Origin: an uncultured Nitrososphaeraceae archaeon
Lineage (GTDB): Archaea > Thermoproteota > Nitrososphaeria > Nitrososphaerales > Nitrososphaeraceae
DNA: 64,000 nt
Assembly (NCBI GenBank): GCA_963825865.1
Contig: CAWGVG010000027.1
Coordinates: 1 to 64,000 of the forward strand
Direction: 5' to 3'
The position numbers and the translations under genes are program-made. The notes under the pieces were generated by a model that saw nothing but the letters and a program-made list of their open reading frames with translations, was not told the DNA's origin and did no database searches. The first letter of the stretch is position 1. Every line of letters starts with the position of its first letter. Positions 1-64,000 of the stretch are shown here, one piece after another.

Positions 1-127
1 GTAGTTCTTTATTACTACCACAACTTTTATTCTTTTTTTGTTACTGCATAAAATAAAAATATACACGCAAATATGATTTCTTTACTGTTATTTTATATGA
101 AAAAATAAATTTTTGTGTATTGTAATC

Positions 128-539
128 TCAACCCTTGATTATTCCAAGAGTAAATCCCATCGCTGACTACCGGTTAATGGGATACCAAGGTTTGCCATCG
201 TAGTGGACGTTATAGGTAAGATAGCAGAAGCAGCTGCTCCAGTTGAGTTATTGCCTAGAAAGTTCGAATGACCTACTCCTCCTCCACTTGTTGACGTCGC
301 ATTAGTTGCTGTTGTGGTAATTGTCGATAAAACACTATTTGATATTATTTTAGCTTATCCCAGTTTACATTCACTATATGCTGAGATTCCAAATACAAAA
401 GGGTGGCAAAGAATACTCCTGCTATTACAGCGAGTATTTTCATTATCCGTTTTAAAGCAAATCCCACCAAAAAACCTGCTATACCGCCAAAACCAATAGG
501 ACTTACAAATGGCATAATACTACTCTCAATGCCGTTCAT
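128..539 (-). CDS. FUN14-family membrane protein (two apparent sequence indels)
   Basis: ORF 345..539 has IGFGGIAGFLVGFALKRIMK...LYLESQHIVNVNWDKL. The frame continues after indels to ...NLGIPLTGS(A)AMGFTLGIIKG* at 128. Confidence 0.7.
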
Positions 540-553
540 TTTCTTATTTCCTC

Positions 554-733
554 CTACTTTTTTTGGTCTGCTGCCGCTTTGTTGCTGTCAGTACTGTCTA
601 TGTCTTTGCTATTACTGCCAAGATACCTTTCAATAGCCCGTCGGATATACCTGCTCCTATGGATATCCCCGCGCTTTTGGTCGATTTTCTGTATCATTGA
701 TTTAGGTAGAGTGATTCCTAGTTTTACAGTCAT
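554..733 (-). CDS. Small ribbon-helix-helix (CopG-like) protein, 59 aa, not in ORF track
   Basis: Manual translation MTVKLGITLPKSMIQKIDQKRGDIHRSRYIRRAIERYLGS... shows the RHH strand-helix-helix pattern. Confidence 0.65.
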   Translation of the reverse strand: MTVKLGITLPKSMIQKIDQKRGDIHRSRYIRRAIERYLGSNSKDIDSTDSNKAAADQKK

Positions 734-1402
734 ATCCGTTGTAGTAGCAGTTACAATAGGTACTACTAGTAATACTAGTAGAATGTACTATCCACATAGC
801 TATAAGGTTTTTGATAGCAGATTGTGTTAAATTATTATAGTATTATAATGTGTAATTAGCTTGTTTTTATATGAATGAATTTATTCATGCCACTTTTATC
901 TAAGGTTTCCAAACAAAATAAGGTACAATAATAAGGTACAATTGTCAATTTGGATCACATATTCAAATATGACAATACTTTTTAAAATTATATTATATTG
1001 TGGGAACTATATCATATAGTAATAATATATTGCCATAACGAACTAAAAATAGTTAGGTGAATAACTGTAAGTCAATTGATATTGTTATTAGTTATATGAA
1101 ATAACTCAGCATTAAATCATATTAAATAAATCAGCATTTTACACAACCGAGATGAATGTTATTAATCACAGTATTTTTATCTAGCTTATAGTTTTCTCTA
1201 CATATAATTTAAATAAATAATTAACATTCCTGTTTTTGTAGAATAAGCATCACTGGTAAGCATGTTCTATCTTTATAGTAGGCTTTAATTCTGTCTAAGA
1301 TATGCTCTTTTGTATACATATTACTGATAATATTATGCGATATTTTATAATTGATACTTAGAAAGATTTATCAACCAAAAATCATTTGTCCAAATAATTG
1401 GA

Positions 1403-2615
1403 ATGTATCAATGGTACATGACTAACTCCAAAAAAACCAATATGAATGTTAAAAAATTTAGTAGTAATCCTTCATTATCAATTGTATTGCTAGGAATAAT
1501 AATAACATCATTATTTACATTGCTGCTGTTTCTAACAAATATTTTGGAATTCAATAACGTCTGGGCAGCAACAGGAGGAAGAACTATTCCTACTTATATG
1601 ATAAGCACAAGAGATGGCTCAGATCCTCCCAAAGGTGTACAAGAAATTGGTTATAATGGTAAACCACTTGGTGATATTAACCAATTAAAGAAGGATTGTC
1701 CTGCTGAAGTTGCAATTTTTGTCCATGGATGGCATAATGACCAAAATAAGGCAAAGGAGAGACTTGATAGAGTAAAAATGTCATTAGAGTCTAACAATTA
1801 CATTATTCCATTAATTGGTTTAAGTTGGAATTCTGATAAAGAATGGATGATGCCAAAACTATAGCACAACAAAATGGTCCAAAACTTGCACATTTTATTT
1901 TTGATTACGTTAATACTTGCAAGCACCAATTTAATAAAAATGTTAATGTCAGGTTAATCAGTCATTCCATAAGCGCTAGATTAATCCTTAGTACCTCTAG
2001 ATAGCCTGCATAAAAATCCAATGTGGAAAAATAATGGCTTCAAAATAGCATCTGTTCATTTAATGGGAGCAGTCTGTTCATGATGAGGAAGTATCAAAAA
2101 ATCCTTTGGATATCAGCAGTGATCCAACAAATGCAAATACAGTAAAATCTGCATATGGAAAAGCTATAGAATCTGAAGTAGTCAGGTTTTACAACCTATT
2201 TGATCCTGAAGATAATGTATTACAGTTTATCTATCCTTTTTATGAAGGCAAGGACACAGCCCTTGGACAACATGGAATGCAACAAAATATAAAACAAATA
2301 GATAAAGTGACAACACCGCCATATTATGATATAAATGTCCAAAATGAAATAGAACCTGGTCAAGATGCAGATGGAATTGCAGATGCACATGTTGTTTTTT
2401 GTGGGATAGTAGTTTGCAGAGATAACTTAATAATTAAAGATTGGGATCTTGGCCTATGCTTACCTTATTACAATTTTTTTGGTACCTTAATTACGAATTG
2501 TCATGTTGATGTGGGTGATAACCATGCAGGATATATGGGTTTTAGAAATATTCCTGCCAATAAAAATGTACATGAATATGATGGAGCAATTGACGTAGTT
2601 GTCAAAATTGGTTGA
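1403..2615 (+). CDS. Secreted alpha/beta-hydrolase (DUF900/DUF726-like), split by indels
   Basis: N-terminal hydrophobic segment, IFVHGW, LISHSISAR nucleophile region, HLMGA(A)V, FYNLFDPEDNVL and C-terminal DNHAGY, spread over several frames. Confidence 0.65.
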
Positions 2616-3027
2616 GACCGCCAAAATAATCTGAATTATTACTACAAGGAAAAGTACAGAGAAATGATACTTGATGCCGCAGAAACTGTCCTAGGTTATT
2701 TTGGCTTTAATAGGACTGTTTATGAAAATCCTAGGAATAATAGAAAGAAAAAGAAATGGTATGAGAAATTGCGTGAAGAACAAAAGATATCCAGGCAGAG
2801 ATGATGGAAAAACAATAAAGCGTATATTTAATCAAATTATACCTTTTACAGGGAGTAACACAACCAAAACCATCTATCATTGAGTTGCAGAAACTAGCTT
2901 GGCGCATACGATCATGTCGATATTGTTGTACATTTCGTTGTAAAAACTCTTTATTATTACTGTAGATCTTGTAATAAAGTTTATTAGTATCGCAAATTCT
3001 TTGATAAACGGAGAATGAACGTACCGT

Positions 3028-3300
3028 ATGTATTCAGTGAACGTCAACGTAAGACCATTACAGGAATGTCAACACGAATTTGCGCTTTGTGAATCATGTT
3101 TTTGGTGTGCAACTATTTTTAATAATTCAATAAAAGAACAAGAAAATGTTGTTGAGAATAATAGTAATAATACCTTTCAGATATGTCCAATGTGTAAGGA
3201 CAAAAGCGTTTCTCTAATGCATTTAGCTAAAGATGAACGATATACACTATCAATTGGAGATAAACGTGGCCTTGAGATGAAATTCTCAAAACTAAGTTAG
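3028..3300 (+). CDS. Small CxxC zinc-finger protein
   Basis: CESCFWC ... CPMC in a 90-aa ORF. Confidence 0.6.
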   Translation: MYSVNVNVRPLQECQHEFALCESCFWCATIFNNSIKEQENVVENNSNNTFQICPMCKDKSVSLMHLAKDERYTLSIGDKRGLEMKFSKLS

Positions 3301-4217
3301 AAAATAGTTCGATAACGATTATATCAATTATTAGTGTTATTTTTAGATTGGAGACACTAAATAATAATAATAAAAGAACAAGATAAATCTAAATCAGCTA
3401 TTGAAAGGCTTTATTATGGCTATGTAGCCGCCATCGTGACTGACTAGGGAGACAGATGTGAAGCCTCGGACGGAGTGGGACATATCTACTCGACCAACTA
3501 CGAACAGAAACAGCAGGGTGCAGCAGTTAATAAATCAGGCACAACGTTTGAAAAAGTCGTATATATCTGCATTAAAAACACGTCATCTATACTAATAATA
3601 TATCACCATGTAGACTAGGCAAGATGCCTCCCACCTACCCTACGAGGTTTCTCTGTGTACTAGCAAGATATTTCGTAAGTCTTACCCTACTACATATCCT
3701 GTTCGCACACAGATATAGTCATATACATTTCCGTGCTTATTAGTATTCGATAAAGGGTTTCTGTAATCAACATTCTTTATTAAGATGCTGTATATTCTAG
3801 ATTAGATTTTTTGTTTGAAGCGTTTGAATTGAAAAAAGTAGATTTTGATATAACTGATAATACTTTGGATTTTGTGGTTGATACTGAAAGATGTAGGACT
3901 GCTACAAGGCCTAAAGGGAGATAGATAAATTAATCGATTTTTATATGTGATATGGACTTCAGCTATTGCAGTTGCTTTCTCCCAATAACTAAACATTTTA
4001 ACTGAGTTAGGGGTCAATAACCAAGCAAGCAGAAGTCTCCAGAATTCTACTGGTTGGGGGAAACCACTATTAGCAGAGATAATGAGTTCCTGAAGAAACA
4101 GGCAAAAACTGACATTTATTTAACATTTTGTTAAAAAAGCGTCTATTTTCTTATCTTAAGGTCTTTTAAAATCCTTCCGTGATTCTATTTCCTTGATGAG
4201 ATCTTGGGCTTCTATAT

Positions 4218-4637
4218 TTACTCGCCTATTATCTGCAATATGATCTTGCGTTCTCTTTGTCTAGTATCCATTTCTAACAGGACAATTTGTTGCCACGTAC
4301 CCAATAGCAAATTGCCATCCTTGAATGGAATCGTTATGCTTGGACCAATCAGAGATGCACGAACATGAGAATGCCCATTTCCATCATGCCATGTTTTGTT
4401 GTGTTTATATTCAATTTCTTTTGGTGCAATTCGAGACAACATCTTAGGAAAATCGTTTTCAAGTCCTGGCTCATACTCAATAGTGGTCACAGCTGCGGTT
4501 GAACCTGAAACAAAAACTGTGACAATTCCGTCTTCAAGTTTACTTTCTTCAATTGCTTTTGAAGTTTGTTTGGTGAGGTCAACCATGTCATTTTCCCCTT
4601 TTGATTTAGTCTGAATAGTTTTAGTAATGATGGCCAT
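4218..4637 (-). CDS. yjbQ: YjbQ/UPF0047 family protein
   Basis: GSTAAVTTIEYEPGL, HDGNGHSHVRASLIGPS and LGTWQQI motifs. Confidence 0.9.
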   Translation of the reverse strand: MAIITKTIQTKSKGENDMVDLTKQTSKAIEESKLEDGIVTVFVSGSTAAVTTIEYEPGLENDFPKMLSRIAPKEIEYKHNKTWHDGNGHSHVRASLIGPSITIPFKDGNLLLGTWQQIVLLEMDTRQRERKIILQIIGE

Positions 4638-4859
4638 TTGGGATAATTTAGGTAAATTCTATTTTACCGAAGTCTAAATAATGATAAATATTCCTTATAA
4701 GTGTAACTTCATATAACAAGGAGAATAAACAATATCGTCATAGGTTCTACAATCAGTCTGTGGATGATCGATGTACGCCCTAATTTTAGTAAATTACCTG
4801 TTCGAATTCGCTTTCGGCTGAAGCGTAGTCACAGTGTTATTTTTGTCCACCTTGGAGTC

Positions 4860-5012
4860 TTAGGGCATAGGCCTTTCGCTTTTTGTTTCATCTTGTTTTT
4901 CATTCTTAAAGCTATTTGCTAATCGTTTTGTCAAAGCCCATCTATAGATAAACTTCGATCCTATTAATACCACTACAATAATAGCCCATACCCACAACGG
5001 CGGGTTTTCCAT
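4860..5012 (-). CDS. Small single-pass membrane protein, 50 aa
   Basis: Manual translation MENPPLWVWAIIVVVLIGSKFIYRWALTKRLANSF... Confidence 0.4.
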   Translation of the reverse strand: MENPPLWVWAIIVVVLIGSKFIYRWALTKRLANSFKNEKQDETKSERPMP

Positions 5013-5371
5013 GTTCTTTACCTTCTATATTGATAAGACAAGCAATCTAATATCATTGTTAATATTTCGGAAACAAGTCATTGCAATGTTTCGCTTAATC
5101 TATTGGTTTGGCTTTTGTATATAATTCAATCTTTTCAGTTATTGAAACTATTACTCTATGATAAATTCCAAGAATTTGCATATTTGTATATCTTGGTAAG
5201 ATGCACATCCTATCTAACAAATTTAACGTTTGAATGCCTTTTTTATTCAGTTTCCATGATATGACATGACAATCGTCTTTTCTCAGGATTGGGGAAAGAC
5301 GATTATGTTATTCACGATAGAAGAATCGTAATATCTGTTAATCTGTTAATGAGTTATTATCAGTACATCTT

Positions 5372-6335
5372 GGCTCTGTAGAAATCAACAATTTTTCTCA
5401 TAAACACCAAAGCTTTGTAATAGCCTAATACAATATACCTGTTGAAAGAATCAAGATATATCAGATTAGCAAATACCATGTTACGTGTTTTAAGAAATAC
5501 TAGAATAGCGCTATATCTCCATCAGAAAGAGTAATCACATATTCACAGTATGGCAACATATTGTATTACTTGCAATAAGACAATACGAAGGTAAAAGTTA
5601 TAGAATGTTTGTGGAATGGCTAGTTGAAGCATATTATCTCAGAATGTTTCTTCAATTATCCCATATTCCACGTTATACTACTCTTCAAAAGTTTGCTAGC
5701 AGAATAAATGGTACACTATTGGAGAAGATAATTTCATCGTTCATATTGGTACTTAGCAATATCAAAACGATTATTCGTTGGCATAGATTCATCAGGATTC
5801 AAAGTAATGAAAGCTTCACAATATTATACAGATAGAACAAAATTGAGAAAGAAATATGTTAAATTATCATTGGGTGCAGATATGTTGCAACAAATCATAT
5901 GTACAATCAAAATCAGGCGTGCTCCTACAAGACATGATAACGTAGATTTTCGACCAACTGATAACAAAGATAGCAAAAATCCTACCATTGTCAGTAGTTG
6001 TTGCTGACAGAGGATATGACAGTGAAGACAATCATCTTTTGGTAAGAGAAGACTTACATGCATTCAGTGTGATACCTGCAAGATATGAACATGTGCAGAT
6101 ATGGAGAACACATGGTAAATATAGGAAACAGATGAAGCGAGGCTATTCCAAATTGCTTGTACAATCAACGTAACAAGGATGAAACCATAATATCAGTCAT
6201 AAAAAGATTATTTGGAGAACACATTACTTCAAGACTAGTGAGAACACAAAACAGGGAATTATCATTCAGATGTATAGCCTACAATACCCACAGATTAACC
6301 AACCTCATCATAATATTGATGGTTTCTACTGAACC
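5372..6335 (+). mobile_element. IS5-family (IS903/ISH1-like) insertion sequence
   Basis: TIRs GGCTCTGTAGAAATC / GGTTTCTACTGAACC (12/15 match). Perfect 9-bp TSD GTACATCTT at 5363-5371 and 6336-6344. Confidence 0.92.
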
Positions 6336-6375
6336 GTACATCTTATATCTTTTAAATAATAATAGTATTCTTTGA
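5442..6375 (+). CDS. IS5-family DDE transposase, fragmented by indels; last frame reads through the right TIR
   Basis: GIDSSGF, VVADRGYDSE and YNQRNKDETIISVIKR motifs in consecutive ORF fragments. Confidence 0.85.
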
Positions 6376-6678
6376 AATGAGTCAGCTTTTTCAATTCTAT
6401 TTTGTTACATACCCAATCAGATTTATCGGTATTCAATTTCTTTTGCTCGTTGTCATTATTTCATAACAAAAAATATGATGATCTGTGTCATGTTTATGAC
6501 ACATGTTTTTAAAAGATAAATTGAAGACTATGAATAGTTGTAAGAAGTTCTTTGCCCTCTATTTAATATAGTTAACAGGAAGGCTGCATATGCATTTCCC
6601 AAAGCTAATTCATCAAGATGGAACGGATAGTATACATATGTATCCTTTGCTATCTTCTTATGTAGGAGTCTTAAAGAT

Positions 6679-6900
6679 ATGGTTAAAAAACTTAGGGCCG
6701 ATAAGGTTAATGGAGTAGTCACATTAGAAATCACTAAGAATGATCTTAAAAATATAATAGACTCAGTTGACAACATGATAGACAAACAGAAAAGGAATCT
6801 ATTGGAAAACCTTCCATCTGACGAAGAAGATAGACGAAAGTTAGATGATTACAATGCATTAAAAGAAGATCTTGGTAAGGTTTTTGAGATTTTAGCCTAA
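6679..6900 (+). CDS. Hypothetical protein, 73 aa
   Basis: Clean ORF with helical composition and an upstream AGGAG. Confidence 0.55.
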   Translation: MVKKLRADKVNGVVTLEITKNDLKNIIDSVDNMIDKQKRNLLENLPSDEEDRRKLDDYNALKEDLGKVFEILA

Positions 6901-6969
6901 TACTTTGCTTGTATTATATAATCACAAAAATTATACTACTGTAATCATATGTATTCTACATAATAACAC

Positions 6970-7452
6970 ATGAAAATCTTTAATGCCAGCCCAGGGTTTG
7001 GTGCACCTTTAACTGAGGATGAAGTAAGAAACTTTTTGGCAGCAGCAGATAGCAAATTAAATATTCACCTTGGAACAGTTGATGTAAAAGGAGAGCCAAA
7101 TATACATCCAACATGGTATTACTTTGATGGTACTAATAATAGATTTTACATCGAAACCTCCAAAAAGTCCATGAAGACAGAAAATTTAAACAGAAATAAT
7201 ACTGTCTACTATTGTGTTGATGATCCTAATCCTCCATACAAAGGAGTAAGAGGTAAGGGAAAAGTCAAAATCCATGAAGACGTTAATCATAACATACCTA
7301 TAGCTGAAAAGATAATGGTCAAATATCTTGGAAGCCTAGAACATCCTATGGCAAAGTCTCTTATAAGTAACGTCAAAAAAGGAGATTCAGTCATTTTAGA
7401 AATACACCCTAGTTACTATTCAACTTGGGACTACCGTAAGAATAAGAAATGA
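6970..7452 (+). CDS. Pyridoxamine 5'-phosphate oxidase-like (split-barrel flavin/F420-binding) protein
   Basis: HLGTVDVKGEPNIHPTWY, K..NL..N..V, YKGVRGKG and SWDY-like C-terminus. Confidence 0.85.
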   Translation: MKIFNASPGFGAPLTEDEVRNFLAAADSKLNIHLGTVDVKGEPNIHPTWYYFDGTNNRFYIETSKKSMKTENLNRNNTVYYCVDDPNPPYKGVRGKGKVKIHEDVNHNIPIAEKIMVKYLGSLEHPMAKSLISNVKKGDSVILEIHPSYYSTWDYRKNKK

Positions 7453-8028
7453 TAAGGCTAAGGTAGATTCTAGAACAAATAGATTAATGTTTGCCAGCAT
7501 ATATTGTGATATTCAAAATATAATTGCAAAGATTGGAGTAAATATTTTGCCATGGTTATGCTTAGATAGAGCCAGCAAGTGTCAAGTTAACATTGTTGTT
7601 TCTTTGGATCATACTGTAATAGGTTAGATGTTATTTCATTTAATACTTTATTTGCAGACTAAAGCAGCAATGAAAATTAATACAAAATACTACACCATAG
7701 CTGTTAACTGGATATATTTATTATACAAGGAAATCTATCAATTCCTGGATACGACGATCGTCTAGTAGTATTGATTCAATTGATTCACAAGGGTCTTTCC
7801 GCAGTCTGACGCATATTTTACACAGTCATGGTTATTGTTAGAGCAAGATGAATATAATCTGGCATAGGATATATTACTTGGAAAAAAGATCTAATGATGT
7901 TCTTAGGTCATTCAAAATGGATATTATTGACACTAATAGCATTATCGTTGACATGTCCAAACTTACACTCAATTCTTTTCGCTAGATCTGCTAATAACTT
8001 GGTTTTTAGTTGATGAATGCTATTCTAA

Positions 8029-8541
8029 TTATGTTGTGGTAGATTTATTATTGCTGGATTTATCTCGAATAGTATCTAAGACATATTTTAACTCCGGTTC
8101 ATTAATGAGTTTCTCTAGAAATCCTCTAACAATCTGTCTTGTAGTTCTCTCAGCAGCGCCCTTTCCTCTATGCTGCGTATTCACAACGTATTCATAAACA
8201 AATGGCCGTATGTATAAAGTGCAGACATCTGCGATCCAAGTGAATAGCGTATTTGGAGTTTTATCCTTAACAATCTGTCCTCTTTTTTCCTCAAACATTT
8301 TTCCAATTATTCTCACATTGTAAAGGTACATTTTCTTACCGGTTTTTTGATCGATGCCTGTCAACAAAACAGACTCTCTCTTATCATGAATCAATCCAAA
8401 AAATACATTGTGTGGCATCTTGACGTGTCCTGATTGTGGTGCATATTCAAATAACTCATCCATTAATGCATTTAGTAGACTATGGAAGCGCTCGATGCTT
8501 TTTCGTTTTTCTTCCTCTTTTTTCTTATCCATTCTAAACAC
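8029..8541 (-). CDS. Hypothetical protein
   Basis: 170-aa ORF with globular composition; no motif recognised. Confidence 0.6.
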   Translation of the reverse strand: MFRMDKKKEEEKRKSIERFHSLLNALMDELFEYAPQSGHVKMPHNVFFGLIHDKRESVLLTGIDQKTGKKMYLYNVRIIGKMFEEKRGQIVKDKTPNTLFTWIADVCTLYIRPFVYEYVVNTQHRGKGAAERTTRQIVRGFLEKLINEPELKYVLDTIRDKSSNNKSTTT

Positions 8542-8986
8542 ATAGATTAAAACAATAAAAGAAAGAGATATCTTTATCTAAAACCTTGCAATGCATCACA
8601 ATCGCTTATTATTCCTGTCTTTCCTGTCATGTAGATCTCGATACTTTAATTTCTTCGTTTAAAGTACTATATATTTTACTCTAGCAATAATAAATCCAAA
8701 GCATATTCATACGTTGTTGTGCAAGAATTTGTGTTATTAACTCCTTCCTTTAACTCTTCTGATTTCTGCATCCGTCTTCCTCTTCCTCTTCCATTATCTC
8801 TTCCTCCAGACAACTCGAATTGACATCTGCAATTAGTCCACTAGGAGATATTAAACAGAACTATGGCATAATTTCAATCTGAAGTCGGATTATGTTACTC
8901 ATTGTAATAATGTGGAAGACGAAGAAAAAAACAGAAGTAATGGTTGGAAACAGAGATATAGTGGAAAAGTTAATGACAGTATTAGT

Positions 8987-8994
8987 TTTTATAA
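8987..8994 (+). promoter_or_regulatory. Archaeal TATA box for the rpoN operon (leaderless transcript likely)
   Basis: TTTTATAA ending about 24 bp upstream of the ATG at 9018. Confidence 0.5.
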
Positions 8995-9017
8995 GACTTT
9001 GAATTCTTTAAAGTAGA

Positions 9018-9254
9018 ATGTTAGTACCAGTACGGTGTTTCACCTGTGGTAATTTAGTTGCAAATAAACATGCAGAATATTCAAACAGGATAAAAGTTGG
9101 CGAAGATCCAGCAAAGGTAATGGATTCTTTAAATATAAAGCGTTATTGCTGTAGAAGGATGTTTGTCTCAAGCGTGGAGACAATATATCAAGTAATACCA
9201 TATTATGAAGCATTGAGACGAAGAATGTCTGAAATCGAGTCAGAGATAGAATAA
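9018..9254 (+). CDS. rpoN: DNA-directed RNA polymerase subunit N (Rpo10)
   Basis: MLVPVRCFTCG ... RYCCRRM. Confidence 0.97.
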   Translation: MLVPVRCFTCGNLVANKHAEYSNRIKVGEDPAKVMDSLNIKRYCCRRMFVSSVETIYQVIPYYEALRRRMSEIESEIE

Positions 9255-9262
9255 CCTTGTAA

Positions 9263-10510
9263 ATGCCTTCAATTACATCGCTCAAAGGTAGAATTGTTTT
9301 TAATAGCAGAGGAAGTAAAACTATAGAAATTGATGTTATAACAGATAAAAAATACTTTGCCAGGGCATGTGCGCCCTCTGGTGCCAGTGTAGGAAAACAT
9401 GAAACTCAAAGTTTTCCTAATGATAATCCTGAAAAAGCATTGGAAGTATTCAATACAAATGCAAAAAAATTTGTTGGACTAGATGCACAAGATCCAAAGG
9501 TAATTTTTGATGTTTTAAGAACGATTGACGGGACTGAAACATATAGCAAGATCGGCGGCGCAGTTGCGTATGCCTTGAGCATTGCAGCTATTGATTCTGC
9601 AGCAAAGGCATTATGTGTACCACTGTTCAAATTATTAAAACCAAGAAGACCATATAGATTTCCTTTTCCACTTGGCAATATTCTAGGTGGAGGTGCGCAT
9701 GCTGGAGCAGGTACTCCAGACATACAAGAATTTCTAGTCTGTCCTATCGGTGCTAGGAATATCCGAGAAGGACTTGAAATGAATTTTGAACTCCACAAAG
9801 AACTTCGTAAAGTTATTGAATCTGTTGATAAACGCTTCACATACGGTCGAGGTGATGAAGGTGCATGGGCTCCCCATGTAAATAACGATGAGGCATTGGA
9901 AGTTATAGAGAAAGCTGTTAAAAATTGTGGCTTTACTCTAGGAAAGGACATATCACTTGGAATTGATTTTGCAAGTTCTTCATTCTGGGATGAAAAGAGG
10001 AAAGTTTATAATTATTCTAGACAGGGATTAATACGTAACACTGAGGAACAAATTGATTTTGCCAACGATTTAATTAAAAACTATAAACTTATTTATTTAG
10101 AAGATCCGGTAAATGAGGAAGACTTTGAAAGCATGGCTATCATTACCAAAAAGAACCCAAAATGTTTAGTTACAGGCGATGATATGTTAGTGACAAATGC
10201 AGGACGTGTTAAAGAAGTAGCGAAATACAAAGCATGCAGTGGTGCCATTTTGAAGGTCAATCAAATAGGGAGCTTGCAGGATGCCATGGTATTTGCTGCG
10301 GAATGCAATAAAAACGATATCAAAATTATAACGTCACATAGATCTGGCGAATCTTCTGACTCACATATCTCCCATATTGCAATTGCTACTGATTCGAAAA
10401 TGTTAAAGTCAGGAGTTGTTGGTGGCGAGCGTATCGCAAAACTAAACGAACTTTTACGCCTTATCGAGTATGATTTAATAGAAGGTATGGCTGAACTGTC
10501 CTCTACATGA
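9263..10510 (+). CDS. eno: Enolase
   Basis: NSRG, APSGAS, GDEG, GDD, LKVNQIG, SHRSGES and ERIAKLNELLR. Confidence 0.96.
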   Translation: MPSITSLKGRIVFNSRGSKTIEIDVITDKKYFARACAPSGASVGKHETQSFPNDNPEKALEVFNTNAKKFVGLDAQDPKVIFDVLRTIDGTETYSKIGGAVAYALSIAAIDSAAKALCVPLFKLLKPRRPYRFPFPLGNILGGGAHAGAGTPDIQEFLVCPIGARNIREGLEMNFELHKELRKVIESVDKRFTYGRGDEGAWAPHVNNDEALEVIEKAVKNCGFTLGKDISLGIDFASSSFWDEKRKVYNYSRQGLIRNTEEQIDFANDLIKNYKLIYLEDPVNEEDFESMAIITKKNPKCLVTGDDMLVTNAGRVKEVAKYKACSGAILKVNQIGSLQDAMVFAAECNKNDIKIITSHRSGESSDSHISHIAIATDSKMLKSGVVGGERIAKLNELLRLIEYDLIEGMAELSST

Positions 10511-11266
10511 GCGATGATAAGGAAGTTCAAGACATGAAGGTCGATGCTGAGGTCGAAGATGAAGATTCTAATAATAATAATAATAATAATGATAACGATA
10601 ATGCATCTAAGGAAGAATCAGTTTCTACAGAGAGTCAGCAAGACGACAACTACATTTCAGAGAGTGATAATTTAGAAAAAATGATACTTTCTACAGGTAT
10701 TCGTGTTGGTACACCAGTCAAGACAAAATACATGACACCATATATTGTTCGGGCTAATCCCGAAGGTTTGTACATACTTGACATCAGCAAAACTTTAGCA
10801 AAAATTGATGTAGCAGCCAAATTTATTGGTCGCGCTAACATCTCAAGAGTTGCAGTAACTTCTGCACGTGAATATGGTAAAACACCGGTAGAAAAGTTTT
10901 GCGAACTTACTGGTGCTAGAGGTGTGTTTGGACGGTTTATGCCCGGCACGTTCACAAATCCATCCTTGCCAAAATACATGGAACCTGAGATCGTAATTGT
11001 TACAGACCCGCAGGCAGACCAACAGGCAGTGGTGGAATCTACGAGGGCAGGTGTTCCAATAATTGCAATTTCTAATAGTGACAATGTGACTTCAAAAGTA
11101 GATCTGGTGATCCCTGCAAATAACAGAGGACGAAAAGCTCTTGCCACTGTCTATTGGCTTCTTGCAAGAGAAGGTACTTAAGAAGCAAGGTACAATCAAG
11201 TCAGACAGCGAAATGAAAATATCGATCGACGACTTTGAAACTAAGTTAGTCGAGGAGATATCTTGA
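10507..11266 (+). CDS. rps2: 30S ribosomal protein S2 (acidic/Asn-rich N-terminal extension; +1 indel near 11173)
   Basis: GRFMPGTFTNP, VTDPQADQQA and IPANNRGRKAL. The corrected frame ends ...DFETKLVEEIS* at 11266. Confidence 0.95.
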
Positions 11267-12111
11267 ACAGCAAGGCCAGAAGGCCTGCAGCTGTAGCCGG
11301 TATGTTCTATCCACGCGATCCCTTGGAACTTAAACAATTAATTGAACAGTCATTTAGAGATCAACGTTTTGGACCGGGCAAAATGCCTCCATCTTACACT
11401 CAACGCAGAATTTATGGAATTGTTTCACCACATGCTGGATATGTCTACTCTGGTGCCGTTGCTGCAAATGGATTTTATGAAGTATCATCTATGAACTTTG
11501 ACAATGTAGTGATGATAGGTCCTAACCATTATGGAATTGGTAGCGTGGCAGCTACAATGCACAACGGAATCTGGGAAACGCCATTAGGCCAAGTCGAAAT
11601 CAACTCAGATTTAGCATTAGAAATCTCAAAAAATTCTGGTATAATTGATTTTGACGATTTTGCCCATAGTAGAGATCATTGTCTAGAAGTTCAGATTCCT
11701 TTTCTTCAATATGTCAAGGAAAATATATTCAAAATTATACCAATTGTGCTAATAATGCAAGATAAGGAGACTGCAATAGATATAGGCAAATCTATAGCCC
11801 AATCTGCATTAAATACGAATACATTACTTATTGCATCCTCAGATTTTACCCACTATGAATCAAATAGCGATGCATACAGAAAAGATAGTGAATTGATAAA
11901 AGCAATCTTGTCTTTAGATATTTCAAAGTTTTACGCAGTTCAACAGAGACTTGTCGTATCTGCATGTGGTTATGGGGCAATTGCTTCAATAATGAAAGCA
12001 GTAAAAGAGTTAGGAGCAACCAAAGGCGAGCTACTAAAATATGCTACAAGCGGCGATGTTACAGGAGACATGGCTGCTGTTGTTGGATACTCCTCAATAA
12101 TATTTGTATGA
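11263..12111 (+). CDS. MEMO1 family protein (AmmeMemoRadiSam protein B)
   Basis: RRPAAVAGMFYP, PHAGYVYSG, GPNH, HCLEVQIPFLQ, ASSDFTHY and CGYG. Confidence 0.93.
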   Translation: MNSKARRPAAVAGMFYPRDPLELKQLIEQSFRDQRFGPGKMPPSYTQRRIYGIVSPHAGYVYSGAVAANGFYEVSSMNFDNVVMIGPNHYGIGSVAATMHNGIWETPLGQVEINSDLALEISKNSGIIDFDDFAHSRDHCLEVQIPFLQYVKENIFKIIPIVLIMQDKETAIDIGKSIAQSALNTNTLLIASSDFTHYESNSDAYRKDSELIKAILSLDISKFYAVQQRLVVSACGYGAIASIMKAVKELGATKGELLKYATSGDVTGDMAAVVGYSSIIFV

Positions 12112-13091
12112 TTTTGAGGAAAACTTCAGCTAAGGCATCTGCACCTGCAAAAATTATTTTGTTTGGTGAACATTTTGTTGTATATGACAATCCTGCGATT
12201 CTAGCATCTATTAATAGACGTGTAAATGTCAGAGTAAATTTGAATAAAACTCAAAAGATCAATATTACATCCGACTTGGGAATTATGGCGTCGTATACAG
12301 ATTCAAAATTTAACTTAATAAGAGGTGGAAGGAACACGAAAACAATTCTCGATCCAGTCTACAAATGTGCAAGGGACGTACTTTTAGAGAAGAAGCAAAA
12401 TTTGGGGATAGACATAAATTTGATTTCTGAAGTTCCATATGGGATTGGACTAGGATCTTCTGGAGCATGCTGTGTGGCAACAGTAGCTGCAGTAGATTCA
12501 TTATTTCACAAACCTGAAAAACAATGGATATGTACAAAAGCAATTGAGTCAGAACGCTTAGTCCATAAGAATTCTTCTGGAGCAGACTGTCATGTTTCCA
12601 CATTTGGAGGTTTAATGTCTTATATAAAAAAGAAAGGATTTAATAAAATTGAATCAAGGAAAGATTTGTCTTTGATTGTTGTGAATATAGGGATCAAGCA
12701 TTCTACTGGATCTTTAGTTTCCTCAGTCAAGAAATTCAAGGACGAGAATGTATTATTGTTTAAAGATTTATCCTCTTATGCAGATGATATTTGTCAAAAA
12801 GCTGTTTCTGCAATCAATGTAGGCGATGAGGAAAAACTTGGCAAATTAATGAATGAAAACCATGCATTGTTACAGCAGCTCGGAATCTCGCATAGAAAAA
12901 TTGACCAGATGGTAAATATTTGTGTTGGGAATGGTGCGTTAGGAGCAAAACTTACTGGTGCGGGCGGAGGCGGAAGCATGATTGCACTTATTCCAACTGA
13001 AAATAAGCTAAAGATAATTTCTGAGATCAAAAAGAATAGATATGAATGTATACCTGTGAAAATCGATTACGATGGGTTATTGGTACACTAA
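12108..13091 (+). CDS. mvk: Mevalonate kinase
   Basis: APAKIILFGEHFVVY, PYGIGLGSSGA, SGAD and KLTGAGGGG. ATG at 12108 overlaps the MEMO1 stop. Confidence 0.93.
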   Translation: MILRKTSAKASAPAKIILFGEHFVVYDNPAILASINRRVNVRVNLNKTQKINITSDLGIMASYTDSKFNLIRGGRNTKTILDPVYKCARDVLLEKKQNLGIDINLISEVPYGIGLGSSGACCVATVAAVDSLFHKPEKQWICTKAIESERLVHKNSSGADCHVSTFGGLMSYIKKKGFNKIESRKDLSLIVVNIGIKHSTGSLVSSVKKFKDENVLLFKDLSSYADDICQKAVSAINVGDEEKLGKLMNENHALLQQLGISHRKIDQMVNICVGNGALGAKLTGAGGGGSMIALIPTENKLKIISEIKKNRYECIPVKIDYDGLLVH

Positions 13092-13132
13092 ATAAACTTT
13101 AAATCCGCTTGAAAATTAGGGTTTTTTAGAAG

Positions 13133-13909
13133 ATGGAACATAAGATGACATTAATTAAGCTTGGCGGATCTGTAGTTACATTTAAAGAAAAACCACTTGC
13201 CGCTAATTTTGAAGCAATTAACAATATTTTACGTGCACTTACTCATCTAAAAATGCCGATTATAGTTGTTCATGGTGGTGGTTCATTTGGACATTACTGG
13301 TCTGTAAAATATAACATGCACACAAAACCAGCTAGTTATGATTTGCACGGCATATCAGTAGTACATGAATCGATGATAGCATTGAATCAGATTATAGTTA
13401 ACTGTATGGTTAAACTAGGAATGAATCCTTATGCAACCATGCCTTCAATTTTTACATTAGGTCATAAACCAATTGCTAAAAAAATTAAGGAACTTCAAAC
13501 CATCGCAGAAAGTGGCCTAATTCCAACAACATTTGGAGATGTTGTTCACATAGAAAATAGAAAGTATTCTATCCTTTCCGGAGATGCAATAATGTCAATC
13601 CTTGCCAAAGTTTTAAGACCATCAAAAGTCGTTTTTACGTTCAATGTCGATGGTATCTATAAAGACATGAAGAAGGGAGAGATTATCAAAGAAGTGAATA
13701 ATAATAATAAAAAATCGCTCGATTTTCCAAAAGTAGTGACAGATGTTACTGGCGGCATGCAAAGAAAGGTTACAGAAGCATTAAAGATATCTGGCACTGG
13801 GATAGATGTATTGATGGTAAATGGATTGAAGCCAGAACGAATCATAAGTGCTATAACCGGCTCAAGTTTTGAAGGTACAATAGTAAAAGGACGGAGGAAT
13901 AGGCAATAA
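13133..13909 (+). CDS. ipk: Isopentenyl phosphate kinase
   Basis: IKLGGSVVTFK, VHGGGSFGH, SGD and DVTGGM; sits between mvk and fni. Confidence 0.9.
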   Translation: MEHKMTLIKLGGSVVTFKEKPLAANFEAINNILRALTHLKMPIIVVHGGGSFGHYWSVKYNMHTKPASYDLHGISVVHESMIALNQIIVNCMVKLGMNPYATMPSIFTLGHKPIAKKIKELQTIAESGLIPTTFGDVVHIENRKYSILSGDAIMSILAKVLRPSKVVFTFNVDGIYKDMKKGEIIKEVNNNNKKSLDFPKVVTDVTGGMQRKVTEALKISGTGIDVLMVNGLKPERIISAITGSSFEGTIVKGRRNRQ

Positions 13910-13910
13910 C

Positions 13911-15002
13911 GTGACAGAGACACCTAATTTGCCATCAGAGATTGAAATCATAAAGCAACGTAAGAAAGACGGTATTGATATACCCTTGCAGAAAGATGTT
14001 CAGGCAAAGACAACATCAACGTATTTAGAATATATTCAGTTTGTTCATAATGCTTTACCAGAACTTAACTATGATGATATTGACATCTCAACGACTTTTC
14101 TAAATCACAAATTCTCTGCACCAATCATTATAGACTCTATGACAGGGGGTACTCCCGATGCAATGAAGATTAACGAGAGATTAGCTGAATTGGCAGAGAA
14201 GTATGGATTTGCTATGGGTTTGGGCAGTCAGAGGGCAGGTCTAAAAAGCGAAGAGCTGGCAGAGACATATTCTGTAGCAAGAAAAAATGCTCCCAATGCT
14301 TTTCTAATCGCAAACATTGGCGGAGCTCAACTTGCCAAAGGGTTTACAGTTGACAACACAAAAGAAATTGTAAAAATGATACAAGCCAATGCTCTTGTAA
14401 TCCATCTTAATCCTTTACAGGAACTTATCCAGCCAGAAGGAGAACCAAATTACAAAGGAGTTCTTGAGAAAATTTCGGAATTAGTGAAAATTCTGAATGT
14501 CCCTGTAATAGTAAAAGAAGTTGGCGCGGGAATTTCTAAAGAAGTGGCTATCAACTTAGAGATGGCTGGTGTTTCTGCAATCAATGTATCAGGAGCTGGC
14601 GGAACTAGCTGGGCAGGAGTTGAAAAGTTACGAGCAGAGACAGCAAAGGTTGATCTTAAAATTCATCTAGGTGAAATATTTTGGGATTGGGGAATCCCAA
14701 CTGCAGCAAGTCTGATCGAGGTAAGAAAAGCAGTAAAAGTGCCTATTGTTGCTTCTGGAGGTTTGCGTAACGGATTAGAAATTGCAAAATGTATTGCAGT
14801 GGGTGCAAACATGTGTGCGATGGCCTATCCATTTTTGCGAAAGGCTGCAGAATCTAAAGAAGGTCTGTTTAAATTTGCAGATATTGTTATTGCTGAACTT
14901 AAAAGTACAATGTTTCTTGTAGGTGCAGAAAATATCACATCCTTGAAGAGCTCAAGGTATATATTGACAGGAGCTTTAGCAGATAAGGTTAACAGTCGAT
15001 GA
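13911..15002 (+). CDS. fni: Type 2 isopentenyl-diphosphate delta-isomerase
   Basis: SMTGG, GSQRA, HLNPLQELIQPEG, KEVGAG, GGTSW and WGIPTA. Confidence 0.95.
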   Translation: MTETPNLPSEIEIIKQRKKDGIDIPLQKDVQAKTTSTYLEYIQFVHNALPELNYDDIDISTTFLNHKFSAPIIIDSMTGGTPDAMKINERLAELAEKYGFAMGLGSQRAGLKSEELAETYSVARKNAPNAFLIANIGGAQLAKGFTVDNTKEIVKMIQANALVIHLNPLQELIQPEGEPNYKGVLEKISELVKILNVPVIVKEVGAGISKEVAINLEMAGVSAINVSGAGGTSWAGVEKLRAETAKVDLKIHLGEIFWDWGIPTAASLIEVRKAVKVPIVASGGLRNGLEIAKCIAVGANMCAMAYPFLRKAAESKEGLFKFADIVIAELKSTMFLVGAENITSLKSSRYILTGALADKVNSR

Positions 15003-16006
15003 AGACAAGTAGTATTAGAGATGAACTTGAGTCTAATGCTTCTAATGTAAAGGAATTTATTCTCTCATTTTTAGAAGGAGAACCAAAAGAACTCTATCAG
15101 GCATCAGCGCATTATATAAAAAGTGGTGGTAAACGATTACGACCCTTCATGGTAACTAAATCATGCGAAATGTTTGGTGGTAATTCAAAAATGGCAATGC
15201 CTGCAGCTGCAGCGGTAGAGATGATTCACAATTTCTCTCTAGTACATGATGATATAATGGATAATGATGATATGCGTCATAATGTTCCAACTGTTCACAA
15301 GTATTATGGGATACCCTTAGCCATACTTGCAGGAGATATTTTATTTTCAAAGGCATTCCAACTATTGGCTGTGACTGGCAGAAAAATAGGCCTGACAGAA
15401 AAAGTAAGCTCTGAAATGATTGCCAGACTTTCAACTGCATGCGTATACGTATGCGAAGGCCAGGCTAGTGATGTTGATATGTCATCAAACAGAAGGTTTT
15501 CTGCTGAATCTCAATACATTAACATGATCGGCAAAAAAACAGCCGCGCTCTTTGAAGTTTCTTGTGCTTTGGGTGCATTATCTGCGATGGATACAACTAG
15601 CGAAGACGTTGAAAATCTTGCATCCTTTGGAAGGAATGTTGGTATTGCATTCCAATTAGTTGATGATTTGATAGGCATAGCAGGGGATCCAAAGATTACT
15701 GGCAAGGCTGTAGGCAATGACATTAGAGAAGGCAAAAAGACATATCCGATTCTTATTGCACTAAAAACTGCAAAGGGTGAGGAGAAGAATAAGATTCTAA
15801 AAGCATTTAGCTCAAAGAACGTTTCAGGTATTGATTTGAAGGAAGCAATCAAAACTATTTCTGTCATCGGAATAGATCAACATGTAAGAAATGCTGCCAA
15901 AACACATATAGATAGAGCCATAAAATCAATTGAAGATTACGAAGATTCAGATGCCAAGAAAGCCTTAGAATCTTCTGCCAATTTTATAATAGAAAGGAGC
16001 TTATAA
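14999..16006 (+). CDS. idsA: Geranylgeranyl diphosphate synthase
   Basis: GGKRLRP, VHDDIMDNDDMR, GQ..D, KKTA, FQLVDD and DIREGKKT. Confidence 0.93.
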   Translation: MKTSSIRDELESNASNVKEFILSFLEGEPKELYQASAHYIKSGGKRLRPFMVTKSCEMFGGNSKMAMPAAAAVEMIHNFSLVHDDIMDNDDMRHNVPTVHKYYGIPLAILAGDILFSKAFQLLAVTGRKIGLTEKVSSEMIARLSTACVYVCEGQASDVDMSSNRRFSAESQYINMIGKKTAALFEVSCALGALSAMDTTSEDVENLASFGRNVGIAFQLVDDLIGIAGDPKITGKAVGNDIREGKKTYPILIALKTAKGEEKNKILKAFSSKNVSGIDLKEAIKTISVIGIDQHVRNAAKTHIDRAIKSIEDYEDSDAKKALESSANFIIERSL

Positions 16007-16009
16007 CAA

Positions 16010-17743
16010 GTGACTGTTGATGAAGATACTGAAAACATTATCAAAGCTATTGTATTAAAAAACGCCATTGAATATGGAGGAAAATCGAGGACTGACACTG
16101 TTATTGCAAAGACCATGGCATTGAGACCGGATCTTCGAAATAATTTGAAGAACCTGATTCCTGAAATCACTGCACTAGTACAGAAAATCAACGCGATATC
16201 CTTATCAGACCAAAAGGTGTTGTTTGAACAGATCATACCTGGAGAATCTCAACAAAGGAAACCAACTGAAAGCTCTCAGGCACATCTGCCACCATTAGAA
16301 GGCGCAAAGATGGGAAATGTGATTACAAGATTCCCCCCAGAGCCAAGTGGCTATCCTCACATCGGACATGCCAAGGCAGCAATTATTGATGAAGAATATG
16401 CACACATGTATAACGGAAAATTAATTTTACGTTTTGACGATACAAATCCATTAAATGAAAAACTGGAATACTATGATGCAATTAGTGAAGGCATAGAATG
16501 GCTAGGCATAAAACCAGATATCGTAAAAAATAGTTCTGACGATATTCAATTATTATATGAATATGGTAAAAGATTGATTGCGGTTGATGGAGCATACGTA
16601 TGCACTTGTACTCAGAAAACAATACATGATCTCAGAGCGAAAGGACTTCCCTGTGAATGTCGAAAGGAGCCAGGTGTTGCTCTAGATCGATTAGAAAAAA
16701 TGTTTGACGGATCTTTTGATCAAAATGATGCAATTATCAGATTCAAAGGAGATATGTCTGACCAAAATACTACCATGAGAGATCCTACACTTTTTAGAAT
16801 AATAGAAGGCGAGCATCCAAAATTAGGTAATAAAATTCGAGTATGGCCAACATATGATTTTGCAGCACCCATCGAAGATAGCCTTGATGGGGTAACACAC
16901 GCAATGCGAACAAAGGAATATGAACTGAGAAATAAGTTGTATTTTGCAATACTAGACAGGCTTGGACTTAGAAAGCCTTTTATGATAGAATTTTCAAGGT
17001 TAGAGTTTAATGGGACCCCTATTTCCAAACGAAAAATAAAACCATTGATAGAAAAAGGCATTGTGAAAGGTTGGAGTGACCCCCGTCTTCCAACGTTGAT
17101 GGCAATCAAAAGAAGAGGTTTCTCGCCTGAAGCAATAAGGAAGTTTGTTCTTTCATTAGGTTTGACACTTGCTGAAACAAAAGCACCTTTTGAAGCTCTT
17201 GAAGCATTCAACAGGAAAATTATTGATCCTCAATGTATGAGATTATTCTTTGTTAAAGATCCTGTAGAATTGAAGATTCAAAATGCTTCTTCAAAAGAGG
17301 CAATACTAAAGAACCACCCTAGCATAGATCTTGGAATCAGAAAAGTTCAGGTTTCAAACTCCGTTTATATCGCTGGAGAGGATGCGGCTAAACTTGATAT
17401 TGGTGATGAGATCAGACTAATAGAATTATATAATGTAAAGCTAATCAACATTAAATCTGAAAATCAAAAACAAGTATTGATTACTAGATCTACAGGAGAT
17501 GAGGTAAAACAAAGTATGCCAAAGATTCAATGGGTTGCAAAGAATGATATAGTTCCTTACAAAGTTGTGATAGCTAGAGAACTATACATAGACGAAAGGT
17601 ATAACACAAATAGTCTCCTGATCTGTGAAGGATTTGCTGAGTCATTTACCTCAACTCTTAAGCCAGATGCCAGAATTCAATTTGTAAGATTTGGATTCTG
17701 CAGAGTTGATGGCAATAACGTCGCGATATTTACTCATAGGTAG
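16010..17743 (+). CDS. gltX: Glutamate--tRNA ligase (archaeal type)
   Basis: TRFPPEPSGYPHIGH, RFDDTNP, ISKRK and QFVRFGFCRVD. Confidence 0.96.
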   Translation: MTVDEDTENIIKAIVLKNAIEYGGKSRTDTVIAKTMALRPDLRNNLKNLIPEITALVQKINAISLSDQKVLFEQIIPGESQQRKPTESSQAHLPPLEGAKMGNVITRFPPEPSGYPHIGHAKAAIIDEEYAHMYNGKLILRFDDTNPLNEKLEYYDAISEGIEWLGIKPDIVKNSSDDIQLLYEYGKRLIAVDGAYVCTCTQKTIHDLRAKGLPCECRKEPGVALDRLEKMFDGSFDQNDAIIRFKGDMSDQNTTMRDPTLFRIIEGEHPKLGNKIRVWPTYDFAAPIEDSLDGVTHAMRTKEYELRNKLYFAILDRLGLRKPFMIEFSRLEFNGTPISKRKIKPLIEKGIVKGWSDPRLPTLMAIKRRGFSPEAIRKFVLSLGLTLAETKAPFEALEAFNRKIIDPQCMRLFFVKDPVELKIQNASSKEAILKNHPSIDLGIRKVQVSNSVYIAGEDAAKLDIGDEIRLIELYNVKLINIKSENQKQVLITRSTGDEVKQSMPKIQWVAKNDIVPYKVVIARELYIDERYNTNSLLICEGFAESFTSTLKPDARIQFVRFGFCRVDGNNVAIFTHR

Positions 17744-17752
17744 ATACAAACA

Positions 17753-18622
17753 ATGAAGATTGCAAGAATAAAGGATACAAAGATAGGCTACACATATGCC
17801 ATTGTTTCTGATGATAGAAAGAAACTAATCACTAAATCAGAAATTCAGGAACAAACAGGAATTCCTATTCCTCAAAGCATTAAAGAATTTATGTTCAAAG
17901 GTTGGCTAAATGAAATAAAGCGGCATCAAATAAGCCTAATGTATAATCATAGAATCGAAGATATTGAACTTTTGGCTCCTCTCCCAAATCCACCTAAGAT
18001 AATTTGTCTAGCATTCAATTATTATGATCATGCTAGAGATGCAGGTTTAACGCCTTCTGATGAGCCTGTTATATTTATGAAACCAAGAACGACACTGAAT
18101 TCTCCTTTTAATGATATAATCTGTCCTTCATTTGTAAAACGTTTAGACTATGAAGCAGAGATTGCAGTAATAATAGGAGAGGATACAAAAAAAGTATCCG
18201 AAAGTCAAGCACTTGAATCTGTTTTTGGATATATGATTTTACATGATGTATCTTCAAGAGACATTCAGTTCAAAGATAAACAATATACTCGTGCAAAGAG
18301 TATTGATACTTTTGCTCCATGTGGTCCTTGGATTACAACTAAAGATGAGGTAACTGATCCTCAAAACTTGAAAATTATCACTAAAGTGAATGGGGAGACG
18401 CGGCAGAATTCATCCAGTATGAACATGGTAATTTCCATAAGGAAGATAATTTCAAGTTTGAGCAATATAATGACTATAGAAGCCGGCGATATTATTTCTA
18501 CAGGTACTCCTGCAGGTGTTGCAATGTCAATGAAGGAACCCCGGTATTTGAAAGATGGTGATATAGTCGAGATCGATATTGAGAAGCTTGGCATGATAAG
18601 GAACCGTGTTGTATTTCAATAA
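17753..18622 (+). CDS. Fumarylacetoacetate hydrolase family protein
   Basis: KIICLAFNYYDH, DYEAE, HDVSSRD, KSIDTFAPCGP and GDIISTGTPAGV. Confidence 0.92.
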   Translation: MKIARIKDTKIGYTYAIVSDDRKKLITKSEIQEQTGIPIPQSIKEFMFKGWLNEIKRHQISLMYNHRIEDIELLAPLPNPPKIICLAFNYYDHARDAGLTPSDEPVIFMKPRTTLNSPFNDIICPSFVKRLDYEAEIAVIIGEDTKKVSESQALESVFGYMILHDVSSRDIQFKDKQYTRAKSIDTFAPCGPWITTKDEVTDPQNLKIITKVNGETRQNSSSMNMVISIRKIISSLSNIMTIEAGDIISTGTPAGVAMSMKEPRYLKDGDIVEIDIEKLGMIRNRVVFQ

Positions 18623-18933
18623 CAATAGTTTATTATTATGACTAGAAGAATAAAGTAGTAAATAGTTTGACATATCACTGAAACAGATACATAGCGCAAG
18701 TCATTCTTGTAGAATGACTGAAAATTGGCTAACACGACCGGTTGTTAAAAGAAATCGAAGAATTTGCCTGTTAATGCTTAAATACGAGTTTTTCTGAACG
18801 ATTCCTGCTATTAGCGATATTATCCACATTAAAGAATTAAGCGTTATATTTGAAAATCTGTGGGTTTGATACACTTGTTAATTAACCATAGTTTATCTAT
18901 GCGTAATGGGTGGGTTTGAAATTAGACGGTTTG

Positions 18934-19239
18934 CTAAAGATTATGTTGTTTATCTTTTGTTTGAAGTCTATTTAACTTAATAACTTCTCTTTCTAATAAC
19001 CTTGCATAATATTCGTATGATTTAACTAGTTTGCCTCTAATATTCGCGATCTGCATTGATGCATTTAGAGCTTCAAGACATGTTTCAAGGGATCTTTCAG
19101 TTGCAAAGTTGTTCATTGCTTTGTTGAAAATATCCATTACCTTTTTCTGTTCTGAACTATGTTCATTTATTGCTTGTGTAAGTTGATCTATTTCCTCAGA
19201 ATTACTAGGAGAACCCTTAATTCTGAACCACTCTGACAT
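18934..19239 (-). CDS. Hypothetical helical protein
   Basis: 101-aa ORF with coiled-coil-like composition. Confidence 0.6.
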   Translation of the reverse strand: MSEWFRIKGSPSNSEEIDQLTQAINEHSSEQKKVMDIFNKAMNNFATERSLETCLEALNASMQIANIRGKLVKSYEYYARLLEREVIKLNRLQTKDKQHNL

Positions 19240-20206
19240 TAATCTATAAGCACTTTATTCCCAAATTATATGTTATTAATAGCATTTCTTTATATAATCA
19301 ATCAGCCACTTGACATCGTAAAAGATTATCATCAGTATCTGCATCCAGAAATGGCGGTATCTAATGCTACTGTAACTGACGTTTTATTTGGTAAAAAAAT
19401 CTACCTTATAAGAGTGAATAGAGCTGCATAATACTAATTGTTTAAAAATCCTTCATATGGAAATAATACACAAACAGTCGTTAATTGTTAATTTATGCGG
19501 ACAAAAGACAATGTCATGAGGTAATTGATGGCACACTACATTTTGAATTAAAAAAGTCTGATTGCTTTAAATTTAGTATATAGGAAGCTTGGAATATTGG
19601 AGACAAGCCAGTAGACAAAAGAATATCAAGATGAACTTGAATATCAAAGAAATAACCCGCCAGTAATTTCAAACCCCAACTATTTTTCAATAGCTTAACT
19701 ATCTAAAAATTATATCATTACTGATGAGTAGATCAATAATAATATTTATCTATGTATTAACTTAACAATATAACAGGCGACTGACTACCACATCCTTATT
19801 ATAAATTATGATACATTCCAAATTGGAAAACAATCATGGAGAGGGACTTTTATTAACTAAAAGCGTTATAATGTGACTTTGGGATGTGTGTACGATGTAT
19901 TATATCTCGTATCGGTAAGACTGAGGCTGACTATCATCAAATGATCCATGGAAATGATATTCAAGGGCCGAGTTATTCGTAATTGCAAAATTTTCTTTCT
20001 TCTAACTTATGTATGGCAAAGCCATTGGTTTAAAAAATCAGCTAGTTGTTGACTTTCTTAGAGTCGACTATTCTCTATTTCCTACGTAAGATGGTAGTAT
20101 TTTATTCTGTATGCTCAAAATAAAATTTGCTTGTTATACATTATTATTTATTATAATAAGGAATTAACAATATATTTATTTAGTATAAATTGAATCTGAG
20201 AATTGT

Positions 20207-21050
20207 ATGGTAGTTGACAATAAAGGAACAATTTCCTATATTCGCGTACTTAAGGAAGACCTTTCTATCTTACGTATAACACCCACTGATAGTCCTGTCC
20301 CAGACTTCAGAGCAGGTCAGTTTGTTACCTTAGGCCTTCATATACCAAATGAAGGAAAAATTATACGTAGAGCTTATTCTATTGCATCTCATCCGGAGCA
20401 AAAAAAATTCTTTGAATTAGTTATAAGATGGGTAAGAAAGCCAGTTCCAGGCCGTTTAACCACTGAATTATTCAATAAAAAAGAAGGAGATGAGATTGTA
20501 TGGGTAAAACCAACAGGAATCTTTACTATTAACGAAAAGATGCACGATGGCTCTCCTGATAATAGAAGAATGGTTCTTATAGGAGGCGGCACTGGTTTAG
20601 CACCTTTTATATGCGTACTCTTTACATATGAAAGCAATTGGAAGTAAACGTGAGATAGTCGTATTACATGGCGCAAGTTACGTTGACGAATTAAGCTATC
20701 GTGAAATATTAACTGAATTAGAAGAAGAAAGCCTCGATAAAGGCAAAGACAAATGGAACTTTCGTTACAGAGCAAGCATTAGTAGGCCCCAGGAATGGTT
20801 TAACAGATCGTGGGGTGGTCAAAAAGGCCGAGTAGAAACATTCTTGAGACCAAAGGCGGGAACGGATAGATCACCGCTTGAGGAATTAGTTGGTGAAAAG
20901 ATAACTACAGAAAATACCTCATTTTATGTATGTGGATGGCAAGGGACTGTCGATGGCTCTCTCGATTACTTGGTTCCAAAAGGTTTTGTTACTGAACGTA
21001 ATAAGAGAAAAGATGGCAGTTACGAGGTCAAATTCGAGTCATACGGATAA
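20207..21050 (+). CDS. fpr: Ferredoxin--NADP(+) reductase (+1 indel near 20613)
   Basis: FRAGQF, RRAYSIAS, GGGTGLAPF, YVCG and terminal ESYG, split over two ORFs. Confidence 0.9.
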
Positions 21051-21106
21051 ATTATACCCATTTTTAGTTTTAAAGCCTTATATCATGGAAACATAAGAAT
21101 TAGCAT

Positions 21107-21451
21107 ATGAAATTTGAATTTGAAGAATTCTCAACTGTAGAAGATGTTTTCCTTTATCTCATATCGATTGCACCAGTTATGAAACAGGTTTTGCCTGTTA
21201 GCTCGTATAAAGGCTATGTATTTTCGATAATACCATTAACTCCACTATCCGGAGATGTGTTGATGATGGTCTATACAAAAGCTAACATCAAATCAGGAAT
21301 GATAGAGTATGATATTTCTACAAAGAAATACCGGCCAGTAGCTGCGGTTGAGCGACCAGATAAGAATTATTTTATTGTCTTAACACCTAAAAGTACAACT
21401 ATAGCAGATAGCGCAATCGCATCTTTGGAATCCAAAGAGTTAGGAAAATGA
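21107..21451 (+). CDS. Conserved hypothetical protein
   Basis: 114-aa ORF directly downstream of fpr. Confidence 0.65.
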   Translation: MKFEFEEFSTVEDVFLYLISIAPVMKQVLPVSSYKGYVFSIIPLTPLSGDVLMMVYTKANIKSGMIEYDISTKKYRPVAAVERPDKNYFIVLTPKSTTIADSAIASLESKELGK

Positions 21452-21456
21452 AGAGA

Positions 21457-23031
21457 TCAGAGTCGTGGTGGCAATGATGCTGTTACTGATCTCTTTCTTG
21501 AATATCTTTCAACAATGTCCTCAGGAACTCTACCATTGAATAGTTCTTTTGACAATCCTCTTAAGTATCTCATTATAGCCCAAGTTCCTGCTTTTATCAA
21601 CCCTGCCATGAATATTTTCATTGCTGGCCCATAGGTCTTATTTCTAATAATGATTGGTATGATGTCATTGATTACTCTAAGATTATGTCCCCAACATTTC
21701 CAAAACAAAGTAAACTGTGCTTCATTTAAGTTGCCAAAATGCATGGAATTCTTTTCTGAAAAGTCCTGATAAAGCAATGGTGCAACTAAACCTCTCATGT
21801 TCATTTCTTTAAAATCTTCAATAAGATCAATGGTATACTGTGTTTCATCTGGTGTTTCATCTGGCCACCCTATAATCAGAGTCAGTGCTGGAAACCAATG
21901 ATTTTGGTTAAGAATTTTGCATCCTTCTCTTACAACTACCCCCCATTCCTCAGGCTGGTATGGCTTTGTCTTTACACCAAGATGTTTTTTAACCATTCTT
22001 GGCGCTACTGTCTCTATGCCTAGGTTAGTTGCAAGCCATCTTCCATTTGTATCCATTTCATTGATCTTAGAGAGTTCCTTTATGAGATCGGATGAAGATG
22101 CCACCGCAGATAATGTCATGTGTGTAGTACCTACAAAATTTGCACCTAATGATTTCAATCCTTTCCATAGATCTATAATTGCATCAGCATTCGGAACAAA
22201 GTCTCTATTGTCACATCCATAAAGTAGCATCTCATCTGACTGAAGCCAGATAGAATCAAAACCATATTTCAGATTGATTCTGGCTTCTGCCTGCAATCTT
22301 TCTAATGGAATATCTTTCTTCGAACGCTTATTAACATCACAAAAGTCGCAACCTCTCCCACAACCGCGCATTGCTTCAATTAATGAGTTTACAGTTGGAC
22401 CGCGGATCATAGGAATATTTTCAATATTTCTAACAAATGTATGCAGTAATTCTGGCGCATCGCCTGCCTCCAAATCGTGGAAGAGGTCGAGTGCAAGTTC
22501 ATCAGCTTCACCTATCACTACTGTATCAATGCCATGAATTTTCATTCTATCAGGTTTTGCCAATTCCCATGCACCATTTCCACCGACAACCACTTTGAAA
22601 TTATATTTCTTTTTTAACTGTATAATAGAAGCACACATCTTCTTAAATTTCATAGCTACATAGGACAGCTTTTCCGGTGACATCGTGGTAGTAACTGGTG
22701 CCATCCCAAGTGGATCCATTACGTTAATTCCTACAACTGTTGTATCCGATCCAATACATTTGTCAAGCATTTCTGGATGGGCAAGGAAAATCTCTTCACT
22801 TTTATGCTCTTTTAAAAGTGCACCTTCTATTCTTCTCAGTCCACATTGGGCAACCTTAACTTCTCCAGTATTTTGATCAGTCTCAACACTTGGACAGAAT
22901 AACTTGTCGAATACGAATTCAGGTACAAGTTCATAAGGGCCACAGGCGATAAAACCGTAAAGAAAATTCCCTCTATAATTTGTCATAAGACTGCGGTCCG
23001 CCGTTAAAACTATACGTTTACCAACCGCCAT
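21457..23031 (-). CDS. B12-binding-like radical SAM enzyme, probable GDGT ring synthase (Grs) homolog
   Basis: CGRGCDFC motif. The N-terminus IVLTADR...Y...GFIAC.P..LVP, GLRRIE, DPLG..PV and KKKYNFKVVVGG matches my recollection of GrsA/B-type proteins. Confidence 0.75.
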   Translation of the reverse strand: MAVGKRIVLTADRSLMTNYRGNFLYGFIACGPYELVPEFVFDKLFCPSVETDQNTGEVKVAQCGLRRIEGALLKEHKSEEIFLAHPEMLDKCIGSDTTVVGINVMDPLGMAPVTTTMSPEKLSYVAMKFKKMCASIIQLKKKYNFKVVVGGNGAWELAKPDRMKIHGIDTVVIGEADELALDLFHDLEAGDAPELLHTFVRNIENIPMIRGPTVNSLIEAMRGCGRGCDFCDVNKRSKKDIPLERLQAEARINLKYGFDSIWLQSDEMLLYGCDNRDFVPNADAIIDLWKGLKSLGANFVGTTHMTLSAVASSSDLIKELSKINEMDTNGRWLATNLGIETVAPRMVKKHLGVKTKPYQPEEWGVVVREGCKILNQNHWFPALTLIIGWPDETPDETQYTIDLIEDFKEMNMRGLVAPLLYQDFSEKNSMHFGNLNEAQFTLFWKCWGHNLRVINDIIPIIIRNKTYGPAMKIFMAGLIKAGTWAIMRYLRGLSKELFNGRVPEDIVERYSRKRSVTASLPPRL

Positions 23032-23129
23032 TTCTTTTCTGTATCCTCTCTTTATTTCGCTACAGCTAGTGTATAAATCTATTACTATTATGTTGGGACG
23101 TATATGGGGAGGTGATTTACTGCAATCAA

Positions 23130-23555
23130 TTAATAGAGACCTTTTCTATGACCTTTAATCAGTATTGCTTTTAGTTGCCGATGGTCCAATATGGATAAAG
23201 CATCTAAAAACGTTACCCATATGAAGCCATCATGTTCACTGGAGATCTTCACTTGCCTATTAGATGTTGTAGCAAAGTAAAACCTGACCTCCTTTTCAGA
23301 TTTCATACCATCTGCTTTAAAATAGGAATATCGAATTTTTCCAACATATGATTGAATATCCAAATATGTAATACCAGTCTCTTCCGAGACTTCTCTTATT
23401 AGAGTTTGGATTTCTGTCTCTCCTCTCTCTTTGTGTCCCTGAGGAAAACCCCAGAAACCTCTCCTATTTCTTAATAGAAGAAACTCAGAAAATTCTGTAT
23501 TTCCGAGATAAGTTTGATATTTTATTACTGCTCCAATTGACTGCTCCAGCGCCAC
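23130..23555 (-). CDS. NUDIX hydrolase (Ap4A hydrolase-like)
   Basis: WGFPQGHKERGETEIQTLIREVSEETG and SSEH...W. Confidence 0.9.
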   Translation of the reverse strand: MALEQSIGAVIKYQTYLGNTEFSEFLLLRNRRGFWGFPQGHKERGETEIQTLIREVSEETGITYLDIQSYVGKIRYSYFKADGMKSEKEVRFYFATTSNRQVKISSEHDGFIWVTFLDALSILDHRQLKAILIKGHRKGLY

Positions 23556-23650
23556 TCTATACCAATACCTCAGAGAAGTTAGGATAATTATAATAGTGTT
23601 TCTTCTTGTTAAAGGTATTAATATCCAAATAAAACTGTTGAAATGTTGCA

Positions 23651-23724
23651 GGGCCGGTCGTCTAGTCCGGTAGGATACGGCATTGGCATTGCTGAGGTCG
23701 TGGGTTCGAATCCCACCCGGTCCA
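23651..23724 (+). tRNA. tRNA-Ala (anticodon GGC), intronless, CCA not encoded
   Basis: Cloverleaf with GGGCCGG/CCGGTCC acceptor stem (G3:U70), CGGCA-TTGGCAT-TGCTG anticodon arm and GTGGG-TTCGAAT-CCCAC T arm. Confidence 0.96.
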
Positions 23725-23810
23725 CTACAGTATTAGTCATAAAATATAGTTCCCAACAACAAAAAAAGTGAGATATAAAATATGGTATACTATTTGGGAT
23801 CACAAGAATA

Positions 23811-24383
23811 CTATTTGGCTCCTTTTTTTGAAATGATTTCATTGCGGAAACCAACTAGTACAGTATTTTTACAAACAGGCTCAACAACCTTTATTTTAGT
23901 TTTATAAAAAACTTCTTTAATTTCAAAGGCAACTTTTCCCTTATATATAATTTGATATATCCTAAAGACAGATCTGGTTTTAGAGTTATATCCTATTTTG
24001 AGTATTTTTCTGAAAGTCTCTAGTCCAGAACTTATAATGATGGTTCCTATGCCATGATACTTTCGTTTAATCTGCATTATTATTTCATCAGGTAAATTGG
24101 AAGGAATAATATTTGACTTTGCGTATACTAGTTTTTCACCTGTTTTTTTATTAATAATATGTATCTCTCGTTGGATCAATTCATAAGATTCTTTTTGTTT
24201 CAAAATTTTTACTTCTGTTTCAGAGTTTGTTAATATACTCAAGACCTGCTCCACAGTTCCAGTTTCAACTAAAAGGATTTTTTCAAATAAAGGAAGTTTG
24301 ATATTTAATCTGCGTTCAAGTTCAGAAATCCTTCGTAACATATGACTACCGAAATCTTCTACGCTAATAGAAACAACAACCAT
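23811..24383 (-). CDS. Chorismate pyruvate-lyase-like (DUF98/UbiC fold) protein
   Basis: EKILLVETGTVEQVL, REIHI...LVYAKS, GIG.II...LETFR, R.Y.I and IKEVF. Confidence 0.75.
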   Translation of the reverse strand: MVVVSISVEDFGSHMLRRISELERRLNIKLPLFEKILLVETGTVEQVLSILTNSETEVKILKQKESYELIQREIHIINKKTGEKLVYAKSNIIPSNLPDEIIMQIKRKYHGIGTIIISSGLETFRKILKIGYNSKTRSVFRIYQIIYKGKVAFEIKEVFYKTKIKVVEPVCKNTVLVGFRNEIISKKGAK

Positions 24384-24421
24384 TTAACCTTACAATAACA
24401 TTACATATATTAAAAAAATGA

Positions 24422-25123
24422 TCAAACTATGAGTCGATAAATAATTGATATAGTAGCAAAGGCTATAGTTCCTAAACTAATTATTTTAAGACAGGTTTCC
24501 AAGCTTTTTATCCGGTATTCGTCATATGTAATTTTTTTCAATTCTTTATAAGGTCTAGATATTTTAATTTCGACGTAACTTATAATACCTGCAATAACAG
24601 ATACAGCTAACGGAATAACTCCAATTGAATTGGTTTGCATTATAAACCCTGCCATTACTGGCAATACGCCCCAAGAGACTGCGAACCAAAAATCATTATG
24701 GAAATATCCTTTGAATAATTCAAAGTTATATGCAAAAACAAAAAATCCTTCTAGGATGGCCACTATCCAGAGTAATGGCACATAAATTATCATATAATAA
24801 ATTCCAATAGAATATGCTGCAACTAGACTTGACGTTATCAACAGCCACAACTGCATTTTACTGAAGTAATTCCCCCACGGCTTGGCTTTTTTCGAACCTA
24901 TGCTATCGGCGGTGTGGGCAGATACTCCGAGAGCTAATGCATATATAACAGCAATTGCACCAGTCCTTTCCCATACGATGCTGGACGAGAGCATAGAACC
25001 TATTATTGTGAAGGATATGCACATTCCTGTATATGGAAGGAATAACAATCCTATGAAAACCCGGAATCTTAGCGGACCGAATTTTGGTACAAACCATTCA
25101 TTTAAACGGGTATCTTCATTCAT
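24422..25123 (-). CDS. Polytopic membrane protein, divergent UbiA-like
   Basis: Several TM helices plus AHTADSIG..KPW, AYNFELFKG.FHNDFWFA.SWG.LP. Start overlaps the upstream methyltransferase stop (ATGA). Confidence 0.6.
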   Translation of the reverse strand: MNEDTRLNEWFVPKFGPLRFRVFIGLLFLPYTGMCISFTIIGSMLSSSIVWERTGAIAVIYALALGVSAHTADSIGSKKAKPWGNYFSKMQLWLLITSSLVAAYSIGIYYMIIYVPLLWIVAILEGFFVFAYNFELFKGYFHNDFWFAVSWGVLPVMAGFIMQTNSIGVIPLAVSVIAGIISYVEIKISRPYKELKKITYDEYRIKSLETCLKIISLGTIAFATISIIYRLIV

Positions 25124-25800
25124 GGCTTCTTTGCAAAAATAATAGCAGCTGTTCCCAATGTATAGTAATTGCAAGAAATAACCTCAAATCCTCTCTGTTC
25201 AAGTGAATCTATAGTCTGTTCTACCCATCTACTAGTTTTCACTACTTGATCTAACTCTTGAAATACAGCTTTCCAGGATTTTAAAAAGACACCAGTTATT
25301 CTCAAAATCATGAAATAGCCATTCCAAAAACGCTGTATTAAATTATTTGTGGGATATGTAAAATCATGAAAAACTACAATACCCTTGTGTTTAAGAATAC
25401 GCCAACATTCATCCACAACTCTTTCTATATCGACATATTTTGCTAGGTATGACGATGTAATTGAATCAAAACATTCATTTTTGTAAGGCAATATTTCTGC
25501 AGTACCGTTGATAAGGAATAACTTTTTTGTTTTCTTTTTTGCAATCTCTAAGTAATCAAATACTAAATCCAGACCAATTACCTTTGTAATGGCACTGTCA
25601 ATAAGCATTAAAGAGAGGATTCCTGTTCCACAAGCAAGATCAAGAACAGAACTTTGTCTGCCAATAATTTTTAAAATTTGATTTTTCCACGAAGAATCTT
25701 GACCAAACGTAGTAAAACGTACGACAGAATCATAAGTGGAAGCATTTTCATGACTGAAGAATTTCCTTGCATTTCTGTGTCCTTCATGTGCCTTCAACAT
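25120..25800 (-). CDS. UbiE/MenG-like class I SAM methyltransferase
   Basis: YD.VV...TFGQD..WK, VLDLACGTG, AE.LPY...FD and RILKHKG. Confidence 0.85.
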   Translation of the reverse strand: MLKAHEGHRNARKFFSHENASTYDSVVRFTTFGQDSSWKNQILKIIGRQSSVLDLACGTGILSLMLIDSAITKVIGLDLVFDYLEIAKKKTKKLFLINGTAEILPYKNECFDSITSSYLAKYVDIERVVDECWRILKHKGIVVFHDFTYPTNNLIQRFWNGYFMILRITGVFLKSWKAVFQELDQVVKTSRWVEQTIDSLEQRGFEVISCNYYTLGTAAIIFAKKP

Positions 25801-25869
25801 CTTTAATTTGCTTTACTTGCTATTATATTTTAAAAAAACATATAGTGGGAATAACTCTTATTAAAATAA

Positions 25870-26580
25870 TTGTATTTCGTCAACTGGCAAAGAGATATAT
25901 CGATAGAAGAATTAGGTGGACGCAGAGTAGTTGTTAAACGAAATAAATCAACAAAAGATTTTCATGAATACCTGTTAATATTGATGTATGCGTTAATCTC
26001 AATTATATTGGTACATCCATCTCCTCCACCATTTATTGGAAAGGTGACAATAAACAATGAAGGTTACAATATGAGAAGAAATTTGAGACAATTAGGAATC
26101 CCTACACCACTGCTGATTTCTATAACTGATACAACACTCATTGAAGAATATGTAGAAGGCGGAGATCTTTATAGGGCGTTTTCTGATGGTAAAGATATAT
26201 CATTAGCCTTTCAAGCGGGAGCTTTAACGGGCAAATTACATAAGGCAGGCTACGTCTTTACCGATAATAAATCGCAGAACTATCTTGTAGCATCAGATAA
26301 TTCTGTAGTTAGGACCGATTTAGGATTTATGCAAAAAAAAGATTCAATATTTTCACGAAGTATGGATATCGGTTCATTTCTAGCAAGTGTTATTGATTTT
26401 GAAAGGTTTCAGTATGGGGCAATAGAGAAGGCTTTTTTTAATGGATACAAGTCTGAGATGAAGCAAGGTTTTCCATACTTGTCAATTATTTTACGGAATA
26501 TGCTATCGCTAGGTTTTGCTTCCGATCAATCTACAATGATTCGAAATATGCTTGTGGATTCTACAAAATGCATAAAGTAA
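25870..26580 (+). CDS. Atypical protein-kinase-fold protein (Bud32/RIO/Kdo-kinase-like)
   Basis: VVVKR, GIPTP, IEEYVEG, LHKAGYVFTDNKSQNYLV and DLG. Confidence 0.7.
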   Translation: MYFVNWQRDISIEELGGRRVVVKRNKSTKDFHEYLLILMYALISIILVHPSPPPFIGKVTINNEGYNMRRNLRQLGIPTPLLISITDTTLIEEYVEGGDLYRAFSDGKDISLAFQAGALTGKLHKAGYVFTDNKSQNYLVASDNSVVRTDLGFMQKKDSIFSRSMDIGSFLASVIDFERFQYGAIEKAFFNGYKSEMKQGFPYLSIILRNMLSLGFASDQSTMIRNMLVDSTKCIK

Positions 26581-26903
26581 GGAAAGATTATATGAACAGA
26601 AATGATATTTTAAATTTCAACACACAAAGATTAATACGTTGTTAAATCAAATATTACTCGAATACTGCTCTTTATCTTAGAGAAATTGTTATTGATTTGT
26701 TGGTTTTTTGACGATATCATCCAACTTTATACTATTAAATGCTTGCACATTCTCTCCTCTGTGTCAAAACGTAGGAACTAGCAAAGAAACAGAGTCATTA
26801 ATCAAATTACTGATTGAGTAGACGACGGCAATTGGTGTTTTCCATATATATTATATTGGATCATGGAAGAATTGTGCTTTTCGAACGCATCTGCTGTTCA
26901 AGA

Positions 26904-27941
26904 TTATTCTGGAGTACTGCTGTCTCCGAAGATTAACTTCATCTCCTCAAAGGTTAATTTTTCGCCACTTGACATCTTTTTCAATGCAACTTCCTTTAGC
27001 ATATTCCATCTTTCTTGATTCTCTTTATTACGCTTGGTTCTCTCCTGTGTTGCTCCATATCTAGATCCACGTCTTCCATCGTTTTCCTTTTGTTTTCTTT
27101 GTCTATGTTCGATGTATTGCATTCGTGACTTTCTAAATTCAATTGCATTTAGCTGGGTCTCTACCATTTCTAATTTTGCTCCAATTTCCCTCGCTGCGTG
27201 AATTTCTTTTCTTCTTTCTTCATATAGGCTTTCACGCAGGTTCAATAGTGTATCAAGACTAGTCTTTAGTTTACCAATATTATTGCCAAATTCAGATTTT
27301 TGATCGAAAATTCTATTCATTTTAGCTTTCAAGATGTCATATTGGGAGGAAATACTCCTATAATGATCCTCTTTTTTGTGTATCACCTTTAAAGTATGCA
27401 ATTTGGTGGCGGTTTCTTTTGATCTGGCAACTAACTTGCGCTCCTCATCTTTTGATAATTTCTTTGTTTGAATGTCACGCTCAATCTGTTCCAAAGTCTT
27501 AGTCAAATTCACAATATCGTATCGTTCTTTTCGCAATTTTGATGTTGCAATCGACCCGGGCTTGTCATCAAAGGTCTTCATCTGGTTCCTAGCTTCAATA
27601 AGGCTATTTTTTAATTCCATAAATTTAGTGTATTCTGCATCTTTCTGTTCATTAACTTGTTTTAATTTAATACGCAAGTCCTCTAATTGAATTCTTTCCT
27701 CGTCGATCTGCTTCTTTGTAGTTTCAATCTTGCTGTTATGTTCCTGAATCTTTTGTTCACCATTTTTCTGATCCTCTAAAAGAGCTCTTTTGAACTCTAG
27801 CAGGGTCTTAAGATTAGAATCTATTGAATTCTGATCCTGCTTCCTTGCAGTATTATATTTTGCCGTAGTAGTAGTCGTTGCTGCCTGCTCCTGCTCCTCT
27901 GCTGCACTGCTGTTTCCGTTACTATGCTGGTCTCGTACCAC
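26904..27941 (-). CDS. Archaeal long coiled-coil protein (COG1340-like)
   Basis: Heptad-rich; QTKKLSKDEERKLV and C-terminal KMSSGEKLTFEEM. Confidence 0.75.
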   Translation of the reverse strand: MVRDQHSNGNSSAAEEQEQAATTTTTAKYNTARKQDQNSIDSNLKTLLEFKRALLEDQKNGEQKIQEHNSKIETTKKQIDEERIQLEDLRIKLKQVNEQKDAEYTKFMELKNSLIEARNQMKTFDDKPGSIATSKLRKERYDIVNLTKTLEQIERDIQTKKLSKDEERKLVARSKETATKLHTLKVIHKKEDHYRSISSQYDILKAKMNRIFDQKSEFGNNIGKLKTSLDTLLNLRESLYEERRKEIHAAREIGAKLEMVETQLNAIEFRKSRMQYIEHRQRKQKENDGRRGSRYGATQERTKRNKENQERWNMLKEVALKKMSSGEKLTFEEMKLIFGDSSTPE

Positions 27942-28091
27942 GTTGCTTGTGGTTTGTTATGAAGCCCAAAATATATTTTTTCTTATTCTAACGTGATTAT
28001 TTAAGATGATATACGAATGGTCCCTGATAGGCTAATAAAAACTCCCCTACATCTTTATATGATATGATATTATAGACATAATGACTGTTAT

Positions 28092-28484
28092 ATGGACGAT
28101 TTTGAGAAGGACTTTCCAGACTTTAATTGGAAGAACCTCCCTGCTTACAAGCATCCTGGAGGAAAAGATTGCCCATGTCCAAAACATGAATATATTCGAG
28201 AACAGGTTAATATAGCCAAGGCTATAAGCAATAATAGTAGAGAAATTAGTCCAGATCACAGACGAAAAGCTCAGGTCACCCTCAAATTATGTCCAGATCA
28301 TTATAAGGTTTATTTTGATGAGGTAATTCCTTCAATGCCTTTAAAATATCGTCTAGTGACAAAAATTGCACTTAAAATTGGTGCGGTGTTGATTCAAAAA
28401 ATACCTTATATGCAGTCTGACCAATGCTTCTATTGTAAGTTTGGTTCAGGTGGTTTTGATAAGAAAACCCCTATAATTCGTTAG
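28092..28484 (+). CDS. Hypothetical Cys/His metal-binding protein
   Basis: CPCPKH, LCPDH and CFYC. Confidence 0.6.
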   Translation: MDDFEKDFPDFNWKNLPAYKHPGGKDCPCPKHEYIREQVNIAKAISNNSREISPDHRRKAQVTLKLCPDHYKVYFDEVIPSMPLKYRLVTKIALKIGAVLIQKIPYMQSDQCFYCKFGSGGFDKKTPIIR

Positions 28485-29123
28485 CTTTCCAACTGATGCC
28501 AAAATCCACTCAAACCTTCTTATAGATCGATGACCTGTTGTTACAATCCATTTGTAAGGAGTGTTTTGGATATTTCTCACAGTCCTTTTTAGTTACTTCT
28601 AGGCAATGAAAAAGGTTATTATTACATTCATTGATAATCTGAAAAGGAAAAGGAACTAGCCACTGTTGAATAAAGTTGTTGTTTACCGATCAGCCAAATT
28701 AATGCTGATATTAATTCTGTTCCTACATCAATTGCGCTGCTATAGATTGTTCTCTTACTGCATCTGCGGCATTGCTATCATATGATTATTGGCATCAATT
28801 TTTATTGTTCTTTCTTTTTTCCGTTCTTTGTGAGATGGGACTCGTCGAGAAAAACTGCAGTAATAATATTGGTTATTGAGGGAATAATTTTGTAATTGAT
28901 CTAATGTCTATTGACTTAAACTACCTACATTTTATTTTTCTTTTCTGATGGGTAAAATTAGTTCCTAGCCTGCCATGCCAACTTGCGCTGTTGAGAAAAA
29001 CTCGTATCGAACATTGAATAGAATAATAATATGAAATAATTGGGCAATTTCCATACCTGAAGAGTCGTTTATTTTGCACAATCAACATAATTTTAAATTT
29101 AGTTAATTTCAGTTTTTATATAC

Positions 29124-29727
29124 ATGATCTCTGACGAGGATGGAGAACAATTAGTCAGATTGGCGAGAAGAGCAGTAGAAAAATATCTTAACGAATCAAT
29201 TATCGTTAATTTGGATAATATGTATCAATTTTCCCAAAAGGCAGGTGTGTTTGTTACTTTAAACTATGTGGACAACAATGAAGAACATCTACGGGGATGC
29301 ATGGGTTTTCCTCTTCCTGATAAAAAGCTGCATCAATCAGTAATCGAAGCTGCTATAGCTGCCAGCCACACAGGATCCTAGATTTCCTCCCTTAGATAAA
29401 GAAGAACTTGCAAGCGTAATTTTTGAAGTTAGTGTTCTCACATCACCAGAGAAGATAAATGTACAAAGCCCAAAAGAATATCAAAACCATATTAAGATTG
29501 GTAGAGATGGCTTAATCCTAAGATGTAAGTATGGATCAGGGCTACTACTTCCTCAAGTTCCTGTAGAATTGAGATGGGATATTGATGAATTTCTTGCAAA
29601 TATCTGTTACAAGGCAGGTGCTCCACCAGATACATGGCTTATGGCAGAATCGCGACTATATAGGTTTGAGGCAATTGTTTATAGGGAATCTGAACCTAGC
29701 GGAAAAATTATAAAAGTTGATCTTTAG
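29124..29727 (+). CDS. AMMECR1/TIGR00296 family protein (+1 indel near 29360)
   Basis: GVFVTL...LRGCMG, then in the shifted frame DPRFPPL...EVSVL...GRDGL...GLLLPQV...C.KAG. Confidence 0.9.
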
Positions 29728-29932
29728 TAATTTGATAAGGAAAGAAATTTTACTATGGCACTATTGATATTTTGCGTCATAATTCCTACTTCAGATACAT
29801 ATGCATTTGATTTTCCAATTTTTTAAGATACTTATTGTTAGATTAATATAGTTATGATATAATATCCTTTGAATAATTTAATGAGCTGACTGACTCTTTT
29901 TATGATGTCAAAATATATAACGAAACGTCTAT

Positions 29933-30535
29933 TTATAAGGCATTGAGCAATTCCGCTTCGAGCAACTGCTGAACTAGTTGGACGACTTCTTGTTCGACCT
30001 GTTGTCTTGGCATTCCGAGTTTAGCAGAAAATTGGTCTGTAAGCTGATTAATTGTCTTTGTGCCATCGCATATGTGCCAGAAATTCACAATTGCTTCATT
30101 TACCATAAACCCTTGGTCTTTCTCATTTGTGAGGATCAATGAACCATCATCCTGTTTAATGAACTGACCCCTTCTTAGAGGCTGATATTTTTCATAATCT
30201 AGTTGGAATCGAAGTTTTGGTTTACCAAATCCCATTTTTTGCCGTATTTCTGGATCCATCTTCTCGATATTCCAAGGAGGATCCCAGACAATCTCTACAT
30301 TGATACTGCCAATTCCATTAATCTTGCCAATATATCTCTTTACATCGCTTACAAGAGTATCATGAAGTGGACAACCTCGTGTTGTCATCGTCATTTTGAT
30401 GTCAACATTATTTTCAGGATTAATCTTAACACCATATATGAGCCCGAGGTCTACTACATTGACTGGAATCTCTGGATCCATACATTTTCTTAGCGCAGAA
30501 TAAACTTGCTCTGTAGTAACATTTTGTATAGACAT
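29933..30535 (-). CDS. DUF59/SufT (Fe-S assembly) domain fused to a PqqD-like domain
   Basis: DPEIPVNVVDLGLIY, TTRGCP and VWDPPW, followed by VNE....FW..CDG.KTI.......L.....V..LV..L....LL. Confidence 0.8.
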   Translation of the reverse strand: MSIQNVTTEQVYSALRKCMDPEIPVNVVDLGLIYGVKINPENNVDIKMTMTTRGCPLHDTLVSDVKRYIGKINGIGSINVEIVWDPPWNIEKMDPEIRQKMGFGKPKLRFQLDYEKYQPLRRGQFIKQDDGSLILTNEKDQGFMVNEAIVNFWHICDGTKTINQLTDQFSAKLGMPRQQVEQEVVQLVQQLLEAELLNAL

Positions 30536-31402
30536 TAACCTTTGATATAATGGACATACACATGATAAATACTTTATCACTTTTTGAAAATAGGGATTAT
30601 CACACTCCACTTTGGACTGAACTAAATTTTTTTCTAATAATTTTTATTTTATTATTATGGATAGTATGTTATTTGTATGCACATTATAACATAGAGGGAG
30701 TAAGTGTGCAAACACTAGTCAAGGTTGACATCAGAACAGGTAAATCTATACCAAACTCATATTTCTAGAATGTCTCTGCAAGTGCAGCGGGATGCCATAT
30801 ATACGTAAAAAATTGCCATAGTAGAAAGAGTATCTTTATTTCCTTTATTGATTACCTAAAATCAGGCAGATAGCATATTTGCCGTCAAGACTTCTTCTCT
30901 GGAGTATGGAAAGAAAAATTAGACTCAAAGACTATAAGCATACATTGGAATCATACGTTCTTTAATCTATATTTTAAGTGCATTGACTGTTGTATCGTTG
31001 TATTTTTTAGTTAAACCTTCATTGTTTAGTTGTACAATGAAACTGCCATTCTGTCTTTGAATATCAAAGTATAATTGTCTGCGCTGTTCATTGTGGCATT
31101 GTGTGAAGCATATATAAATCCAATGATATTATAAACAGCACTGCAACTATTCCTGATATTTTTGCTACACCCATCATTCTCCCTACTAGATTGAAAAAAA
31201 TTATCATTAACTTGGCACGTCCATTGTGGCTGCAGGAGTATCGCGCTTCCATCACATCTAAAAATTATAACAACTTTCTCCTTTCCTGCTTAATATCACA
31301 ATTACATTGGAGATTTTATCAATATGTATAACTGTGAAAGATGAAACCTATGCAATCCAAAATACCACATATATGCGATCTTTTAACAGCAAGGCGTGTG
31401 TG

Positions 31403-32462
31403 TCATTTATGGTACAATAGTTGGAGATTTTTCTCAAATGGTGGTTTTAGCACACCTTTTTCAGTGATGATACCTGCAATCAATTCGGGGGGGGTCATAT
31501 CAAATGCAGGATTGAAGATTCGAACTCCTCTTGGTACAATCCTCTTCCTTCCTATCTTTACAACTTCATCTATTGAGCGTTCCTCAATTACAACATCTTC
31601 GGGGGCGCTTTCAAAATCAAACGTAGAAAGTGGAGCTGCTACGTAGAATGGAATTTTATGTATGTTTGCCATAATTGCTACCTGATAAGTTCCAATCTTA
31701 TTGAAAACATGACCAGTACGCAGAACTCTGTCTGCACCAACTATTACACGCTTTATTACTTTCTTAGACATCATGTACCCCACAGCAGTATCTGGGATCA
31801 AACTTACGTCTATATCATCATGATGTAATTCAAATGTCGTCAATCTTGAGCCCTGCATCACCGGACGAGTTTCGGTTACTATGACACTTAGACGCTTACC
31901 ATTTTCTTTGGCTGTTCGTATTACTCCTAACGCCGTACCGTATGCGAGCCGTTGCTAAGGAACCAGCATTGCAGTGAGTCATAATTACATCGCCATCTTC
32001 GAATAATTTGGCGCCATTCATGCCTATTTGTTTGTTAATTTCGATATCTTCTTTAGCCATTTTTAGAGCTTCATCTAGGATTGCGTTTTTTACTTCGTCA
32101 ACACTTTTCCTTCCCCTTGACTTTTCCATTACGCGTCTTAGTGCCCAAAAGAGATTGATTGCAGTAGGACGTGTAGATTGTAAGACTTTAAAGGCTATAT
32201 CAAGATCAGCCATTAATTCATTAAGAGTTTTCGAGTTGCTCTGGATGGCAGCAAGTGCAAGTCCAAAAGCAGCTGTAACACCAATTGCAGGAGCACCCCT
32301 CACTACCAGGTTTTTTATTGCATTGGCAACTTCTTTATAGTCTCTACATTTAACATAAACGAGTTTATTTGGTAATCTAGTTTGATCAATCATTACGACT
32401 GAGTCATTTTTCCAAGCAACAGTTAGCAAAAGATCAAGACTGTTGTTGTAATTATGAGACAC
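31403..32462 (-). CDS. mtnA: Methylthioribose-1-phosphate isomerase (+1 indel near 31946)
   Basis: DQTRLP, VVRGAPAIG, TRPTAINL, THCNAGSLAT, ETRP.MQGSRLT, GADR, NKIGTY and NPAFD.TP. Confidence 0.92.
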
Positions 32463-32664
32463 ATTAATCGATAGAAATTCTTTTATGGAGTATATTAAAT
32501 CTAACTAGTAAATTAGGAGATTTCATATAAAATACATTATTTTAGAACACTCTGGAATTATTATTTATGACCATGTGCAAATTTTTCAGAAATCCACACT
32601 ATAATTTAATTATCTCAAGTTAATGATATTAGCATAAAATTCGTATTTTACTGTGTATTATATA

Positions 32665-34127
32665 TTATAATTGATATCTTTTATCTTGGTTGTTATGGGA
32701 AATATTCAGTGTTGTTGTTTTATTTTTATCGCCTATGCCAATAGCAGCAAATCTGGTATAATCGAATTTTGATCTATCCAGCATTCCCCGACCATCATAA
32801 ACCGGGGCTCCTATTTTATCAGATGTCAAAGTCACTGTATTCAGGATAATCTGCAACAAGCATGACCAAGTCTGCATCCTTTAAAGCTTCATTCAAATTT
32901 GTAGTGAGAGTAACATTTTTTTCTTTTAGTAAAAAAGGATCACTCTTTACTAGAGGATCATGAATACGAATTTCCTTTACTTTCAATTTCTGAAATTCTT
33001 CAATTACCTTGTAAGTAGGTGAAAGACGTGTATCTGAAACCCCTCCCCTAAAAGCAAGACCAAGTAAAGTGATAATAGATTCTGCAACGTTTTTTCCTCC
33101 ATACAACAGCTTTATAGCCTGCTGTACAGAGTAACTGGGCATGGAATTGTTAATGTTTCTACTCAATCTAGTAATATTGCAATCAATTTTAGTTCTGTCA
33201 GCAGTGTCGAGTATAAATTGAGGATATGTAGGTATGCAGGCACCCCCAACACCTACTCCAGCTTTATGGATGTGGCAGAATGGTTGAGAATTTGCTGCCT
33301 TCCCGTGCTTCCCAAAAGTCAACACCCACTTGTTCACAGAACTTTGCAAGTTCGTTTGCTAGAGCAATATTTGCATCACGATACACGCCTTCGAGTAGCT
33401 TTTCCGTTTCTGCAGTTCTTATATTACTAATAGCCATAACACCTTTCTTAAATACCAGGGAGTAGAGTTTAACACCCATTTCTACACTTTTAGGACCTGC
33501 ACCAGACATTATAGCTGGATATCTCTCCTCTATGTCTTCTATTGCCCTGCCTTCATAGATTCTTTCAGGATTATATAGCATATAGAAGTCGGTTTCGCTT
33601 TTAAGTCCTCTTTCTTTCTCGATAATTGGTAATATAATATCTTCAGTTGTTCCTAGTGGAACACTAGAGTTAAGAGCAACTACATCACCCTCTTTCAATC
33701 CTTTACCGATAGCTTCAGCCACCTTTTTGACTGATGCCAAATCAGCAGAACCATTATCTGCCAATACAGGGACACAAATCATTTTAAAATACGAATCGTG
33801 CGACGCTTTCACCATGTCTTCATATACCTCAAAGCGCCTCTTCGCTAGACCTTTTGTAAATGCTTCATTTACACCAGGTTCCGGAACGTGAGTCCTGCCT
33901 CTCTTTGCGTTTTCTAATACCTTTAGCGATTTATCGACTCCTATAACATGCGCTCCTGCTCGAAGCCATACCGAGGCTATAGAAGAGCCAACATGTCCTA
34001 AACCGTATACTGCAATTTTAAATTCGCCGGATTTTATTTTCTTTATAATATCTGAACTTTGATTATCCATAGAAAAATAAGATGAAGATGAAAGTGATGA
34101 CCCAACACCACCTCTAGCCTCTTTCAT
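32665..34127 (-). CDS. Nucleotide-sugar dehydrogenase (WecC/UDP-ManNAc DH-like), two indels
   Basis: VYGLGHVG, PERIYEG, AETEKLLEGVYRD.NIALANE, GVGGACIP and LGLAFRGGVSDTRLSP. Confidence 0.88.
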
Positions 34128-34580
34128 AGCAAATCGTTATTATTCAACTTGTTTATATGTTATTGTATATTCCTTCTACATTTGGTTTTACATATACTGT
34201 GCTTTCAAAGAACATAATGTGCGTTTTAGTGACATCATAAACAGACCAATGTATAAGAATGTGTATTATGATATTCGATCTAACTAAGAATGTCGTGAAA
34301 AGCGTCTGTATCCAAGATAGTGACTTTAAATGAGAAAAGACTAAGAACAATGTCTGTAAACATTTTCTTAATTATGGAAAGTTCTTTCTTCTTAAGACAG
34401 ATAAATGTACAAAAGAAAAGATGTTAAGTTCAACTTCGAAATTATCATTTATTGTTTGCATAAAGTCGAGGTACAATATTTTACTTGTTCGTAGAACCGA
34501 GTACATTTTGGACTGTATTAATATTTGCAAATTGCTTTTAGTAAGCGTCTTCGTAGTCTATTTGTTATAATAAATTTATG

Positions 34581-35330
34581 TCATACAACCCCTACGGTTA
34601 ATCTATGAGTTTTTTCTCTTTCTGTTATTACTAGACTTTTTCGTAAGAGTGAAATTAATAACATTACCTCTTTCGAGGTAGGTATTCCTTTTGCCAATAT
34701 CCTTTTAACAGCCGAATTTAACATAGGTTGCTTGTGTTTATCATAGCCGAAGCGATCAGCAACTTTGTTTACGTAATTAATCAATAGATCAATTTCTTGC
34801 CTTGTAGCCAACTCTTTATTCCTCTTGTTTTTCTTTATAGGAATTTCTGGTCGAATTTTTGAAATCTCATATAATAGTATTGCCAGTGCATGTGATATAT
34901 TCATTGTTTTATATTCGCTCTTTGTATCAATTACAACAACCAGGTCACACATTTCTAATTCTTTATTGTTCAGACCAGACGTTTCTCTTCCAATAACAAG
35001 ACAAAAATCCTTTTCACTTTCTGTCTCCTTTATTATTTCTGAAAGTTGAACAGCATTAATGGAACTTCTGAGAACATTTAATCTACTATATGCAGAAAGA
35101 GCAGTTGTTCCGACTAAGACGTCAAATGTCTTTCTTAACTGTTTCAATGTCACTATCTTTGCAGACGCTAAAATGTCTTTGCCATGAGTAGAGAATCTAA
35201 CTGCCTCTTCTTCGTTAAAATGAGGATTAGTAATATACATTTGTTCAAAACCAAAATTTTTCATTAGCCTTGCTACATAACCTACGTTTACTTGGTACTG
35301 TGGTTCGATAAATGCCACTGCGATGACCAT
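34581..35330 (-). CDS. trmJ: TrmJ-family SPOUT RNA methyltransferase
   Basis: EPQYQVNVGYVARLMKNFG, GTTA, GRETSGLNNKEL..CD and MNISHA. Confidence 0.88.
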   Translation of the reverse strand: MVIAVAFIEPQYQVNVGYVARLMKNFGFEQMYITNPHFNEEEAVRFSTHGKDILASAKIVTLKQLRKTFDVLVGTTALSAYSRLNVLRSSINAVQLSEIIKETESEKDFCLVIGRETSGLNNKELEMCDLVVVIDTKSEYKTMNISHALAILLYEISKIRPEIPIKKNKRNKELATRQEIDLLINYVNKVADRFGYDKHKQPMLNSAVKRILAKGIPTSKEVMLLISLLRKSLVITEREKTHRLTVGVV

Positions 35331-35527
35331 ATCTAATATATGCCTTCAATAAAAGATAGCTCAATTTAGGTTTAGAGTTCGATAAAGTCTATACAATAAA
35401 CGTCAAAAGAAAACGATCTACTTTAAAATAAAAATTCAATTTATTTAGACTACAAGGATAGATATTGTGGTTATATGTCTTTTCACAAATTATCTGTATG
35501 CTTATAGGTCCTATATCCAAATTAAAT

Positions 35528-35740
35528 CTATAAGCTCCTCTTTATTGTATAAAGAATAAAAGCACATTCTTCACAGAAATAGTACAAACTATAAAAATCA
35601 GATCGTAACGTCATCGTGTCGTAACATCGTGGGCATTCGATTTCATGTTCTATGTCTGTAGCTATTTCTTGTCTTTGTTGTTCTTCAATCTGAGGAGAGT
35701 TTTCTGTCTTAACGCTTGTCTCTAATTCTGTGTCAGCCAT
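35528..35740 (-). CDS. Small zinc-ribbon protein
   Basis: ECPRCYD ... YFCEECAF. Confidence 0.65.
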   Translation of the reverse strand: MADTELETSVKTENSPQIEEQQRQEIATDIEHEIECPRCYDTMTLRSDFYSLYYFCEECAFILYTIKRSL

Positions 35741-36659
35741 GTATATCAGCTAATGGGTAATTCTATATTTAATACCTGAAACACCACTGAGAGAGGGAGT
35801 CACCTTGTATTCTTTATGTTATGCAGTATAAAATTTGCTTTCGTTGGCTGTTTGGTCCATAGTTTACAACAGATTTTGGTTATGTAATACTCCCTTGTTT
35901 GTATGTGGCTGTCTATGGGAAAGATGATTATCGATATAGATAGCAACCCACGTTGATAAATTAAACTTCTACTGGATCAATTAAATATGATTCGTCATGT
36001 TAATTTTATTTATTGGTTACTTTTTTTGACTGTTTTCCAATAGAATTTGGGTCTTGTCCTGCAACACAAATGTAATAATCCTGTCTATAAATCTACATCC
36101 TATACATCTGCTCTTTTACATGATTTAGCCAAAGCTGCGTTGTAATATGACTACAAACAACAATTTGTACTACCTTTACTGGAAATATGACAAAATAATA
36201 ATATCAATAAGCAACCCAAAAAATCCTATTTTCATTTTTAATACTTTTCCTTCAACATATAATTGCATCTATGGCACGCAGTATAATTATTGCCATCTAG
36301 ATGATTGAAATGTATACCGAAATATGATCACATATGATCATCTCATCAAAGCCATCTGGAGCAACAAAGCTAAAGCTTTCCAGCTGGTGATGTCTGCATT
36401 TAATACAACGGCAACCACCTCTCATTCAATTTTTTTGTAATTAATCATAATATACGTTTTTACTTCAAAGCTTGGCGCGAGATGATACACTTAATGAGTT
36501 CTTTATGATATATTTTCCGTAAGAGTTGCTGCTTTGCCATTACTGTAATTATTGCTATAAACCATTGTCGTTATTAATGGTAATAGTAGTTGAAGAGCTC
36601 GATGAACCATACTTGACTTTTTTCTATTCAAAAAAATTTACATTTAATCTATTTTGAAT

Positions 36660-37085
36660 TTAAAATTGCGGATTGTCATTATTTTTCTTTATTACTGTCC
36701 CTTTCAGCTTTTGTATATGGTAGGCTATTCTATCTATCACATCCAACATTTTAGCATTAAATTTTAGGTCATCTTCGTGTTTCCATTTGCCATAAATGCG
36801 AATGTGATCATCAACTGGATCAATTCTAATTTCACCTTCTTGTGGTAAAATTGCTTTTAGCATTTCCTTCAATTCTTTGTCTGCTTGCAAGATTTCAGCT
36901 AATCTTCCACTGCCCCACCACCTTACATCAACTACTCTTTTATTTCTAAAATAACCTTTACTAATGGGTTCGCATTTTGCCAGAAACATCTCAGAGTTTG
37001 AAATGACAGTGCCTTCGATAATATAATGGATTTGATAATATTGTAATGCTCCATATGGTATTGGATCTGAGTCTTGTCGTGGCAT
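36660..37085 (-). CDS. Hypothetical protein
   Basis: 141-aa ORF with globular composition. Confidence 0.55.
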   Translation of the reverse strand: MPRQDSDPIPYGALQYYQIHYIIEGTVISNSEMFLAKCEPISKGYFRNKRVVDVRWWGSGRLAEILQADKELKEMLKAILPQEGEIRIDPVDDHIRIYGKWKHEDDLKFNAKMLDVIDRIAYHIQKLKGTVIKKNNDNPQF

Positions 37086-37621
37086 AATTATTAATCCCTC
37101 ATCTTTTGACTGTGCGAATGATTCTGATTCACATCAATCTTTAGAAGCATCATTTAATAAACAATACGATTTCATTATTCGAGGGCCATTATAAATCGCA
37201 ACTTCGTTGGCATTTAGGAAATCTATGTCTTTAAGAATAATAGATTCTATGATGTCCATTATGACCTTTATCTTAATTTGTTATTATCTATCTTAGTCTA
37301 TAGCATATATTGCGATGCATATAAAAACCATTGACCATTGAATTGCAAGTTATAAACTTGACTAGGGCTTTCCTATACTCACATCTATCTTATGTCTGCT
37401 CTTCAATACAGATATTTTAACAACAATAATTCATTATTTCATCATAGCAGACGATTTATTTTTATATGTTAGCAGAATGCCTAAGAATTAAGCGAGCGCT
37501 TATGGCACAGATTAACCAAAGACAAAAAACTGACTAATTGTTGATTATTCCTCTTTAATTAAATAATTAAAAAACCTTACCATTAAATTCATTAATACAG
37601 GACTAGGATAAACAGGTTGTA

Positions 37622-37801
37622 TTGAACACAGAATTGCGTTTCTGTGACAGCTGTATGACCAAAACAATGCATGAAGTAATCGAAGAAGATAATGCTATTT
37701 ATACATATAAACGTAAGAGACTCTATCGTTGTAAAACTTGTGGTCAAAAAAGCTATAGGCGCGGCTTGCGTCCTAGTGCGGAATCTGTTTTCTTGATATA
37801 A
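37622..37801 (+). CDS. Small zinc-ribbon protein, 59 aa, not in ORF track
   Basis: Manual translation (TTG start) LNTELRFCDSCMTKTMHEV...RLYRCKTCGQKSYRRG...; lies directly upstream of the methyltransferase. Confidence 0.55.
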   Translation: MNTELRFCDSCMTKTMHEVIEEDNAIYTYKRKRLYRCKTCGQKSYRRGLRPSAESVFLI

Positions 37802-37818
37802 TATGGATGTAATGAGAA

Positions 37819-38643
37819 ATGGAAGATTCAATTTCACAAGCTATTGTAAAGTTAAAAAATGAGTTTATAAAAAACCACAAAGCAAGAAGCTTCATATATG
37901 AGATTATCCCCTTGTCATATTCTATTAAATTACCTATTGAAAACCACATATTGTCTAGACTAAACGATTTTGCAAAAAGTAATTCTATCTATTTCAAATC
38001 AACTGATGTACACATATTTGATATACCATGTAAATCTTATGATGGTGATATCAATGATTACTGGTTAAGTAGCAAAAAATATGATACAAATTATCAGCCA
38101 TTCTATCCCACGTGGATATTATCTGCATACGTATTATCGTTAGTGGCTAAAAGATTAGGGTTTAAGGAAATTGTAGATATTGGATCTGGGGATGGTAGGA
38201 TAGCCTACTGCAGTAAATTGTTAGGTATGAAGTCGGTTGGAATAGAAATTGATACCGATCTTGTTAGACTTCAGCATAGAATCTCCAATTTAACTAAAGT
38301 TGAATATGATATATTAAATGAAGATGCAACTAGTCTCGAATATAGTTCACTAAACCTTTCTAGACCAATGTTTTTTATTTCGGGTTTACCTGAGTGGGGT
38401 GAAATACTTGCAATCAACGTGCTTACCAAAATCAAGGAAATTGCCAAGTTAAAATATTCTGCAGGTTTTAATTTTATGGGAAGCCACGCTATGAAAGGCT
38501 ACTCAAGAGATAAGACAAAGTGGGGTTGGGGTAAAATTATTGAAGACTTTAATCTCGATATAATTGAATGCCTTACTCTACCAACTCATTGGACTAATGA
38601 TCAACAAATGGATACAGCGTATCTGTATGCAAGGTATAAGTGA
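37819..38643 (+). CDS. Class I SAM-dependent methyltransferase
   Basis: FYPT, IVDIGSGDGRIA, GIEID and EDA. Confidence 0.8.
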   Translation: MEDSISQAIVKLKNEFIKNHKARSFIYEIIPLSYSIKLPIENHILSRLNDFAKSNSIYFKSTDVHIFDIPCKSYDGDINDYWLSSKKYDTNYQPFYPTWILSAYVLSLVAKRLGFKEIVDIGSGDGRIAYCSKLLGMKSVGIEIDTDLVRLQHRISNLTKVEYDILNEDATSLEYSSLNLSRPMFFISGLPEWGEILAINVLTKIKEIAKLKYSAGFNFMGSHAMKGYSRDKTKWGWGKIIEDFNLDIIECLTLPTHWTNDQQMDTAYLYARYK

Positions 38644-38766
38644 ATTCTATATAGTCGTGAAATGAATAATATATCAGATTTCCATAAGGTTTTACGATCT
38701 ATGATAGAAACAACTGCGACTCTCTATAGTATTACTGTCCTTCAGTCGTAGCCTTCCATTGGCATA

Positions 38767-38792
38767 ATATATATATATATATATATATATAT
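38767..38792. repeat. (AT)13 microsatellite upstream of cdc6
   Basis: 26-bp perfect AT alternation. Confidence 0.9.
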
Positions 38793-39099
38793 TCTTAGAA
38801 TGTTGTTCTAGCAAGCCATATTCATCTTTTTTTCAATTTAGCTAGTGTATGCAGATTTGGCATTCTTGTTAAATAGTTAGACCAAGCGGATCTTGGCTTG
38901 AGTTTTTTAAAAAATTATAAATTATTGTTCCATTTGCCATATCTATAAAATTAATTATTATTACAACTATCTTTATGATGATCTTTTATAGCATTTCTAA
39001 AACTCATACTCACAAGATCAATTTATTTTAATGGCTTTTACTATAATTCATTAATCGATGGAGGATACTTAATATAATATCTTTGTTGATTTTATCATC

Positions 39100-40278
39100 T
39101 TGATGTCTGAAAGCGAAATATTCCGAGACAGATCAAAATTATCGCCTAGATACATACCAACCGATCTCCCACATCGTGAAAAACAAATTGAGCAAATTCA
39201 ACAAGCTTTCGAAGAATCCTACTCTAATCCAGATAAATTTCCATTAATGGTATTGCAAATTATTGGTCCAGCAGGTATCGGCAAGACATCTACTGTTCTC
39301 AAATTCTCTAGAATACTGGGGGAAGATTTCGCAAAGAGCAGACTAAAAATTAAAACGGCTTATGTGAATCTAAAGTTACAAGGTGGCAACAAATATGCAA
39401 TTTATAAATTCTTATTAGAACGGATTGCTCCTGAGCTACCTGCACAAGGTCTCAGCGCGGAAGAGATGTTGAGATATTTGTTGCGTTATCTGAGTGAAAA
39501 TAAGATATATGCATTGATTATTCTTGATGAAATTGATTATTTGATCAAGGTTACAAAAGATAGTGGGATCATATATGATCTTACACGCCTTAATGAGTTT
39601 GATCCTGACAAACCTGGTAATGTGAAGGGTGTGATATTTATTGCAAGGAGTATAGAGTTCTACAGCAAACTTGATCAAGCAGAGTTAAGTACGTTAGGCA
39701 GAGTTCCAATGGAATTTCCGATATATTCAATTAAACAAATCAGTGATATATTGATCAGCAGATGTTCTGAAGCATTCCATGCAAAAGCTATTGGATCGGA
39801 TGTCATTGATGAAGTATCAAAGATTACTACTTCCCCAACTGTCAACTGCGACATAAGATACGCACTTGATCTTCTTCTTTATGCAGGAAATCTTGCAGAA
39901 TCGCAAGGAACAGGGAGAGTACACCTAGATCAAATTCGAAAGGTCCATGGCCAAATTCATCCATCTATAACAACTGAAGAAATGGAAGAACTATCGAAAA
40001 ACCAGATTTTAACTCTAATAGCATTGGTTAGAGCGTTACGTCTCAAGAAAAAACAATATGTTGAACTTAAAGAAATTCGTTCTCATGCGTTAGAATTAAT
40101 TGAAGAATTTAAACTTAAAAAATTAGACATCGAAGATTACCTTCATGATCTACAGGTGAGAAAGATCATTGAAATTAGATCATTAAAGGAAATTGGAATA
40201 CAGGGGGCTTCTTTGCAAGAACTTGAACCAATGCTTCATAAACAAATCAAACATGATGTTAAAAATGATTACCGATAG
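39100..40278 (+). CDS. cdc6: Orc1/Cdc6 replication initiator
   Basis: LSPRYIP..LPHRE, Walker A GPAGIGKT, Walker B IILDEID and DIRYALDLL. Confidence 0.93.
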   Translation: MMSESEIFRDRSKLSPRYIPTDLPHREKQIEQIQQAFEESYSNPDKFPLMVLQIIGPAGIGKTSTVLKFSRILGEDFAKSRLKIKTAYVNLKLQGGNKYAIYKFLLERIAPELPAQGLSAEEMLRYLLRYLSENKIYALIILDEIDYLIKVTKDSGIIYDLTRLNEFDPDKPGNVKGVIFIARSIEFYSKLDQAELSTLGRVPMEFPIYSIKQISDILISRCSEAFHAKAIGSDVIDEVSKITTSPTVNCDIRYALDLLLYAGNLAESQGTGRVHLDQIRKVHGQIHPSITTEEMEELSKNQILTLIALVRALRLKKKQYVELKEIRSHALELIEEFKLKKLDIEDYLHDLQVRKIIEIRSLKEIGIQGASLQELEPMLHKQIKHDVKNDYR

Positions 40279-40567
40279 AGAAATGACCAGTAAAGATATA
40301 GTAGAGATTGGTCTAGGTAGCATAGGCAAAGTCAAGATAATGAAAGCTTTAGCAGAAGAATGCAAGATGGTTACTGTCTATACACTTCATAAAAAAACTC
40401 GTCTGAAGAGAGAAGATATTAAACGCAATCTGGATGATCTAATAAAAATAGGCTGGGTAAGTGAGAGTAAGCTTGCTAATATGATGTACAGTATAAATAG
40501 AGAGAATGAATATGTAAATCACTTGACGGAATTTTTTGCTGATGTCGGATACATTGGTAAGTTATAA
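40265..40567 (+). CDS. Small winged-helix protein overlapping the cdc6 3' end
   Basis: GS.GKVKIMKAL...TVYTLHKKTRLKREDIKRNLDDL.KIGWV wHTH pattern. Confidence 0.7.
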   Translation: MITDREMTSKDIVEIGLGSIGKVKIMKALAEECKMVTVYTLHKKTRLKREDIKRNLDDLIKIGWVSESKLANMMYSINRENEYVNHLTEFFADVGYIGKL

Positions 40568-40678
40568 ACGTTAATTTACATTAATCTTTATTATAAGAAA
40601 ACTTTATTTATTATAATATACTTCTTAACGTTTTACAAAGTATGTATATACTATATGAGCGGATGATAGAAGGAAACA

Positions 40679-41137
40679 TTAATCTGATTTACTCGGGTTT
40701 AGGAAGGATTGAATGTTATTCAACTTTCTAACCATAGAAGTTAATGTACCTGTCTTCTCTGTTACCATCATTTTGGACGCAACATAATTCTTTGTATAGT
40801 AGATCAACTCAGCCATTTCTATTAACTCTCCTGTTGAAACCCGGTAAGCATGCTCTTGAAGATCCAAATCTTTTACTAGATCTACAAATATATGTTCGGT
40901 CATTCCTTGCTTTTTCGTCCTATCTAGGAGGAAAGAGAATATTCTATCTGCGTGGTAGTTTATATGAATTTCTTTTGCTTCTTCCAACTCTACTCCGTAG
41001 ATATTAGATATTTTGATATTAATTCTCCTTTCATCGTCTCTTGAAATACTCCTGTGTGTCATGTCTATAGCTAATTTGCCTCTTAACTTTGAAGGTTCAG
41101 CATTTGGATAATTATTACTATTATTTGAATTTTGCAT
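40679..41137 (-). CDS. Hypothetical protein
   Basis: 152-aa ORF. Confidence 0.6.
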   Translation of the reverse strand: MQNSNNSNNYPNAEPSKLRGKLAIDMTHRSISRDDERRINIKISNIYGVELEEAKEIHINYHADRIFSFLLDRTKKQGMTEHIFVDLVKDLDLQEHAYRVSTGELIEMAELIYYTKNYVASKMMVTEKTGTLTSMVRKLNNIQSFLNPSKSD

Positions 41138-41437
41138 TTATGTTAAGATCAAATAACTTATTTGTATTTTTTTCTTATTAAGTTATCTTCTTTTGCTATT
41201 TTGACAATCTACCCTCTCCTAGTTTTCATTGCTTATTTGAAATAGATGTCTACAACAGGGATTGTGCTTGACATCTGTGTATTTATGTGAACTAAAGTAG
41301 TAAGGTCATGTTAGTTTCAGTGGAGGGGATTTGTTGAAAGGTTTTTTCAATCTTTATATGTGTGGTCCAAAAAAATACGATTTATTTGAAATATTATATT
41401 AAAAAAGAAATAAAAAGGTGATCAATTAAAATCTAAT

Positions 41438-43094
41438 ATGCAGTTCAAGGCTAACATAGAACATAATAATAAACCAAAATTTATTTTTATCACAGGTGGT
41501 GTTATGTCGGGGCTCGGTAAAGGAGTAATAACTTCATCTACAGCTAAATTATTACAATTAGCAGGTCTGAAGGTTTCTTGTATTAAGATTGATCCTTATG
41601 TGAATTATGATGCTGGAACAATGAATCCTATTACACATGGCGAAGTTTTCGTGACTGATGATGGCGGTGAATGCGATATGGATATTGGAAATTATGAACG
41701 TTTTCTTGATATTGCCATGACAAAAGACCATAATATTACAACTGGAAGAGTGTATTCAGATGTAATTCATGCTGAGAGAGAAGGAAAATATCTTGGCCAA
41801 TGCGTTCAGATCATTCCACATGTTACAGATGCTATAAAAAATCGGTTACGAAAAATTGCCAATAGTGAGGTGTTAGATGTCATGGTTGTAGAATGCGGTG
41901 GTACTGTAGGTGATATAGAAAGTCTTCCATTCCTTGAAGCATTAAGGCAAATGGAACTTGAAGATGGCCGTTCTAATACATTGTTTATTCACGTTACCCT
42001 TGCACCTGTATTGGATGTCGTGGGTGAACAAAAGACAAAGCCAACCCAGCATAGCGTCCAAGAACTCAGGAGGATTGGAATTCAACCTGATATCTTAGCT
42101 GTTAGGTGCAAAACACCTCTTACTTCAGATGCTATGCATAAAATTTCACTATTTGCAAGTGTAGAAGAAAAATGTGTTATTTCATGTCACGATGCGCCTT
42201 CTATTTATAAGGTTCCAGAAGTTTTAGAAAGTCAAGGAATGCTCAAGGTTATTTCTGAAAATTTGTTATTAGAGAATTGTTCTCCACAATGGACTAATTG
42301 GAAATCAATCGCAAAATCGTTCTATGAGTATAATGGCCTAGTAAAAATTGCAGTAGTAGGAAAATATGTTACCCTTCCCGATAGTTATGTCAGTGTGTAT
42401 CATGCTCTTTCACATGCCGGTGCAAATATTGGGAAAAAAGTGGAAATTGAGTGGATTGATTCAGAAGAATTCGAGAAGAATGGAGGAGGAGCAAAGAATC
42501 TTGCCTTTCTTAGGAAATTTGACGGTGTATTGGCCCCTGGTGGATTTGGAAAAAGGGGAAGTGAGGGAATAATAAATGTAGCCAATTTCACCCGAGTAGA
42601 AAATATTCCATATTTAGGAATATGTTTTGGATTCCAGCTAGCGATTATAGCATTTGCCAGAGATAGTTGTAATCTAGCATGTGCCAGTTCTACTGAGCTT
42701 GATCCAAATACAAATGATCCTGTAGTAGTATTTATGCCTGAACAGAAAACAGCCCATGATATGGGTGGAACGATGCGGCTTGGTATGCACGAAATTACAA
42801 TTATTCCTAATACAAACGTCAGCAAAAGTATATGAGGGAATAAATGTAATGCATAGAAGACATAGGCACCGATATGAATTTAATCAGGACTATCGCAAGA
42901 TTATAGAAAAATATGGCATGGTTTTATCGGGTTATTCTGATAAAGGCAAGCGAATAGAAATGTTAGAGATTCAAAATCACAACTTCTACTTTGCCGTACA
43001 ATATCATTCTGAATTTAATAGTAGGCCGGGTAAACCGGAACAGGCATTTGATGCCTTTGTAAAGGCTGCTGCTAATTTGTCTTTTAAATCCTGA
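41438..43094 (+). CDS. pyrG: CTP synthase (+1 indel near 42819)
   Basis: [46 protein letters not shown] and QYHSEF. Confidence 0.96.
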
Positions 43095-44088
43095 GCTCAT
43101 AAATCTTCTGCCGTGAATCACGTAGAGATGTCTTCTTCTTTACATAGCCGCCGTTGAGCAAATGACTAAGTGATAGTCTCATAGTTCTCTCTGGAAGCAT
43201 CGTTCTTGAAGAAAGGTCTTTTTGACTCAATGCGCCTTCATACTCAAGCGTTTTCAAAATTAGTTTCGCACTTGGAGGCATGCTTAACAGATCCTTTGCC
43301 AGTTTCACTTTCTTTACAATGAGAGATGTAGCGGAAGAATCTCCTATTAATCTGACAAGCCTAGCAGGGAATTCATGTTTGTAGCATTCAAGTATTTTTT
43401 TTATTCCTAATCGAGATCCCCCATCAAGCACAACTTCACAGTGATATCTACTCATAATATCCGCAATTTCTATTATAGTCTCATTAGGAACTACCAAGGG
43501 GCGTCGAGTGTTATCAACAGAGTTCACCGATACTATGATGAATACATGGGATTTCTGTAAAACCATCGGACCACCTGCTGACATTGAATATGCAGTCGAT
43601 CCCGTAGGTGTAGATATTATAATTCCATCGCTGTTATCGTGCCATACGTCTTTGCCATCTATCCTAAGCATATGCTCCATCAGCATTGCACTTTTGCTTG
43701 GAAATACTGCAACATCATTTAGTACAGGCTCAACCTCTTTCCCGTCTACTTTAACTGCTAAACGAAATACCTCATCTACTTCGTAATCACTTTTCTTTAA
43801 TCTTGAAGTCACTGATTCCAAGTCTCTGACTTCTAGCTGAGCCAGGAATCCTGTGGAATCGGATTCATAAACGCCTAGAACAGGCGCAGAATCAGTTACA
43901 ACTTTATGAAAATAATCAAGAATACCTCTATCGCCACCAGCTACTAAAATTAGGTCGACTTCCTTTGCTAATTTATAATTACCATCCTTCATGACTTGTG
44001 TGTCAATGTTTAATGAATCTAATGTCTTTTTCATCTGGGATAGCAATGTTCCGTCCCTGTAATCTGCAGCGGATAGGGCTATTTTCAT
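43084..44088 (-). CDS. NAD(+) kinase with C-terminal MarR-like winged helix
   Basis: GGDRG, LNDVAV, DGIIISTPTGSTAYSMSAGGP and LDG. C-terminus PPSAKLILKTLEYEG.LSQKDL...LPERT.R....L. Confidence 0.88.
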   Translation of the reverse strand: MKIALSAADYRDGTLLSQMKKTLDSLNIDTQVMKDGNYKLAKEVDLILVAGGDRGILDYFHKVVTDSAPVLGVYESDSTGFLAQLEVRDLESVTSRLKKSDYEVDEVFRLAVKVDGKEVEPVLNDVAVFPSKSAMLMEHMLRIDGKDVWHDNSDGIIISTPTGSTAYSMSAGGPMVLQKSHVFIIVSVNSVDNTRRPLVVPNETIIEIADIMSRYHCEVVLDGGSRLGIKKILECYKHEFPARLVRLIGDSSATSLIVKKVKLAKDLLSMPPSAKLILKTLEYEGALSQKDLSSRTMLPERTMRLSLSHLLNGGYVKKKTSLRDSRQKIYELRI

Positions 44089-44143
44089 CCCTTATTTATA
44101 TATAAAACGATTATTTACTTATTTAAGGATATAAGCATATACA

Positions 44144-45059
44144 TTACAATTTCTGAAACATTATAGTACCGTAATAATAATAAGCACTTTGCTCAATATT
44201 TGATTTTGAGGGGATCTTGTTCAATCCTGTTAACTTAGTTTCAAGGGCAGCACGTACTGCACCGGCTCCAAAGCAAATAGCCCACAAAGGATCCTTCTCT
44301 CTTATGTATGCGCAACAAAATGCTGCCTGACAGAATATCTCCAGCACCTGTGGAATCTGGAGTATCGATGTCAAGTTTTATCCAGTAATGCATTTCATTG
44401 TGTAACAAGTGAATAAACTTATCCTCGGTGGATATAACAAACTTCACACCCTTGATAGATTGTAAAAATTGCATTCCTTCAAGGCCTCCAAGACCTCCTG
44501 TTAAAGCCGCAAGTTCCTCTTTGTCTGCTTTTATTGCAGTTATTCCAGATAGGTCTAACGTCAAATCATCAAGTAATGAAATTCGTCCCGATAATGAATT
44601 AACCACACGCATGTAGCCTTGTGGGTCAAGCATGACAAAATTCCTCTTTTTGCCAGTATTTTTAGCTATAGTTGCAAGCACATTGGCAGGAACTTCATCA
44701 AATACAGGGCTTACCAGCCAACAATCGGTATGTATGTTTTCAATATCTTCTACTGTCAAAGGTGCACATTTTGAGAGTAAGAATAATTCTCGAAAATCTT
44801 TATTTATTGTGAGTTGAAATTTTGTTGTAGGAGATTGAGAGACCTGGTATTCTTTTATACTAACTCCATTATCACGTAAAAAATCTATATTTGGTGGAGA
44901 AAAATCTTTACCAACCTTTGTTGCAAGAATAACATCAAACCCAAATTGTTTAGCAGTTAAACCACCGTAACAGGCAGGACCGCCAAGACTTTTGGTAATC
45001 CTGCCTTCTTTATCTTGGATAGAATCCAATACTATGTGGGATAGTACTGCTATTTTCAT
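44144..45059 (-). CDS. PfkB-family carbohydrate kinase (+1 indel near 44325)
   Basis: LGGPACY, VG.DF, LDPQG and DSTGAGD. Confidence 0.85.
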
Positions 45060-45486
45060 AGTTAGTTTTGCAAGGGGTTTCCTAAAATATTTATGGATAT
45101 TTTAACTGTATATACCCAAAAATACGCCTGGGCAGATGAAATTGAGAAGGGGGAATAATATTTGGAAAAGGATTTGGTGTAATTTCAGATATACAAGTTA
45201 ATCCATATGATGGGAATTTCTATGCTTACTTTTTTGCTGATCAATATACAGAATATGTTCTTCTTAATAAGATATAAAACTATAACCAAATATGACTTTT
45301 TGACTAATATTAGGATAATATGTCTAACAAACAAGGCTCACCCTGAGAATACTGCTGTTGGAAAAGGATCTGCGACGCTAAGACAATTTGCTATTATATT
45401 TATTGAATATGATATATACGTAGTACATGTTCTTAAAACATACGTCATAAGATTTAAAGGATAGAAGAAAGAGTCTAATTTATAAT

Positions 45487-45774
45487 ATGCCAAAGAAACG
45501 GACTAGTAGAGGCCGGACTAAAGGTGGGAAGGGTAGTTCGGGCACGGTACATTGTAGCCAATGTGGTGCGATGGTGCCTCGTGACAAGGCCAAGAAGGTC
45601 ACAGGAAGGATCACTCTAGTCGAACCAACTCTTGCCAAGGAACTTAAAGCACAAGGAGCATACATAGCGCCGTCAACAGATGTAAAATTTTACTGTGTTT
45701 CATGTGCAGTGCACCGGGGCATAGTCAAAGTTAGATCAGAGTTAGAACGACGCATGACTGGTAGACTTAGATAA
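45487..45774 (+). CDS. rps26e: 30S ribosomal protein S26e
   Basis: MPKKRTSRGR.KGG, CSQCG..VPRDKAKK and YCVSCAVH. Confidence 0.96.
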   Translation: MPKKRTSRGRTKGGKGSSGTVHCSQCGAMVPRDKAKKVTGRITLVEPTLAKELKAQGAYIAPSTDVKFYCVSCAVHRGIVKVRSELERRMTGRLR

Positions 45775-46486
45775 TTTTACAACTCTTTGACGTCACAGCA
45801 ATTCGCTGAATAAGTGTCACGCCTGCTACTACTGACACTATTATCACTGCCAATTGCATAGATCCCATAATCGGGATCATTCCTATTGTTGCAATTATTA
45901 GTAGCCTTTCGGCTCGTTCTCCAATGCCGATACCCTTCAATTCAACACCAAGCGATTCTGCTCTTGATCTAGTATAACTCACCAGAAGAGATAATGATAG
46001 TGCAACCATACACCATATTGGATCAGCAAGGCTACCAAAAGCTATGCCTATGAATATGACAGTTTCGGATATTTTATCAAATGAGGAATCGAGAAATGCT
46101 CCTTTCTTGGAAGATTGTTTTGATGCCCTTGCAACATTTCCGTCAACCATGTCAAAAAATCCTGAAATTAAAAGAAGACTGCCGCCGACAATAGACACAT
46201 AAGGCCACGAGAAGCCGATTCTTGGCGCCGCTGTTGCGTATACAGCTCCAGCCATAATTGACATTGCTAAACCTACTGCTGTCAAAAAATTTGCCGTTAG
46301 GCCAAATGAGGCAAAAGTCATGCCAATCTTTGACATTATCGGTTGTAATGAGTCCCTAAATTTATTGAGCAACGATGATTCCAGCTTTATAATTGCATTG
46401 TATAATAAATTTGTTAGTTGCTTATAATATAGTATAGAAGTCTTACTTTTAAAATATAAAGAGTATGTAGTAGCTTGCAAAAACAT
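45767..46486 (-). CDS. CDP-alcohol phosphatidyltransferase (archaetidylinositol phosphate synthase-like); true start probably about 46370
   Basis: DMVDGNVAR......GAFLDSSFD, SYTRSRAE and ERAER. Confidence 0.9.
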   Translation of the reverse strand: MFLQATTYSLYFKSKTSILYYKQLTNLLYNAIIKLESSLLNKFRDSLQPIMSKIGMTFASFGLTANFLTAVGLAMSIMAGAVYATAAPRIGFSWPYVSIVGGSLLLISGFFDMVDGNVARASKQSSKKGAFLDSSFDKISETVIFIGIAFGSLADPIWCMVALSLSLLVSYTRSRAESLGVELKGIGIGERAERLLIIATIGMIPIMGSMQLAVIIVSVVAGVTLIQRIAVTSKSCKII

Positions 46487-46678
46487 ATTAATTATTGTAC
46501 AATAGCTCGTATTTTGCCTATGGGAATTTGAACTTGTGAGCGTATATATGTGATTATTAGGCGCACAAATAATATCTCGATTCTATATAACCTCAATATA
46601 ATTATCAATACTGAATAATTTAACTATTTTTGTTTCTTAATTCTTTAATAATTATATACATCTCACTAATATGAGATA

Positions 46679-47737
46679 TTGTTAGCGACGGAACAAAAAC
46701 AACGCAGACAGACACAATTCAATAAAGTTCTGATAGTTGGGCTTGGTCAATTAGGGCTTCCTGTAGCTAAATATGTAAAGGAGAGAGGATTTGATGATGT
46801 CTATGGATACGATATAAGCCCTGAAGCGATGGATCGTGCAGAAAAAACAGCAGGAATAAAGAAAGCTAATGATTTTAGTGATTTTGATGTTTATGTTTTA
46901 TGCGTCTCTACTCACAAATCTGACGATATATTCTCGCCACAGGTAGAAGGTCTATTATCTATAGTAGAGAGAATTTCAAAGGAAGCAAAGAGAAATGGAG
47001 CACTTCTATCAATAGAAAGTACCATTCCAAAGGGAACATCAAAGAAAGTGTTTGAAATACTCAATCACAGACTGCATGTAGCTCATGCGCCCCATAGATG
47101 GTATTCTTTAGAAGAAAAAGAGCATGGTGTAAATCAGCTACGCATTGTTGGTGGAGTTTCTAATTGTTGTCTTGAAGCAGCCATGCAGTTCTATAATGGA
47201 AAAAGCTCTTTTGAAAATATTGATAATGATGAAAATGTCAACAACAACAACAACAACAATTCGATCGATTCTACTACTACTACTACTACTACTAGCATGC
47301 CATCAAAAACAAGAAAAAGCCTAGGGATTCCTATGCATCCAGTTTCAGAAATAGAAATGGCTGAATTAGCAAAGATTGTTGAAAATGCTCATAGATATTT
47401 GCAAATTGCATTCGCTGAAGATCTTTACCTATACTGCCAAGCAAATAACATAAACTTTCCGGAATTGCGAGATGCTCTGAATACTAAATGGAATGTGCAC
47501 ATTTTAGAACCAAGAGAAGGGATTGGAGGACATTGTTTGCCAAAGGATACTAAAATGTTCTTGCAATCGTCTCAATCTATAAAAAGTAAAATATTGACAG
47601 CTGCCGTAGAAGTAGATGAGGAATATAGACAGTATATACAATCAAGACCAAGCAAATCGCTACTGTCATCATCTTCATCATCTTCATCCAAATTAACAAG
47701 AAGTAAAAGGGTTGGAAGGATACAGTACGCAAGCTAA
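46679..47737 (+). CDS. Nucleotide-sugar dehydrogenase lacking the C-terminal UDP-binding domain
   Basis: VGLGQLG, IEST, AELAKIVENAHR...IAFAE and GIGGHCLPKD; ends soon after the catalytic Cys. Confidence 0.82.
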   Translation: MLATEQKQRRQTQFNKVLIVGLGQLGLPVAKYVKERGFDDVYGYDISPEAMDRAEKTAGIKKANDFSDFDVYVLCVSTHKSDDIFSPQVEGLLSIVERISKEAKRNGALLSIESTIPKGTSKKVFEILNHRLHVAHAPHRWYSLEEKEHGVNQLRIVGGVSNCCLEAAMQFYNGKSSFENIDNDENVNNNNNNNSIDSTTTTTTTSMPSKTRKSLGIPMHPVSEIEMAELAKIVENAHRYLQIAFAEDLYLYCQANNINFPELRDALNTKWNVHILEPREGIGGHCLPKDTKMFLQSSQSIKSKILTAAVEVDEEYRQYIQSRPSKSLLSSSSSSSSKLTRSKRVGRIQYAS

Positions 47738-47838
47738 ACAATAATAATTGGTGGTGGAACGTCATCTTCATTCTAATTAAAAAGAAGTAAAAGGGTTGGA
47801 AGGATACATTACGCAAGCTAAACAATAATAATTGGTGG
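47678..47838. repeat. Tandem duplication, about 77-bp unit, period 84 bp
   Basis: ...AAGAAGTAAAAGGGTTGGAAGGATACA(G/T)TACGCAAGCTAAACAATAATAATTGGTGG occurs twice. Confidence 0.9.
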
Positions 47839-47853
47839 ATATATGAAAAAATT

Positions 47854-48489
47854 ATGCAAAAAAAACAATCACTGCTAGTTTTTGGTGCCCATCCTGACGA
47901 TATAGAAATAGGAATGGGAGGGACGGTAGCCAAACTTACCAGTATGGGTTACGATGTTAATCTAGCCATAGCTACTCTTCCAAATTTTGTGAAAATAGAT
48001 ACAAAGGAACAACGGCGAATGGAAGCAGTAATGTCTGCAAAAACCTTGGGATGTAAGCAACCAGAATTTCTAGATTTATCGCCAGATGAAATCACTTTTG
48101 GGAGGAAATTTGTTACCTTGATAGACGAAATTATCCATAGATATGAACCAGAAGCAGTTTTTACTCAATGGATAGGGGATTCACATCAGGACCATCAGGC
48201 GCTTACCAGAGCAGTAATATCAGCATCACGTGACCTGAATAACCTGTTTATGTATGAAACTACAATACCTGGTGGCGTGACTGAAAATGCCTTCAGACCT
48301 CAGCTTTATATTGACATCAGCGAAACTTTAGACATAAAAAGAAACGCGCTTGATTGCTTTGACTCACAAAAAATTCGCTGTGGAAATACTTGGATACCCT
48401 CAATACTTGGAAGATGCGCATTCAGAGGCTATCAAATGAATGCAAAATATGCTGAAGCATTTGAAGTGATCAAGGTTACCAAATGGTAG
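47854..48489 (+). CDS. PIG-L/LmbE family N-deacetylase (BshB-like)
   Basis: GAHPDDIEIGMGG, R..EA..SA..LG, DSHQDH, SQ and AEAF. Confidence 0.9.
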   Translation: MQKKQSLLVFGAHPDDIEIGMGGTVAKLTSMGYDVNLAIATLPNFVKIDTKEQRRMEAVMSAKTLGCKQPEFLDLSPDEITFGRKFVTLIDEIIHRYEPEAVFTQWIGDSHQDHQALTRAVISASRDLNNLFMYETTIPGGVTENAFRPQLYIDISETLDIKRNALDCFDSQKIRCGNTWIPSILGRCAFRGYQMNAKYAEAFEVIKVTKW

Positions 48490-49164
48490 TAAACCTTTCA
48501 TTTTTAATATAATTAAATTAAGGTAGTAGTAGGGGTTGTTGCCTAATTCGTTTTAATTGACTGTAAATATGATTTCACGGTTTTCGATTTAGCTTAGAAA
48601 GGGTATGCACCCTCTTATTGACTTGCAAGCACAAGAGGAAAGATGGTTACTGGTTGTGTTACCATCTAGCACATACCCTAGAACGAGATATGCTTATCGA
48701 AAATATAGTTTCTCTGGTCAAAGAAAATCCTCCTCCTACTTCAAAGAAGAACAGTAATAGAGGAAGGAAACCAATTCATTCTTGGGAAAAACTTGTCTGT
48801 ATTTGTATATTGATGGTTGTTTTCGGTTCAACGTACAGAGATATACAGAATATAGTACCCTCTCTTAATTTGCCATGGAATAACGAGCCATATCCAGATC
48901 ATACGTGGATATCACGTACATTCAAGAAGATACCGCTGATATATCTTGAACGTGTACTGAATATGGTCAGCTTATCTATGTTTGAAAGAATCAGGCTGGA
49001 AGAAGGGTATTCTCGCATCAGATAGCACCGGTGTAGAGACAAACAGGTACGGATACGAAGTACGATTTATCAAAAATAGTAGTAAGAAATTCGAAAAGAT
49101 AAGGGTAAAACAGTATCTGAAATGGCATATCACAGGGATACTTGATCATCTCATAATACTTAAT

Positions 49165-50193
49165 TGTTGTACTTACACAGATGGGTAACAATTTTGATTA
49201 CCTACATAGGTTACACTTTCTTGCTTCCTTTTTGTATATGTCTTAGATTTAATTAACCTTTGTACAAACCTTTCAGAAGGAGTAAGACCATTTATTCCAC
49301 CATGTTCCCTAGTTTCATTATATGCTTTGACAAACATATCATACCTTAGTTTTCCATCATCAATACTTGTTATTTCTTCAACTGTCAAGAACTCATTCTT
49401 TACAATCTTGTTATATGCTTCTATCTTTCCTTGTAACTGTGGATATGAATTTGGAATTGGTTTATCCTTTATGTTATTCTTATATAGAAAGTGTTTGAAT
49501 AGTTTAGATGTAAACTGCTTACCGTTGTCATGCATAACTTTCCTGGGCTTTCCGTTATCCATAATCCACTCCTCTAGTACATTCAAAACATCAATGCTCC
49601 TCTTTCTTTCAGACCACTTGCTAGCAACTTTTCTTGAACAGTCATCTATACAGCTTATCATGTAATTTCTTGTGCTAGAACAGCGTACGTAAAATGGTCC
49701 AAGTATATCCATTTGAAGCATGTCATTTGGATGTTTCATTGCAAATCGCTTATACTTTCTATTATTCTTTACCTTACAGTTTAGAACGTTGAGAGTATGT
49801 TTTTTCAATGTCTTGTATATGGTTCTACTGCTCAATGATACTCCAAGTCTTTTTAATCTGAACCTGATTCTACTAGTACCAAAGGTCTTTAATCTTAAAT
49901 CAAGTATTGTTTCTTCTATTTCTTTAGATACTTTGGTTTTGATGCTATGAGGCCTTCTAGATAGGTCTTTCAACCCGTCTATTCCGTGCTCTATGTATCT
50001 ATTTTTCCACTTGTAATATGTCTTCCTAGATATTTCGTATTTATTGCAAATATCGCTAATACTATTACCAGTCCATTCATGTTCATGAATGAGATTGAAT
50101 TTTGTTCTAATTTCTATAGAGATTTCCACTTCCTAGCAGAAGTGTTACCTATGTCTGTAAGCTATATTGTTACCTATGTTTGTAAGTACAACA
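49165..50193 (-). mobile_element. IS481-family insertion sequence
   Basis: TGT...ACA ends with 26-bp TIR (23/26 match). 6-bp TSD CTTAAT. Subterminal repeats of the TIR core. Confidence 0.93.
49173..50129 (-). CDS. IS481-family transposase (HTH + rve core), intact
   Basis: ISRKTYYKW..RY...G..GL.D.SRRP, QMD, IDDCSR, DNGKQF, PQLQGKIE and YN..R.H. Confidence 0.93.
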   Translation of the reverse strand: MEISIEIRTKFNLIHEHEWTGNSISDICNKYEISRKTYYKWKNRYIEHGIDGLKDLSRRPHSIKTKVSKEIEETILDLRLKTFGTSRIRFRLKRLGVSLSSRTIYKTLKKHTLNVLNCKVKNNRKYKRFAMKHPNDMLQMDILGPFYVRCSSTRNYMISCIDDCSRKVASKWSERKRSIDVLNVLEEWIMDNGKPRKVMHDNGKQFTSKLFKHFLYKNNIKDKPIPNSYPQLQGKIEAYNKIVKNEFLTVEEITSIDDGKLRYDMFVKAYNETREHGGINGLTPSERFVQRLIKSKTYTKRKQESVTYVGNQNCYPSV

Positions 50194-50896
50194 CTTAATA
50201 CACGACTTACCAGTAAGAAAACACACGATTCTCCAGTACTCCGAACAATGCTAAACAGATTGAATATAGATTAGACTTTGCAGGTTCAACATTCAATGGT
50301 GACAGAGGTTATGATGGCAACAAGAACTTCCAGTCAGTGTTTAACATGAACATGCTTCCAAATATCAAGCAGAGAAAAAACTCCAAGAACAAGAATAGCA
50401 GTAGTAAGAAGAACAAATACAGAAAGAAGGCTGCAAAGATATTCAATGCATCAATATATCGTTATAGAGGATTGATAGAAGGAATATTTGGAGCTGAAGA
50501 AACTAAACATCATCATCAGCTATACTGCACATTCAGATTAAAGAACAATCAGAAAAGATTTGGATTAATTAAATCAATAGGCTGGAACCTAGAAGTCCTT
50601 AACAGACTACAATGTGCAAACAAACTGGGAATAAAGGTGACACCATATGCGATATCAAATTAGGCAACAACCCCGGTAGTAGTAAGTATTAACACCAAAA
50701 AATAAATAAATATTAAGTCGTTTCATCAAACAAAACAAAGAGCTGATTATATTATAATATTAATCGTACCTTTTCCATCATATTTAGATATTTTATTCGG
50801 TCAGTGCTCAGATGAGAATGAATATTTCTGTTAATATCTACTTATACAGAAAGCAAGACTTAATTATTATGAATTCTCACTCATCTAATAATAGTT

Positions 50897-51984
50897 TTAA
50901 AAATAATTTAACGTGAATGAATCGTTATTGTTTTCCACTTTTCCATTATTGGAAGTCTTTTCATATGTAGGATATTGAACGTAAACCTCATCCCAATATC
51001 TCATACATATTAACCTCTGATATTTTTTGATTTTTTCGATACCTTCATTCAAAACGGCATTACGAAATACAATATCTGGTTCATTTATTCCTGCTCGCAG
51101 AACGCATGGGACAGGTTGCAGAAAACCGTGGATTAATTTCAAATATTTTTAGTTCATTCCCTTCAAGTTTTGCTTGGATATTAATAGCTCCTCTAGCTCC
51201 AAATTTTAAAGCAACTTCTTCGGCTGACCTTCGTATACTTTCAAAATCATCGATAAAGGCTTTGTAAGTTTGTCCATTTTTTATTATCTTACGAATTGAT
51301 ATTGAAGACATTATATATTTTCCAAATCTATCAACTGTAACACCAGAGGTAAACTCGGTATCATTGTCCTTTAAGTATTCTTGAAGAAGAGGATGCCATC
51401 CTACTTTTTGAATCTTAGAAATTGCATATTCCATTTCGTCTCTATTGTTTACTACATAAAAATGCAGTGAACCATATCCTTCCCTGGGCTTTACGACTAA
51501 GGGAAAACCAAATTCCTGGATGAATTTTTTATTACCTTCAGGTAAAGAGGATGCGGCGCTACTTAGATTATTTGTATTTAAGAATTCAAAGGTCTTCCAT
51601 TTGTCTTTCGCTGTAATCATTACTTCTATTGGGTTTGTCAATACAATTGCATCAGTTTCACATTCGATTCGTTCTTTTGCATTACCAATTGTGAGCAATT
51701 CCTGATCGGAGCCTACATAAATTGCATGAATATTTTGCTCTTTGCTAACTTTGATGATGGAATTAATATAGTTTGGCGAAGAAGGTGATGGTACTAAAAT
51801 ACCACTATCGCATCTGTATAGACCAGCGGCCTGAGCACTCATATCAGTTGCAATAATTCTATATTTTACTGGGGAATTATTTGATACATTTGCTAGTTTC
51901 AAGGATTTGATAATTCCCTGTGCTACTATGCCTCCTGCTCGCAGTTACTAGCACATTTGCATTAGTAGTTTTTCCTAGATCCAT
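50897..51984 (-). CDS. ATP-grasp ligase (CarB/PylC-like small type), two indels
   Basis: VLVT(A)AGG, DKWKT, KPREGYGS, QEYL and FEINPRFS. Confidence 0.85.
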
Positions 51985-52038
51985 AACTTTCTTGGTTTAT
52001 TGTTTGGTAGCATATACTTAACATATACTACTCATGAT

Positions 52039-53777
52039 TCAATTTTCCATTTTTGTGGCCATAAGAATTGGTGCAGTCAAGTTGTTATTATTTAACAAAT
52101 TTTGACGCCACTGTATTTCTGTGTTCGCCATTCCAAAGTTAACGGCATAATCTATGAAACAAGGTCTCATGTATGCGATATTTTTAACTTTATCTGCTAC
52201 TTTGATAAGTCGACGTGTCTTTCGTTGCTCTTCTTTAAGATTGAACAAATCTGAAAGAAGAGGCTGAACAGGTTCACCAACATTTATTCGCCGCATTCTT
52301 TCTTTTATAAGAGGTATTATTTTATACCTATATTTAGCATCGGTTTGCTTTAATTGTTCTATATATGCCATGATATCCGATTGCTTTGTTAGCTGTACAA
52401 GTTCCAGAGCCTCAGATTGTCCAAGGCCATAATAAATATCCGTAGAAGGCCAGACTATAGTTAGTGGCATGTTAATCGATAATTCTCTAAAGGCTGTACC
52501 TTGCAACTACCGTATAGCCCATACTGCCACCAATGCCAGATGCATAGCATTCAACTCCCAGGTCTCTAGAAAGCAACAATAGTATTGGAATTGCTCTAGG
52601 GGAAAGAGCATGAATAACATCTTCATTTGAGAGATCTAACTTATGGTTGTGATTCTCAAGCTTTATATGAAGATACTTTTTGCAGGACATACAAGTGCCT
52701 TCAAGTATTGTTTCTTGCTGTAGATTCTCATGAATCTTTGCATGAGCCTTGCTACCACATTTGCAATGGAGCCACATTGGGGCATTTAGATATGAACTTG
52801 AGCTTACACCAGTATCTATACCATGAGCTAAAAACATATTTTTGGTTTTTCTTAACACATCTGAATATGTGCTAAAATTAGAAATTAAATACTTGAAACC
52901 ATCTTCAAAAACTGAGGGTATGTCAGTGAGCCTTACAAACAAAGTATTATAACCCCATATTTTATTTACCAACTGTGACATCAAAAAAGAATTAAAATCT
53001 GAATAAGATTCTGCCCTTGAATATGAAATCTCTACTTCATGCCAGAACTCATCAAAATTATGAAGCACCCGAGATTTATTATCCGAGGTAGATGAACTTA
53101 AGGAATTTTTTCTTATCCATGAATTTATCTGTTTTCTCCAGTAGTCTAAAATTGTTCGTCCTGGTACAGGCATATTGCATATCATCTTCCATCTTATAGA
53201 ATTACTTACTGGCAATCTGAGTTCAAGTATCCCCAATGAATGTCTGATGCTTGGTAGCTGTGCAAGGCGAATCCAACCCTCATCCATAAAATCATGGTCT
53301 ACGATAAGGAATAAATTGATGATTTTTTTATTGGGGTCGTGTTTTTCCATCATGTGTTTGAGAGTCTCAAGCAAGACGATCTTTTTGAATACACCGCTAT
53401 ATGCGAAAAGGTTGGGTTGATGTATCGAGACGAGAATTTTCGTTGTTGGAAGATTTAATAATTTAATACTGCTACTGACACCACTAGTCATTGTGTTTGC
53501 TTCCAAATGGAATTTGTCAATGAATTTCTGTAATTTGAGTCTATTATTCAAAATAACATAATCCATTGGACGAGCTGCCTGTTGCTCTATTGCTTGAAGA
53601 GGCAAATGACGACGACATCTTATTAACAGCGTCTGAGAAATGATTTGGTATTGATGATATGAAATCTGAGATTATAGGGTTGTTAATACTTTCATATTGT
53701 GCAAATAATGACCTTACACTTCTAGGAAGTTGATCTATTGCAGTATAATAAGCCTGATCGGCAGAATTTATCTCCAT
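52039..53777 (-). CDS. BshC-like HUP-fold ligase of about 580 aa with a Cys4 zinc ribbon, two indels
   Basis: SIHQPNLFAYSGVFKK, FLIVDHDF and LSPRA...YASGIGGSMGY parallel BshC motifs; also HCKCG...CMSC. Confidence 0.62.
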
Positions 53778-54161
53778 GATTTACAACTCCTAAACATATT
53801 GCACAAACTAGGGGTATTAGTATAACAATCCACAATATATTACTACTTATTATTATATTAACATGCTAATAAGAAGTTACTAACTTTTTATAATAATTCG
53901 TTATTATCAGAATGTGACTAAGTGATCTATACTTAACCTTAATCAGAAGAATTGCCACAATAGGATGAGGAAATAAAATAATATAGAATAAGGGAAAAAT
54001 AATATATTAAAAGTCTACAATTATGCATTTTTTATGAAACTTGTATTATAGTTCACAAAATCTTTCGTTTGATTTTCCGTAATCGGCGATTATGGTTTCT
54101 ATGCCCTTGCAGGACCGATTTTCTTAGGCGATATAATCGTCTTTTAATTATATGGTCTAAG

Positions 54162-54275
54162 TGGATTAATTAAATCAATAGGCTGGAACCTAGAAGTCCT
54201 TAACAGACTACAATGTGCAAACAAACTGGGAATAAAGGTGACACCATATGCGATATCAAATTAGGCAACAACCCC
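54162..54275 (+). mobile_element. Solo right-end fragment of the 48532-50674 IS
   Basis: 114 bp identical to 50561-50674, ending in the TIR AATTAGGCAACAACCCC. Confidence 0.92.
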
Positions 54276-54545
54276 TGTCTATGTCTTCATTATGTCTTAT
54301 TTTTTATACTGACTGTTAGGTTCTGCTCCCGATGATTATTTGGCTTAATTGCATTGTTTTATTAAACCTCTCTAACATATCCTCAGTATTTGATTCCTAA
54401 AATAGATAATGATATTTTTGTTTAATATGCAAAAATTATAATTTGACATTTTAAAGATTATTATTTGTTAATAGCAGTGAAGTATAGACCAGTTAACAAA
54501 TCATGATCACTTAACTTGTCCTAATATTAAAAATATATTGATATA

Positions 54546-55307
54546 GTGATAAAACTATCCGTAGTCCTGACATTTTATATAACGGTTAAGTTTCTGTCTA
54601 CGACTACACACATGAAAAGGAAAAAAAGATCTCGAAGTATAAAAGATAAGGATATAAACGTAAATAAAGATTATAGTAATAGCAATAAACATGTTATGAA
54701 CGGTACCACTAGTAAAATATCTTCTTTATTGCAAAAACCGATAACAAAAATAGAAGATGAAGGAAAGACCGTTACAGAAGTTTTTGACACCTCAATGTCA
54801 AGGTATGAAGCAATAACAGAAATGAAAGAATCAATAGCAACATCAACAAGTATTCAAGAAATAGATAAAAATAAAAATAAAACACTCTCTAATACTCAAA
54901 AGGAAGGACTGATAAACCCTGAAATGGTATTAGGTATCACTCCTTCGAATAATAATAATAATGACAATGTGTATACTAATTTTCCAACTGCACCTCCTGC
55001 GATAATAGAAGAACCAACCTCCGATATTACCAAACCAAAACAAGCAAAAGGAGAGAGAGAATTAGAAACTCAGGCATACAAAAAAATAAAAAATCAAGAG
55101 GATCATAGAAATGAGAATTTGAGCAATCCTGATTCATATATGAATGGTATGGATTTGTGGCAACGTACTGCATTAACCTGGATTAATGCGTACAATGAAT
55201 TTGTTAGAAATGCTGAAAGAATGAATGAATATTGGTTTAACCTCTTGGGCAGACCTTGGATAAGAGAACAAAAAAATGCTAGTAGCAAGAAAATAAGGGC
55301 AGAATAA
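54546..55307 (+). CDS. Hypothetical low-complexity protein with C-terminal amphipathic helix
   Basis: Disordered N-terminal part; MDLWQRTALTWINAYNEFVRNAERMNEYWFNLL. Confidence 0.55.
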   Translation: MIKLSVVLTFYITVKFLSTTTHMKRKKRSRSIKDKDINVNKDYSNSNKHVMNGTTSKISSLLQKPITKIEDEGKTVTEVFDTSMSRYEAITEMKESIATSTSIQEIDKNKNKTLSNTQKEGLINPEMVLGITPSNNNNNDNVYTNFPTAPPAIIEEPTSDITKPKQAKGERELETQAYKKIKNQEDHRNENLSNPDSYMNGMDLWQRTALTWINAYNEFVRNAERMNEYWFNLLGRPWIREQKNASSKKIRAE

Positions 55308-55762
55308 TGTTGAAAAAAATTTAGGCTTAAGAAGGTAATGACAACCACTGTTATAGTATTTATTTTCTTATATATTCGAAGTAGTGCGAATTATAATCTC
55401 ATTATTTCCGAATATATTAATAAGAACGAATAGCGTAAATATGGAGCATAACATATGATGATGACTATTATGATCCTTGAATCAAATGTCATCTACTTGA
55501 AAAGTCCAATTTTCTACTTGGAGGTTCTTTGCAGTTTTTTGATTGTTCCACAACAAGAGACAAATAAAAAAAGAGAGGAGATCAGAGAACAAGATGAATG
55601 CGAAGAATAAAACTAAGAAGGAAAAGAAACGTAGATGGGATGCAATCCTGATAGGAATTGGAATGGTAATAGGTTTCTCTATCATAATTATGAAGATTAC
55701 TGGTTATTGGCCTTGTCATATCGTGAGCGCTCTGCAAATCAAGCAAATATCTTGTAACAAGT

Positions 55763-56776
55763 CTATACAAGAAAATGTGTCTTCGATATTACATTGGATT
55801 CAGCAACAGCAGATGAAATTCTTTCCTCATTTCTTATTATAATTTCTTCAAAGTATCTAATTACAGTAATCTCTGAAACCTTAGGTAATAGGATTTCTTT
55901 TCCATATGTCATATCCAGTATCATTGCAGGAAAGTTGGCTCCCGCCAAAGTTGTAAATATTGTCCCTCCCCCAAACCGTGGATTAATTTCTATTAGCTTT
56001 ATTACGCCGTCTGAAGACTCTTTCATTTGAATACAGCAGGGACCTCTAATTCCAACATGTTCTGCAATTTTCATACAATTCATTTCCAAATCTGGATCTC
56101 GTATGATTCTTCCTTTTGTGGAAATACCTGCTTTTGTTTGTATTCTGATTCTAGGTACTGCAATTAATGGTTTTTTGTTCAAATCAGAAAGCACATCTAT
56201 GGTATATTCCTTTCCGGGGAGAAATTCTTGAAAAATCATGTTATCAAACTTTGACACTATGTATTTGAGTTCGGATTCATCTTCAATTTTGATAACGTCA
56301 CGACTTCCCTTTCCAAACTGTGGTTTTGAAATAACTGGGAATGCTTTTATCTTTTCCGGATCTGCCGTTGTAAAGGGAAGTTCAAATTTATTTTTGGAAA
56401 GATTTTGATATGTTAACGTTTTATCGCGACAAATTTCTAATGTACTTCTATCGCTTACAATCGCCTGAGCTCCCATCTCTGCAAGCTTGTCACGGTTTTC
56501 ACTATATGGGTAAATATCAAAACCTGATGTTGGCATTAAAACTTTAACCTTGTGCATCTTTACAATTTCAAAGAGCTTATCAACAAAAGAGTGATGAATA
56601 GCCTCAGGAATCACTTCGCTAGCGTCAGCCATGAAGAAACCTGCAGATAAAGGACTAGAGTCAGTAGCTACAATTTTTCCGTCAAAGTTTGCCATCTTCA
56701 ATGATTTTATAACGTTTATTCCTGCAGGACCAGAAGCGCCAGGAATAAGGACTGTCGATAACATAGCTCTACGCAA
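55763..56776 (-). CDS. ATP-grasp ligase (second paralog)
   Basis: VLIPGASGPAG, CRDK, KPQFGKGSR, QEFLPGKEYTID and IEINPRFGGG. Confidence 0.9.
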   Translation of the reverse strand: MRRAMLSTVLIPGASGPAGINVIKSLKMANFDGKIVATDSSPLSAGFFMADASEVIPEAIHHSFVDKLFEIVKMHKVKVLMPTSGFDIYPYSENRDKLAEMGAQAIVSDRSTLEICRDKTLTYQNLSKNKFELPFTTADPEKIKAFPVISKPQFGKGSRDVIKIEDESELKYIVSKFDNMIFQEFLPGKEYTIDVLSDLNKKPLIAVPRIRIQTKAGISTKGRIIRDPDLEMNCMKIAEHVGIRGPCCIQMKESSDGVIKLIEINPRFGGGTIFTTLAGANFPAMILDMTYGKEILLPKVSEITVIRYFEEIIIRNEERISSAVAESNVISKTHFLV

Positions 56777-56874
56777 AGGGCATGACCATTTCTTATTAGA
56801 TTAATAATAATATAAACATTCATGAAATATCGAGTGAAATTTTTAATAATAAAAAGTTCTTATTAATATATAAA

Positions 56875-57501
56875 TTGAATATTAAGGAAGATTATCACGT
56901 GCATTGCAATTACAATGATCATTCCGCACATGATCTTACTATCGAGAATGTGTTAATACGCTCCGAAGAAATTGGTTTACAAACTTTGGCTTTTACTGAA
57001 CATGTTAGAAAAACTTCAGATTGGATCCCCGCCTATCTTAGAGAAATAGAATCATATGGGAACAAAAATAATTCTCGTCTGAGAATTATTCCAGGATTTG
57101 AGGCAAAGATCCTAGTAGATGGTTCTATTAATTGTCCTGAACAATATAGTAAAAATTACTTTTTGATAGCAAGTTTTCATAATTTATATGGTTGCAAGCA
57201 AGTTTGGATTAATGCGCTAAAAAAAGCGATCGAAAATCCAGATGTAAATGTGATAGGCCATATAGCACCAGAACCGACATTCACACTTGGGGATAGTGAA
57301 GTTGATGCATTGGCTTCTCTAATTGTAAAAAACAAAAAAATAGTCGAGCTTAATGCAAAGTACTGTAGACCTCCGCCAGAGTGGATACTTATTTTCAAGA
57401 AAAAGGGAGTAAAATTTCATTTGGGTAGTGATGCACACTCCTTGCAGCAAATAGGCCAATTTGAAAAAATTTCAGATCTGATTTCCCTGGCCGATGGTTG
57501 A
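56875..57501 (+). CDS. PHP-domain hydrolase/phosphatase
   Basis: DYHVHCNYNDH, FTEH, GFE, ASFH, IGH, ELN and GSDAH. Confidence 0.9.
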   Translation: MNIKEDYHVHCNYNDHSAHDLTIENVLIRSEEIGLQTLAFTEHVRKTSDWIPAYLREIESYGNKNNSRLRIIPGFEAKILVDGSINCPEQYSKNYFLIASFHNLYGCKQVWINALKKAIENPDVNVIGHIAPEPTFTLGDSEVDALASLIVKNKKIVELNAKYCRPPPEWILIFKKKGVKFHLGSDAHSLQQIGQFEKISDLISLADG

Positions 57502-57624
57502 GAAGTATATGTAACAAGAACCCCAGACCTTAAAAATTAAAGTATGTCATGCAGCAATTACTTTCAAAAGTCATTCCGGTACCCTATGCTGATATTTTTA
57601 CCAAGAAAGGGCTTGCGATCCCTA

Positions 57625-58642
57625 TTAATCACATTTCTTCTTACCAAATATTGTTCCTGCCTGAATTATAGAATTACTGGGAACTTGTCTTCCTGGCAGA
57701 GTTATTACAGAAGCACCGATTGCGCAATTATTACCAACTACGGCACCAAAGTGATTTGTACCTGTATCAACAAGTCGACCATTTAGCTCATACCTTATGT
57801 TTTGCTGGTTTAACAACACATTTGCAGTTCCCGAATATCCTCCAAACCAGACATGTTGTCCTATTATGCTATCAAGTATTACATTTTGATGCGCCATTTT
57901 ATCACAGCCTGCAAAATATGATCTAGCGATTTCGCAATTAAATCCGATTCTTGTTTTCTCGCCTAGCATGCAATTTCTAATAAGCGAACTCATGCCAATA
58001 AAGCTGCCTTTGCCAATGTATGTAGGTCCTTTTATCTTGCAAAAGTCATCAATTGTAACTCCATCTTCAATTATACATGGTCCTTCAATTATGCTTGATT
58101 TAGCAATTGATGCGTTTGGGGAAATCCTTGTTTCTCTTATATTCTCATAAAGTACTTTTTGGATAATTTTTAAAAAATCCCAGGGATAGACAACAGAATC
58201 TATTAGAAAAGATGCTCTTTCTAACGAATAATGAATAAATGTGTTTAAAGGAACTTCAAACTTACCTTCTTTATTGAGTGTTCTGACTTCATTGCTATTT
58301 ATCAGATAGTCATGAGAAGCAGTCATAGTAGCGGTAGCAATAGCAGCAATTGAGAGCTTGTCTTTATTGCCATTATTGTTATTATTATTAATAGAAGAAG
58401 AACAAGAAGAAGAAGATTGCTCTACATCAATAGAAGGAAAGTTTTCTTCAATTAGTTTAACTGCATCAGGAGATTCGTTTGGTACTATGATCTTGTCAAT
58501 ATCTAGAATTTCCTTTGCTACCCGCACATTTCTGACAATTAGTGGCTGTCCAAATACTTTTAGTGAAGTTGCAGGGCAATCACTACAGTCTGTCATAAGG
58601 GATTGAAGGTGATGGATTGAGTTACGAAAGACCAGCTCGCAT
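57625..58642 (-). CDS. GlmU-like protein: degenerate nucleotidyltransferase N-terminus plus left-handed beta-helix acyltransferase domain
   Basis: LKVFGQPL remnant, YPWDFL, hexapeptide repeats, LDSIIG and FGAVVG. Likely ATG at 58642 with one indel. Confidence 0.8.
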
Positions 58643-59451
58643 TTTATATGTGTTAACTTAGTTAATCAACATTTAAGTAGATTTAGTAAACGAATATGAT
58701 AATAATTACTTAGTATATGCTGGGTATACTTTATGTAGGAAGTTATGAATGTAACAGGACATAATGCTCATATAATAAAAATATTCCAAGTTTACTTGGT
58801 ATAAATTTTTCTACAGCGTAAAACCATTACTATTTTTGCTAGATATGTTATCTACTGTTTAATAGAAACTGCAATGCTTATTAAAATCAAAGAAAAAACA
58901 TTGGTATCCTTGTAACTTACTTTAAGGATGAAAATTTAGGGAAGGAAAACCAGTCTACAAGTGGATAAAAGGTATCTGTAAGCCGTGGTATATGTTTTAA
59001 ACTTATTCTTAACTGCTATCGCGAACCCAGCGAATAATAAAAAGGTCGAGTAAGTACAACAGTTTTAAAAATGGGATATCCCTTATAAGAATATTCTAAA
59101 GAACATTTATCACAAATCAATGGTATCTTTATTGATTCTTCTGCTGACATTAAGAACACAGAAGATAATAGCAAATTATAATAGGTTACAGATAGTATTA
59201 CTACCATATCTGAGATTGATTAATTCATTTGTGAGCTCATAATTATCCATGATATCAAATACAATTGTTACAAGTTTAAACTATCGTAAATAAACATATG
59301 AGAAATTTCAACATCGGTTTTTGATGCTATATATGAATAGGTTTTTCAGATATTTCTGACAGAATTCATTCAATCGCTTGATATAAAAAATAAGAAATGA
59401 CCTTCTGTAATAATTTTTCAGAATATAAAAAACTAATGAGGAGATAGATGA

Positions 59452-60123
59452 TTGTTAGGATCAATGAAAAATAGCAATAAAACTACGGTTTTAACAATGG
59501 TAGTATCGTTACTAGTCGCTTTTGTGCTAGTAATGAGTGGACCTGAAGGGAGTATGATGATAAACAGCAATTATGTCTATGCCAAATCATCAGGAGGAGG
59601 CGGCGGAGGATCAAGTGGTGGAGGCGGCGGTGGAGGTAGCAGCGGTGGCGGTAGTAGCGGTGGCAGTAAAGGTGGCGGTAGTAGCGGAGATTCAAAAAGT
59701 TCTGGTTCTGATTCTGGCGGTAGCAGTAAAAAAAGCATAGGTAATAATGGCGATGATCTAAACGACGATGACCACGGTCCACCATCAGCACCAGGCAATG
59801 ATTTACCAGGAAACGATAGAACAAAAAATTCAGATCCGATAATCAAGACTCTAGGAAATCCATGTCATCCAGTCAACAGATGCACACCAAAAACAGATCA
59901 TTTCCCCCGTTTCCATGACCATGACCATCATGATCACGGCGATGTAAGAGTAATACAAAAGACCGTAGTAGTTCATGACAGAGATAACAACCAACAAACA
60001 ATACTGTTAAACACCAATACACAAACAGGCACTTGTTTTGTATCTTCACAGGAAGTGGTAAATGTGCCAGACTTAGTTACACAATTGCTAAACCAATGCA
60101 CTTCTGTAACTATAACGCCTTAA
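59452..60123 (+). CDS. Secreted Gly/Ser-rich, His/Asp-tract protein
   Basis: Signal-like hydrophobic segment ending VYA, (G)nSS linkers, HDHDHHDH and four Cys. Confidence 0.7.
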   Translation: MLGSMKNSNKTTVLTMVVSLLVAFVLVMSGPEGSMMINSNYVYAKSSGGGGGGSSGGGGGGGSSGGGSSGGSKGGGSSGDSKSSGSDSGGSSKKSIGNNGDDLNDDDHGPPSAPGNDLPGNDRTKNSDPIIKTLGNPCHPVNRCTPKTDHFPRFHDHDHHDHGDVRVIQKTVVVHDRDNNQQTILLNTNTQTGTCFVSSQEVVNVPDLVTQLLNQCTSVTITP

Positions 60124-60127
60124 CTAA

Positions 60128-60142
60128 TCTTTCTTTTTTTTT
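60128..60142 (+). terminator. Oligo-T archaeal terminator
   Basis: TCTTTCTTTTTTTTT immediately after the stop codon. Confidence 0.45.
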
Positions 60143-60556
60143 GCTAGAATAGCATAACATAACGTTCTCTTGTTTGGTAAAGATATCTGCTAATTTGAGA
60201 AAACAAAACAACTTTTATTAACTTCTCTCCTCTCTAACTAAACCAGTAAATAACTATTGGTTTCTTCTTTTTCAGTTAAGCATTACGTTAGGCGAAGTGG
60301 TCGCTGGGAATATATCAGCTACTATGATTCTAATAACAACTTTCGAGGTAATGCGATCTTTCCATCAAGAGAGCAAGCAGAGAAATATCTCGAGTCATAC
60401 TAGGCAAAGATGAATAGCAGATTAAACGTATATGGAAAACAAATAACTGCCTCTTCTCTTGACAAAAAACTTCTCTTGAAAGTGTTTAATGATGATGATG
60501 ATGAAGATAAGAGCACTAGAGTTAATTAACTGGAGAAAAGTAAGTTATCATCATCG

Positions 60557-60790
60557 GTGATTAGTCATTTGGGTTGTAAAGGCATATGTAATAGATATCA
60601 AACAAATAAGCCGTTTCTCTATGGTAGTAGAAGCCGTTATTCTATGGGACAACGTCGCTGCCAAATCTGCCAGATATTCATAAATTATAATGATAGTGTG
60701 TACTGTCCCTGCTGTCACTCCAAGCTCAGGATGCGTCCACGGAACAATGATGATAGGCAGAAGTTATTAATCGGTATCATTAGGTTTTAA
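60557..60790 (+). CDS. Small Cys-rich zinc-finger protein
   Basis: CKGICNRY, RRCQICQIFI and CPCCHSKLR.RPR. Confidence 0.7.
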   Translation: MISHLGCKGICNRYQTNKPFLYGSRSRYSMGQRRCQICQIFINYNDSVYCPCCHSKLRMRPRNNDDRQKLLIGIIRF

Positions 60791-61388
60791 CAATTAACAT
60801 TAACTAATTAACTAACTAACAAAAGTATAGTTAGTGTTACCAACGCATAGTAACATTATACTTCAGTTCCTGTGCAAAAGATGTTATGAGATATACTATC
60901 CTTTAGATAGATTGAAAACTGAAGAGAGAGATAGATGGGGATTGGGTAGGTAGGTCGAAGGAAGGCTTAACTTGGTAGTAAGTTAATACTGATTTATCAT
61001 ATAGGATTTACCGCTGACTCATATCACATAACTATCGATAATATCAATGGTGTAGGAGTTACCCATTTACCTGTTATTAGTACGATTCAATTATAACTAG
61101 ATTATAGGTAGAAGGGACAATCGTTATTATTATTAATCATCGAAAGTCTTCACAACCTTTCTGCTAATGCAACAGCAGGCAGCAGTTGTAGTAATTGAGA
61201 TGATGCTGTTGATTTGGACAACATGGCCAAATCATGATCTATCAGCAGTTAAGAAACAGCTAAATTTGGAGTCTGTAGCCTCCTCTCTAAATCAGAGTGA
61301 GTAATAAAACTACATCATCGTCGTCGTCTACTAATTTTGCTACAGCTACTACAGCTACCACCGCAACCAACTAACTCATCGCAACTAA

Positions 61389-61967
61389 CTAATAATTGCC
61401 TTCTAGTAGTAGATAATACTCAATTGGGTGAGGCGGTGCAACTATAGCGTTATTATCTTTATAACGTTGCTCAAGTTCTCTATGCTTTTGAATGACTTCT
61501 GAATCCTCTATTCTTCCAGTTTCAGGGTAAAATCTGCATTCTGGTATACAACTCGGGTCAGTAAATTGGTTACAACCTTGTCCATCATATCCTCTATGAG
61601 GAACTCTTACATACCAACTCGTAGGATGTGAATACCAATGTTTTTTTCCATGTTGGTATCTTTCTTCTGGTGATACCTTGAGTTGTTGTCTTAAGGACCA
61701 GTCTAGCTCTTCTTGAGTTATAGTATCGTAAACATCTTCACAAGTTATGCCAACTGCAGGAGCCGTTTTCTTACATCTAGCATGTCTGTAATCAGCAAAT
61801 CTATGAGGTTCACCGTTTCGCTGGGTTTCAATATCGTCTAATTCTTGCTGAGTAGTAGTTGTTTTATTACTAATAATAACGTCCCATTTTGATATAGGAG
61901 AGGACCCATGTATCAGATTATCAACACGCTTTGTTAAAGCTGCTAGAGTTTTATCTAAGTTCTTCAA
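61389..61967 (-). CDS. Hypothetical protein with Cys cluster
   Basis: 192-aa ORF with C.QFTDPSCIPECRFY; follows the HTH gene directly. Confidence 0.6.
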   Translation of the reverse strand: MKNLDKTLAALTKRVDNLIHGSSPISKWDVIISNKTTTTQQELDDIETQRNGEPHRFADYRHARCKKTAPAVGITCEDVYDTITQEELDWSLRQQLKVSPEERYQHGKKHWYSHPTSWYVRVPHRGYDGQGCNQFTDPSCIPECRFYPETGRIEDSEVIQKHRELEQRYKDNNAIVAPPHPIEYYLLLEGNY

Positions 61968-62092
61968 TTTGATGTTATCGAGATATTTGATTTGTTGTAG
62001 TAGTTAATTGCTGATGCTGTTGTTGATTTTTTTGTCTTTGTATCTGGTTTTCAATTTCTGTTAATTTCTCTTCCAAACTTTGCACATACATA

Positions 62093-63138
62093 AGATCTCT
62101 TGCGTAATTAGGAGCTATAGTCTAACACCCTACTTGTTTTAGCCGTCTTCTTAGATTGAAATGCTGTCAGACTGTATAACTCTGAAGTTCAGGAGACCGG
62201 ATATTATATCAGATACGTTATTGTACTTCCTTAATCTGTTTCTAAATTTAGTACCCATTATTCCAAACTTTTTGATTCTACATATGGTATGTTCTACTAT
62301 GATCCTTAGCCTAGAATGATTCTTGTTGTAAGTTCTTTCATCACATGAAAGCAATGTACCCTTTTTCTTTTTGATACGAAGTACAGACTTTACAGTGGGA
62401 AAGTCCTTTTCAATGCCAAGATAACCAAGATCAACTATGTTTTCAACTTGTGATGGAGTTATAGAATGATTGTGTTTGTAAATGTCATAATCATGTTTTC
62501 TTCCACTTCTGTGACCTGTCTTATGCAGTATCAATCCTTCACTGTTTACCATCAATTGTGTCTTGACAGTATGTTTCTTCTTTCTACCTGAATAGTAACT
62601 CTTCCTTCTTCTTTTGTTCTTAGGTCTTGGAATTTCTTGTTCTGTAGAGTCTATGAAAGCCTTGAATCCAGGAAAGTACTCTTCTACTTCATCTATAGTT
62701 CTTAATCTCCTAGTACGTTTGTATATCTTCTTTGGCAATGGAATACACTCCTTGATAAGTGGTTCCATCATTGATATATCTCTACAAACATTGCTTTGAT
62801 CAAGGTCAAACAGAAATCCTGATAATGTATATGTAATGTATAATCTGTAGTATACTAGAAGCATAACGAATCTTTCTTTAACTTTAAGCTTAAATGGTCT
62901 ACCAGCACCTATATCCCGTATTCTCGTCCTTGATAGAAGACGTCTTCTTTCGTGCTCTTCGTAGTTATGTTCAATTTCGTTACAAATGGATTCAAATTCA
63001 GATACAGTTACTCCGGTAAATGACCTGAATATCAAAGGTTTCTTACATAATTTGCTATAGGACATCAAAGAGCTTGTCAGATAGATATCCTATGTGAAGA
63101 GGAATATAGCTCTAAGCTTCTAATTACACAAGAGATCT
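62093..63138 (-). mobile_element. IS5-family (ISL2/HARBI1-like) insertion sequence
   Basis: 24-bp TIR AGATCTCTTG(C/T)GTAATTAG(G/A)AGCT and 3-bp TSD ATA. Confidence 0.9.
62151..63068 (-). CDS. DDE_Tnp_4-type transposase, intact
   Basis: FRSFTG, GAGRPFKL, IDSTEQ, YYSGRKKKHTVK, HD, DLGY.G and R..VEH.I. Confidence 0.92.
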   Translation of the reverse strand: MMSYSKLCKKPLIFRSFTGVTVSEFESICNEIEHNYEEHERRRLLSRTRIRDIGAGRPFKLKVKERFVMLLVYYRLYITYTLSGFLFDLDQSNVCRDISMMEPLIKECIPLPKKIYKRTRRLRTIDEVEEYFPGFKAFIDSTEQEIPRPKNKRRRKSYYSGRKKKHTVKTQLMVNSEGLILHKTGHRSGRKHDYDIYKHNHSITPSQVENIVDLGYLGIEKDFPTVKSVLRIKKKKGTLLSCDERTYNKNHSRLRIIVEHTICRIKKFGIMGTKFRNRLRKYNNVSDIISGLLNFRVIQSDSISI

Positions 63139-63583
63139 ATAATAGATGGACCTTCTGATAATAGACGAAATGTATCTACGTTTGCTTCTTTAATTACCTT
63201 CAAGGCCATGAGTTTATACATATCATTATTACTCGAGTTAAAAATTGACCAGGCTTCTTTGATAACTTCCTGAATACCACCTAGACTTTTCTCATACATA
63301 AAAGGTAACGTCTCTTTTGCTAAATCAGTTAAGAACTTTTGAGACTGTGAAGTTAGATATTGGATATCTCTAGTAACGGTAGAGTGATCTACACCTAATT
63401 CTACAGGCAGCATCATATGACCTCAGACCTTTAACCAAAAGTAACCATAGTTTATGTCTGCGTTCGTTAATGATAGCTTGTGTGTTTTTACCCATAGCGA
63501 TTAAACAACAACCCTCCCTCTATCTATTTCCTCTAATACCTCATATATTTACACATAAACTTAATAATTTATTGCAATGCTTT

Positions 63584-63781
63584 TTAAAGAAAACCGTCAG
63601 TTGATAGAATACGTCGAATTACTTCATTATCCTTCTTTCTGAACCTTCTGATATATTGGCTCTGCTTTCTTATACTACCCCAACGTAGCAACCCACCGCA
63701 ATACCCGCCGAACCACTCTTCTTGTTGTGGTGGTAAAAAACTGTTGGGTTTGATGTTGTTATTATTATTTGTATTTGACAT
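63584..63781 (-). CDS. Small hypothetical protein
   Basis: 65-aa ORF co-oriented with neighbouring genes. Confidence 0.4.
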   Translation of the reverse strand: MSNTNNNNNIKPNSFLPPQQEEWFGGYCGGLLRWGSIRKQSQYIRRFRKKDNEVIRRILSTDGFL

Positions 63782-64000
63782 TTCGTGTTAATTGATTAAT
63801 TTGTTAATAATTAATTGGTTAGTAATTGGTTAAACGCCAGCAACTTTTCGCATAAAGGCCAGACCTCGTATAACATCATTGTTGGTAGAATTAGAAGAAT
63901 AGCCGCTACTACCATTATTTCCTTTACCATTTGTTGGGTCCAGGAAATTAGGCACGTCAAATCTAAATCCAGCGTAAGGATCTTTTTTAGTCGTTACAGA

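Follow-up and report, generated by a model that had tools for sequence, protein, structure and literature searches.

A conserved gene set of Nitrososphaeraceae that may aminoacylate and amidate a sugar unit of a surface glycoconjugate

The window, a stretch of 64,000 nucleotides from an uncultured Nitrososphaeraceae archaeon (contig CAWGVG010000027.1), contains a cluster of seven enzyme-like open reading frames (ORFs) between positions 46679 and 58642. All seven were present where the initial annotation had placed them, but its GlmU-like label and details of its BshC assignment, reading frames, and insertion sequence (IS) make-up required revision. The features of the region are as follows.

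45767-46486, minus strand: CDP-alcohol phosphatidyltransferase, archaetidylinositol-phosphate (AIP)-synthase-like (PF01066, 58.1 bits)
46679-47737, plus strand: two-domain dehydrogenase, UDP-glucose/GDP-mannose dehydrogenase family (PF03721 and PF00984)
47854-48489, plus strand: PIG-L/LmbE-family de-N-acetylase, closest to BshB1 (PF02585, 76.6 bits)
48532-50674, no strand assigned: IS5-like element (inverted repeats, IS5 fragment matches)
49160-50198: nested IS481-like element, transposase at 49173-50129 on the minus strand (NF033577, 222.2 bits)
~50897-51996, minus strand: ATP-grasp ligase 1 (AG1), PRK12767-type (NF009402)
52039-53780, minus strand: remote BshC-fold ligase, in three frames, assigned via its ortholog in genome G001
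54546-55307, plus strand: hypothetical low-complexity ORF, no family match
55763-56776, minus strand: ATP-grasp ligase 2 (AG2) (PF15632, 87.2; PF02655, 69.5)
56875-57501, plus strand: PHP-family phosphoesterase, HisJ/YcdX-like group (PF02811, 30.0 versus a cutoff of 26.4)
57625-58596, minus strand: hexapeptide-repeat (LbH) protein, matched over the LbH region only

The dehydrogenase scored 134.5 bits against TIGR03026 (cutoff, 189.8), and the C-terminal UDP-binding domain (PF03720) was absent in the profile search. Its G001 ortholog aligns with Cap5O only as far as residue 302 of 431. The catalytic cysteine motif, GIGGHCLPKD, was invariant in nine dehydrogenase sequences of 313 to 381 aa. The family is multi-copy; three genomes that lack the other modules (G007, G011, and G024) have members of it, and searches of G003, G014, and G018 found none. 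The best NCBIfam match of the PIG-L protein was BshB1 (TIGR04001, 108.8 bits versus a cutoff of 182.5), and orthologs with at least 60% identity were present in 18 of 24 family genomes. The CDP-alcohol phosphatidyltransferase (165.4 against NF040950; cutoff, 180) is encoded by one gene copy in the genome, which adjoins the cluster in 10 of 80 related loci, as well as in L014 and, rearranged, in L022. It is a neighbor whose membership in the cluster is uncertain. A PfkB kinase gene also lies near the cluster.

The IS elements that had been reported within the cluster resolve into one IS5-like element, which separates the PIG-L gene from AG1, with an IS481-like element nested inside it. The inverted repeats were 17 nt (100% complementary) and 59 nt (83%), and the genome contains multiple copies of each element. 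The low-complexity ORF, which sits in a 2-kb AT-rich spacer (GC, ~0.30), had a relative at one of the 80 loci and is probably not a pathway member. The hexapeptide-repeat protein, which had been counted in the set as GlmU-like, matches positions 214 to 392 of TIGR03992, the C-terminal left-handed beta-helix, with its residues 135 to 316 (112.6; cutoff, 292.1). Profile searches detected no NTP-transferase domain in it, and it was absent from all 80 related loci. GlmU is not part of the set.

The pieces of the BshC-like gene in the window matched no Pfam or NCBIfam family, but the intact G001 ortholog confirmed the proposed fold. It scored 35.3 bits against PF10079 (cutoff, 27) and 30.6 against the BshC equivalog model TIGR03998 (cutoff, 265.8). 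The best structural match of its model (pLDDT, 89.4) was BshC (4wbd; E = 6.1e-16; TM, 0.61/0.62; 13% identity), and the second was a class I LysRS. The protein has a Rossmann core like that of class I aminoacyl-tRNA synthetases, together with a ribbon bearing four Cys and a coiled coil at the C terminus; an HQPNLF motif and four cysteines are invariant. The G001 protein is named "bacillithiol biosynthesis protein BshC" at NCBI. The AG1 fragment in the window scored 228.8 bits against NF009402 (cutoff, 218) and its G001 ortholog 318.1. In this assembly the BshC-like gene and AG1 each carry two frameshifts, all single extra bases. Removal of those at 51096 and 51940 gives a 365-codon open frame for AG1, and removal of those at 52499 and 53578 gives a 579-codon open frame for the BshC-like gene. 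None of the four extra bases was present in contigs from three DNA studies and an RNA library, and both genes were intact, at >99% identity, in contigs from other soil samples. RNA-library contigs span part of the BshC-like gene.

AG2 scored 207.1 against NF009402 (cutoff, 218), and its structure-database matches included PDB 2pn1 (E = 6.5e-24) and the L-amino-acid ligase 3vot (2.3e-5). It is divergently paired with the PHP gene. AG2 orthologs were present in 21 of the 24 family genomes; the PHP gene, whose product also matched NF006251 (74.4) and TIGR01856 (39.2), was present in 20 of them versus 0 of 16 genomes from other families.

Six of the seven genes are kept together in relatives: those for the dehydrogenase, PIG-L, the remote BshC-fold ligase, AG1, AG2, and PHP. 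The related-locus set comprised 80 Nitrososphaerales loci, in which the recurring order was GT2 (a glycosyltransferase), AG2, PHP, BshC-like, AG1, PIG-L, and dehydrogenase. Neighbors were counted in the 75 main-type loci, with only loci long enough to show a given neighbor in its denominator. The BshC-like gene had AG1 next to it in 64 of 68 loci; PHP occurred in 56 of 65 and AG2 in 52 of 57. The co-location in relatives on which the initial annotation depended was found. Of the loci that extend far enough, only about half have GT2 (29/52), PIG-L (16/29), or the dehydrogenase (12/21) adjacent, which counts against the interpretation favored below. The set stays together despite an inverted block in L079, L088, and L099 and occurs in another order in L019. 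Orthologs of the BshC-like gene and of AG1 occur together in 18 of 24 family genomes; the other 6 yielded neither. G004, G020, and G012 have AG2, PHP, and PIG-L, with neither the BshC-like gene nor AG1 found; in G012, AG2 and PHP lie ~100 kb from PIG-L. In G010, the closest relative, the BshC-like gene and AG1 are on one contig and AG2, PHP, PIG-L, and the dehydrogenase on another. Related genomes are not independent samples, so common descent may account for part of the conserved gene order.

The compact cluster in relatives usually includes the gene for a processive PgaC/NodC-like GT2, which in G013 has the BshC-like gene on one side and AG2 on the other. The GT2 proteins have a QQIRW motif and transmembrane helices, and their best NCBIfam matches, PgaC/IcaA (124.4 versus a cutoff of 422.3) and NodC (102 versus 550), fall far below the cutoffs. 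In this genome, GT2 homologs are on other contigs (C23 and C55). A paralogous cluster carries PelF in place of GT2 (156.8 bits; cutoff, 100), along with genes for an epimerase and for a protein of nine or more transmembrane segments. The PelF-like GT4 also matches MshA (95.3) and BshA (89.3), both below the cutoffs. A distant, independent branch of BshC-like proteins (21 to 25% identity), from metagenome contigs that are mainly archaeal by atlas taxa, is located in lipid-linked glycan clusters. There, the BshC-like gene adjoins PIG-L in 50 of 52 loci, accompanied by genes for DUF354 (34/41), FemAB-like proteins (25/32), an MraY/AglH-family transferase (17/43), and ATP-grasp proteins (9/26).

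On balance, we lean toward the interpretation that these genes form a lineage-wide modular Nitrososphaeraceae pathway that aminoacylates and amidates a hexosamine/uronate unit of a surface glycoconjugate, with all chemical steps inferred from families and neighborhoods. A membrane glycosyltransferase (in relatives the PgaC/NodC-like GT2, or PelF in the paralogous cluster) would lay down an N-acetylhexosamine, and cytoplasmic PIG-L would take off the N-acetyl group to leave a free amine. The BshC-fold ligase, which is class I aminoacyl-tRNA-synthetase-like, would join an amino acid to the freed amine, and AG1, its constant partner, may extend or cap the attached residue. Separately, the dehydrogenase, which keeps its catalytic cysteine and lacks the UDP-binding domain, may turn a C6 alcohol into a uronate. 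AG2 could amidate a carboxylate with a phosphorylated amine, with PHP then dephosphorylating, mirroring Cj1438C and Cj1435 of the Campylobacter jejuni capsule. The logic of deacetylation followed by amide bond formation, put forward in the initial annotation, is consistent with the protein families. Aminoacylation "up to three times" is conjectural; one ATP-grasp enzyme more likely amidates a carboxylate. Several points count against the favored interpretation. They include the separate occurrence of modules in G004, G020, and G012, the multi-copy dehydrogenase family with a distribution of its own, the GT2 homologs on other contigs in this genome, and the possible effect of common descent on gene order. 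The ligases are all predicted to be cytoplasmic, yet GT2 enzymes of the synthase type extrude the polymer, and to our knowledge the ligase activity of Bacillus BshC has never been reconstituted in vitro.

No gene-for-gene match to a characterized pathway was found, and no paper describing this cluster was found in the literature. In the C. jejuni HS:2 capsule, Cj1441 is the dehydrogenase and Cj1435 is a HAD enzyme. Its combination of a dehydrogenase, an ATP-grasp enzyme (the Cj1438 C-terminal part), and a phosphatase resembles that found here; however, Cj1438C is TupA-like rather than of the PRK12767/PylC-N type, the phosphatase here is a PHP protein, and the dehydrogenase here is without a UDP-binding domain. 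One report describes an ATP-grasp enzyme and a phosphatase amidating the uronate on the growing glycan with an amine phosphate that is then dephosphorylated, like the step proposed here (PMC11800379). A processive HexNAc transferase (QxxRW GT2 or PelF) with de-N-acetylation is shared with the Nod factor (NodC, NodB, and NodA), PNAG, and Pel systems. The freed amine of the Nod factor is re-acylated in the cytoplasm; here ATP-dependent ligases and amino acids would take the place of NodA and the fatty acid. De-N-acetylation would fall here to a PIG-L enzyme (CE14) instead of CE4, and the GT2 scores are far below the PgaC and NodC cutoffs. Murein and pseudomurein precursor synthesis is resembled by the distant branch, where a PF00953 transferase, ATP-grasp ligases, and FemAB-like proteins accompany the BshC-like protein and PIG-L, and is also suggested by weak matches of AG1 and AG2 to a "pseudomurein ATP-grasp" model (~1e-12 to 1e-16). 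However, no Mur-ligase family was seen in seven Pfam-annotated distant loci, the Nitrososphaeraceae clusters are without PF00953 and FemAB, and no cross-linking enzyme was identified.

The initial annotation also offered a low-molecular-weight thiol and a compatible solute. In a bacillithiol- or mycothiol-like route to a soluble thiol, a GlcNAc glycoside would be made by a glycosyltransferase, dephosphorylated by PHP (as in the MshA2 step), and deacetylated by PIG-L; the BshC-like enzyme would add Cys, and an ATP-grasp enzyme would cap the Cys amine. Bacillithiol synthesis (BshA, BshB, and BshC) has the same implied logic of freeing a hexosamine amine and then adding an amino acid, and here a PIG-L nearest BshB1 adjoins a BshC-fold protein that NCBI calls BshC. 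The sub-cutoff MshA and BshA matches of PelF and the adjoining inositol-lipid and PfkB genes are further points in favor, as are the archaeal BshA and BshC homologs noted in a review (PMC7278568). Nevertheless, this route is unlikely. The ligase is far below the BshC equivalog cutoff; the genome has no BshA above the cutoff (best, 70.8 versus 273.7); and YtxJ, BrxA/B, and above-cutoff YpdA were each found in 0 of 5 genomes. The BshC-like gene is instead paired with an ATP-grasp gene, among transmembrane QxxRW GT2 enzymes, PelF with a multi-pass membrane protein, or, in the distant branch, MraY/AglH-family and FemAB-like genes. The presence of two paralogous clusters in G014 is more in keeping with varied surfaces than with a redox cofactor. 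EgtB and EgtD were detected, and another article proposes ergothioneine as the thiol route of these archaea (PMC7554672). The thiol is thus the weakest of the three original options and the surface glycan the favored one, given the polymer-type transferases of relatives and the lipid-linked clusters of the distant branch. An aminoacylated glycoside as a cytoplasmic compatible solute is very improbable: the six core enzymes are all predicted to be soluble, and small glycosides are common archaeal solutes, but the membrane transferases and lipid-linked contexts argue otherwise and the neighborhood has no osmoregulation genes.

Quite unlikely, too, is a GPI-like modification of an inositol phospholipid head group, in which AIP synthase would make archaetidylinositol phosphate, PHP would dephosphorylate it, a transferase would add GlcNAc, PIG-L would yield a GlcN-inositol lipid, and the ligases would acylate the amine. 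Glucosaminyl archaetidylinositol is known in methanogens, PIG-L belongs to the GlcNAc-PI de-N-acetylase family, the AIP-synthase-like gene abuts the dehydrogenase gene here with the PfkB kinase gene nearby, and the distant branch begins with a lipid-phosphate HexNAc-1-P transferase family. However, the AIP-synthase-like gene, being single-copy, is probably housekeeping and is adjacent in a minority of loci, GT2 bears the processive QxxRW signature, and the main-type cluster is without a PIG-A-type GT4. It is similarly improbable that there is no single pathway and that several two-gene modules with separate roles are held together mainly by shared descent. The separations in G004, G020, G012, and G010 and the decoupled distribution of the dehydrogenase would fit this explanation. 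Yet the set outlasts rearrangement, and the two paralogous clusters and the distant branch rebuild the combination of PIG-L, BshC-like protein, peptide-bond-forming enzyme, and membrane glycosyltransferase from different members.

A surface role can be set beside Nitrosocosmicus, for which one study gives no S-layer, a wall ~18 nm thick, and a proposed amino-sugar glycocalyx (PMC11559005). Soil ammonia-oxidizing archaea carry a conserved, undescribed gene set whose most likely role is to deacetylate an amino sugar and then add amino acids to it for use at the cell surface; synthesis of a bacillithiol-type antioxidant is less likely.

The genes followed up here lie in a part of the window (45.7-58.6 kb) with a G+C content of 30-41%.

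Genes and mobile elements of the cluster region (window coordinates; scores against family models)
45767-46486, minus strand: CDP-alcohol phosphatidyltransferase, closest to archaetidylinositol-phosphate synthase (AIP synthase; 165.4 bits, cut-off 180)
46679-47737, plus strand: UDP-glucose/GDP-mannose dehydrogenase family member (PF03721 and PF00984)
47854-48489, plus strand: PIG-L deacetylase (PF02585, 76.6 bits, gathering score 28.2; BshB1 equivalog model TIGR04001, 108.8, below its cut-off of 182.5)
48532-50674, no strand: IS material, IS5-like with a nested IS481-like element
about 50897-51996, minus strand: AG1, ATP-grasp gene (PF02655, 44.2)
52039-53780, minus strand: BshC-like gene in three frames (fragments without a family match of their own)
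54546-55307, plus strand: low-complexity ORF
55763-56776, minus strand: AG2, second ATP-grasp gene (PF15632, 87.2; PF02655, 69.5)
56875-57501, plus strand: PHP phosphoesterase (PF02811, 30.0, gathering score 26.4)
57625-58596, minus strand: hexapeptide-repeat protein (matches the LbH part of an archaeal GlmU model)

The IS5-like element has perfect 17-nt inverted repeats at its ends, and the IS481-like element nested within it (49160-50198) has 59-nt inverted repeats. Both families are multicopy in the window's genome, whose IS load is unusually high for Nitrososphaeraceae. Searches of the 4.98-Mb genome with tblastn gave 106 matches for the DDE_Tnp_4 transposase at window positions 62151-63068, 43 for the IS481-like transposase, and 14-23 for the IS5-like fragments. 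The ORF at 59452-60123 begins with a hydrophobic N terminus and contains long runs of Gly/Ser as well as a segment rich in His/Asp; it has no family match, and tblastn gave 12 matches to it in the genome.

AG1 and the BshC-like gene each required two frame changes to match their orthologues. The interval 50800-53900 is present in runs of 12 studies, and contigs from three DNA runs (three studies) and one RNA library were compared. Every covering contig of the other samples had one base fewer at positions 51096, 51940, 52499, and 53578, and one contig across the entire interval differed by 11 substitutions and these four gaps. The RNA library (X15) gave no contigs over 50800-52047 (AG1), which says nothing about expression. 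Deleting the four bases by script yielded uninterrupted frames of 365 codons for AG1 and 579 codons for the BshC-like gene. The extra bases at 51096 and 51940 sit in the 10-mer CTGCTCGCAG, which occurs only twice in the window (51091-51100 and 51935-51944; 0.04 copies expected by chance). Judging from the sequence context, the extra bases in this 10-mer seem to stem from an assembly or base-calling error specific to that context, possibly a modified motif. The CTP synthase gene pyrG (41438-43094) is also split into two frames, near 42802-42846, and overlapping same-strand ORF pairs at 11263-13091, 24422-25800, 32819-34127, and 39100-40567 suggest more single-base errors in the window. Because the extra bases are missing from the contigs of other samples, pyrG is split too, and the genome has a completeness score of 81.8%, the explanation that these are real pseudogenes was ruled out, and AG1 and the BshC-like gene are treated as presumably intact in nature. 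The same population in other samples does not share the frameshifts, and pseudogene calls from this assembly therefore need checking.

Of 24 genomes of the same family, 18 contained intact frames (550-620 aa) that matched the BshC-like fragments, as did 1 of 16 genomes from the order's other families. The intact orthologue from one relative (G001) was used for family and fold tests; it is letter-identical to the NCBI entry 'bacillithiol biosynthesis protein BshC [Candidatus Nitrosocosmicus franklandus]'. This orthologue scored 35.3 bits against PF10079 (Rossmann-like_BshC; gathering score 27), the proteins of loci L013 and L018 fell below that score (25.8 and 22.1), and the window's own fragments had no PF10079 match. 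None approached the BshC equivalog TIGR03998 (cut-off 265.8): the G001 orthologue scored 30.6, two paralogues scored 15.8 each, and the window's genome had no match at an E value of ≤0.01. Sequence searches of PDB chains found no match for the window fragment or, at E values up to 1, for the G001 orthologue, and a 10-sequence profile at E values up to 10 gave nothing beyond three chance-level rows. The AlphaFold2 model of the orthologue, built from the 10-sequence alignment, was of high predicted quality (pLDDT 89.4, pTM 0.88), and its best Foldseek match was Bacillus subtilis BshC (4wbd; E value 6.1e-16, TM scores 0.61/0.62, 594 aligned columns, 13% identity), followed by a class I lysyl-tRNA synthetase. 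The 4wbd match, which only the fold search retrieved, spans the whole length of the model, so the BshC-like assignment made in the initial annotation is upheld at the level of predicted fold.

An HQPNLF motif and four cysteines (CxC...CxxC) are invariant in the family; the cysteines, on two beta-hairpins of the model, would form a zinc ribbon. When 1.84 billion representative proteins were searched with a profile, 570 matched at an E value of ≤0.001 and 189 at ≤1e-30, among them named members that include one with the YllA/UPF0747 label and a Promethearchaeota protein. As judged from these comparisons, the BshC-like proteins are a modest family separate from mainstream BshC.

A new low-molecular-weight thiol was one of the products initially proposed for this gene set, together with a compatible solute or a surface glycan. 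Canonical bacillithiol synthesis would account for a BshC fold beside a PIG-L deacetylase. It was ruled out, because the BshC-like proteins scored below the equivalog cut-off and the other proteins of the system were below cut-off or not found in the genomes searched. The GT4 (BshA-like) gene that might have been encoded elsewhere did not emerge: the best BshA score in the window's genome (81.8% complete) was 70.8 (cut-off 273.7). In a survey of five genomes, two of them single contigs with 99% completeness, YtxJ and BrxA/B (PF06491) were each found in none, and YpdA exceeded its cut-off in none. The window's genome carries EgtD and EgtB, and ergothioneine has been proposed as the low-molecular-weight thiol route of these archaea (PMC7554672).

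The dehydrogenase lacks the C-terminal UDP-binding domain PF03720, and nine family members of 313-381 aa all end just past the central domain. It did not reach the cut-off of TIGR03026 (134.5 versus 189.8). Its GGxCxxKD motif is present as GIGGHCLPKD, invariant in the nine aligned sequences and aligning with Cap5O; we take its Cys to be the catalytic nucleophile. The family is multicopy, with five loci in the window's genome, one 97% identical. This close paralogue of the two-domain dehydrogenase (L113, G000:C26:123447-127628) adjoins EgtB and an EgtD gene split into two frames. A second gene of the UDPG_MGDP_dh family, at window positions 32819-34127, has a strong N-terminal domain (114 bits) and is apparently split into two frames.

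Both AG1 and AG2 carry an ATP-grasp domain above the gathering score. Against NF009402 (PRK12767.1-1, cut-off 218), the G001 orthologue of AG1 scored 318.1 and AG2 of the window 207.1, just under. The nearest solved structures are 2pn1, an uncharacterized structural-genomics protein, and 3vot, an L-amino-acid ligase. The G001 orthologue of the PHP protein scored 33.3 against PF02811. HisJ-like affinities of the PHP protein presumably fit an amino-alcohol phosphate substrate; a role as a housekeeping histidinol-phosphatase is unlikely because the 16 genomes of other families contain no orthologue.

The neighborhood is conserved in relatives. In G001 the order is compact and intact: CTP synthase, NAD-kinase-like protein, PfkB, AIP-synthase-like protein, dehydrogenase, PIG-L, AG1, BshC-like, PHP, AG2, and a GT2 glycosyltransferase. 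The NAD-kinase-like protein, encoded at 43084-44088 in the window, has an additional C-terminal winged-helix-like region (weak MarR_2 and Rpc34 matches), and its position beside PfkB and the AIP-synthase-like gene is shared with G001. A scan of species-representative genomes, in which the best 80 of 130 relatives' loci were kept, gave titles that were almost all Nitrososphaerales, with three Nitrosopumilus-type and two Thermoproteota; 75 loci belonged to this main type and 5 to a second one. When only loci long enough to show a given neighbor were counted, AG1 lay beside the BshC-like gene in 64 of 68, PHP was present in 56/65, AG2 in 52/57, GT2 in 29/52, PIG-L in 16/29, and the dehydrogenase in 12/21, counts that overstate independence because the genomes are related to each other. 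The set also stayed together in four rearranged loci (L079, L088, L099, and L019). The expectation that the genes would be co-located across Nitrososphaeraceae was borne out in these relatives, with one exception. The hexapeptide-repeat protein, initially included in the set as GlmU-like, occurred in 0 of the 80 related loci and was dropped as a cluster member. Only its beta-helix (LbH) part matched, a nucleotidyltransferase domain was not detected, and its scores fell short of the GlmU cut-offs (TIGR03992, 112.6 versus 292.1; TIGR01173, 27.1 versus 366.85).

In whole-genome searches, the BshC-like and AG1 orthologues were found in the same 18 of 24 family genomes; searches of G004, G007, G011, G012, G020, and G024 yielded neither. 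AG2 was detected in 21 genomes and PHP in 20, and 18 had a PIG-L orthologue of at least 60% identity. G007, G011, and G024 (75-87% complete) had none of BshC-like, AG1, AG2, PHP, or PIG-L, and of these five genes, G004, G020, and G012 (96-98% complete) had just AG2, PHP, and PIG-L. The dehydrogenase family was present in 21 genomes, including those without the other modules, and was not found in G003, G014, or G018. On this presence pattern over the 24 genomes, the units are therefore BshC-like plus AG1, AG2 plus PHP, PIG-L (plus dehydrogenase), and a glycosyltransferase. A genome of another family of the order (G027) has an AG1 orthologue with 68% identity (C10:74418-75476) and PIG-L paralogues; a BshC-like gene was not found there with the window query, an exception to the AG1/BshC-like pairing.

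The window has no GT2, and its genome's GT2 homologues are on two other contigs (C23 and C55). In another relative (G013), a GT2 separates the BshC-like gene from AG2; the window has an AT-rich 2-kb spacer at that position. The GT2 of G001, next to AG2, shows the features of processive synthases, namely a GT2 domain (PF00535, 102.2), a Q(Q/R)xRW motif (QQIRW at residue 372), and flanking transmembrane-like segments (20-69 and 430-448). Its best NCBIfam matches were under the equivalog cut-offs (PgaC/IcaA, 124.4 versus 422.3; NodC, 102 versus 550). The second cluster type (L013 at 10814-18519, L016, L060, L074, L080, L081, and L085) has the order metallophosphoesterase, AG1 paralogue, protein with at least nine transmembrane segments, NAD-epimerase, PelF, TPR-like protein, PIG-L paralogue, and BshC-like paralogue. 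Its PelF scored 156.8 bits (cut-off 100), and PelF was not found in the window's genome. Some Nitrososphaeraceae therefore carry a Pel-like gene set, in which PelF and the epimerase, TPR, and multipass membrane proteins are joined to paralogues of PIG-L, BshC-like, and AG1 and to a metallophosphoesterase. The glycosyltransferases of the clusters point to a product that may be a polymer.

The BshC-like/PIG-L pairing recurs in a distant branch. Its distant members share 21-25% identity with the Nitrososphaeraceae proteins; an alignment of them was used to scan metagenome contigs, and 80 of 119 relatives' loci were kept. Eight long loci contained 90 ORFs, and 67 ORFs from seven of these loci were run against Pfam, with L139 and some short ORFs omitted. 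The recurrent order was a PF00953 (MraY/WecA/AglH-family) transferase, DUF1616 membrane protein, BshC-like, PIG-L, DUF354, a soluble unknown of about 540 aa (unk544), one to three FemAB-like proteins, and often an ATP-grasp protein. Among loci long enough for each, PIG-L was present in 50 of 52, DUF1616 in 42/67, DUF354 in 34/41, unk544 in 27/34, FemAB-like proteins in 25/32, the PF00953 transferase in 17/43, and ATP-grasp in 9/26. Single loci also had an exosortase-like protein, a CE4 deacetylase, a full-length UDP-sugar dehydrogenase, an asparagine-synthase-like protein, and extra GT1/GT2 proteins. The conserved cluster is seen in L137 (6480-16292) and in about 30 further metagenome loci. 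In the ESM Atlas the branch is mainly archaeal, and the few members of known phylum are most often Methanobacteriota.

The possibility that unk544 is a second BshC-like gene was ruled out (BLASTP E value 0.45), and PDB searches of unk544 and DUF354 gave nothing informative. By its gene content, the distant cluster looks like a lipid-linked glycopeptide pathway, of which no description was found in the literature searched. The BshC-like/PIG-L pairing is apparently old, because it occurs in a second lineage, again among membrane-glycan and peptide-bond-forming enzymes.

From protein families, fold, gene order, co-occurrence, and a dehydrogenase that combines the missing UDP-binding domain with an invariant GIGGHCLPKD, we infer the following chemical steps. 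A membrane transferase would build a HexNAc-containing chain or lipid-linked glycan, from which PIG-L would free the amine. The BshC-fold enzyme would put an amino acid on this amine, and AG1 would extend or cap that residue. The dehydrogenase would produce a uronate on a substrate other than a nucleotide sugar. AG2 would amidate a carboxylate with a phosphorylated amine, and PHP would then remove the phosphate. By analogy, this AG2/PHP step would copy the Cj1438C/Cj1435 chemistry of the Campylobacter jejuni capsule, where amidation and dephosphorylation are proven (PMC11800379).

Such a decorated amino-sugar polymer fits Nitrosocosmicus, for which the text of PMC11559005 gives no S-layer, a wall about 18 nm thick, and a proposed amino-sugar glycocalyx; the cluster also occurs outside that genus. 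The main text of that article does not contain 'thiol', 'Bsh', 'ATP-grasp', or 'deacetylase', and three genes of this locus (the AIP-synthase-like gene, one ATP-grasp gene, and GT2) are listed, uncommented, in its core-gene spreadsheet (PMC11559005). No paper on the Nitrososphaeraceae cluster was found in the literature searched, mostly outside subscription journals; an article on mer genes that mentions bacillithiol and these archaea does not deal with the cluster's genes.

A wider reading, which we consider improbable as a whole, is that Nitrososphaeraceae and the separate archaeal branch build a previously unrecognized peptide-bearing amino-sugar polymer. A processive GT2 or PelF would make a poly-HexNAc or HexNAc-uronate chain, and BshC-fold and ATP-grasp ligases would install amino acids or short peptides on its de-N-acetylated amines and uronate carboxyls. 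For the distant branch, the proposed enzymes are FemAB-like and would work on a lipid carrier of the MraY/AglH type. One building block could be D-glutamate from a MurI-type racemase. The window's genome encodes such a glutamate racemase (L117, G000:C57:20768-21499; 166.8, curated cut-off 146.65), with matches in 21/24 family genomes and 3/16 genomes of other families; neither genome of genus g12 gave a match, and both are also without the cluster. It is possible that this racemase is the D-Glu source for the ligases.

These findings reframe BshC as a fold that in archaea is constantly found with PIG-L, in glycan contexts and with the rest of the bacillithiol system absent, so the 'bacillithiol biosynthesis BshC' database labels in these archaea are probably over-specific. 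If the peptide-bearing polymer exists, it could be the material of the thick Nitrosocosmicus wall, and 'BshC' would become the founding member of a broader hexosamine N-aminoacyl ligase family. The envelope chemistry of soil ammonia oxidizers can now be tested with six or seven candidate genes and a chemical prediction, that of an N-aminoacyl hexosamine and an amidated hexosaminuronate.
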